NCBI GenBank assembly: GCA_934660865.1 | Contig: CAKUIA010000007.1 | Coordinates: 60,001 to 92,000 of the forward strand | DNA: 32,000 nt | Direction of reading: 5' to 3' | Source: an uncultured Opitutales bacterium | Lineage (GTDB): Bacteria; Verrucomicrobiota; Verrucomicrobiia; Opitutales; Intestinicryptomonadaceae | Shown here: positions 1 to 32,000 of the stretch, piece after piece | Layout of the letters: the number at the start of each line of letters is the position of its first letter | Numbering within the stretch: position 1 is the stretch's first letter | Program-made: the position numbers and the translations under genes | The notes under the pieces: model-generated | What the model was told of the DNA's origin: nothing | Databases searched by the model: none | The model's input: the letters and a program-made list of their open reading frames with translations, nothing else

Positions 1-1
1 A

Positions 2-364
2 GGGGCTTCGGGCATACTTACGCTCGACTGCATTGTCGAGGCCGTGATAGGCAATATGCGCGACGAGTTCGACAAAAACGGCCAAAAATCGGCGCAAAAG
101 GTGGGCGAAAACAGCTACCAAACCGACGGGCTAAAGCCTTTAAGGGAGTTTTCGTCGGAAACGGGCATAGAGATAGACTCCGACACGTCGACAACCATAG
201 GCGGGCTTGTTACCGAAATTTTGGGACGTTTCCCCAAAGCGGGCGAAACGGTAAAAGTTCCCGACACAAACGTTTTTATAAAAATAAAAAGTTTGGAAAA
301 AACGCGCGTGGGCTTGTGCGTTATTACGCAAAAAGAACCCGAAGAAAGCGATTCGGAAAACTAG
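2..364 (+). CDS. CNNM/HlyC-CorC family transporter, C-terminal fragment (5' end lies outside the window)
   Basis: The frame is open from nt 2 (GASGILTLDCIVEAVIGNMRDEFD...), matching the CBS-to-CorC_HlyC junction of this family. It continues into a CorC_HlyC-type domain (YQTDGLKPLREF...TIGGLVTEILGRFPKAGETV). Stop at 362-364. Confidence 0.7.
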   Translation, partial: GASGILTLDCIVEAVIGNMRDEFDKNGQKSAQKVGENSYQTDGLKPLREFSSETGIEIDSDTSTTIGGLVTEILGRFPKAGETVKVPDTNVFIKIKSLEKTRVGLCVITQKEPEESDSEN

Positions 365-387
365 AAAAAACGGAGCTTAACCCCGCA

Positions 388-419
388 AAAAAATCCGCAA
401 CTTAAATTGCGGATTTTTT
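388..419. terminator. Bidirectional intrinsic terminator between convergent genes
   Basis: Perfect 13-bp stem: aaaaaatccgcaa (388-400) pairs with ttgcggatttttt (407-419), with a 6-nt loop cttaaa. The A-tract/T-tract arms give a U-run in either direction. Confidence 0.75.
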
Positions 420-450
420 GTCTCACATAAATTCGCCGAAGCTTTGCCGC

Positions 451-804
451 CTATTTTTTAAGCGAGTCTATATACTTCCAAAAATTGTCCTCCTGCTCGA
501 CAAGCGTCTCTTCCTTAAAGGGAAGCTTAAAGCGGAACACAAAGTCGGCAATGGTGTGCTGGTGCAATGCCCAATTTGCGAAAATCTTGCCGTCCTTAAT
601 CTCGAAATATATGCGGTACTCGCCCGCTCTAAGCCTGTAGAACTCTTTGCCCGAACGCCTTACCTTGCCTATATTCGGGCATTTGTCGTTCAGCAAATCG
701 TCGGCGTTTACCGAGCTTAAAACGTCCATAATTTCCAACTGGGAAAGCTTGTCCATTTTGTTTAGCTCGCCCATGCACTGGTCGCTGAAGATTACCTGAA
801 ACAT
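451..804 (-). CDS. RelE/ParE-family toxin-like protein, solitary, with a C-terminal extension
   Basis: I moved the start to the ATG at 804, giving MFQVIFSDQCMGELNKMDKLSQLEIMDVL, a typical RelE/ParE N-terminus. The ORF-track start at 834 is a TTG. The core motif FYRLRAGEYRIYFEIKDGKI resembles the YRLRVGDYRIIYEI signature. Confidence 0.6.
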   Translation of the reverse strand: MFQVIFSDQCMGELNKMDKLSQLEIMDVLSSVNADDLLNDKCPNIGKVRRSGKEFYRLRAGEYRIYFEIKDGKIFANWALHQHTIADFVFRFKLPFKEETLVEQEDNFWKYIDSLKK

Positions 805-935
805 AATAGAAAAAGCAAAACGCAAAGCGCGCAATAATTCAACCTTTTTTTAAACCCTTTAAAGTTTTTATTTTTTTGAAACATTTAAGCGGCGTTTTCG
901 TTTTAACATATCGAACAAATCAAACAAAAACAAAT

Positions 936-1589
936 ATGAATATCAAAACTCCCATTACCCTGACGCTTGCAATGTTTGCAGCCGCGCTTTTTGCGCAGGA
1001 CACCCCACCGTCCAAACCCGAAACAAACGCGAAAATGCTTAAGATGTTCGACAAAGACGGCGACGGCGTTTTAAGCGAAAGCGAGCGCAAGGCCGCAGGC
1101 GAAGCCATAAAAGAGCGCGAAGAAAAGATGAAACAAATGCTTTTAAAGCGCGCCTCGCTTATAGTTAAAAAATACGACAAAGACGGCGACGGCAAGCTTT
1201 CGGAAAGCGAATTGGCTACATTTTTAGAGAATTCGCACAGGTTCGGCCGCCCGCAAAGACAGCCGAAGCTTTCGCCCGAAACAATTAAAAAATACGACAA
1301 AGACGGCGACGGCAAGCTTTCCAGAGACGAAATGAAGGCCCTGCGCGAAGACGTCGAAAAGATGTTCAAAGAGCTTAAAAAGAAGTACGACAAAGACGGC
1401 GACGGCAAGCTTTCCAGAGACGAGCGCAAAAAAATGATAGAGGAAAACCCCGAATTGTTTAAATCCGTTCCCCCGCCGCCTCCGCCCGACAGGTTTAGGC
1501 AAAGGCAAAACGGCGAAATGCCTCCGCCACCGCCCCCGCAGGCACAAGACGGCAATTTGCCTCCGCCTCCTCCGCCTTTAGGCGAGTAA
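936..1589 (+). CDS. Secreted calcium-binding protein with four EF-hand loops and a polyproline C-terminal tail
   Basis: I moved the start to the ATG at 936, giving the signal-peptide-like MNIKTPITLTLAMFAAALFAQD. There are four canonical 12-residue EF loops: DKDGDGVLSESE, DKDGDGKLSESE and DKDGDGKLSRDE twice. The tail carries three PPPPPP tracts. Confidence 0.75.
   Translation: MNIKTPITLTLAMFAAALFAQDTPPSKPETNAKMLKMFDKDGDGVLSESERKAAGEAIKEREEKMKQMLLKRASLIVKKYDKDGDGKLSESELATFLENSHRFGRPQRQPKLSPETIKKYDKDGDGKLSRDEMKALREDVEKMFKELKKKYDKDGDGKLSRDERKKMIEENPELFKSVPPPPPPDRFRQRQNGEMPPPPPPQAQDGNLPPPPPPLGE
1166..1423 (+). repeat. Intragenic perfect DNA repeats encoding the EF-hand units
   Basis: The 37-nt string ttaaaaaatacgacaaagacggcgacggcaagctttc is identical at 1166-1202 and 1285-1321. 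The 38-nt string tacgacaaagacggcgacggcaagctttccagagacga is identical at 1293-1330 and 1386-1423. A shorter core, gacaaagacggcgacggc, also occurs at 1050-1067. Confidence 0.9.
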
Positions 1590-1610
1590 AACAAAGAGGC
1601 AAAAAAAAGC

Positions 1611-1638
1611 AAAACCCCGCAAAAATGCGGGGTTTTTT
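1611..1638. terminator. Bidirectional intrinsic terminator between the EF-hand gene and pyrE
   Basis: The sequence aaaaccccgca-aaaa-tgcggggtttttt has a GC-rich stem (ccccgca/tgcgggg) extended by A/T-tract pairing, with a T-run on both strands. Confidence 0.8.
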
Positions 1639-1660
1639 GTATTCAAAAAGTTCCTTAAAA

Positions 1661-2236
1661 TTACGAACCGGGGTGAACCGCCTTTATGGCCTTAAGCGAT
1701 TCTGGCAATGCGTCGGGCTCGTAGGTGGGGAACGAAAATTCCAAAAGCGAAACGCAGTCTACCTCGAACTTTGCCTTGCCCTGGCTTCGGTCTACCAAAA
1801 CGGCAACGCCTACGGGAGTTGCCCCGTTTTCCTTTACAATGTTTATACATTCGTCCACACGGCCGCCGCGGGTTATAACATCTTCTACAATCAGGGTTTT
1901 TTCGCCCTTTTCAAACTTAAAGTTTCGGCGCAGGCAAAGCTTGTTGTTTTCCTTTTCGGCAAACAAAAAACGCGCGTTTGCCTGGCGCGCCATTTCCTGC
2001 CCAAGCACCAGACCGCCCATTGCGGGGGCAAGCACCGTGTCGAACTTAACGCCCTTTTCGTTCAGTTTTTTAAGCAGCATTGCAACAAGTTCGCTAACTT
2101 GGTCCATATGCTCGCAAACCCTTGCGCACTGAAAATAATGCCCGCTGTGCAGGCCGCTTCTTAAAATGAAGTGCCCCTCAAGCAAGGCCTTTGTTTCCCT
2201 GAATATGTTTAATATTTTTTCGTTGTCGGTATTCAT
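1661..2236 (-). CDS. pyrE: Orotate phosphoribosyltransferase
   Basis: 191 aa. N-terminus GHFILRSGLHSGHYFQCARV; PRPP-binding loop TLIVEDVITRGGRV. Confidence 0.85.
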   Translation of the reverse strand: MNTDNEKILNIFRETKALLEGHFILRSGLHSGHYFQCARVCEHMDQVSELVAMLLKKLNEKGVKFDTVLAPAMGGLVLGQEMARQANARFLFAEKENNKLCLRRNFKFEKGEKTLIVEDVITRGGRVDECINIVKENGATPVGVAVLVDRSQGKAKFEVDCVSLLEFSFPTYEPDALPESLKAIKAVHPGS

Positions 2237-2240
2237 TTTT

Positions 2241-2738
2241 TTATAAAATTTCGCAGTATTTTCCCGTCATTGTTTCGCCGCAGTCTATCTTTATTGCCGC
2301 AAAGCCGTCTTTGTGTTTTTCGTATAAGTCCCAAATAAACTTTTTGTCGCTTTCGGGAATTTTGCCGTTTTTTATTTCGTTTAACGGCATAAATTTAAAC
2401 GAACCTTCGTCCATTGCCCCGGGCAAATAGTCCATAACTTTTTTGCAGTTAAAAAGGAACATAAGCCAGTTTGTGTCGCCCTCGTACGCCCTTTCGCTTA
2501 CCATGCCGAACAAGTGCAAATCGGCAATTTCAACGTTAAAGCCGGTCTCTTCAAAAATCTCCCTTTTTGCACATTCGTGCGGGCTTTCGCCAACGGCCAT
2601 TTCAAGCTTGCCGCCCACGGGGCTAAGCAGGCCCTTGTTCGGCATATTGTTCCTTTCTATCATCAAAAATTCGCCCCTTGCGTTTTTTATGTAGCAAAGA
2701 ACGCTTATTTTGAAGGGAAGTTTTTGATGGGTTGGCAT
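2241..2738 (-). CDS. NUDIX hydrolase
   Basis: Nudix box GGKLEMAVGESPHECAKREIFEETGF fits GX5EX7REUXEEXGU. Its ATG shares one nucleotide with the purU stop (TAATG at 2736-2740). Confidence 0.8.
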   Translation of the reverse strand: MPTHQKLPFKISVLCYIKNARGEFLMIERNNMPNKGLLSPVGGKLEMAVGESPHECAKREIFEETGFNVEIADLHLFGMVSERAYEGDTNWLMFLFNCKKVMDYLPGAMDEGSFKFMPLNEIKNGKIPESDKKFIWDLYEKHKDGFAAIKIDCGETMTGKYCEIL

Positions 2739-3592
2739 TAGTCGAATACAACCGTTTTGTTTTCGTAGGCCAAAATTCGCTTTTCCAAATGCAGCCTTAC
2801 GGCCAGCGCCAATGTGGTTTTTTCAAGCTCTTTGCCCTTGCGCACAAGGTCGTCTACCGAATTGCGGTGGCTTATTGTCGTTACATTTTGGGCGATAATC
2901 GGGCCTTCGTCCAAATCGGCGGTGGCATAGTGGGCGGTTGCCCCTATAAGCTTTACGCCCCTTTCGTAGGCCTTTTGGTAGGGCTTTGCCCCCGCAAAGG
3001 CCGGCAAAAAGCTGTGGTGAATGTTTATTATGGGAACGCCCACATTCTTTATGAAGTCGTCGCTTAAAATCTGCATATAGCGCGCCATAACTATAAGAGA
3101 TGCCCCGCTTTCCCTCACAAGCCTTATCTGTTCGGCTTCAACCTGGGCTTTTGTTTCTTTGCTTATTGGCGTATGGTGGAAATCTATGCCGAATTTTTCG
3201 GCAAAGCCGCGCAAATTGTCGTGGTTCGACACGGCTATGGGTATTTCGCAGTTAAGCTCGCCCATTTGCTGGCGCACTATTATATCGCAAAAGCAGTGCG
3301 AAAACTGCGAGGCAAACAGCGCTATTTTCGGCCTTTCGGTTGAAAGCGAAACGTCGGCTTGCATTTTCAGCGTGTTTTCCGCAAAAAACTTGAATTCGCG
3401 CATTTCGGCGGCGGGGTCTGTGCAGGGAATCCACTGCACGCGCTGGAAAAATATGCCGTGCTGGCGGTCTATATGCTGGTCGGCGTGTTCTATATTGCCC
3501 TTTTTGTCGTAAATCCAGTTGGAAACCATTGCAACAAGCCCCGCTTTGTCGGGCCCGTGAAGCAACGCTATAATATGAACTTTCTCTTCCAT
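2738..3592 (-). CDS. purU: Formyltetrahydrofolate deformylase
   Basis: I moved the start to the ATG at 3592 (MEEKVHIIALLHGPDKAGLVA, ACT-domain start), giving 284 aa. Contains the signature NIHHSFLPAFAGAKPYQKAYERGVKLIGATAHYATADLDEGPII. Confidence 0.85.
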   Translation of the reverse strand: MEEKVHIIALLHGPDKAGLVAMVSNWIYDKKGNIEHADQHIDRQHGIFFQRVQWIPCTDPAAEMREFKFFAENTLKMQADVSLSTERPKIALFASQFSHCFCDIIVRQQMGELNCEIPIAVSNHDNLRGFAEKFGIDFHHTPISKETKAQVEAEQIRLVRESGASLIVMARYMQILSDDFIKNVGVPIINIHHSFLPAFAGAKPYQKAYERGVKLIGATAHYATADLDEGPIIAQNVTTISHRNSVDDLVRKGKELEKTTLALAVRLHLEKRILAYENKTVVFD

Positions 3593-3649
3593 ATATTTTT
3601 CTGTAAATAGATGCCTGTGGGGCAAGCCCCAATTTATTTTATTCTTATA

Positions 3650-3679
3650 TTGATTTTTCGGAATTATTAAGAATACTAT
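3650..3679 (+). promoter_or_regulatory. Putative sigma70-type promoter for panC
   Basis: TTGATT (3650-3655), an 18-nt spacer, then TACTAT (3674-3679), about 30 nt upstream of the panC ATG. It lies in the AT-rich divergent purU/panC intergenic region. This is a pattern match only. Confidence 0.3.
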
Positions 3680-3709
3680 ACACAAATACAGCAAAATCTT
3701 TTCAAGGCA

Positions 3710-4552
3710 ATGAAAATAATAAATACCCCTTCGGAAATGAAAGATTACGGCGCAAAGGTACGCGCCGACAAAAAAACTCTGGCACTTGTGCCGACAATGG
3801 GCGCGCTGCACGCAGGGCACTTAAGCCTGATTAAAAAGGCAAAGGAATGCGCCGACATTTGCGTTGTTTCGATATTTGTAAACCCCACGCAATTCGGCCC
3901 GAACGAAGATTTCGAAAAATACCCCCGCCAGGCCGAAAAGGATATTTTGGCTGCCGAAAGCGCGGGGGCCGACGCCGTATTTTTGCCGAAAACCTCCGAC
4001 ATGTATTTTGCCGACTCTTCCACTTTTGTAGAGGAGGAATCGATTTCGAAAGACCTTTGCGGGAAGTCGCGCCCGAAACACTTTAGGGGGGTAACAACCG
4101 TAGTGTGCAAGCTCTTTAACATAGTTAAGCCCGATTTTGCGGTATTCGGCGAAAAAGACGCCCAGCAGGTTTCCGTTATAAAGCGCATGGTGCGCGACCT
4201 GTTTATGGACGTAAAAATAGTAAGGGCGCCCCTCTTTAGAGACGAAAACGGTTTGGCAATGAGCTCGCGCAACGCCTATATGGACTCCGTTCAAAAGAAG
4301 GAGGCCCTAATGCTTAACAAGTCGCTTTTAAAGGGCAAAGAGCTTGTAGAAAAAGGCTGCACAAACGTAGACAGGGTTATTGCCGAAATAACCAACTGTT
4401 TGTCGAAAAGCTCCAAGATAAGGGTAATTTACGTCAAGGCGGTAGACGCCGAAACGTCGGTGCCCGTAGCCGAGATAGAAAGCGGCAAAACCAGAATTTG
4501 CATGGCGGTTTGGCTCGACAACACGCGCCTAATCGACAATATGGTAATGTAA
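3710..4552 (+). CDS. panC: Pantoate--beta-alanine ligase (pantothenate synthetase)
   Basis: 280 aa. LVPTMGALHAGHLSLIKKA contains the HxGH motif, and the length is typical. Confidence 0.9.
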   Translation: MKIINTPSEMKDYGAKVRADKKTLALVPTMGALHAGHLSLIKKAKECADICVVSIFVNPTQFGPNEDFEKYPRQAEKDILAAESAGADAVFLPKTSDMYFADSSTFVEEESISKDLCGKSRPKHFRGVTTVVCKLFNIVKPDFAVFGEKDAQQVSVIKRMVRDLFMDVKIVRAPLFRDENGLAMSSRNAYMDSVQKKEALMLNKSLLKGKELVEKGCTNVDRVIAEITNCLSKSSKIRVIYVKAVDAETSVPVAEIESGKTRICMAVWLDNTRLIDNMVM

Positions 4553-4564
4553 TTTTTACGATAA

Positions 4565-6160
4565 ATGAACGATACATTCGACATTCTTGTAATCGGAAGC
4601 GGCATTGCAGGCCTTAGCTTTGCGCTAAGGTGCTCGGCACAGGGCAAAAAGGTTTGCATTATAACCAAAAAGAACGCCGACGACACAAACACAAACCACG
4701 CGCAGGGCGGCATTGCCAGCGTAACAAGCACGCTGGACGACTACGAATCGCACATAAAAGACACTTTGATTGCGGGCGACGGCCTTTGCAACGAAAAGGC
4801 GGTTCGCGCAATAGTTCAGTCGGGGCCCGAAGAAATCCAAAACCTGATAAAGCAGGGTGTTGAATTTACAAGCCTAAAAGACGGCTCGCCCGAACTGGGG
4901 CGCGAAGGCGGCCACTCGGCGCGCAGAATCTTGCACGTTAAAGACTATACGGGCAAGGCCATAGAGGAAGCCCTGCTAAACCGCGCCAAACACGACAAAA
5001 ACATACACATTCTCGAAAACCATTTCGCCATAGACCTTATAACAAGCGCAAAGATAGAGAACTTCCCGACAACGGCAAATCGCGTTGTGGGCCTGTATGT
5101 TTTAGACACTAAAAAGGGGAAGGTTAGCGCGATAAAAACAAGGGTTGTAATGCTCTCTTCGGGAGGCTCGGGCAGAGTATACCTATATACCACCAACCCC
5201 ACAATAGCCACGGGCGACGGCGTTGCAATGGCATACAGGGCCGGGGCAAAAATATCCGACTTGGAATTTATACAGTTCCACCCCACCGCAATGTATACCC
5301 AAGACGACGAAAGGTTTTTAATCTCCGAAGCAGTTAGGGGCGAAGGCGCAATTTTGCGCAATATCAAAGGCGAGGCATTTATGGCAAAGTACGACCCGCG
5401 CAAAGACCTTGCCCCGCGCGACATAGTTGCCCGCGCCATAGATTCCGAAATGAAAAGGCTCGGCTCTGCCCACGTTTGGCTCGACATTACGCACGTTCCG
5501 CGCGAAACGCTTAAAAACCGCTTCCCGAAAATTTTCGAGCACTGCTTGTCGAAAGGCATAGACATTTCGAAAGACTATATGCCCGTTGTTCCCGCGGCGC
5601 ACTACCAGTGCGGCGGCATACAGACAAAAATAGACGGCTCGACCAACATAGGCGGCCTGTACGCCTGCGGCGAAGTTGCCTGCACGGGGCTTCACGGCGC
5701 AAACAGGCTTGCAAGCAACTCTTTGCTGGAAGCCGTTGTAATAGCCCACAAAGCCTCGGTTGCGGCGCTAAAATATATGGAAAGCGCAACCTTTATAGAA
5801 AGGGAGCTTCCCGCCTGGGTAGACGGCCACCTGAGGGATTCCGACGAAAGATTCATTCTTTCGCACAATATGGACGAGCTTAAGCGCACCATGTGGGACT
5901 ATGTCGGCATTGTAAGAACCTCGAAAAGGCTCGACCGCGCCGAACGCCGCATAAAAAACTTGGGCGCCGAAATCGACGAGTATTACTGGAACTTCAAGGT
6001 AGAGGAAAAGCTGCTCGAACTTAGGAATATGATTCAAGTTGCCCTGCTTATAATCCAATGCGCAAAAAAGCGCAAGGAAAGCCGCGGGCTTCACTACACT
6101 TTAGACTACCCGCACAAGGCCAAGAAAATAGTAAACAGCGTTGTCTGCAAAAAACTATGA
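4565..6160 (+). CDS. nadB: L-aspartate oxidase
   Basis: 531 aa. FAD-binding fold DILVIGSGIAGLSFAL, then HAQGGIA and HPTA. The length and C-terminal helical domain fit the NadB/succinate dehydrogenase flavoprotein family. Confidence 0.85.
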   Translation: MNDTFDILVIGSGIAGLSFALRCSAQGKKVCIITKKNADDTNTNHAQGGIASVTSTLDDYESHIKDTLIAGDGLCNEKAVRAIVQSGPEEIQNLIKQGVEFTSLKDGSPELGREGGHSARRILHVKDYTGKAIEEALLNRAKHDKNIHILENHFAIDLITSAKIENFPTTANRVVGLYVLDTKKGKVSAIKTRVVMLSSGGSGRVYLYTTNPTIATGDGVAMAYRAGAKISDLEFIQFHPTAMYTQDDERFLISEAVRGEGAILRNIKGEAFMAKYDPRKDLAPRDIVARAIDSEMKRLGSAHVWLDITHVPRETLKNRFPKIFEHCLSKGIDISKDYMPVVPAAHYQCGGIQTKIDGSTNIGGLYACGEVACTGLHGANRLASNSLLEAVVIAHKASVAALKYMESATFIERELPAWVDGHLRDSDERFILSHNMDELKRTMWDYVGIVRTSKRLDRAERRIKNLGAEIDEYYWNFKVEEKLLELRNMIQVALLIIQCAKKRKESRGLHYTLDYPHKAKKIVNSVVCKKL

Positions 6161-6705
6161 ACCGCATAGATTTAAACAAGCACATAGCAAAGGTTGCCGA
6201 CTTCCCGAAAAAGGGCATTCTGTTTTTCGACATTACGCCCCTTTTTACCGATTCCGACGCCTTTTTTAAGGTTGTAGAAGACTGGGCCGACCTGCTTAAA
6301 AACGTAAAGGCCACCAAGATTTTGGCAATGGAAGCGCGCGGCTTTTTGTTTGCCGCCCCCCTTGCCATTGCGCTTAACTTGCCCCTTGTTTTGGTTCGCA
6401 AAAAGGGTAAATTGCCCCGCCAAACCCTAGACGAAACCTACGACCTGGAATACGGCACGGCGACAATTTCCGTCCACAAAGACGACATATCGAAAGACGA
6501 CTCGGTTATTATAGTAGACGACCTTCTCGCCACGGGCGGCACGGCAAAAGCCGCCTGCAAGCTTGTGGAAAAACTCGGGGCAAAAACGGCGTTGTGCACC
6601 TTCCTTTGCCAGCTGGATTTCCTTGACGGCAAAAAAACGCTTGCCGGCGAAAATATTTTAACGATGTACACTTGCAAAGACTCTGATTTTTGTTGCAATT
6701 TTTAA
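6157..6705 (+). CDS. apt: Adenine phosphoribosyltransferase
   Basis: I moved the start to the ATG at 6157, which overlaps the nadB stop as ATGA, giving 182 aa. N-terminus MNRIDLNKHIAKVADFPKKGILFFDITPLF; PRPP loop VIIVDDLLATGGTA. Confidence 0.85.
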   Translation: MNRIDLNKHIAKVADFPKKGILFFDITPLFTDSDAFFKVVEDWADLLKNVKATKILAMEARGFLFAAPLAIALNLPLVLVRKKGKLPRQTLDETYDLEYGTATISVHKDDISKDDSVIIVDDLLATGGTAKAACKLVEKLGAKTALCTFLCQLDFLDGKKTLAGENILTMYTCKDSDFCCNF

Positions 6706-6729
6706 ACACTTAAAAGTATATATAACAAA

Positions 6730-7119
6730 ATGCAATTCGAAGCTTATTTACCTGTATTTTTACAAATAGTCCTGTCGGTGGCGATGGGGCTTGGAATTAT
6801 TGCGGCAAGCTGCATATTCGGACAAAGGGCCAAAAAGAACGCCATAAACAATTCGCCCTACGAATGCGGTATGCCCACTTTCGGCAAAGCGCACATGAAT
6901 ATGGGCGTTAAATTCTATGTTGTTGCCCTGCTTTTTGTGGTGTTCGACATAGAGGTGCTTTTTATGATTCCCTTTGCCCTTATCTACTCCGACTTTGTAG
7001 CCGCAAACATTTCAATCATTGCGGTTGTAATGTTCTTTTTGGCCCTTATGATAGCGGGCATAATATACGAAGTAAAAAAGAACGCTCTAGACTGGAATAT
7101 CCCCAAAACAAATCTCTGA
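6730..7119 (+). CDS. nuoA: NADH-quinone oxidoreductase subunit A (ND3 family), not followed by nuoB
   Basis: 129 aa with three hydrophobic segments. Motifs are PYECGMP, FYVVALLFVVFDIEVLF and ALDW. Confidence 0.8.
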   Translation: MQFEAYLPVFLQIVLSVAMGLGIIAASCIFGQRAKKNAINNSPYECGMPTFGKAHMNMGVKFYVVALLFVVFDIEVLFMIPFALIYSDFVAANISIIAVVMFFLALMIAGIIYEVKKNALDWNIPKTNL

Positions 7120-7132
7120 TAGCTAAATTGAT

Positions 7133-8500
7133 ATGGATTTAAGCAAGTATATCGCAAAATCGAGAATAATAGAAATTAAAAGCGCCGACTTTGAGGGCGC
7201 TATAAAGGAAATGCTCGATGCCGTGCCAAGCGAGTTTTTAAAACCGCAAAGCACAAAAGAAGGTATACTTAAAGACGTTGTAGCCCGCGAAAAGAATATG
7301 CCCACCTACCTGGGCGGCGGCGTGCTTATGCCGCACGCAAAGGCGCAAATAAAATCCAGCTATGTGTTTGTTGTCGGTATGTGTCCCAACGGAATCAGTT
7401 TCGACACAAACCGCAACGAATATTCGGAAACAAGGCTTATATTTTTGCTTTTGGCAAACGGCGTGCTTAAAAACTACCTTAACACGCTTTCTACAATAGC
7501 AAAGCTTTTCGCCCAGCCCGACGTACACGCCGAAATTTTCGGCAAGACCGACTTTGCGGGCTTTAAGGAAAGCATTTGGAAAATCTTCGGCAAAAAGGGC
7601 AAGTCCGACAACAAATCGGGTTCGGGCGTCGCCAAAATGAGCAGGGTTGCAAAACGCTTTCTTTCGCAGGCAATGCGCATTGCAAAAACCTCGAAATCTA
7701 CCTGCGTTATGCTTTTCGGCGACACATTCCCATCGGGGGTAGACACCGGCGAAATTTTCGGAGGCCTAAAAACCCTTATAGTTACCGAACGCTCGGCGGA
7801 AGACTTCCCCGGCAAAAAGACCGCGACTATTTCGGTTAAGTCGTATTCGGGGCGCAGAATGACGGGCTTTGGCAGCGCCATAATTATGGGGCTTACAAAG
7901 GGGCTTATAGACCGCAACGAAAAGATATGCTGCATTGGCGGCATAAAAGACAGCAAGATTTTCGACACCGTTGTGGTTGTAGACATTGCGCAGGAATTTT
8001 CGAAAATAATGAACCTGCAAAGCAATCTTGTGCCGGCGGGCGTAAAACCCGAAGTTGTAGAAAGGGTTTTGATTATAGCGTCGGATTTGTCGGTTGAAGG
8101 CAGGGAGGGCAAACCCGTCGGCTGCCTTTTTGTTGTAGGCGACGCGAAAAAAATACGCCCATTTACAAAGCAGCTTATACTAAACCCCTTTTACGGCTAC
8201 AAGCCCGAAGAGCGCAACATTTTAAGCCCATTTATGGACGAAACGGTAAAGGAGCTTTCGCTGATAGACGGAGCCGTGATTATAGACGGCTCGGGCGCGA
8301 TAGAAAGCGCGGGAACATTGATACATACGCCCGACTTTAACCTAAAGCTGCCGGGCGGGCTTGGGGCAAGACACGCCGCAGCCTACTCGGTTTCCGTTTC
8401 GGCCGACTGCCTGGCCTTTGTAGTTTCGTCGAGCACGGGCATAATAAGCGTGTTCCGCAACGGACAAATGCTGCCTTTGAACGAGAAAAACCATTCTTAG
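7133..8500 (+). CDS. Three-domain signalling protein: PTS EIIA type-2 (PtsN-like), pyruvate-kinase-C-terminal-like domain, and DAC (diadenylate cyclase, DisA_N-type) domain
   Basis: - aa 1-150: REKNMPTYLGGGVLMPHAK, the EIIA-2 phospho-His loop, with His68 at nt 7334-7336.
- aa ~172-300: alpha/beta region STCVMLFGD...LIVTERSAE...ICCIGGIKDSKIFDTVVVVDI, which resembles PK_C.
- aa ~305-450: GCLFVVGD...IDGAVIIDGSGAIESAG...LGARHAAAYSVSVSADCLAFVVSSSTGIISVFRNGQ, which aligns to the CdaA/DisA DAC core (DGA and RHR motifs). Confidence 0.7.
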   Translation: MDLSKYIAKSRIIEIKSADFEGAIKEMLDAVPSEFLKPQSTKEGILKDVVAREKNMPTYLGGGVLMPHAKAQIKSSYVFVVGMCPNGISFDTNRNEYSETRLIFLLLANGVLKNYLNTLSTIAKLFAQPDVHAEIFGKTDFAGFKESIWKIFGKKGKSDNKSGSGVAKMSRVAKRFLSQAMRIAKTSKSTCVMLFGDTFPSGVDTGEIFGGLKTLIVTERSAEDFPGKKTATISVKSYSGRRMTGFGSAIIMGLTKGLIDRNEKICCIGGIKDSKIFDTVVVVDIAQEFSKIMNLQSNLVPAGVKPEVVERVLIIASDLSVEGREGKPVGCLFVVGDAKKIRPFTKQLILNPFYGYKPEERNILSPFMDETVKELSLIDGAVIIDGSGAIESAGTLIHTPDFNLKLPGGLGARHAAAYSVSVSADCLAFVVSSSTGIISVFRNGQMLPLNEKNHS

Positions 8501-8513
8501 TTTCACCTATTTT

Positions 8514-9911
8514 ATGAAAATTTACTTTATGGGCATTTGCGGCACCGCAATGGGCAACGCCGCGTGTATGATGAAAGAGGCGGGCCACCGGGTTTTCGGC
8601 TCGGACAAAGGCGTTTACGACCCGATGAAAAGCGTTTTGGAAAACGCCAAAATTGAAATCCACGACGGCTTTAGCGTAGACTACCTAAAAAGCGTTTCGC
8701 CCGACCTGGTTGTTGTCGGCAACGCCGTAAGCCGAATGAACGAGGAAGTGGAGTTTTTGCTTAATACGCGCGCCTACGAATTTACAAGTTTGGCCGACCT
8801 TATTTCAAAATACGCAATATCGTCAAGAAAATGCCTTGTTGTAAGCGGCACCCACGGCAAAACCACAACAACCTCCATGGCGGCGGTTTTGCTTAAAAAC
8901 CAGGATGCAAACACGGGCTACCTGATTGGCGGCGTTCCGCAAGACCTCGAAAGCGGCTCTAAACTTGGCGGCAAAGATTCCCCCTTTGTGATAGAAGGCG
9001 ACGAGTACGACACTGCGTTTTTCGACAAGCGCAGCAAGTTTATACACTATAGACCCCGCGTTTTGATAATAAACAACATCGAGTTCGACCACGCCGATAT
9101 TTTCAGGGACTTAACCGACGTAAAACGCACCTTTACCCATGTAAGGCGCATTGTGGCGGGCACGGGCGCTATTGTCGAAAACGCCGACGACGCCAACATT
9201 GCCTCGTTGGAAGACACCCCGTGGACAAAGCGCATAAAAGTGGGCTTTGCCCCCACTGCAGACCTTAAAATTTTAAACTTTGCGCAAAACGAAAACGGCT
9301 CGTCTTTCGACCTGCAAAACGAGTTTAAAACCGTGCACATAAGCTGGAAGCTTTCGGCGGAATACAACGCGCGAAACGCCGCAATGGCCATTGCAGGCAC
9401 CGCCCTGCTTTTGGGCAAAAAACATACTTTGGATTTAGACATAAGCCCCCTGCTGGGCTTTAAGGGCGTAAAACGCAGGCAGGAGGTTTTGTATTCAAGC
9501 GGCAAAGTGGCGGTTGTAGAAGACTTCGGGCACCACCCTACCGCCGTAAAAAACACGATTTTGGCAATGCGCAAAAAATATCCCTTAAGGAAAATTTTTG
9601 CGTGCTTTGAGCCGCGCAGCAACACTTCGCGCACAAACGTTTTTCAGGACGAATTTGCCGACGCTTTAAGTTGCGCCGACCGAATTTTTGTGGGCCAGGT
9701 TAAGAACCTCGAAAAAGTGCCCCAACAAAAGCGCATAGACTTTTTAAAAATGGCGCAAAAATCCTCAAAGCCCTTTGCCCACTACGACGACAACCAAAAA
9801 CTTTTGTCGGACTTAAAAGAGGCGGTAAAAAACGAGCCCTCTTCGTGCGTGATATTCTTTAGCAACGGCTCGTTCGACTCAATCCAGCATTCAAAAGAAA
9901 TTAGAATGTAA
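8514..9911 (+). CDS. mpl: UDP-N-acetylmuramate:L-alanyl-gamma-D-glutamyl-meso-diaminopimelate ligase (murein peptide ligase)
   Basis: 465 aa. N-terminus MKIYFMGICGTAMGNAACMMKEAGHRVFGSD is Mpl-type. Contains the Mur-ligase P-loop GTHGKTTTTSM. Confidence 0.8.
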   Translation: MKIYFMGICGTAMGNAACMMKEAGHRVFGSDKGVYDPMKSVLENAKIEIHDGFSVDYLKSVSPDLVVVGNAVSRMNEEVEFLLNTRAYEFTSLADLISKYAISSRKCLVVSGTHGKTTTTSMAAVLLKNQDANTGYLIGGVPQDLESGSKLGGKDSPFVIEGDEYDTAFFDKRSKFIHYRPRVLIINNIEFDHADIFRDLTDVKRTFTHVRRIVAGTGAIVENADDANIASLEDTPWTKRIKVGFAPTADLKILNFAQNENGSSFDLQNEFKTVHISWKLSAEYNARNAAMAIAGTALLLGKKHTLDLDISPLLGFKGVKRRQEVLYSSGKVAVVEDFGHHPTAVKNTILAMRKKYPLRKIFACFEPRSNTSRTNVFQDEFADALSCADRIFVGQVKNLEKVPQQKRIDFLKMAQKSSKPFAHYDDNQKLLSDLKEAVKNEPSSCVIFFSNGSFDSIQHSKEIRM

Positions 9912-9977
9912 TGGGCAAAAAATAGTTTGTGTGCATATTTTGCCTTTTGTTTAGAATTGGGCAAAAAAATCTTGCTT

Positions 9978-9997
9978 TTGCATAAAATTTTATGCAA
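9978..9997. promoter_or_regulatory. Perfect 20-bp palindrome, putative HicB operator within the hicAB promoter
   Basis: ttgcataaaa|ttttatgcaa is a perfect inverted repeat 17 nt upstream of the hicA ATG. It sits between a TTGCTT (9972-9977) and an AATATT (9996-10001) element. Confidence 0.5.
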
Positions 9998-10013
9998 TAT
10001 TCCGATATACTAA

Positions 10014-10256
10014 ATGGGAAAATTCGAAAAGTTAATAGAAAAGCTTGGCAATTTAAAATCTGACAACGCTTGGACTTTTGAAGACGCCGTCTATCTGCTG
10101 GAAAACTCGAATTTTGAAAAGGTCGGCGGCAAAGGAAGCCATCAAGCGTACCAGTGCGAAGCTTTGCAAAAGACAGTGGTTTTGGCAAAACACGGCAATA
10201 AGATAAAATCGGGATATATAAGAAGCATAAGAAAGGCACTCGACAATGAAAAATGA
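10014..10256 (+). CDS. hicA: HicA-family mRNA interferase toxin
   Basis: 80 aa. GGKGSHQAYQCEALQKTVVLAKHGNKIKSGYIRSIRKAL fits the HicA/YcfA GSH...H core. It overlaps the downstream gene by 11 nt. Confidence 0.75.
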   Translation: MGKFEKLIEKLGNLKSDNAWTFEDAVYLLENSNFEKVGGKGSHQAYQCEALQKTVVLAKHGNKIKSGYIRSIRKALDNEK

Positions 10257-10611
10257 GAATTACGCATTAAGAATTTCCTGGGACGAAAACGAGAATGAAT
10301 ACCTCGCGGAAATACCCGCATTGGAGGGTTGCATTGCCTACGGCAAAACCGAGGAAAAAGCGCTAAAAGAACTGCAAATCGCAAAAGAGCTATGGCTTAA
10401 AGCAAGAAAGTCCGCAAAACTTCCCATTCCCAAGCCCGAAGCAACCGTGGAAAAACTTAGATCATTAAAGCCCATTTTGAATGTTTCCAAAGTTGCGCGA
10501 TACGCAAATATTCCCGAACAAACATTGCTTTCAAAAATCAAGCGCGGCTCGCCCCTGAATGCGAGCGAAAGCAGAAAAATAGGCAAACTTCTGGAAACTA
10601 TAGCCGTATAA
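10246..10611 (+). CDS. hicB: HicB-family antitoxin with a C-terminal DNA-binding-like region
   Basis: 121 aa. YALRISWDENENEYLAEIPALEGCIAYGKTEEKALKELQIAKELWL is a typical HicB N-domain. The C-terminal LNVSKVARYANIPEQTLLSKIKRG is HTH-like. Confidence 0.75.
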   Translation: MKNENYALRISWDENENEYLAEIPALEGCIAYGKTEEKALKELQIAKELWLKARKSAKLPIPKPEATVEKLRSLKPILNVSKVARYANIPEQTLLSKIKRGSPLNASESRKIGKLLETIAV

Positions 10612-10676
10612 CCGTTTTTTTGCCGTTTTAAATACAAGTATAACCCGGCAAAGCTGGTAAATTAACGGAATGTAGC

Positions 10677-11834
10677 CTACAAAAACCTCAGCACCCATTC
10701 GGCGGCGCAGGTGTTGTTTTCGGCAAACAACTGGCGGCGCAGCTGTCGGGCGTTTTCAAACGCGCCGTTTTTGCAATCTGGGTCTTTTAGGCATTTTGTC
10801 AAATAGGCCGCAAGTTTTTTTGGCGAGGCTTGCCCCTGCAAAAATTCGGGCCATGCGGGTTTGTCTAGCACAATGTTGGCAAGGCTTAGGTATTTTACGT
10901 TAACAAGCATTCTGCCTATTATATATGTAAGCGGGTTTGCCACATACACTATCGCCCCGGGTATTCCCGCCAGGCACACCAAAAGCGACATTGTGCCCGA
11001 ACTCATCAAAACCGCGCTCGCCTTAAGCGGGGCTTTGTCGGCCTTTTTAAGCTGTATATTTACATCGCCAAACTTCTGCAAAATTTTGTCGAGCTGCGCC
11101 TTGATTTTTTCGTCGGGGTAAAGGGTTGTAAATTTGGCGTCTTTGCCCATAAGGCGCGCCGCCTTTAGCATTACGGGGTATATCTTTGCTATTGCCGATT
11201 TGCGGCTGCCCGGCAAAAGCAGAATTTCGGAATCGGCGCTGTACGAAATATTAAAGCGGCTTTCGCCCGAAACAAAGGGGTGGCCCACATACTGCACGTC
11301 AAGCGAAGTATCTTCGTAGCATTTCGGCTCGAACGGGAATATAACGCCCAATGAGTCCAGGCAATCGGCCATGACAAACCTGCGTTTTGCCTTCCACGCC
11401 CAAATTTGCGGGCTTATGTAATATAAAAGCCTAACTTGGCCGCCGCCTTTAACAGAAATTTTGCGTTTTTTAAGCTCTTTTGCCAACGCCAAATTAAAGC
11501 CGGGGTAGTCTACAAAACAAACGGCTTTTGGCCTATATTCGGCTATCCACGAAAGCACTTTTTCGAAAAGCCTTTTGAAAAACGAATAGTTTTTTAAAAC
11601 CTCTACAAGGCCCACAACCGAATGCTCGGTTAAGTCGAACAGAAACTGCGAGGGACACTCGTTGCGCAATGCCGCCCCGCCTATTGCGCAAACCTTTTTA
11701 TCGGGGCTTAACGCGCATAGCTGCGCAACCAGCTTTGCCGCATGCTCGTCGCCGGAATGCTCGCCAGCAATAACAAGCAAATCGCACTCGCCCCATTTTG
11801 GGGCGGGCAGCGAAATATCCAAAGCCTTTGCCAT
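10677..11834 (-). CDS. lpxB: Lipid-A-disaccharide synthase
   Basis: 385 aa. N-terminal LLVIAGEHSGDEHAAKLV matches the GExSGD motif of LpxB. The length and GT-B-like layout fit. Confidence 0.85.
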   Translation of the reverse strand: MAKALDISLPAPKWGECDLLVIAGEHSGDEHAAKLVAQLCALSPDKKVCAIGGAALRNECPSQFLFDLTEHSVVGLVEVLKNYSFFKRLFEKVLSWIAEYRPKAVCFVDYPGFNLALAKELKKRKISVKGGGQVRLLYYISPQIWAWKAKRRFVMADCLDSLGVIFPFEPKCYEDTSLDVQYVGHPFVSGESRFNISYSADSEILLLPGSRKSAIAKIYPVMLKAARLMGKDAKFTTLYPDEKIKAQLDKILQKFGDVNIQLKKADKAPLKASAVLMSSGTMSLLVCLAGIPGAIVYVANPLTYIIGRMLVNVKYLSLANIVLDKPAWPEFLQGQASPKKLAAYLTKCLKDPDCKNGAFENARQLRRQLFAENNTCAAEWVLRFL

Positions 11835-11849
11835 ACGCGCAAAATCCCG

Positions 11850-12794
11850 CTAAAACTGCGATTCTATTTGACGCGAAATTTCAAGGGCAACCTCGAGTGC
11901 CCTGCGCCCCAATGCGGCGTCTACCTTCGGGTTTTTGTGCTCGATTACGCAGTTTGCAAAGCTTTGCAGTTCGCGCTTTAGGGGTTCCTGCTTGTCTATG
12001 GGAACTTCCATGCGGGTTATGTTCGAAAGGTTTTCAACCTTCATAAGGTGGCCCGTTTGGTTCATAAAGTCTAGCGACATGTAAGACCCAGGCTGGAATA
12101 TCCTGATTTCCCTAAGTTTTTTTGCGCTTGCGCGGCTGGTGTTTAGGTTTGCAATGCAGCCGTTTGCAAATTTAATGCGCGCGTTTGCAATGTCTTCGGT
12201 TTTGCTAAGCACGCGAACGCCTACTGCCTCTATGCTTTCTATGGGCGATTTTGCCAGCTGCAAAATAATGCCTATGTCGTGAATCATCAAATCCAAAACA
12301 ACGCCGACTTCGGTACCGCGCACGTTAAACGGGGCAAGCCTGTCGGCCGTAATGAACTTGGGCGACTTTACATGCGTTTCCATAAAAGTCATTACTGGGT
12401 TGAAATGCTCAACGTGCCCTACCTGTATAAGCAAATCCTTTTCCTTTGCCTTGGCAATCATCAGGCCCGCGTCTTCGCTTGAAGTGCAAAATGGTTTTTC
12501 GACCAGCAAGTGGCAGCCCAAATCCAAAAGCGGCAGCGCAATTTGCGTATGCAAGTCGGTGGGAACAACAACGCTTACGGCCTCGGCAAGCTCGGCAACC
12601 TCTTCAAGCGAGTTTGCAATTTTGCACGAATATTTGTCGGCAATCGCCTTTGCGCGTTCCGGGTTGGCGTCCATAATCGCAACAAGCTCGGTATTTTCAA
12701 GCTCGGAATAAATCCTTGCGTGGTTCTGCCCCATAGAGCCGCCGCCGATTACGGCGCATTTCAATTTTCTATTGCTTTCCATTGTAGACACCAT
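11850..12794 (-). CDS. Gfo/Idh/MocA-family NAD-dependent oxidoreductase, GnnA-like candidate (UDP-GlcNAc 3-dehydrogenase)
   Basis: 314 aa. Rossmann start KCAVIGGGSMGQNHARIY and the EKP motif (LLVEKPF). It ends 15 nt upstream of lpxB. The family call is solid; the GnnA assignment rests on context only. Confidence 0.6.
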   Translation of the reverse strand: MVSTMESNRKLKCAVIGGGSMGQNHARIYSELENTELVAIMDANPERAKAIADKYSCKIANSLEEVAELAEAVSVVVPTDLHTQIALPLLDLGCHLLVEKPFCTSSEDAGLMIAKAKEKDLLIQVGHVEHFNPVMTFMETHVKSPKFITADRLAPFNVRGTEVGVVLDLMIHDIGIILQLAKSPIESIEAVGVRVLSKTEDIANARIKFANGCIANLNTSRASAKKLREIRIFQPGSYMSLDFMNQTGHLMKVENLSNITRMEVPIDKQEPLKRELQSFANCVIEHKNPKVDAALGRRALEVALEISRQIESQF

Positions 12795-12828
12795 AATGCA
12801 GTTTTCGGCAAAATCTGCAAGATAGATT

Positions 12829-15591
12829 TTAAAGCTTGTCGGCGTCTATTTGCTCGAGAATTGTTCCGTCGCTGTTGAATATGTTTTGCGGCTTTATGCT
12901 TACCGAATATTTAGGGTCTGAAAACGTGTTTGAAACTTTTATTTGTATTGTGCCTATAAGCGGGTTAAACGCCGTAGACGCTATTTTGGAGATAAGAGGC
13001 AGCGTTTCGCCGCCCAGCCATTTAAAATACAGCTTTGCCGAAATTTCGTCGCTAAGGCAGTTGTATTTTGCCTTTCCGCTTATTGTAGACGAAGCGCCGT
13101 TTATTTCCAGTTTTTGGAACGACAACTCGCCGTTTTCCAAATCGGCAACGGTTTGCATATTGTCGTATTTAAATGTCGCAATGGGGAACCTCAGCTTTTC
13201 CAGCGCAACCGAAATGCCGCCCAAAATGTTCAGCTTGGCAAGGTTTTCGTTTTTCAATTCGGCGGTGGCGCGCCCCTTTATGCTTTTAAAGTCGTCCAAA
13301 TAGCCCTGCGCCGTTCCCCTTACGTTTACAAGCCCCTTTTCGGGTGGCTCGTCGTCTTTTTTTTCGGCATTCGCCAAAGCCGCAATAAAGTCTTCGGCGC
13401 GCTGCTGGTCTATGCCGTCTACGTCGAAAGCCGCGTTAAAATACCTGCGCTTGCCCTCTTTTTTAAGCGAAAATGCCCCCAAATTTATTTTGCCCGCGCA
13501 AAAAACGCCTCCTACGTTTTTTATGTCGAAATCCTCGTCTAAACCCGACCCAAAACCGCGTATGCTGTCGAACGGGAAGCCCCCTATGTCTATAAATTCG
13601 GGAATGTCGAATTTAAACGCAATTTTTTGCTTTGCGTCTTTTTCGCGCTCCAAGTTTGCGCAGCGCAAGTCCAAATCCACATTCGCATAGCCCGAAAAGC
13701 GCAACACGTCTTTTAGCTCTTCAACATCTTCGCCGCCCAGGGCAAACAGCGCGCCGCTTTTCATGTTGGCATTGGCAACAACCCTGCGCTCGTAATACTT
13801 GTCCAAGCCCCTGTTTGGGTCGTATGTCCAGCACAAGGCGGCTTTTGCAAAGCCCTTGTCGGTGTCCGAAATATCGACATCGTATATCGAAATAACAGAC
13901 GGGTCTACATTTATCTTAAGCGATACGCCGCCGAAAAGGTGGTTGTTGTATACGACGTCTTGCCCCTTTACCGACACAAAGCACCATATAAAATCGGGGT
14001 CGCCCCAGCGGCTTTTTATGTAGGCGTTTGCATACGGAAACCCTTTTTTAAATTCAAATTCGCCCATAATGCGGCGCCACCAGTCCTCCATAAAATGGCT
14101 TATTGCTGTGGGCCTTATAGTGCCGTCTATGTAGAATTCGTAGTCGAGATTTTTTAGGTTTTGGTAGACACTACCTTCCACCTGCCAGCCTTCGGGCGAG
14201 GCCACAAAAATATTGTCTGCATACAAAGCAAAGCTTTGCGAATCGAAACTTATGTCGGCGCACGCCTCGGTTGAGGGAATTTTATAGAACACGCAATCTT
14301 TGCCCGCAAACTTTGCCGACACAAAAAACTGCCTGTTTTCGATGTTAAAATCGGCACTGCCCGCCAAATACACCCCTTCGGGGAAGTCGAAATCGTTAAG
14401 TTCCTCTATTTTCGGCACAAAATTAAAGTTTGTTGCAAACAGCGGGTTTTCGAATGTGCAAAATTTGGCGCTAACATTCGAGCCGCTTCTGTTTGCAACA
14501 AGCTTGGCAAAAAAGTCGCCCCTTCTTTTTACGTATATATCCGCCATTGTGGGCATATGGTCGGCAAGCGAAAGCTTGTCGGCAAAAATGTCGGCATAGG
14601 CAAATTTTTGCCCGTCAAACAAAATGTCCACCGCCGAAACTTCGGCGTTAAACAGCGCCTTGTTTTCGAAATCAACCAAGGCAAAAGCGTCTAAATTCTT
14701 AAGCCGGCTTTTGCCGAAAATGTCGGCCTTGCCCGCTTCAAGCATAACCTTTGCCGTTTTCCTGCTTATGTTCGACTTCGACATTTCGGCCGCAACTACA
14801 ATGTTTTCGAAGGAAACGTCGCCCATATTTTCGACCGGAACGACAACCGAATTTGCGCCGTATACAAGCTTTAAAAAGTCAAGCCCCTCGCTTGTTGCGT
14901 CGAAATTTACAACCAGCGCCGAATTGCCGAACCTGTCGGCATACTCGCGGCCGCTCTCCAAAAATTTGCAGAAAGCGTTCCACATTTGCGGCGGAGTTTT
15001 TGCGGAATCTTTTTGCGCCGTTTCGTGCCCGCTCTTTTGCCGCTGCGCGAAAATCCTTTCGCTGAAAGTGCCCGAAGCCCTGATTGCAACCCTGCCAAAG
15101 TGCGCCCTAAGCTTTTCCAATTTCCACCAAATGCCGCTGTTCGAAAGCGCAAAGCTCGTCTTTTCCAGCAGCCAGCCCCTTTCGGAACCCTCGCTGGAAT
15201 TTACCTTGGCGTTTTCAACATAAATTTTGCTTACAAGAAAATCGCCCCTTAACAGCGCAAAAACGGAAATGTCTACTACCACCTTGTCGGCGTTTAAAAA
15301 TTCGGCCGAAGTGCCCGCAAACCTAAGCGACAAGCCTTTTATTTCAACTTGTCCCCTTGCATTAAGCCTTATGTCCTTTTCGGCGGCTACAACCCCGTTC
15401 TTCGACAAGTGCGAATGTAGCAGCTCTACAAACGATTCGTTTACCCCAAACGAAAGCGAATAGGCAAGCGCCACCAACAGCGCGCTTTCGGCCAGCAACG
15501 CCGCAAACAGGAAGACGTTGAACGCGTAAAGAGCCGTCCGCAAAGCCTTTTTTGCGGCTTTGCCTAAAGCGTTGTCGTTTGATACTTTCAC
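12829..15591 (-). CDS. AsmA/TamB-like large envelope protein (N-terminal membrane anchor plus a long beta-rich region)
   Basis: - One TM helix: LYAFNVFLFAALLAESALLVALAYSL.
- AsmA-like N-terminal pattern: VEIKGLSLRF...LNADKVVVDISVFALLRGDFLVSKIYVENAKVN.
- AsmA_2-like C-terminus: GELSFQKLEINGASSTISGKAKY...IGTIQIKVSNTFSDPKYS.
- There is no in-frame ATG in the first 231 codons. I chose the GTG at 15591, 1 nt after the DUF4340 stop. The alternative is the TTG at 15678. Confidence 0.5.
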   Translation of the reverse strand: MKVSNDNALGKAAKKALRTALYAFNVFLFAALLAESALLVALAYSLSFGVNESFVELLHSHLSKNGVVAAEKDIRLNARGQVEIKGLSLRFAGTSAEFLNADKVVVDISVFALLRGDFLVSKIYVENAKVNSSEGSERGWLLEKTSFALSNSGIWWKLEKLRAHFGRVAIRASGTFSERIFAQRQKSGHETAQKDSAKTPPQMWNAFCKFLESGREYADRFGNSALVVNFDATSEGLDFLKLVYGANSVVVPVENMGDVSFENIVVAAEMSKSNISRKTAKVMLEAGKADIFGKSRLKNLDAFALVDFENKALFNAEVSAVDILFDGQKFAYADIFADKLSLADHMPTMADIYVKRRGDFFAKLVANRSGSNVSAKFCTFENPLFATNFNFVPKIEELNDFDFPEGVYLAGSADFNIENRQFFVSAKFAGKDCVFYKIPSTEACADISFDSQSFALYADNIFVASPEGWQVEGSVYQNLKNLDYEFYIDGTIRPTAISHFMEDWWRRIMGEFEFKKGFPYANAYIKSRWGDPDFIWCFVSVKGQDVVYNNHLFGGVSLKINVDPSVISIYDVDISDTDKGFAKAALCWTYDPNRGLDKYYERRVVANANMKSGALFALGGEDVEELKDVLRFSGYANVDLDLRCANLEREKDAKQKIAFKFDIPEFIDIGGFPFDSIRGFGSGLDEDFDIKNVGGVFCAGKINLGAFSLKKEGKRRYFNAAFDVDGIDQQRAEDFIAALANAEKKDDEPPEKGLVNVRGTAQGYLDDFKSIKGRATAELKNENLAKLNILGGISVALEKLRFPIATFKYDNMQTVADLENGELSFQKLEINGASSTISGKAKYNCLSDEISAKLYFKWLGGETLPLISKIASTAFNPLIGTIQIKVSNTFSDPKYSVSIKPQNIFNSDGTILEQIDADKL

Positions 15592-15592
15592 C

Positions 15593-17443
15593 TTATTTTG
15601 CGTTTTGCGCCTGAGCTTGGGGCGAGTTTGCGCCAAGTTCGTACAACGCCGCCGACAACTTGGGAGCCAGCAACACAAGCTCGCCGTTTACAAGCGCATA
15701 TTGTTCGTTTGCCGAAATTCTCTCCCCGAAGGGAATCTGCAATGTCGAAATTTCGTCGGTTCCCGTACCGGGGGTTGAAATCTCTATGGAAAGCCTGTAA
15801 AGCCAGTCGCTTTTTTTGGAGTTTACCGTATACGACGTTTGGTCGGCAACGCCCTTTGCATAGGCCTTAACGTAGAACTTTTTTGCAAATTCCGCCAATG
15901 TTTTAAGTGCGTTTTTCTTAGGCAGCGAAAGGTTCTGCGCGCCGCCCAAAATTTCGCCGTTTTGTGCCGCGGCAAAAAATACCTGTTTTTCGCTCTTTAT
16001 ATCCGAAATGGAGATGGAAACAATTTTCGACTTTTCGGGCATCGAAAACGACAGCCTGCTTTTGTAGTCCAAAAAGTCGGGCTTAAAATTGCGTATAAGC
16101 TCGCCGCTAATCCCGTAAATGCTCGGAGAGGAATCTACCTTTGCATAGTACAATGTGGCGGCACCCTCTTTGTAGGATTTGCCTATGCTTATGCTTTTGC
16201 GCACGTTGTCGGCAAAGGCCAAAGTTATTTTTACAGCAGGATTGTCCAAGCCGAATTGCGCCAAATTTTCGTCGGGCAAATCGCTTACATACGAATATGC
16301 TATTGTGTTGCGCAAGGCCGACAATACGCGCGAAACCGTTGTTGTATCGGCGCTTGTAGGGGCGATTACCGTTTCGCCGCGCCTGCCCGAAACGTCCCAC
16401 GCGTCGCCCACTTTCTTAAGATTTACCATATCCGCGTCCGACGCGATTTCTATCTGCTGGCACGAATGTTCGGGAAATCTGAAAATGTTTTTTTCCCTCA
16501 GGGAATTTTGCAGGGCCGCAAGGTTTTCGAACGGGGCCAAATCAAGAGTAAATATCGTCGGGTTGTCGGCGATTTTGGCGTAGATTTTCCCCTTGGCGGA
16601 ATCGGCCTTGCCGAAATAGATTGTCTGCGAGCGGTTTGTTCCGTCGAGCGTCATGGAAATCGGCCACGACATTGCGTCCAGCCCGGCTTCAACCTCGCTT
16701 ACGTTTTCGAAGCTTTTTATCAGCGCCGACGAAACGGCGTTTATAAAGGCGTCTACCGCATGGCTCGAGGCCGCCGCCGAAATGGGGGTTTCGAAACGCC
16801 ATTTACCCTCGGCATTGCGGGTTAGCCCTATTCTTTTCCACGAAGTTTTCGCCCTTGTTTTTGCGTCTTCCACCGGAAGCCTTAAGGTTATCGAGGCAAT
16901 CTCGAATTTCGGAATGTCTATAACGCTTTGGCTGCGCAGGCGCTCTATGTCTACCATAAGCGCGTCGGCAAGCTCCCTGTCGGCAACAACAACCCTGTTT
17001 TGCATGGAGTCGAGCATATACACCTTGTCGCCGACCGACGCATTTTTGCCTATTTTAAGAGAATACATTGTTTTGCCGTCGCCGTATTTGAAAACGCAAA
17101 CGGGATTTTTCAGGCCGTAGTCGTCCAAACTCTGCCCGTGCGACGCTATTTCCGAAACGGGAAAGCCGTTTTCGCTGTCCAAAAACTCAAGGTTTCTTAA
17201 AATTCTGTTTACGGCAAAATAGTTTGCCTGCCACTGTATGGGCGAAATTATGCGCCATTTGTTGTTTTCGAACACCAAAATGCGGGGTTTGTCCACATTC
17301 TTGCCGTCTACCTGAAGCCTTGTAATTTCAACCAAAGCCCTTTGGCTTTGTTCGGGAACAGCCTGCGAAAATTCAAGTTTAAATATCGCAAGCAGCGCGG
17401 CGACATTGGCAATCAGAAGAAAAATCGTAAAACGTATCCGCAT
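15593..17443 (-). CDS. DUF4340-family protein (accessory protein of GldG-type ABC systems)
   Basis: 616 aa with an N-terminal TM helix (IFLLIANVAALLAIF). Contains NKWRIISPIQWQANYFAVNRILRNL and repeated YGLKNP / FGLDNPAVKITLAF motifs typical of DUF4340. It starts 6 nt after the GldG-like gene. Confidence 0.6.
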   Translation of the reverse strand: MRIRFTIFLLIANVAALLAIFKLEFSQAVPEQSQRALVEITRLQVDGKNVDKPRILVFENNKWRIISPIQWQANYFAVNRILRNLEFLDSENGFPVSEIASHGQSLDDYGLKNPVCVFKYGDGKTMYSLKIGKNASVGDKVYMLDSMQNRVVVADRELADALMVDIERLRSQSVIDIPKFEIASITLRLPVEDAKTRAKTSWKRIGLTRNAEGKWRFETPISAAASSHAVDAFINAVSSALIKSFENVSEVEAGLDAMSWPISMTLDGTNRSQTIYFGKADSAKGKIYAKIADNPTIFTLDLAPFENLAALQNSLREKNIFRFPEHSCQQIEIASDADMVNLKKVGDAWDVSGRRGETVIAPTSADTTTVSRVLSALRNTIAYSYVSDLPDENLAQFGLDNPAVKITLAFADNVRKSISIGKSYKEGAATLYYAKVDSSPSIYGISGELIRNFKPDFLDYKSRLSFSMPEKSKIVSISISDIKSEKQVFFAAAQNGEILGGAQNLSLPKKNALKTLAEFAKKFYVKAYAKGVADQTSYTVNSKKSDWLYRLSIEISTPGTGTDEISTLQIPFGERISANEQYALVNGELVLLAPKLSAALYELGANSPQAQAQNAK

Positions 17444-17449
17444 AAAAAA

Positions 17450-18931
17450 CTACCTCCTAAAGAAAGAAACCAAAAGACCGACTATTGCAATAAATGCAGG
17501 CAAAAGCGCAAATCTGAACGCAAGCGCAAACACGTCGCCCTCGCTTAGGGTAATGGAATACTTGCTCATCGAACGCGGCACAATGTTTAGCATACTGTCC
17601 CTTTCAAGCATCCAGTTTACGGTGTTGTATAAAAGCTTTGAATTGCCCAAACGGTTAAAAAGCCTGTTCGAGGCAAAGTCTTCGTCGCCGAATACCGCAA
17701 GCTTGCCGCCGGGTATCTTAAGCCCCAAGTCGTTGTTGCCCGTGCGCGAGGCCACCATTGCAACGGGAACGGGGCCTTTAAAATCCACGGCTTCGTCGTA
17801 CTTAAAGCCCGAGTTTTTGTAGTTTTTTTCGGCCCAGCTTGCGGGCGTGCTGTACATTAAAACGTCGCTTTTAATGCTTTCGTCTATGGCGGCGCCCAAA
17901 TCCTGCCTTACCATTCTAGTCGAGCCGAACTGGAGCGGCAAATCGGCGTCTACCAAATAGCGGACAATCTTGTGTGGGTTTTGCGAAAAGCTTTTTACGA
18001 CCAAGTCGCCCCCCGTGCTTTCGCCCGAGTTTGCGGATTCTATTACCATTGCGTCGTCGGTGCGAATGCCCCAGTCGAACAAAATTTCGTCCAACCCGTT
18101 TGTGTCGCCCATGCCGAAAAACATTATTATGTTGCCGTTCGATTTTAGCAGGTAGTTTTTAAGCAAATCTATTTCGCGCGGCAAAAAGGTGGCCTGCGGG
18201 GCGGCAATTACAATAAGGGCGGCGTTTTGGGGGATTTGTTTTGCCTCGGTAAGGTTTAAGTCGGCAATTTTAAAGTTGCGGCTTGTAAGGTACGACGCAA
18301 ATTCCGACATGCCCCGTAAAGGGTCTGCGCTGCGGTAGCTCATTTCGCCGTGGCCCGAAAGGAAATATATTTTGCCGTCGTCGTTTTGGGTTACCGAAAG
18401 CATTGCCGAGCTTATCGCCTGCTCGCCCTTCCACGAAACCTTGTTAGGGGCGTTTAGGTCGTACAAATCCGAAAGGCTTAAAATCTTGAATTTTTTTGCG
18501 GCGTTGTTCGAAACAATCACGCTGTTTTCTATGTCCTTGCCGAATTTCGAAACGATTTCCTCTACCTTTTTGCTTTCTATGTGCGGGTTTATGAAATGCG
18601 CCCTTATCTTAGCCGAATTTTTCATCGACAAATATTCGTATTGGGCAAGCGTTTTGTGCAGGTCTTTTAAAACCGAATCGCCGTCAAGGTCGCCAATGCC
18701 GCGCCTTACGGTAATATAGATGTCTATGGGCTCTTTTAGGCCGGTTATATAGGCCGTGCTTTCAAGCGAAAGCGAATTTTTACGGTTTTCGGAAAGGTCG
18801 AACTTAAAATAGTGCCTTGCCGCCAAAAAGTTTAGCGACAAGAACAGCAAAATGCCCAAAAAAATCTGAATTGTAAGGTTCAGCGTATTGGCCTTGCGCG
18901 CAAATCTAAAATCTCTAAAAGCCGCTCTCAT
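17450..18931 (-). CDS. GldG-like ABC-transporter auxiliary protein
   Basis: I moved the start to the ATG at 18931, which overlaps the permease stop as ATGA. It has N- and C-terminal TM helices and the motifs IYFLSGHGEMS and LIVIAAPQATFLPREIDLLKNYL. Confidence 0.7.
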   Translation of the reverse strand: MRAAFRDFRFARKANTLNLTIQIFLGILLFLSLNFLAARHYFKFDLSENRKNSLSLESTAYITGLKEPIDIYITVRRGIGDLDGDSVLKDLHKTLAQYEYLSMKNSAKIRAHFINPHIESKKVEEIVSKFGKDIENSVIVSNNAAKKFKILSLSDLYDLNAPNKVSWKGEQAISSAMLSVTQNDDGKIYFLSGHGEMSYRSADPLRGMSEFASYLTSRNFKIADLNLTEAKQIPQNAALIVIAAPQATFLPREIDLLKNYLLKSNGNIIMFFGMGDTNGLDEILFDWGIRTDDAMVIESANSGESTGGDLVVKSFSQNPHKIVRYLVDADLPLQFGSTRMVRQDLGAAIDESIKSDVLMYSTPASWAEKNYKNSGFKYDEAVDFKGPVPVAMVASRTGNNDLGLKIPGGKLAVFGDEDFASNRLFNRLGNSKLLYNTVNWMLERDSMLNIVPRSMSKYSITLSEGDVFALAFRFALLPAFIAIVGLLVSFFRR

Positions 18932-19692
18932 CTGCGTATGTCCATAACTATGGTTGTTATCGCCAAAAACAGGGCGCAAATGCTGGAATAGTAAAAGAAG
19001 GGCCTAGTGTCGAGCATTGCCGAGCCGAAATCCTCCAAATGCTTGAATGTTTGCATATAGTCGGCCAAAGCCCCAAACCACGCAAAGCTTCCGCTTTCGG
19101 GAACGTAGAACTTGTTTAAAAGCCCGCCTCCTATAAGCACGCAAAACAGCATGCAAAAACTCAGCATTGCGGCAACCAGCGTAGTGCGCGTCAAAGACGA
19201 GGCAAAAACGCCTATGGCAACATAGCTTAGCCCGCTTATGAAAATAAACAGATAGCCCGAAACCGTTTCGCCAAGCGAAAACACGCCGCCGTTTACCGCC
19301 GAATGCGGGACAAACCAAAGCGTTATAAGCGGAAACACCAGCGTTATCGCCCAAAGCAGAACATAGTATAGGTAGCACGCCGCAAATTTTGCCGCAACTA
19401 TCTGGAATATGCTGACGGGCGTTGTCATTAAGGCGTCTAGTACGCCCGATTTTTTTTCGTCGGCAAAGCTGCGCATTGTAAGAATGGGCACCAAAAACAA
19501 AACGGGAATCCAAAACACGGCCAAAAACTTTTCGGTTGCCGACACGGTAGAGGCCCTTTCGCTTAAATCCACCAAACTTAGCAGGTATATAAAGCCCATA
19601 AACGCCGTAAACAGCACGCCGGCAACGTATGTAGACGGACTTAGCATCATCATATACACCTGATTCGAAAACATTGTATAAAATTTTTTCAT
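18928..19692 (-). CDS. ABC-2 type permease (GldF-like)
   Basis: 254 aa, with about six hydrophobic segments. It lies directly between the ABC ATPase and the GldG-like gene. Confidence 0.7.
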   Translation of the reverse strand: MKKFYTMFSNQVYMMMLSPSTYVAGVLFTAFMGFIYLLSLVDLSERASTVSATEKFLAVFWIPVLFLVPILTMRSFADEKKSGVLDALMTTPVSIFQIVAAKFAACYLYYVLLWAITLVFPLITLWFVPHSAVNGGVFSLGETVSGYLFIFISGLSYVAIGVFASSLTRTTLVAAMLSFCMLFCVLIGGGLLNKFYVPESGSFAWFGALADYMQTFKHLEDFGSAMLDTRPFFYYSSICALFLAITTIVMDIRR

Positions 19693-19699
19693 GCGCTTT

Positions 19700-20704
19700 T
19701 TACGAGTCTTTGTTTTTTATATCCACAACGCTTTCCCAGCTGCGTTTTGTTGCCGCCATAAATATGTCTTCCAAAGTGGGCTTTTTGCGGTAAACCTCCC
19801 TAAGGCGCAAGGCCGTGTCTTTCGAAAGTTCGCAAACTATCTTTTCGCCCATATCCTCCAATATCGGCGTTTTTACGGTAAATTCCGAAAAACCTTCGCC
19901 GTCTTGCTTTGTTGCGGAATCCAAAACAAGCGAGGAGTCTATTATGCCGAGCAGACCGCGCATTTGTTCTTCGGTTGCCTTTGCCGATATTTTGTAGACG
20001 CTTTCGGTTATAAATTCGCGGCGCAATTCGTCGGGGCTGCCGTTGGCCACAATTTCGCCCTGGTTTATTATTATAACCCTGTCGCACATAAGCTCTATTT
20101 CGGGCAATATGTGGCTGCTTATAATAACGCTCATTTCGCCCCTAAGCGAATTTATAAGGCGGCGTATGGCCAAAATTTGGTGGGGGTCCAGCCCAATGGT
20201 GGGCTCGTCCATAATAATTACCTCGGGCTTTGCCAAAATGGCGTCGGCAATGCCAACCCTTTGCCTAAAGCCCTTCGAAAGATTGCCTATTATGCGCTTT
20301 GCCGCCTTTCTTTTAAGCTGGCAAATTTCCATAACCTCGTCTACGCGGGCCTTGTATTCGCGGCGGAGCAACCCCTTAATTTTAGCCCTGTAGCGCAGAT
20401 ATTCTATAACGCGCATATCTTCGGGCAGGGGGTTGTTTTCTAGCATAAAGCCTATGTGTTTTTGCGCCAAGTCGGGGTAGTTTGCAACGCTTTCGCCGCA
20501 AATGTATGCGCAGCCGCTTGTGGCGGGCATTAACCCGCTTATTATGCGCATTGTGGTGCTTTTGCCCGCCCCGTTTGGGCCCAAAAAACCGAGTATCTCG
20601 CCCTTTTTAATCGAGAACGAGACATCGTCTAAAGCTTTCAGTTCGCCGTATTTCTTTGTTAAGTGGCTTACGACGACCGAATAATTTTCGCCCGCTTCGG
20701 CCAT
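19700..20704 (-). CDS. ABC transporter ATP-binding protein (GldA-like) with a C-terminal extension
   Basis: Walker A GPNGAGKST, signature LSKGFRQR, Walker B VIIMDEPTIGLD, H-loop SSHIL. Confidence 0.85.
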   Translation of the reverse strand: MAEAGENYSVVVSHLTKKYGELKALDDVSFSIKKGEILGFLGPNGAGKSTTMRIISGLMPATSGCAYICGESVANYPDLAQKHIGFMLENNPLPEDMRVIEYLRYRAKIKGLLRREYKARVDEVMEICQLKRKAAKRIIGNLSKGFRQRVGIADAILAKPEVIIMDEPTIGLDPHQILAIRRLINSLRGEMSVIISSHILPEIELMCDRVIIINQGEIVANGSPDELRREFITESVYKISAKATEEQMRGLLGIIDSSLVLDSATKQDGEGFSEFTVKTPILEDMGEKIVCELSKDTALRLREVYRKKPTLEDIFMAATKRSWESVVDIKNKDS

Positions 20705-20716
20705 AGCGAATTTCGG

Positions 20717-21076
20717 CTATGCCACTTTCTTTGCTATATACGACTTAATGTCGCCCAAAGTGCGCAATGTGGCAATATCGTCGTTGTCTATCGAAGTGCC
20801 AATGGCTTCTTCTACGGCAAGCACAATTTCCACCATTGTAAGCGAATCGAAACCCAACTCGTCGGTAATTACCATATCGTCGGAGGGGTTTTTAAGAAGG
20901 GGTTTTTTGTCGTCTTCGGCAAATCTTTCGAGAATGCCCAAAACTATGGGGGTAATCAATGCAATATTGCCGGTTTTTCTGAAAGATACGGCCGCGTCTA
21001 TAGTCTCTTGCGAGCATTTTTTAAGGTTCTCTCTAAGAACCGCTTCGTCTTCTGCTGATAAGTTCATATTGTTCAT
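20717..21076 (-). CDS. Stand-alone acyl/peptidyl carrier protein with an N-terminal extension of about 40 aa
   Basis: 119 aa. The phosphopantetheine attachment motif LGFDSLTMVEIV places the Ser at residue 78. It ends 12 nt upstream of the ABC ATPase start. Confidence 0.65.
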   Translation of the reverse strand: MNNMNLSAEDEAVLRENLKKCSQETIDAAVSFRKTGNIALITPIVLGILERFAEDDKKPLLKNPSDDMVITDELGFDSLTMVEIVLAVEEAIGTSIDNDDIATLRTLGDIKSYIAKKVA

Positions 21077-21113
21077 AAAAGTAAGTATTAAAATTTTGCC
21101 GAGCTTTTCAATT

Positions 21114-23468
21114 CTATTTTTTATCGGAAAACTTGTCTACAATTTCGTTTTTTTCCACAACAAGGTTTTTAACCGTGCCCGCGTCGCAATATACGCCAAG
21201 TTTCGGCATATAGGGGCTTTTTGCGAACCGGTTGTTTACAACTGCAACATTCTCGCAGTGGGCAAAGTAGAACGAACCGCGGTAGTTGTGCGCAACAACC
21301 CTCGGGTTTTCGTTTATTATCTTGTTGTCCTTAAATATAAGGTTCTTTGTATTATTTGCGTATGCAATTAACCCGCAACTATTTATAAAAGTATTGTTTT
21401 CGAACAGCACATTGTTCAATATGGGGTAGCACTTCCTTACGGTAGAAGGATCTACCTCTAAATATACGCTAAGGGAAATGTCGCGGGCAAAGCCGTCGTT
21501 CTTGCCGCCTGCAGTTGCGTTGGCGTTTTCGAATGTGCAGTTTTTTACCACAATGTTCGAAGCTCCGTACCCTTCGCTCCAAACATTGAACGTATAGCCG
21601 CTTTCTATTTTCAGCGCCCCGCTTTCGTGGTGCTTAAAGCGGCAGTTGTCTACGGTAATGTCGCTTGCCAAAAGCAGAATTCCCCTTGCCCTGTTGTCGT
21701 GGAAATACGAATTGCGCAGTATTATGTTTTTAGAGCCGAAGCGGCGGTTGAACATAACAAAGCCGTCTTTTGTCTGCTTGGGCAGCTTTTCCTTGAATGT
21801 TATGTAGTGCTCGCCTTTAATCTTGTTGGGCATAACCTTTATCGCCGTTATCGTTCCCGTAAAGCCCGTGGGCGAATAGTCGGAATGGCGAAGCTCTATT
21901 TTGTCGCCAATGCCGTATTGGTTTACGGTCCTAAAATTTTTGGTTCTTAGCGTGTTTTCGTTAAGGGCAAAGGCGTATCCCGTGTTGTCGTGAACGTTAA
22001 GGCAGTCGTCGGCCCCGTACGAAAATTCGCAGTTTTCTATTTTTAAATAGCCGCACGAGCTTGCTATGTGGAAGTGGTCGGCAGCCGACGTTATATAGCG
22101 CTTGTTTACGCCCCTGCCAAACGGCGGCACAATTTTAACGTTGCGGACAATCCAGTGGTTTTGCGTGCCGCCCGCGCTCATCGCGTGGCCTGCGGTAGAA
22201 TATATGTTTACGTTTTCGAGCAGCATGTGCGAATTGCTTTGCATGGTAATGCCCGTCATGTGGTAGTAGTAGTGCTGCAGCCTAAAGAAATAGCCCTTTT
22301 GCAAAACGCCGAAGTTTGCCTTGCGGGTGTGCACTCTTAGCACATTGCCCGAAAGCCATTCGGTTTTTATGCTTTTGTCTTTGTAGTTGTTTATGCCAAA
22401 GCCCGAAGCGCCGTCTAGGCCCACCGTTTGGTTTTTAACGTCGTAGCGCGAAAGCATTGTAAGTTTAACGTCTTTGCGCGGGAATTTTTCGTATTCTACA
22501 AACTTTATGTCGAAATATTTTGAGGGCTCAATGCCCACAACTTCTACTAAGCTTGCAATGGGGTCTATGCTCCAATCCCAATCTATGTTGAAATTTTTAA
22601 ACTCTACCCTTTCGCAATTTTTTATGTCTATATCGTTGTGGTATTGCTTTTGGAATATAAAGGTGCTGTTGTTTGCGTCGAAAACAAAGTCCTTTAGACC
22701 GTCGAATATAACGGCCGCGTTCTCCCTAAAATAGTAGGTGCCCTTTTCCATTACAAGCTTGGCGGCCGAATTGCTTTTACAAAAGTCTATAAGCTCGTTT
22801 AGCTTGGCGGTAATGCTTTCGGGGGCGTTCGGCACAATGCCGTAGTCTTTTGCGTTTATAACCAAGCCGCCTTTGTTTGCGGGCTTTTTAATGTCGAACT
22901 CTTTTGCGCCCTTTGGCAGCACAAAGTTTGCCGATTTTGCGTCGCCAAAACTCTTTGTTATGTCTAAAAACTCTATATTGTCGCCCTCGTATACGGCAAG
23001 ATTTGCTATTTTGCCCGAAAGATTGCCGTGCGCCATAATGGTAAGCTGGTAGTCGTCGTTGTCGTTGGTGGCAACCGAGCAGCGAAACTCCCTAAAAGTC
23101 GGCGCATAGTGCCTGTTTTGCGAAGTCAAATTCCAATAGGGCATACCCGCAGCCTTGTCGGAACGCACAAAAATATGCAAAAACTGGTCAGGACTTAGGC
23201 TGTGCGAGTTGTCTATTAAAAAGTCGAATTTTATGGTATATTTGGTGTTCGGCTTTAAAACGCCCTTTTTGGTTATGAATATTGTCCTGTATTTGCCGTC
23301 GTTTTTGGCAACCGAAAAGTCAAGTCCGTCGTCGTCGTTTTCGGAAACGTACGAGCCGCCCCTTGTGCCTACCTGCCTGTCGAAGCCCTCAAAAACCGGT
23401 GTGTTTGCGGCCTGGGCTGCAAGGCAAAACAACATTGCAAATACAAACGGAATAAATTTTTTGAGCAT
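21114..23468 (-). CDS. Secreted right-handed beta-helix (pectin-lyase-fold) glycoside hydrolase-like protein with an N-terminal CBM-like beta-sandwich
   Basis: Signal peptide MLKKFIPFVFAMLFCLAAQAAN. Contains AKDYGIVPNAPESITAKLNELIDF, a pectate-lyase-3/GH28/GH110-type entry motif. Repeated NV/NC...F.N beta-helix coils follow (ILRNSYFHDNRARGILL, VDNCRFKH, VKNCTFEN, FENNTFIN, FKDNKIIN, VVNNRF). Confidence 0.55.
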   Translation of the reverse strand: MLKKFIPFVFAMLFCLAAQAANTPVFEGFDRQVGTRGGSYVSENDDDGLDFSVAKNDGKYRTIFITKKGVLKPNTKYTIKFDFLIDNSHSLSPDQFLHIFVRSDKAAGMPYWNLTSQNRHYAPTFREFRCSVATNDNDDYQLTIMAHGNLSGKIANLAVYEGDNIEFLDITKSFGDAKSANFVLPKGAKEFDIKKPANKGGLVINAKDYGIVPNAPESITAKLNELIDFCKSNSAAKLVMEKGTYYFRENAAVIFDGLKDFVFDANNSTFIFQKQYHNDIDIKNCERVEFKNFNIDWDWSIDPIASLVEVVGIEPSKYFDIKFVEYEKFPRKDVKLTMLSRYDVKNQTVGLDGASGFGINNYKDKSIKTEWLSGNVLRVHTRKANFGVLQKGYFFRLQHYYYHMTGITMQSNSHMLLENVNIYSTAGHAMSAGGTQNHWIVRNVKIVPPFGRGVNKRYITSAADHFHIASSCGYLKIENCEFSYGADDCLNVHDNTGYAFALNENTLRTKNFRTVNQYGIGDKIELRHSDYSPTGFTGTITAIKVMPNKIKGEHYITFKEKLPKQTKDGFVMFNRRFGSKNIILRNSYFHDNRARGILLLASDITVDNCRFKHHESGALKIESGYTFNVWSEGYGASNIVVKNCTFENANATAGGKNDGFARDISLSVYLEVDPSTVRKCYPILNNVLFENNTFINSCGLIAYANNTKNLIFKDNKIINENPRVVAHNYRGSFYFAHCENVAVVNNRFAKSPYMPKLGVYCDAGTVKNLVVEKNEIVDKFSDKK

Positions 23469-23489
23469 ATTTTTCGGGATATTTTATAA

Positions 23490-25571
23490 TTACTTTTCGG
23501 ATTTTTCGGAAGCCGTTTTTGCCTTTGCCTCAACCGATTTTAAAAGCTTTGCATTTTCGGGCGTTGCGGTTTTTACCGCGTTTTCGAGCATATCGCTTTG
23601 GCTTTTGCCGAGCCCAAAAGACGCCGTTTTTACCAGCTGCTTTAAAGCGGCGTTTTTAAGCTGCTTTTCGGAATTTAACAATACATTAAGCAAAAACCCA
23701 AAAGACTTTTCGCTATGCAGCGAGCCAATGGCGGCAACTATTGCAATTTTTGCGTTTTCCGATTTTGCAGAATCGAATTTCTCCATAAGCGCATTTTCGT
23801 CGGCGGAAAAGTCGGCATACAAAATTACTTCGGCCGCCAATTCGCGCTGCGGCTTTTCGGATTCGAGCAAAGCAAAAACTTTTTGGACCGCATTTGCAAA
23901 GTTCGGCATTGAGACAATGTTTGCCGCCGCCACGCGCCTTTTTGCAGCGCCGAGCATTTTTGCGTTTTCGAAAACCGCTTCAAAGGCCTTTTCGCTGCCC
24001 GACTTTGCCGCGTAGTACGACAATGCAACAACCGAGTCTTCGTCGGCAAGGGGCATTTGCAAAATAGCGCTTTCGCCTTCGTTTCGGCTCATTAGGGCAT
24101 ACGCCAAAACGGGGGCATTTTCGGCCGATATGTTTTTAAAATTTGCGTATTTTGGCATGGCAACGTTTTTGTTTGCCCCCAAAAATCTTATAACGCAAAG
24201 CAACTCCCTTTCGGAATCGGGCTTAGTTAAGGGAACTTTAAATTTCGGCAAATTGCCGCCAAACGAAAGTTCGTTTTTGTAGTGCGCCAGCGCGTTTTCC
24301 AAAATATCGGCTACAATGCGGTTGGTTTTCGGGCTTTGCGCCAGTTTTTTAAAGGCATTGTAGCTTTTTTTAGACGATATTTTTACATCGCAAACCAGCC
24401 TCGCCAAAAGGCATTGGTATACTTCGCTCGAAGAATTGCCGCTTTCAAGTTCGGACAGCACAAAGCTTTCCATCTTTTTGCAAAAATCGGCGTTTTTGTT
24501 GTTCGAGCAAACTGCGTAGATAAGCTCGTTTAGCTCGTTGTCCTTTTCGCCGTATTTTACGTTGCCAAAGCTTTTTATATATCCAAGTTCCGGCTCGCCG
24601 TAAAGCGGGCATGCTATATCTTTGCCCTTTTTTATGGGGCTTACATCGGCGGGCAAATCGCCGCAGGCAAACTGCAAAAGCCGTAAGGTAAGCTCCTGAA
24701 AACGCCTGTCTTTATAGGTGTGGCAGGCATGCCCGAAAGCCGAATAGGCAACTTTGCCTTTGCCGTAGTTTTTTATCCAAACCAAAGCCAAATCTTTGTC
24801 GGCCCTTATCTTATGCCTGCGCCCCCATTCGGTTGTTACTGGGCTAGCTTCCACGTTAAGGCGCATTAGCGCCCTGCACTTTTCGCGGCTAAAATATTCG
24901 CCGAATTGGTAGATTTCGTCTACAACCCTAAAGGCGGGCTTTGCCCAAATGCCCTTTGTTATGGGAGATTGCATATCGTCTATATTCACGGTAACCGCCG
25001 AGCAGTTGTAGCCCCAGGGGTGGCCTATAAAATCGCCGCCCATCATTTCCGACATTTCGGTTTTCATGTAGCAGTCGGTGCCGCCCGCATGGAAGCCCGC
25101 AACAGCGCCTCCGTTTTTAACGTAGTCGCACAAACCCTTAAGGTATTCGTCGGAGCGCTTTTTAAAGCGCAGCTTGTCGTCTTTAGACATTTCGGGGGTT
25201 TCCTTTTCGCCGAAGGCGTTGCCCGTTACGCAGTTTAGCACAACGGCGTCGTACTGCTTTAGGTTTTCTGGGGCCATATCAATCGGGTTTTCGGTAAATA
25301 CCGCAGTAAACGCTCCCTTTTTCTGCATATTTTCTATCGCACGGTTTAAGCCCGCAATGCCGTCGCGGTGCCTATAGCCCAAAGTTCTCGAAAATACCAA
25401 AATCTTTCTCGGCTTTAGCGGTTTTGCGATTTTTTCGGGAGTGGCCTTGTCTATGTCGGCTATAATTTTGCCGTCTAATTTAAATGTATCGGCAGCGGCA
25501 AACAGGGCGCCGGCAGACAATGTAAGAGCCGCAAAAAGTGTGTATTTTTTCATTTTATTAAAAATCCCCAT
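23490..25571 (-). CDS. Exported ThuA-domain protein fused to a helical (HEAT-like) repeat region of about 370 aa
   Basis: Signal peptide MKKYTLFAALTLSAGALFAAAD. ThuA-like core: ILVFSRTLGYRHRDGI...YDAVVLNCVTG...GGAVAGFHAG...HPWG...DEIYQF...SAFGH. The C-terminal half is alanine/leucine-rich and helical. Confidence 0.6.
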   Translation of the reverse strand: MGIFNKMKKYTLFAALTLSAGALFAAADTFKLDGKIIADIDKATPEKIAKPLKPRKILVFSRTLGYRHRDGIAGLNRAIENMQKKGAFTAVFTENPIDMAPENLKQYDAVVLNCVTGNAFGEKETPEMSKDDKLRFKKRSDEYLKGLCDYVKNGGAVAGFHAGGTDCYMKTEMSEMMGGDFIGHPWGYNCSAVTVNIDDMQSPITKGIWAKPAFRVVDEIYQFGEYFSREKCRALMRLNVEASPVTTEWGRRHKIRADKDLALVWIKNYGKGKVAYSAFGHACHTYKDRRFQELTLRLLQFACGDLPADVSPIKKGKDIACPLYGEPELGYIKSFGNVKYGEKDNELNELIYAVCSNNKNADFCKKMESFVLSELESGNSSSEVYQCLLARLVCDVKISSKKSYNAFKKLAQSPKTNRIVADILENALAHYKNELSFGGNLPKFKVPLTKPDSERELLCVIRFLGANKNVAMPKYANFKNISAENAPVLAYALMSRNEGESAILQMPLADEDSVVALSYYAAKSGSEKAFEAVFENAKMLGAAKRRVAAANIVSMPNFANAVQKVFALLESEKPQRELAAEVILYADFSADENALMEKFDSAKSENAKIAIVAAIGSLHSEKSFGFLLNVLLNSEKQLKNAALKQLVKTASFGLGKSQSDMLENAVKTATPENAKLLKSVEAKAKTASEKSEK

Positions 25572-25580
25572 ATTGTTTGT

Positions 25581-26930
25581 TTATGCCAAGTTGCCGCCGC
25601 TTTGCCAAGACTGCCTGTCCTTGCGGGCAAGCATTGCGTTGGCGGCATTGTCGTTTTTAAACGAAAGAGTTTTATAGTCCCACTCCAAATCCCTGTCGAG
25701 CTTATGGGCAATGTTGCCTATAAGGCACATATTGCAGCTGCTTTGCCCCACTTGCACCGGGCAAATTACGGGGCGTCCGGTTAATATACCCTCTATAAAA
25801 TTCGACCTGTGTTCGGTCGAGATATAGGCGTTGTCGGCATTGGCGACTATTTTAGGGTCGTATAAAGAGGGCTTGCTCGCCCAAAAATAGTCGGCACGGC
25901 TGGCGGCTGCCATCGCCTTTTTGCCTACAAAGGTAACCATTGCGTTGGCGGCGCAACCCGCCTTTTTTGCGTCGTCGCTTGTGCCCGTTATAACCTTAAC
26001 GCCGTTTTCGTATGTATATATAAGCTTTTCGGTGTAGGTTGTAAATTCGGGGTGCTTGCGTTTGCTTAATTGCACATATTTAGGGCCTTTGCCGTCCATA
26101 TTCAAGCCCCATTGGGCAATATCGTAGTGGTGGGCGCCCCAGTCGGCCTGCATGCCGTTGCCGAAGTCGCTATGAAAGCGCCACTCGCCCCAGGGAGCTC
26201 CGTATAAAACCTTCTTTTCGCCATAATAAAGCGGCGAAAGCAGCCTTTGCGAATACGGCCGCATGGGAGACGGGCCAATCCACATATTCCAGTTTATATT
26301 GTCGGGCACGCTTTCGGCCTTCCAGTTGTGCACTTTGGGAAAGTGCCAGCTAAAGTTGCAAAAAACCTCCTTTATTTCGCCCAATGCCCCCGAACGCGCA
26401 AGCTGGGCAAGGTTTCTAAAAGACCTTTCGCTGCGCTGCTGCGAACCCGTTTGGAAAACCACGCCCGAAGCCTTTACGGCCTCGGCAACCAGCGCACCTT
26501 CCCGGACTGTAAAAGTAAGGGGCTTTTCGCAGTAAATATGCTTGCCCGCGCGGGCCGCCATTATGCACATAATTGCGTGCCAGTGGTCGGGCGTTACAAT
26601 AAACACGGCGTCTATCGACTTGTCCGCCAAAAGGTCGCGGAAATCCGAATAGGTTTTTACGTCGCTTTTTATGCCTTTAGACGCGTAGTAGTTGTCGGTA
26701 TCTTTTTTGTTGTACTGCAGGCGCTGGCTATCCACATCGCAAAGGGCGGCAAGCCAACAGCGCTTGTCGCTGCGTATAAAGCGCAGGTGGTGCATCGACT
26801 GCTTTCCCAAGCCTATAACGCCTATATTTATGCGCGAATTTGCGCTTTGGTTTGCAAACAGGCCCCTGCCGATAAACAGCGAAGCAAAGGCCGCCGCCGA
26901 TGATTTCCCTATAAATGTGCGTCTATCCAT
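25581..26930 (-). CDS. Tat-exported Gfo/Idh/MocA-family oxidoreductase (ThuB-like sugar dehydrogenase)
   Basis: Twin-arginine signal MDRRTFIGKSSAAAFASLFIG. Rossmann start INIGVIGLGKQSMHH and EKP motif (IYCEKPL). Its start overlaps the upstream gene by 8 nt. Confidence 0.75.
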   Translation of the reverse strand: MDRRTFIGKSSAAAFASLFIGRGLFANQSANSRINIGVIGLGKQSMHHLRFIRSDKRCWLAALCDVDSQRLQYNKKDTDNYYASKGIKSDVKTYSDFRDLLADKSIDAVFIVTPDHWHAIMCIMAARAGKHIYCEKPLTFTVREGALVAEAVKASGVVFQTGSQQRSERSFRNLAQLARSGALGEIKEVFCNFSWHFPKVHNWKAESVPDNINWNMWIGPSPMRPYSQRLLSPLYYGEKKVLYGAPWGEWRFHSDFGNGMQADWGAHHYDIAQWGLNMDGKGPKYVQLSKRKHPEFTTYTEKLIYTYENGVKVITGTSDDAKKAGCAANAMVTFVGKKAMAAASRADYFWASKPSLYDPKIVANADNAYISTEHRSNFIEGILTGRPVICPVQVGQSSCNMCLIGNIAHKLDRDLEWDYKTLSFKNDNAANAMLARKDRQSWQSGGNLA

Positions 26931-28596
26931 TGTGCTTAATTTTAAACCCTTCTATTTGAGATTTAACACTGTCGATTTCCGTTTCCAACAAAGAGTCTTT
27001 TTGCGGTTTTAAAACCTTGCGCGAAATTTCCAAAAGAACGAGACATTCGTCGAACTTCTGTTTTTTAAGCAGCGCGTTGAAAATCGGTATCGAAAGGTTC
27101 GAAAACGCTATAAGCCCGTCGTTTTTAAATACGCCCAAAAGCCTCTTATACGAGGAATTCAGCTTGTCGGCGCTGTCTTCGGCTATCGACGATTCAAGCT
27201 CCATTTTTGCAAACGACATTGCAATGTCGGGGCGCGCCTGCCTTGTCTTTATTATTATCGAAGTCGAAAGCCTGCGGGCGTCGTCGAAGCGCCCGAGATC
27301 TATCAAATACTGCATAAGCTCGCGCCTGAAAGACGCGTCTATGTCGGGATATTTTGCGGTAAAGCCCTTCATGGCCTGCGCATACAATTTAATTATGTCG
27401 CCGTCGGAAGCCTTTCTGGCCTTATACGACTTTATAAGAATATTCCAAGTTTCGGCGTTGCGGTCGTCGAATTTTACGGCGGCAAAAGCGCACTTTTCGG
27501 CCTGGGCGTAGTTTTCCGAATCTAGATACTCCTTTGCAAATGCCGTGCATACCATATTGTTGCGGTATTTTTCCAAATTGTAAAAGCCCTCGCACATTGC
27601 GCCCAAATCGTGGTCGGAAGCCCTTTTCCAGGTTTGGGGGTCGAACGTAGTTCCCGTAACGAATCTGGAATCTTCGTAGCGGCCGACGTTAAAATTCCAG
27701 TTGCCTGGGCCTTTCATATAGGCAACCCAGGCGTGCCCGCCGTCGGTGCCCGCCCCCGACAATATGAAGGCCGGAACGCCCTTTCGCTTTGCGACTTCGC
27801 TTGTATAATAGGCCTGGTCGGTGCAAATGCCGCCAAATTCCTTTATTGTAGGCAGCTTGTAGTTGCCGTATGTCCAGTCGAACTGCTTGCTGTCCAAACG
27901 CTTTTTGTCGTATGTAATCGAGGGATACAGTTTCGGGATATTCGCCAGCGTAGTGGAAATTTTTTGCTGAATCCATTTTATGTCGTTTTCGTCGGAAAGG
28001 GCCGCAACTACAAACTTAAGCTCGCGCACCGACAGTTTTTCGGTTGCAAGCAAAAACCTGCCCTTTTCGCGCAGTCCCACAATGGTTTCGAAAGCCTTTT
28101 CGGGTTCGGGAAACTTTCTGGGCAAAATCTTTTCCGAAACCTGCGCATGCGGCCACTCGTTGGGGGGCGGAGTATCGAACACAACGGCTATTGCAACCGC
28201 CAGCTTCGGGTACTTTTCAAACTTTTCGGGCGAAAAGTTGTAGATTTTCGCCAATATGGCAAAAACCTGCCCGGTGTTGTCGTCGTCGCACAGGGTCGAA
28301 ACAAATTCGTTTCTAAGCTCGGTGTTTTCGGCAAAAAACATTTTCAGGTTTGCCGGCCAGGCGGCGCCGAACTTGCCCACAAGCGAATAGTATTTTGAAT
28401 TTATAAGGGCGTTATAGGCTTCCTTAAGCTTGCCCGCCGAATAGTCGGCATAGGCGGTTTTGTTGTAAGTGTCGGAAATTTCAGCCAAATCGCCGTCGAA
28501 AATTTTAGGGTCTACAGACTCGGCCTTTTTTGGTGCGCCAAAGCACGCAAAGGCGCACGCACACACAAACGCAACTGCAAAATATCTCGTTTTCAT
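26923..28596 (-). CDS. Exported transglutaminase-like (Cys-His-Asp core) protein with a C-terminal TPR-like helical domain
   Basis: I moved the start to the ATG at 28596, giving the signal-like MKTRYFAVAFVCACAFACFGAP. Core motif GGICTDQAYYTSEVAKRKGVPAFILSGAGTDGGHAWVAYM matches the transglutaminase core Cys and His. The C-terminal ~200 aa is helical and TPR-like. Confidence 0.6.
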   Translation of the reverse strand: MKTRYFAVAFVCACAFACFGAPKKAESVDPKIFDGDLAEISDTYNKTAYADYSAGKLKEAYNALINSKYYSLVGKFGAAWPANLKMFFAENTELRNEFVSTLCDDDNTGQVFAILAKIYNFSPEKFEKYPKLAVAIAVVFDTPPPNEWPHAQVSEKILPRKFPEPEKAFETIVGLREKGRFLLATEKLSVRELKFVVAALSDENDIKWIQQKISTTLANIPKLYPSITYDKKRLDSKQFDWTYGNYKLPTIKEFGGICTDQAYYTSEVAKRKGVPAFILSGAGTDGGHAWVAYMKGPGNWNFNVGRYEDSRFVTGTTFDPQTWKRASDHDLGAMCEGFYNLEKYRNNMVCTAFAKEYLDSENYAQAEKCAFAAVKFDDRNAETWNILIKSYKARKASDGDIIKLYAQAMKGFTAKYPDIDASFRRELMQYLIDLGRFDDARRLSTSIIIKTRQARPDIAMSFAKMELESSIAEDSADKLNSSYKRLLGVFKNDGLIAFSNLSIPIFNALLKKQKFDECLVLLEISRKVLKPQKDSLLETEIDSVKSQIEGFKIKHNG

Positions 28597-28693
28597 ATAC
28601 ACTCGGGCATTATTTATACGGAATGCAAACTTGTAAAGAACTAAAAGACAAACTGTGCTTGAATATGCGGCGGCATTTGCCAATATATAAGGT

Positions 28694-29128
28694 ATGAAAG
28701 CGATTTTTGGAATTTTGCAGGCACTGGCCCTTGCGTGCATACTTTGCGGTTGCGCATCGTACAACGTTGTATATACCCCCACAAACAACGTAAATACGGC
28801 GTTGCTTGCAAAAACCGCCCCGCAGGACATTCAAATTTTCGAGACAAGCCGCCCCAACTACCCTTATGTGGAATTGGGCACGCTAACGATTAGGTCGGGC
28901 GTAATGTATGCCGATATGTCGGCAATATACGAGCAGTTCAGGCAAAAGGCTTCGCAAATAGGAGCCTGCGCAATAATAGTAATGGGAACTGCAAGCGACA
29001 TCTACACAATGCCCGCCATAACCTACGACTATTTCGGCAACCCCATATTTTACGACAGGGTAAACCAGGCCTACATATACAGGGCGGTTGCCATTGCAAA
29101 AAACACCTCGAAAATAGACATAAAATAA
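28694..29128 (+). CDS. Small lipoprotein of unknown function
   Basis: Lipobox in MKAIFGILQALALACILCGCASYN (L-C-G-C). 144 aa. It is transcribed divergently from the minus-strand gene train. Confidence 0.6.
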   Translation: MKAIFGILQALALACILCGCASYNVVYTPTNNVNTALLAKTAPQDIQIFETSRPNYPYVELGTLTIRSGVMYADMSAIYEQFRQKASQIGACAIIVMGTASDIYTMPAITYDYFGNPIFYDRVNQAYIYRAVAIAKNTSKIDIK

Positions 29129-29188
29129 TGCGGTGTGCGCTAGCGGCAAATACGGGGTTTTTGCAAACACAATTCGGCAATATTTTAA

Positions 29189-29217
29189 TTGACTTTGCAA
29201 CGAAACTTAACTCTAAT
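29189..29217 (+). promoter_or_regulatory. Putative sigma70-type promoter for thi4-thiE
   Basis: TTGACT (29189-29194), a 17-nt spacer, then TCTAAT (29212-29217), leaving a leader of about 55 nt before the thi4 ATG. This is a pattern match only. Confidence 0.35.
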
Positions 29218-29278
29218 TTGAGGCCTTAATCACTACCATTTTGGTATAGCATTAACAAACAATTTTTCATTAAAAATT

Positions 29279-30061
29279 ATGGCTATAGAAAATACAATAT
29301 CGGCGGCAATTTTAAACAGATTTTCGAGCAAGCTGCTCGACAGTCTCGCACTAGACGTGGCAATAGTAGGAGGCGGCCCAAGCGCATTGGTGGCTGCCCG
29401 CTACTTGGCAAACGCGGGTCTTAAAGCTGGCATTTTCGAAAGAAAGCTGGCTCCCGGCGGCGGCACTTGGGGCGGCGGCATGCTCTTTAACGAAGTTGTA
29501 GTTCAAGACAGCGCCCTTCCCATTTTAGACGACTTTTCCATTTCGCACAGACAAATTGAAAACGCCAAGGGCTACCACACTTTGGATTCGGTTGAAATGG
29601 CAAGCGGCCTTATATTCGGCGCGGTAAAGGCGGGTGCAAAAATCTTCAACGCAATCAGCGTAGAAGACCTTGTTTTTAAAGACGGCAAAGTAGGCGGCCT
29701 GGTTATTAACTGGACTCCCGTAGAACGCCTCGGCATGCACGTAGACCCCTTGACTATCACCTCGGAATGTGTTTTGGACGGCACGGGCCACCCGAGCGAA
29801 ATCATGCACTTGGCAACAAACAAAGCCAAGATAAAGCTCGACACCCCCACGGGCGAAATTCTCGGCGAAAAACCCATGTGGGTAGACAGCGGCGAAGCTT
29901 CGACAGTGGAAAACACAAAGGAATATTTCCCGGGGCTTTTCGCCTGCGGCATGAGCGCAAACAACGTTATGGGCGGCTACAGAATGGGCCCGATTTTCGG
30001 CGGAATGTTGCTTTCGGGCAAAAAGGCAGCCGACCTTATAATTGCCAAGCTTAAGAAATAA
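29279..30061 (+). CDS. thi4: Thi4-family thiazole synthase (archaeal/eukaryotic-type thiamine thiazole biosynthesis enzyme)
   Basis: 260 aa. Dinucleotide fold [19 protein letters not shown], plus [11 protein letters not shown] and LDGTGHPSE motifs characteristic of Thi4/THI1 homologs. Confidence 0.8.
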
Positions 30062-30717
30062 TGGCGTTTGTTTCGCTACAAGAGCGCATTAAGGCGTTCG
30101 AAAATTCCGACATATACGCGGTGGTAACCTCGCAGTTTTGCGGGGGGCGCCCCGCCGAGTATGTCGTAGAACAAGTCGGCATTGGCGGCGGAAAGATTGT
30201 GCAGCTTCGGGAAAAGGACTTAAGCTTTAATTCGTATTTGAATTTGGCAAAAAAGTGCCGCGAAGTTTGCGATAAATACAATATGCTGCTTATTATAGAC
30301 GACAATGTGCAAGTTGCCATGCTTTCTGACGCCGACGGCGTGCACTTGGGGCAAAGCGATATGCCCATAACCGAAGCGCGCGCTTTAGACGAAAATCTGC
30401 TGATAGGCTCTTCCACCCACAATGCCGCGGAAATTGCCGCCGCCATGCGCGACGGAGCGTCGTACCTAAACATAGGCCCAATTTTTGCGACGCAAACAAA
30501 AAGTTTGCCCATGCACGCTTTGGGGCTGCAAACCTTTGCCGAGCTAAAAAAGCCGGTTAAAATACCATTTTCGGTTATGGGCGGCATAAAAGAGCGCCAC
30601 ATAAAAGAGCTTTGCAGCTTGGGCGCAAAACACATTGCAATGGTTACCGAAATTACCCAAGCCGAAAATATTGCCGAAAAGGTAAAATCTTTAAGGCGGC
30701 AAATTGGCGCTTTATAA
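30061..30717 (+). CDS. thiE: Thiamine-phosphate synthase
   Basis: 218 aa. Contains IVQLREKDLS, LIIDDNVQVAMLSDADGVHLGQSDMP and YLNIGPIFATQTK. Its ATG shares one nucleotide with the thi4 stop (TAATG). Confidence 0.85.
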   Translation: MAFVSLQERIKAFENSDIYAVVTSQFCGGRPAEYVVEQVGIGGGKIVQLREKDLSFNSYLNLAKKCREVCDKYNMLLIIDDNVQVAMLSDADGVHLGQSDMPITEARALDENLLIGSSTHNAAEIAAAMRDGASYLNIGPIFATQTKSLPMHALGLQTFAELKKPVKIPFSVMGGIKERHIKELCSLGAKHIAMVTEITQAENIAEKVKSLRRQIGAL

Positions 30718-30722
30718 AACGC

Positions 30723-30759
30723 AAAAAGCTTTCTTTGAAATTTCAAAAGAAAGCTTTTT
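30723..30759. terminator. Bidirectional intrinsic terminator between thiE and the convergent glycoside hydrolase gene
   Basis: 14-bp stem: aaaaagctttcttt (30723-30736) pairs with aaagaaagcttttt (30746-30759), with a 9-nt loop. There is a T-run on both strands. Confidence 0.7.
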
Positions 30760-30780
30760 TTATGTGCAAAATTTGGCCTC

Positions 30781-32000
30781 TTATTTAAGCCTTGTTTCGT
30801 ACATAGTTTCGGAAATATCCCTAAACTGTTTTACCAAACTCCACATTGGGGTATCGGTTGTATCCACCAAGCCGAACCCGTAGTTTTCGCCGCCGGCGTT
30901 CCTGCCTGTTATTGTTTGGCTTGCCCATTCAAACCAGTGGCAGCCTACAACATAGGGGCTTTGCAAACATTCGGCAATGTAGTTTTCAGTTCTTTTTAAA
31001 CGGTCGCCATCGTTCCTTGTAGCGCACGAGCCGTATTTTGCAAAATTGCCCCTTTCGCTTGTCGGGAACGAATATTCGCCTATAAGTATGGGCTTTTCGG
31101 TATAGTCTTTCGGCAGCTTAAAATGCTTTGTCGGGTTCTTTTCGTAGATATTAAAAACTATAACGTCGGCGTATTTCGAGGCCACCGAAACGTCGGTTTC
31201 GTTTCTGAACACCGCAAAGCGGCAGCCCATATAAAGGGCGTCGGGCACACATTCCTTTACGGCGTCGCGGCAGTTTTTAAAGTAATATTCGCAAAGCTCC
31301 CTTTCAAATTCTGCGGCGTCTACCGCAAAATTGCCCTTAAATTCCACATAGTCGCGGCAATTTAAAAAGTCTTCCCACGAAGCGTATTTTGTCTGCCAGC
31401 TTTTGTTCAGGTTTTCTATTGCGCCGTATTTTTTCTCCAGCATTTTGCCGAAGCGCGCCTTGCTGGGGCGGTTGGGACTAGACATAACCAAAGCCTGCAT
31501 CATTTCGCCCGGCTTGTAGCCGAAATTCGGCTCGTTGTTTACCATAACTCCTATGCAGTAGGGCGAATTTATTATGTCTATATTTTGCATAATCTCTTTT
31601 TTTACGCATTCTTTTAGGTCGTCTTTATAGCAGTCCCAAAAGCCGGAACCGGGAATGTGCCTATTGTCGCCCTCCTTTTTTAGGGGATTGTACGAAAGGC
31701 AGTGCCCCGTGTTTACTATGAATGTATACGGCATTTTTTGCGCCTTGTACATGTCTTTCGAGGCCCAAGCGCCCACCGTGTTAAAGCCCCACTTTTGCAG
31801 GCGCGGAATGTTGTGTATATTGGCATCTTCATTGCCGTATTTTTTGTCGCGCACAAGTTTGCCGAAATCGTATACAACGCATTGCGCATATGGCTTGCCA
31901 TAGCTTGAGGGCGCAAAGCACGTCTTTCTTTTATATTCGTCCAAAAGGCCCTCGAACATATATTCCCTATCGGTAATAATAGTATGCGGGGCGGTGTCGT
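30781..32000 (-). CDS. Clan GH-A (beta/alpha)8-barrel glycoside hydrolase, GH50/GH42-like; N-terminus outside the window
   Basis: The frame stays open upstream of the ORF-track ATG (31959) to the window edge (...DTAPHTIITDREYMFEG...). Contains WGFNTVGAW, the acid/base-type motif VNNEPNFG, the nucleophile-type motif LIGEYSF, and the C-terminal WFEWASQTITGRNAGGENYGFGLVDTTDTP. Confidence 0.6.
   Translation of the reverse strand, partial: DTAPHTIITDREYMFEGLLDEYKRKTCFAPSSYGKPYAQCVVYDFGKLVRDKKYGNEDANIHNIPRLQKWGFNTVGAWASKDMYKAQKMPYTFIVNTGHCLSYNPLKKEGDNRHIPGSGFWDCYKDDLKECVKKEIMQNIDIINSPYCIGVMVNNEPNFGYKPGEMMQALVMSSPNRPSKARFGKMLEKKYGAIENLNKSWQTKYASWEDFLNCRDYVEFKGNFAVDAAEFERELCEYYFKNCRDAVKECVPDALYMGCRFAVFRNETDVSVASKYADVIVFNIYEKNPTKHFKLPKDYTEKPILIGEYSFPTSERGNFAKYGSCATRNDGDRLKRTENYIAECLQSPYVVGCHWFEWASQTITGRNAGGENYGFGLVDTTDTPMWSLVKQFRDISETMYETRLK

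Follow-up and report, generated by a model that had tools for sequence, protein, structure and literature searches.

The window, by which we mean the whole stretch of 32,000 nucleotides that was analysed, carries on its forward strand an open reading frame for a protein consisting of an EIIA domain, a DacZ_P (PK_C-like) domain and a diadenylate cyclase (DAC) domain. This gene is tightly enclosed by a nuoA-like gene and an mpl-like gene, and the relevant features are as follows.

6730 to 7119, forward strand: nuoA-like gene (129 aa), 13 nt upstream of the cyclase gene; Pfam Oxidored_q4, 95 bits
7133 to 8500, forward strand: gene for the EIIA/DacZ_P (PK_C-like)/DAC protein; ORF of 455 aa with ATG start
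7187 to 7540, forward strand: PTS_EIIA_2 domain with PtsN-like fold, residues 19-136; Pfam E-value 1.4e-15
7334 to 7336, forward strand: codon of His68, the predicted phospho-acceptor; from the translation, equivalent to E. coli PtsN His73
7580 to 7642, forward strand: flexible linker between EIIA and DacZ_P, residues ~150-170; from pLDDT and family alignment
7664 to 7999, forward strand: DacZ_P domain, an alpha/beta sensor module like the pyruvate kinase C-terminus, residues 178-289; Pfam E-value 2.1e-5
8090 to 8467, forward strand: DAC (DisA_N) catalytic domain, residues 320-445; Pfam E-value 3.5e-20
8267 to 8275, forward strand: DGA motif, D379-G380-A381; from the translation
8369 to 8377, forward strand: RHA (R413-H414-A415) in place of the canonical RHR motif; from the translation
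8514 to 9911, forward strand: mpl-like Mur ligase gene, 13 nt downstream of the cyclase gene; Pfam Mur_ligase domains

Domain architecture and structural models

The initial annotation had described an N-terminal EIIA type-2 domain, a middle module resembling the C-terminal domain of pyruvate kinase and a C-terminal DAC domain, and had named a domain scan as a check. When we scanned the 455-aa protein against Pfam, the three domains were recovered in this order and with approximately these boundaries. PTS_EIIA_2 scored 58 bits and the DAC domain (PF02457) 72.2 bits, both well over the cut-off of 27. The DacZ_P match was slightly below its cut-off (24.6 vs. 27.4 bits), but a precomputed DacZ_P match was present in nearly all homologues listed, and among 86 distant representatives DacZ_P was found in 59 and PK_C in 10.

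The AlphaFold model of the full-length protein reached a pLDDT of 90.2 and a pTM of 0.85. Confidence dropped in the linker that follows the EIIA domain (pLDDT about 60 in blocks 151-170 and below 50 at residues 156-164), and this segment is gapped and little conserved in the family alignment. In Foldseek searches, the EIIA part of the model matched IIA-Ntr structures with TM-scores of 0.78-0.80 on the target (0.80 for 2a0j), and the PtsN entries 1a6j, 3urr and 2a0j were also the PDB sequence matches of this domain. The DAC part matched DisA and CdaA with E-values of about 1e-7, and CdaA was again among the PDB sequence matches. When the middle domain was modelled alone (pLDDT 87), it matched pyruvate kinases at a TM-score of about 0.63, and this resemblance indicates that its assignment as PK_C-like was right. 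Taken together, these sequence and fold comparisons confirm a three-part protein made up of a PTS-type phospho-receiver domain, a pyruvate kinase-like sensor domain and a predicted c-di-AMP synthase.

The EIIA domain and its putative phospho-donor

The EIIA domain contains the motif GGGVLMPHAK, and its His68 aligns with the histidine of GIAIPH73GK in E. coli PtsN, so that the PtsN-type phospho-acceptor position proposed for this residue could be upheld. His65 of IIA-Mtl represents the same position. About 95% of members keep His68, namely 115 of the 119 close homologues and 76 of the 81 distant representatives that were aligned. Among the close homologues, P67 and E53 do not vary at all, and R52 occurs in 117 of 119. 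The R52-E53 and P67-H68 surroundings of the acceptor histidine are retained. The second active-site histidine of EIIA_2 domains (PtsN His120, IIA-Mtl His111) is absent, and a tyrosine (Tyr115) takes its place. This tyrosine is found in 118 of 119 Opitutales members, and 54 of 86 distant representatives have histidine there. In IIA-Mtl, the second histidine is required for onward transfer of the phosphate to IIB but not for its acceptance. Since it serves only onward transfer, its loss fits a terminal receiver.

For the donor side, we searched 1.45 Mb of cyclase loci by tblastn; the queries were EI, HPr and NPr of E. coli and HPr of B. subtilis. A single HPr gene was found in these loci, 7 kb from the cyclase gene of one of them and with the GIHARP and GKS motifs present, and no Enzyme I was detected. 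Neither an Enzyme I nor PTS genes adjoining the cyclase gene are present in the window. The HPr gene is an orphan without PTS neighbours, and no EI or HprK was seen in HPr neighbourhoods. The His15 motif is kept in all 120 HPr homologues listed; where source names were given, they were all of Opitutales type and they include Ca. Merdousia, a genus that also carries the cyclase. The invariance of this motif implies that transfer from EI to HPr is functional in these lineages and serves some acceptor.

An alternative reading of these data is that the EIIA domain has degenerated to a PTS relic, is never phosphorylated and acts as allosteric, dimerisation or docking module, in which case the cyclase would be run by a ligand of the PK_C-like domain or by partner proteins. 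Unphosphorylated PtsN, which docks onto TrkA or KdpD, offers a model for such a docking role. Several findings fit this explanation: the tyrosine at position 115 in the Opitutales family, the lack of an EI gene near the cyclase or HPr genes, and a minority of members, 4 among the 119 close and 5 among the 81 distant ones, that have Tyr, Asn, Gln, Ser or Arg at the position of His68. So do the scores of the PtsN equivalog models, both well short of the cut-off (32.4 bits against a cut-off of 138.7 for TIGR01419, 22.1 against 221 for NF008145). However, the acceptor histidine and its invariant neighbours P67 and E53 have been retained among sequences that are 25-58% identical, and this retention, the intact HPr His15 motif of the same lineages and the terminal-receiver reading of the lost second histidine speak against a relic. 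We consider the relic explanation rather unlikely.

Catalytic residues of the DAC domain

In the translated sequence, the DAC domain shows IDGAV at 8264-8278 and GARHAAA at 8363-8383. The literal RHR motif of diadenylate cyclases is not present; its first two residues are invariant and the third position is alanine in all 119 close homologues. Across the DacZ-like clade, this third position is variable (A in 64, T in 17, Q in 12, R in 11, H in 8, others in the remainder). A similar deviation concerns the S-E-E residues of CdaA, which correspond to S-S-S in our protein and to S-S/A-S in the family. The invariant core (DGA, G-x-R-H and V-S) and the DAC fold are kept. The aspartate and the glycine of the DGA motif (D379, G380) and G411, R413, H414 and S432 are invariant in the 119 close homologues and in the 140 distant representatives. 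Over the 119 sequences we counted 46 invariant columns, which include D379, G380, R413, H414, S432 and S434.

The two deviating motifs raise the question whether the domain is a dead nucleotide-binding pseudo-enzyme or makes another nucleotide product. Mutation of RHR to AAA abolishes the activity of M. tuberculosis DisA, and in the literature only such mutants of the whole motif have been assayed (PMC3328451); a 2026 preprint reports that defence-associated DAC domains produce other cyclic dinucleotides. Against such a reading stands the constancy of the six residues listed above, since drift would be expected in a dead domain. Moreover, the third RHR position is free throughout the DacZ-like clade, and DisA itself is not known to have acidic residues at the S-E-E positions. 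We therefore rejected RHA or S-S-S as proof of a dead enzyme, since these positions vary clade-wide and the D, G, R, H and S residues do not. The gene lies among housekeeping genes and not in a defence island, and a census of gut genomes gives 'DacZ' as the only DAC of these species (PMC12901056). It is quite improbable, in our opinion, that the domain is anything other than a c-di-AMP synthase.

Distribution and origin of the family

The initial annotation had suggested a search for the same architecture in other genomes. Here, we found the three-domain protein in at least 576 species-level genomes. Most of them belong to Opitutales/Puniceicoccales, and more remote members of the family come from other Verrucomicrobiota and from Planctomycetota. 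At least 120 full-length homologues share 45-58% identity, and essentially all of them carry the same three Pfam domains. As judged from these homologues, the class is spread across Opitutia and reaches other Verrucomicrobiota and Planctomycetota, and the pattern of residue conservation indicates that the family is under purifying selection. An assembly or gene-calling artefact that joined a ptsN-like and a dacZ-like gene, for which nothing speaks except that the window stems from a metagenome-assembled genome, can practically be dismissed, since the same uninterrupted ORF occurs in the isolates Cerasicoccus maritimus, C. arenae and Rubellicoccus peritrichatus and in hundreds of independent assemblies, the base composition is even along the gene and the single-chain AF2 model is confident (pTM 0.85).

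The idea that a DacZ-like cyclase gained an EIIA module is supported by EIIA-less relatives of 280-330 aa that belong to the same clade. Among the long representatives of this clade, 82 of 86 carry EIIA. In one lineage, the order is permuted to DacZ_P-DAC-EIIA; this was seen on two independent contigs and is most simply accounted for if the two modules were joined a second time. When we calculated a neighbour-joining tree of 141 DAC domains, most EIIA-less sequences fell into one block, yet 18 state changes were required; many of the EIIA-less sequences in this tree are probably truncated ORFs.

It had also been stated that no DAC class contains an EIIA domain. This does not hold: besides its occurrence in at least 576 species genomes, the family is annotated in public records (NCBI, JGI), where it is named 'diadenylate cyclase' or 'PTS sugar transporter subunit IIA', its middle domain is already covered by a Pfam model (DacZ_P) and its taxonomy coincides with that of a class called 'DacD' (see below). 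The architecture is, according to these sequence records, not new but the already catalogued, standard cyclase of a whole group of Verrucomicrobia. A full-text literature search on links between EIIA or the PTS and diadenylate cyclases retrieved no study of this class, and no published assay of any enzyme from the EIIA-DacZ_P-DAC family was found in this search. The value of the observation lies in an enzyme class that is uncharacterised and yet ubiquitous, and in its linkage to nuoA.

Gene neighbourhood

The nuoA-like gene is the conserved partner of the cyclase gene in Opitutia: in 68 of 80 species loci it is the gene immediately upstream and has the same orientation, a linkage that is a newly noted feature of this cyclase family. 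The nuoA-like protein of the window scores under the NCBIfam NuoA equivalog cut-offs; PYECG, KFY and FDxE are conserved motifs.

On the downstream side, the Mpl-like protein reached 349 bits with TIGR01081 (cut-off 388.7). Between the stop of the cyclase gene at 8500 and the ATG of the mpl-like gene at 8514 we confirmed the reported gap of 13 nt, no terminator-like site was seen there, and the two genes are probably co-transcribed in this genome. The suggestion that this arrangement echoes the cdaA-glmM pair did not survive the comparison, and we rejected a functional mpl link of this kind, because no more than about 6 of 80 species loci have mpl downstream of the cyclase gene. Other candidate neighbours were also discarded: trpA, rpoD, dnaG and genes for TPR and TerC proteins reflect subclade synteny only, and a GldG-type ABC/DUF4340 cluster near a short DAC gene was found at one locus and is not linked across the family. 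In the window, we detected neither a c-di-AMP riboswitch nor any other Rfam family, and no c-di-AMP receptor was seen.

Proposed function

Weighing these data, we consider it fairly probable that this uncultured Opitutales bacterium of the human gut relies on the protein as its housekeeping, and probably its only, c-di-AMP synthase, a soluble DacZ-type enzyme that has a PtsN-like EIIA domain and would be gated by HPr~P via His68. The census of gut genomes assigns 21 species to 'DacZ'; 19 of them belong to the Verrucomicrobiota and appear in its DacZ-only column (PMC12901056), which suggests that the enzyme is the sole DAC in gut Verrucomicrobiota.

Gating of the cyclase by the PTS is plausible from indirect evidence, namely the conservation of His68, the HPr genes of the lineage and the permuted fusion, and it may proceed as follows. 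HPr or NPr, charged from PEP by an Enzyme I, would phosphorylate His68, and the phosphorylation state would change how EIIA and DacZ_P let two DAC domains pair head-to-head. The c-di-AMP output might then follow the PEP/pyruvate state and with it the carbon and energy state of the cell, and the PK_C-like domain could serve as second, metabolite-binding input. The cyclase gene would be transcribed with nuoA as a conserved pair and in this genome also with apt and mpl.

A more far-reaching model, which we put forward tentatively and regard as possible but doubtful, holds that a regulatory PTS without permeases, running from EI over HPr to His68, directly sets the c-di-AMP level through its phosphorylation state in Opitutia and more broadly in the PVC group, and that the pairing with nuoA reflects coupling to complex I or to membrane energisation, for instance with NuoA as a membrane dock in place of the three transmembrane helices found in CdaA. 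If this were true, a single polypeptide would unite two routes to the control of K+ and osmolytes, that of PtsN in Proteobacteria and that of c-di-AMP in Firmicutes.

How a DAC perceives its input is the main question in c-di-AMP signalling, for CdaA, DacZ and most other classes. The present class stands out because its input domain is part of the same polypeptide and has well-understood chemistry (histidine phosphorylation by HPr~P), and because this chemistry is known, the input is directly testable in a simple in vitro system. Gating, if shown, would reveal a role for a permease-less PTS in Verrucomicrobia, which are abundant polysaccharide degraders in gut and marine habitats and whose c-di-AMP has drawn interest with regard to STING signalling in the host (PMC12901056).

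Comparison with known systems

The closest known DAC class is DacZ, as had been proposed: the DacZ model NF041371 was the best NCBIfam match of the Opitutales cyclase, with 101.8 bits over residues 251-447, a score so far under the equivalog cut-off of 430 that the protein is not a DacZ orthologue. The archaeal enzymes DacZ of Haloferax volcanii (HVO_1660) and DacY/CdaZ of Methanocaldococcus jannaschii likewise consist of a soluble PK_C-like domain followed by the DAC domain, and this class includes enzymes with demonstrated activity (PMC6741144). In contrast to archaeal DacZ, the Opitutales cyclase is bacterial (PVC superphylum), has an additional N-terminal EIIA domain of about 150 aa and has nuoA rather than mscS as neighbour.

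Among bacterial classes, DacD is presumably the one that contains PTS_EIIA_2. The DacD class (Corrigan & Gruendling, 2013) has representatives from the same lineages as the EIIA-fused family, and those listed by Braun et al. (2019), namely Lacunisphaera limnophila, a Puniceicoccaceae bacterium, a Coraliomargarita sp., a Verrucomicrobia bacterium and an Opitutae bacterium, are all Opitutae/Verrucomicrobia and form an exact taxonomic match. On the basis of taxonomy, the EIIA-fused family probably corresponds to DacD.

CdaA of Firmicutes shares the catalytic domain (Foldseek TM-score of about 0.65-0.70 on the target). Its control by GlmM and CdaR is thought to consist in blocking or allowing head-to-head DAC dimers (PMC8573169), and the same kind of control is supposed here for the EIIA-fused cyclase. 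Three N-terminal transmembrane helices anchor CdaA, and its regulators act in trans, whereas the Opitutales enzyme is soluble with putative regulators fused in cis, and unlike the cdaA-glmM pair its cell-wall link (mpl) is not conserved.

EIIA-Ntr (PtsN) gave the best sequence and structure matches of residues 1-150, and the motif R-E-K followed by G-x-x-x-P-H is common to both. In contrast to PtsN, the EIIA domain of the cyclase is fused to an enzyme, has tyrosine in place of His120 and is not encoded in an rpoN-ptsN-ptsO operon. The role of PtsN in K+ homeostasis, exerted via TrkA and KdpD, parallels that of c-di-AMP. EIIA_2 domains are also fused to other non-transport effectors, such as PRD regulators of the MtlR/LevR type, in which EIIA_2 acts as a phospho-receiver that governs an attached output domain, as is proposed for the cyclase; there the output is a DNA- or RNA-binding domain, whereas that of the Opitutales protein is a predicted second-messenger synthase.

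Domain architecture and fold of the cyclase

The initial annotation had described the cyclase as a fusion of an EIIA domain, a PK_C-like module and a DAC domain. The Pfam matches and the codons of three short sites are as follows:

7133-8500, + strand: cyclase ORF, ATG start, 455 aa
Residues 19-136: PTS_EIIA_2 (Pfam, E 1.4e-15)
Residues 178-289: DacZ_P, "probable sensor domain" (Pfam, E 2.1e-5; 24.6 bits, slightly under the cut-off of 27.4)
Residues 320-445: DAC (Pfam, E 3.5e-20)
7334-7336, + strand: His68 codon, from translation
8267-8275, + strand: DGA codons, from translation
8369-8377, + strand: RHA codons, from translation

The top NCBIfam match was the haloarchaeal DacZ model (101.8 bits, residues 251-447), the equivalog cut-off of which (430) lies far above this score; lesser matches were obtained for CdaM, CdaA, CdaS, DisA, FruA-IIA and PtsN. 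Around the predicted phospho-acceptor, the sequence GGGVLMPH68AK aligned position by position with GNGIAIPH73GK of E. coli PtsN. The AlphaFold model (119 homologues as input) was confident, with a pLDDT of 90.2, a pTM of 0.85 and disorder confined to the linker 150-170, and Foldseek matched it to DisA/CdaA and IIA-Ntr structures. When the middle domain was modelled separately (pLDDT 87), pyruvate kinases were matched with a TM of about 0.63. Taken together, the Pfam and NCBIfam matches, the PtsN alignment and the structural matches indicate that the three domain calls were right.

Distribution and variant architectures of the family

The same three-domain architecture, which the initial annotation had proposed to look for elsewhere, was found among the protein-database matches listed in at least 120 full-length homologues (45-58% identity), essentially all of which carry the identical Pfam trio. 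An assembly chimera is ruled out by this large conserved family. The source names of these homologues were "diadenylate cyclase" or "PTS sugar transporter subunit IIA", and they originated from Opitutales, Cerasicoccus, Rubellicoccus and Verrucomicrobiota. A scan with one genome per species yielded at least 576 genomes with a relative of the cyclase, and nearly all of the best 80 bore the labels Opitutales, Puniceicoccales, Opitutia or Verrucomicrobiota, the odd labels being those of two MAGs (Zhongshania, Polaribacter). An Opitutales MAG from the human gut (Hadza) was 99% identical to the window.

An exhaustive search with residues 165-455 returned 1220 clusters (50% identity) at E up to 1e-3 and 210 at E up to 1e-30. 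In this clade, PTS_EIIA_2 was present in 82 of the 86 representatives with a length of 400 aa or more, the named members of which include Verrucomicrobiia and Planctomycetota, and 63 shorter representatives (about 280-330 aa) were DacZ-like proteins lacking EIIA. One 480-aa relative (P0192) has the permuted order DacZ_P-DAC-PTS_EIIA_2 and was found on two independent contigs of one lineage (L088, 5001-6443; L089, 2706-4148). This order points to a second fusion event and suggests that EIIA and cyclase modules were joined more than once.

Three further members of the DacZ-like clade are putative fusions or gene-calling errors: P0161 (DHH, phosphodiesterase-like, plus DacZ_P and DAC), P0142 (acyltransferase, EIIA, DacZ_P and DAC) and P0159 (DacZ_P, DAC and an FAD oxidoreductase, DAO).

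Predicted catalytic competence of the DAC domain

Seven DAC residues (D379, G380, G411, R413, H414, S432, S434) were invariant over 119 close homologues and showed little or no variation in 140 distant representatives. Two positions deviate from CdaA. Its RHR motif reads RHA in the cyclase, with Ala in all 119 close homologues, and its S-E-E stretch is S-S/A-S in the family. Among the 140 representatives of the DacZ-like clade, the third RHR position was occupied by Ala (64), Thr (17), Gln (12), Arg (11), His (8) and others, and the final S-E-E position was Ser in 135. Judged from these alignments, both positions are free throughout the clade. The only published mutagenesis of RHR is the exchange of the entire motif to AAA (PMC3328451), a recent preprint gives D, G, G and R as the conserved catalytic floor, and activity has been demonstrated for some enzymes of the nearest class, archaeal DacZ/CdaZ (PMC6741144). 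These data, together with the invariant residues, suggest that the cyclase is probably active, and our confidence in this prediction is high. Its metal dependence may be Mn-specific.

The EIIA domain as a proposed phospho-receiver

Several observations argue for a receiver role. His68 was conserved in 115 of 119 close homologues (three Tyr and one Asn in the others) and in 76 of the 81 distant representatives that could be aligned, P67 and E53 were invariant and R52 nearly so, and the closest sequence and structure matches of the domain were PtsN proteins. Moreover, one relative's locus (L044) carries an HPr gene of 93 aa (2409-2690, + strand; PTS-HPr, 95 bits) with GIHARP (His15) and GKS (Ser46) motifs, 7 kb upstream of the cyclase. 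Close homologues of this gene occur widely in Opitutales. Of the 120 homologues listed for this HPr, all keep the His15 motif and 116 the Ser46 motif. Every named source among them was of Opitutales type; one of these, Ca. Merdousia, is a genus in which the cyclase occurs too. Such retention of His15 implies that a functional Enzyme I is present.

Other observations count against this role. The HPr gene is an orphan, with no EI, HprK or EII neighbours in L044 and two further genomes inspected, and searches of the window and of 1.45 Mb of loci yielded no EI gene. Where PtsN has its second active-site histidine (His120), the Opitutales family has Tyr115, and most distant members have His. In IIA-Mtl, the second histidine serves onward transfer to IIB, so its loss would fit a terminal receiver. 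On balance, we lean slightly towards PTS gating of the cyclase via His68. The proposed link from the PTS to c-di-AMP is reasonable, draws support from the conservation, the co-occurrence of HPr and the permuted fusion, and is cheap to put to the test.

Gene neighborhood

The cyclase gene lies in a same-strand run of six genes that overlap slightly or are no more than 24 nt apart, its companions being:

3710-4552, + strand: panC
4565-6160, + strand: nadB
6058-6705 as listed, probable start 6157 (Met34), + strand: apt
6730-7119, + strand: nuoA-like gene, directly upstream of the cyclase
8514-9911, + strand: mpl, downstream of the cyclase

The listed apt ORF overlaps nadB through 33 extra residues at its N terminus. 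The match to the family starts near Met34, and a start at 6157 would overlap the nadB stop codon by 4 nt. In the window, no terminator-like site separates nuoA from the cyclase gene or the cyclase gene from mpl. The adjacency of mpl had been read as an echo of the cdaA-glmM linkage, but the order cyclase-mpl occurs in only about 6 of 80 species loci and this cell-wall analogy was dropped.

In 68 of 80 species loci (L006-L084), the cyclase is immediately preceded, in the same orientation, by a nuoA-like gene, and this pairing is the one new observation of our analysis. The nuoA-like product, of about 125 aa with three transmembrane helices, retains the canonical PYECG, KFY and FDxE motifs, and that of the window scores under the NuoA equivalog cut-offs. 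No further nuo genes were found within 10 kb of the pair, which is absent in one Verrucomicrobiia member. The nuoA-like gene may be the sole nuoA of the genome, detached from the nuo operon, or it may act as a dedicated partner to the cyclase. Other recurrent neighbors (trpA, rpoD, dnaG, TPR, TerC) reflect subclade synteny.

Elsewhere in the window, a HicA toxin/HicB-like (UPF0150) antitoxin pair (10014-10611, + strand) lies between mpl and lpxB, and two ORFs of 949 and 635 aa (12829-15678 and 26923-28830, both - strand) gave no Pfam hit with E at or below 0.001. A GldG-type ABC set (ATPase, ABC-2 permease, ABC_transp_aux, DUF4340; 15593-20704, - strand) is located 7 kb from the cyclase; such a set adjoins a short DAC gene in another relative's locus (L091, 6419-10741), and tblastn over all loci revealed no conserved linkage with the cyclase. 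An EF-hand calcium-binding protein of 237 aa with three EF-hand pairs is encoded at 876-1589 (+ strand), and a similar gene occurs near an HPr gene in L086.

Relation to known diadenylate cyclases

The Pfam models DacZ_P and DacZ_T reportedly originate from the 2023 survey of 22 DAC families by Galperin. A bacterial class "DacD", taken from the classification of Corrigan and Gruendling, was represented by Lacunisphaera limnophila, a Puniceicoccaceae bacterium, Coraliomargarita sp., a Verrucomicrobia bacterium and an Opitutae bacterium (Braun et al., 2019), and these are lineages in which the cyclase family occurs here. In a 2026 census of gut genomes, 19 of 21 "DacZ" (IPR014499) species were Verrucomicrobiota, in a column without a second DAC (PMC12901056). 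The family had thus already been catalogued, and the claim that EIIA is missing from all DAC classes was therefore wrong. The view that the class is unstudied appears right, since our full-text literature searches, with the 2013 review of Corrigan and Gruendling and Galperin 2023 outside their reach, gave no experimental work on it. The cyclase is the standard one of Opitutia and belongs to a catalogued, experimentally untouched class.

Follow-up and report, generated by a model that had tools for sequence, protein, structure and literature searches.

A conserved ABC transporter and AsmA-like gene core in Opitutales as a candidate module for envelope lipid transport

The window analyzed here is a stretch of 32,000 nt from a gut Opitutales (Verrucomicrobiota) bacterium, in which an eight-gene string occupies positions 10677-21076. 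All eight ORFs are intact in the window DNA and lie on the minus strand. In coding order, they specify an acyl carrier protein (ACP)-like protein, an ABC ATPase, an ABC-2 permease, a GldG-like auxiliary protein, a DUF4340 protein, an AsmA-like protein of 920 aa, a GnnA-like oxidoreductase, and LpxB. The junctions, which we recomputed, are minimal: 12 nt between the ACP-like and ATPase genes; 7 nt between ATPase and permease; an ATGA at which the GldG-like ATG overlaps the permease stop codon; 6 nt between GldG-like and DUF4340 genes, with AGGAGG preceding the latter; 34 nt between the 920-aa protein and the oxidoreductase; and 15 nt between the oxidoreductase and lpxB. The gene for the 920-aa protein begins 1 nt after DUF4340 if read from a GTG, the start chosen by gene callers in three public assemblies, or overlaps it by 86 nt if read from a TTG. 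A preliminary description of the locus had reported eight minus-strand genes with minimal junctions and no hairpin terminator among them; every distance it gave was reproduced exactly, and a scan of 10000-29500 for terminator-like matches (48 observed versus 39.4 +/- 6.7 in shuffles) found no strong one inside the string. Its eight gene identities were likewise confirmed by profile, structure or family-level matches.

The tight same-strand run extends four more genes upstream of the ACP-like gene, which the preliminary description did not mention: a beta-helix gene (21114-23468, gap of 37 nt), a ThuA gene (23490-25571, 21 nt), a Gfo gene (25581-26930, 9 nt), and a 635-aa ORF overlapping its neighbor (26923-28830), all on the minus strand. 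Spacing alone therefore cannot delimit the unit, and the comparative data do. ThuA and beta-helix genes adjoin the string only in relatives with ~85% identity in the 920-aa protein, and at two loci with DUF4340 identity of 44-48% (L004 and L005) the eight genes keep their order between wholly different flanks. A candidate minus-strand promoter region (21077-21139) fits the upstream boundary drawn from this comparison of loci; it contains two sigma-70-like matches, TAGACA-17-TAGAAT (21139-21111, 10 of 12 positions) and TTGAAA-16-AATACT (21111-21084), which as consensus matches alone are weak evidence.

The ATPase (19700-20704) matches PF00005 (E 4.4e-28), carries a DrrA-type C-terminal domain (PF13732), and has no transmembrane (TM) segment by hydropathy. 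Transporters of the ABC-2 type whose ATPase is DrrA-like generally act as exporters. The permease (18928-19692) matches PF12698, PF12730, and PF12679, with 6-7 TM segments by hydropathy. In the GldG-like protein (17450-18931; PF09822, E 1.8e-18), TM helices at residues 19-37 and 470-488 bracket a periplasmic GIFT-type domain of ~430 aa, and the family profile matches the GIFT domain of IFT52 (5fms, 3.9e-6). Gld models are the top NCBIfam matches of all three proteins, each short of its equivalog cut-off: 281.4 versus 402.6 bits for GldA (TIGR03522), 88.7 versus 288.5 for GldF (TIGR03518), and 54.3 versus 389.85 for GldG (TIGR03521). With three of three cut-offs missed, they share the broader families and are not GldA, GldF, and GldG orthologs by the NCBI criterion. 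The DUF4340 protein (15593-17443) matches PF14238 in three stretches (E 1.4e-46; 159.5 bits versus a cut-off of 25); hydropathy places a TM helix at residues 3-21, followed by ~590 periplasmic residues, and no relative was found in the PDB. An independent preprint predicts DUF4340 in complex with the ABC subunits of a SAR11 relative, and a DUF4340 domain was scored as essential in Verrucomicrobium spinosum by Tn-seq with a sliding-window method.

The 920-aa protein (12829-15591, GTG start) has no Pfam family at E <= 0.01, and its sole NCBIfam match is the Leptospira-type GspN model (GspN_Lepto, E 0.0075). The earlier assignment as AsmA-like thus finds no direct Pfam match, and is upheld at the level of the family, which comprises 461 representative clusters of 860-1050 aa. 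Among 53 members, PF13116 (YhdP) is found in 39 (best 2e-9), AsmA in nine, and DUF748 in four; a further profile search of the same 53 returned GspN_Lepto for 30 (best E 3.2e-10), the YhdP family for 11, and AsmA for six. Searched against 5.8 billion sequences, the family profile retrieved proteins annotated as AsmA or TamB (E 3.5e-8 to 1e-5). With hhalign, the C-terminus reached 96.7% to a PF13116/PF05170 protein and the N-terminus 85.7% against that of TamB; the comparison with the E. coli YhdP C-terminus gave 66.7%, and E. coli YdbH gave no match. By transitive profile homology, the family is YhdP/AsmA-like. In the AF2 model, a confident one (pLDDT 86.7), a helix at residues 8-43 is followed by ~55 strands, and a hydropathy peak at 16-34, within this helix, marks a single, N-terminal TM anchor. 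Foldseek searches of the PDB with this model returned only low-TM matches (ApoB100 beta-belt and LptD; TM 0.1-0.17), and TamB was not among the top 50. The TM anchors of the three accessory proteins each contain a conserved Asn, which suggests specific helix packing: N34 is invariant within the N-terminal helix of the GldG-like protein, N13 is nearly invariant (at least 90% conserved) in that of DUF4340, where T6 and L9 do not vary, and N25 of the AsmA-like protein reaches at least 90% conservation.

The ACP-like protein (20717-21076; 116-119 aa) is an acyl carrier protein by its PP-binding domain (PF00550, E 9.4e-9, residues 66-114) and the conserved serine of the DSL motif, and its best PDB matches are also acyl carrier proteins. 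Its homologs are 116-123 aa long and conserve an N-terminal extension of ~40 aa and an N-terminal FTxEDExxLRxxLKRCS stretch; the serine motif LDS(L/I)TMVE is invariant in 32 of them. We rejected it as a housekeeping AcpP, since it misses all AcpP equivalog cut-offs (best, NF002147, 41.9 versus 84 bits) and exceeds ~78 aa in length. LpxB, the lipid-A-disaccharide synthase (10677-11834), matches PF02684 (E 5.4e-71) and passes the TIGR00215 cut-off (204.8 versus 190.25 bits). A gnnA gene beside lpxB is reportedly a known lipid A arrangement by itself. The oxidoreductase (11850-12794), of the Gfo/Idh/MocA family (PF01408, E 1.8e-27), had been described as GnnA-like, and it shares ~40% identity along its whole length with the crystal structure 7bvj, which is GnnA according to a preprint (7bvj_A: E 4.6e-53, residues 11-311 against 4-308; runner-up 8e-14). 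Against NF040723, UDP-GlcNAc 3-dehydrogenase, an archaeal model and the only NCBIfam equivalog available, it scores 233 bits, below the cut-off of 450.

The string recurs at 37 Opitutales genome loci, far above chance, and parts of it recur in distant contexts; its synteny extends beyond the source genome. Three layers can be distinguished. The innermost is a core of five genes (ATPase, permease, GldG-like, DUF4340, AsmA-like), kept at all 32 Opitutales loci whose flanks are long enough to judge and in six of seven distant contexts sampled. The second is the ACP-like gene: the order ACP, ATPase, permease, GldG-like, DUF4340, AsmA-like holds at all 32 of these loci, with ACP as first gene of the block in 32/32 complete ones, and no ACP lies near the core in the distant contexts sampled. 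The third, gnnA-lpxB, follows the AsmA-like gene at 27 Opitutales loci and is absent at six, where GH97, CbiM, TPP-enzyme, and other unrelated genes come next; one locus (L033) has lpxB without gnnA, several loci have a wider spacing of 160-430 nt from the AsmA-like gene to gnnA, and the pair is absent near the core in all distant contexts sampled. The eight genes had been taken as one system, and this applies to the deeply conserved core, not to an Opitutales-specific ACP or to a gnnA-lpxB pair missing from six loci and from distant contexts.

The junction between DUF4340 and the AsmA-like gene is tight everywhere (23-nt overlap to 55-nt gap). When loci were sampled from DUF4340, a ~920-aa gene lay directly downstream in three of three (L004, L005, L006); when they were sampled from distant members of the AsmA-like family (19-27% identity), DUF4340 lay directly upstream in five of six (L044, L045, L046, L047, L049). 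At L048, the family member P0064 is solitary, far from any ABC gene. The adjacency persists to ~20% AsmA-like identity though every flanking gene changes. Lipid-synthesis neighbors recur across lineages: ACP and gnnA-lpxB here, and in others birA upstream of the core (L006, L045, L047, L049) and accB-accC downstream (L006, L045). All named loci belong to Opitutales or Verrucomicrobiota, and the breadth may therefore be that of one phylum.

We suggest, with slightly better than even confidence, that the five core proteins form an ABC machine that sits in the inner membrane, is coupled to the groove of the AsmA-like protein, and moves a lipidic cargo, with the lipid A and ACP genes as co-expressed, non-obligate neighbors. 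The GldA-like ATPase and GldF-like permease would constitute an ABC-2 transporter, the GldG-like and DUF4340 proteins would be its inner-membrane-anchored periplasmic accessories, and the YhdP/AsmA-like protein, anchored in the same membrane, would supply the beta-groove. Each of the three accessory proteins would dock on the permease through its single TM helix; powered by ATP, the transporter would pull a lipidic molecule out of the inner membrane and pass it into the AsmA-like protein's hydrophobic groove, for carriage across the periplasm toward the outer membrane. The Opitutales block may have gained a specialized carrier protein as its first gene and, in most members, gnnA-lpxB as its last genes; we propose that these additions bring envelope-lipid synthesis and transport under common expression. 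The topology suits a complex that is seated in the inner membrane and has large periplasmic portions. Counting against the machine are the missing direct Pfam match of the 920-aa protein, the weak Foldseek result, the failure to align YdbH, and the solitary P0064. The block lacks a gene for an outer-membrane partner, and GldG/DUF4340 transporters elsewhere without an AsmA-like gene (as in the four-gene SAR11 module) indicate that the transporter can work without the bridge.

A more far-reaching and distinctly tentative proposal is that Verrucomicrobiota possess an ATP-driven AsmA-type bridge, in which the ABC transporter and its GldG-like/DUF4340 adaptors would load a YhdP-like groove, giving both energy and direction to the bulk movement of lipid toward the outer membrane. 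If true, this would add a third design to Lpt and to the YhdP/TamB/YdbH bridges, which are apparently unpowered, and GldG/DUF4340 transporters would gain a function. The literature searched contains no description of the gene combination, as the preliminary description had supposed, and no publication that connects AsmA-like proteins with GldG or DUF4340.

The AsmA-like gene and the ABC/GldG/DUF4340 genes could instead be co-regulated envelope housekeeping without physical cooperation, their order reflecting operon inheritance within one phylum. We regard this as unlikely: it would accommodate named loci that perhaps represent a single phylum, the unlinked family member, and GldG/DUF4340 modules lacking an AsmA-like gene, but it leaves unexplained an adjacency that outlasts all its flanks, start and stop codons that overlap or nearly abut between DUF4340 and the AsmA-like gene, and the Asn conserved in the TM anchors. 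A little less credible is a single pathway of all eight genes, building a lipid A-type glycolipid (ACP, GnnA, LpxB) and exporting it over the ABC/AsmA-like bridge. The eight are tightly coupled in the window, the set is kept whole at 27 Opitutales loci with differing flanks, and two of the products, GnnA and LpxB, are enzymes of lipid A synthesis; however, the six loci without gnnA-lpxB, the lone lpxB of L033, the widened gap before gnnA, and the lack of both ACP and lpxB near the core in distant lineages all argue otherwise, the gnnA-lpxB adjacency is reportedly known independently, and LpxB works at the cytoplasmic face, several steps ahead of a transport-ready lipid. Because only the five-gene core persists, with ACP and gnnA-lpxB absent outside the clade or at some loci, the self-contained glycolipid build-and-export route first envisaged is not favored in its lipid A-specific version, and its other half, envelope lipid transport by an ABC system plus AsmA-like protein, is still a live hypothesis and an attractive one.

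Equally doubtful is that the module serves to export lipoproteins or other surface macromolecules, or to expose them at the cell surface, instead of moving bulk lipid. There are precedents in GldA/F/G of Bacteroidota gliding and in the AsmA-like GspN, which aids surface placement of lipoproteins in type II secretion and to which a preprint (PMC12439988) ascribes an AsmA-like part in bringing lipoproteins to the surface. The Gld models that head the matches of three proteins and the GspN model matched by 30 of the 53 family members point the same way. Against this, the three Gld equivalog cut-offs are missed widely, no T9SS, T2SS, or gliding genes occur in the window or sampled loci, and the recurring neighbors are genes of lipid synthesis, not secretion. 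A retrograde machine returning mislocalized outer-membrane lipid to the inner membrane is very improbable, given the usual role of such ABC-2 transporters as exporters and the lack of any MlaA-like or MCE component in the Pfam search, though nothing in the sequence fixes the direction and Mla is an established case of retrograde lipid transport driven by an ABC system (PMC10345924).

The proposed ABC and AsmA-like machine shares features with several known systems. Like YhdP, TamB, and YdbH, the 920-aa protein is anchored by one N-terminal TM helix and has a long, nearly all-beta periplasmic body; its C-terminal region aligns to YhdP-type proteins, and most family members match PF13116. It is shorter than YhdP and TamB (920 versus ~1260 aa) and too divergent for any Pfam model; its gene is the last of an ABC transporter operon, a position unreported for the known members, and has no TamA- or YnbE-like partner encoded nearby. 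The logic resembles that of Lpt (LptB2FGC, LptA, LptDE; PMC10345924), where LptB2FGC supplies the Lpt bridge, with an inner-membrane ABC transporter, bitopic accessories, and what would here be a periplasm-spanning hydrophobic beta groove. The two are nevertheless unrelated in sequence: Pfam finds no LptF/G and no OstA-type beta-jellyroll domain of LptC/LptA in the eight proteins, the putative groove protein is AsmA-type, and the operon has no outer-membrane translocon. Bacteroidota GldA/GldF/GldG share the families of the ATPase, permease, and PF09822 auxiliary, from whose equivalog cut-offs our proteins fall far short; here the host belongs to the Verrucomicrobiota, no genes for gliding or T9SS are in view, and an AsmA-like partner of Gld is not reported in the literature searched. 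The SAR11-relative module, a predicted single complex, has ATPase, permease, auxiliary, and DUF4340 as conserved neighbors, four components without an AsmA-like fifth gene. The oxidoreductase gene directly precedes lpxB as in the gnnA-lpxB pair of GlcN3N-type lipid A; here the pair is joined to a transporter operon, and a profile search of the window's proteins found no GnnB or other DegT-type aminotransferase. Finally, the ACP resembles AcpXL-type proteins as a dedicated carrier distinct from AcpP, with a conserved phosphopantetheine serine and near lipid A genes; it differs in its ~40-aa N-terminal extension, in lacking fabZ/fabF/lpxXL-type partners, and in being tied more strictly to the transporter genes than to lpxB.

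The eight genes of the string occupy positions 10677-21076 of the window as intact ORFs on the minus strand, and every junction, when recomputed from the sequence, had the value reported in the preliminary description. The ACP gene lies 12 nt from the ATPase gene, which in turn lies 7 nt from the permease gene; the permease and GldG-like genes share an ATGA overlap; 6 nt separate the GldG-like gene from the DUF4340 gene, which is preceded by AGGAGG; and gaps of 34 and 15 nt, respectively, lie between the AsmA-like and oxidoreductase genes and between the latter and lpxB. For the AsmA-like gene, a GTG at 15591 leaves 1 nt after the DUF4340 gene and yields 920 aa, and a TTG at 15678 creates an 86-nt overlap. 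We rejected the TTG, since the GTG is backed by all gene calls, including those of three public assemblies, and agrees with the family alignment. Terminator-like matches were not enriched (48 versus 39.4 +/- 6.7 in shuffles), and none within the string was convincing, as had been claimed.

The preliminary description overlooked that the tight same-strand run does not end at the ACP gene. Going upstream, a beta-helix gene follows after 37 nt, a ThuA-like gene after 21 nt, another Gfo/Idh/MocA gene after 9 nt and, in overlap (-8 nt), a 635-aa ORF. Spacing alone is therefore insufficient to define the unit. Its extension to the first three of these genes was rejected because they are not conserved as neighbors among relatives. 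The 635-aa ORF (26923-28830, minus strand), which heads the run, belongs to no Pfam family; a homolog (516 bits) is found in the Opitutales locus L025, with both its place and its strand changed when measured against the block. At the other border, a HicA toxin/HicB antitoxin pair (10014-10611, plus strand) sits between lpxB and a convergent Mur-ligase gene. It is absent from the same spot in L003, a locus whose AsmA-like protein is 85% identical, and thus looks like a recent strain-specific insertion. Elsewhere on the plus strand, the window encodes an unusual 455-aa fusion of PTS EIIA-2, DacZ_P sensor and diadenylate cyclase (DAC) domains (7133-8500), which is kept in close relatives. Between this fusion gene and a phosphoribosyltransferase gene lies a nuoA-like gene for NADH-quinone oxidoreductase chain 3 (6730-7119, plus strand), which has no nuo genes next to it. 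A thi4-thiE thiamine pair (29279-30717, plus strand) has no TPP riboswitch upstream according to Rfam, and a scan of the whole window found no Rfam family at its gathering score and no RNA element.

The gene order is shared well beyond the source genome, as had been proposed. An ENA metagenome scaffold (L001) matches the window with 100% protein identity, and two further loci (L004 and L005, with DUF4340 proteins 48% and 44% identical) carry the eight genes in the window order within wholly different flanks. Scanning genomes with the alignment of the AsmA-like family yielded 37 loci, all from Opitutales or Verrucomicrobiota and mainly from gut MAGs, including Coraliomargarita sp. CAG:312, Puniceicoccaceae Marseille-Q1082 (L020) and the isolate Intestinicryptomonas porci Cla-KB-P66 (L011), whose block lies at 130445-153216 of NZ_JALBUT010000002.1; two metagenome scans returned no loci. 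When the eight block proteins were placed on these 37 loci by phmmer, the genes for ACP, ATPase, permease, GldG-like, DUF4340 and AsmA-like proteins appeared in this order in 32/32 loci with enough flank. The gnnA-lpxB pair directly follows the AsmA-like gene in 27 loci; lpxB follows without gnnA in one (L033), and both are absent there in six (L015, L020, L025, L026, L027 and L042), where the next genes are unrelated (e.g., GH97, CbiM, an ABC exporter or a TPP enzyme). A 237-aa protein with several EF-hand pairs is encoded at 876-1589 (plus strand) of the window, and in L004, a more distant relative, a similar gene (16845-17513, minus strand) directly adjoins lpxB.

Distant members of the AsmA-like family (19%-27% identity) have a permease or ATPase gene, a GldG-like gene and a DUF4340 gene immediately upstream in five of six loci (L044, L045, L046, L047 and L049), and the distant locus L006, anchored on DUF4340, carries a 921-aa AsmA-like gene downstream. 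An unlinked family member, P0064 (907 aa; L048, 10001-12724), has no ABC, GldG or DUF4340 neighbor; STAS and GAF-SpoIIE genes precede it, and a flagellin gene follows on the opposite strand. No ACP, gnnA or lpxB gene was found nearby in L006 and L044-L049. Biotin or fatty-acid-initiation genes flank the core instead, with birA at or near its upstream end in L006, L045, L047 and L049, and accB-accC-asp23 after it in L006 and L045 (L006, 5534-6535 and 15074-16907; L045, 3059-4069 and 12752-14623; L047, 404-1435; L049, 4071-4916). Close by in L047 is coaX, and panC is a near neighbor of the block in L044 as well as at 3710-4552 of the window. Together, the Opitutales and distant loci resolve the string into three layers: a deep five-gene core (ATPase, permease, GldG-like, DUF4340 and AsmA-like), a clade-specific ACP and a facultative gnnA-lpxB tail. 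The eight genes had been described as one unit; the core of that unit is deeply kept, but its ends are not. Protein identity drops from cytoplasm to periplasm, from ~64% for the ATPase through ~40%-48% for DUF4340 to ~27%-32% for the AsmA-like protein.

The riskiest call of the preliminary description, that the 920-aa protein is AsmA-like, lacks a direct Pfam match but is supported by profile evidence at the family level. The protein itself has no Pfam match and no PDB relative by sequence search, and searching the PDB with the family profile gave nothing meaningful. A word-indexed search recovered only two near-identical relatives, and an exhaustive HMMER search recovered 461 representative clusters, nearly all of 860-1050 aa; by these matches, the protein is a member of a real, sizeable family. 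Used as a query, a 65-member profile finds proteins annotated as YhdP, DUF748, AsmA and TamB with E-values of 3.5e-8 to 1e-5 among 5.8 billion sequences. With hhalign, the C-terminal 300 residues of the family align to the C terminus of a YhdP/DUF748/AsmA/TamB-annotated protein (96.7%), the N-terminal anchor and first strands to the TamB N terminus (85.7%), and the extreme C terminus to that of Escherichia coli YhdP (66.7%, E = 5e-5); no match to E. coli YdbH was obtained. Searched singly, 39/53 members match the YhdP model PF13116 (best 2e-9), 9/53 AsmA and 4/53 DUF748; the same 53 members match the NCBIfam models for Leptospira-type GspN (30), the YhdP family (11) and AsmA (6). AlphaFold2 gave an unusable model from the 920-aa sequence alone (pLDDT 32.6), and a confident one with the 65-sequence alignment (pLDDT 86.7, pTM 0.65), in which a single long N-terminal helix (8-43) is followed by ~55 beta strands and a few short helices. 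Foldseek searches of the PDB with this model returned only low-TM matches, to the lipid-associated beta-sheet proteins ApoB100 and LptD. We place the protein within the AsmA-like superfamily, on a divergent branch that is YhdP-like, with a putative groove.

Among the remaining products, LpxB scores above its equivalog cut-off (TIGR00215, 204.8 versus 190.25 bits). The proposed GnnA-like identity of the oxidoreductase is well supported at the sequence level: its top NCBIfam match is UDP-GlcNAc 3-dehydrogenase, and its top PDB match, over the full length and at ~40% identity, is 7bvj (E = 4.6e-53; next match 8e-14), called GnnA in a preprint. The window encodes no GnnB. The ATPase, permease and auxiliary protein fall in the GldA, GldF and GldG families with scores far under the equivalog cut-offs, which marks them as relatives of the Bacteroidota gliding proteins rather than orthologs. 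The identity of DUF4340 is clear (Pfam, 159.5 bits over three stretches). In the carrier protein, the PP-binding domain is confined to the C-terminal half; among homologs the serine motif LDS(L/I)TMVE is invariant and an N-terminal extension of ~40 residues is conserved. It falls under every AcpP cut-off and is therefore a specialised carrier. Among plasmids, tblastn matched GldG once, to an unannotated sequence, and the AsmA-like protein not at all.

Hydropathy predicts no membrane-spanning segment in the ATPase and ACP and none convincing in GnnA and LpxB; all four were placed on the cytoplasmic side, where LpxB would be a peripheral enzyme. For the permease, 6-7 TM segments are predicted; the GldG-like protein has TM helices at both termini around ~430 periplasmic GIFT-type residues, and the DUF4340 and AsmA-like proteins each combine a single TM helix at the N terminus with a large body in the periplasm. 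Midway in the N-terminal TM helix of the last three lies an invariant or nearly invariant Asn (GldG-like N34, window position ~18830; DUF4340 N13, ~17405; AsmA-like N25, ~15517), in sets reaching down to 31%, 24% and ~19% identity to the window protein for GldG, AsmA-like and DUF4340, respectively. This fits anchor helices that would make specific packing contacts with a partner, for which LptC on LptFG may be a parallel. Given the translational coupling, the deep conservation of order, and the topology with its conserved Asn, the best reading is that the five core proteins would form a physical complex. The ABC transporter would then feed a lipidic cargo to the AsmA-like groove. Such a cargo seems most likely because AsmA-like proteins act as lipid grooves (PMC10345924, PMC11126948), Lpt offers a precedent for ABC-to-groove transfer, and lipid-synthesis genes, varying in kind by lineage, recur as neighbors. 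A route specific for lipid A is unlikely, since gnnA-lpxB is dispensable at the locus, missing from six Opitutales loci and all distant loci sampled. All support for the predicted ABC and AsmA-like machine is computational.

By what route phospholipids get to the outer membrane has long been an open question, as has how AsmA-like bridges such as YhdP, TamB and YdbH are loaded and energised; no dedicated motor for these bridges is described in the reviews and papers that we found. A YhdP-like family locked genetically to an ABC transporter would provide a concrete, testable motor candidate for AsmA-like bridges, outside Proteobacteria and in a gut-associated lineage with cultured members (L011, L020). 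If true, this would also be the first functional handle on GldG-type auxiliary proteins and DUF4340, both widespread and uncharacterised. The 920-aa family further defines an AsmA-like subfamily mostly missed by current Pfam models. That the combination is undescribed holds for the literature searched, where we found neither DUF4340 together with AsmA-like proteins nor GldG together with AsmA, TamB or YhdP. In Verrucomicrobium spinosum, sliding-window analysis scored a DUF4340 domain as essential. A SAR11 preprint predicts that DUF4340 and ABC subunits form a four-component complex; that module is without a fifth gene, whereas the block studied here has the AsmA-like one. Each component is of a known kind, and what appears to be new is the genetic coupling of an AsmA-type bridge to an ABC motor.
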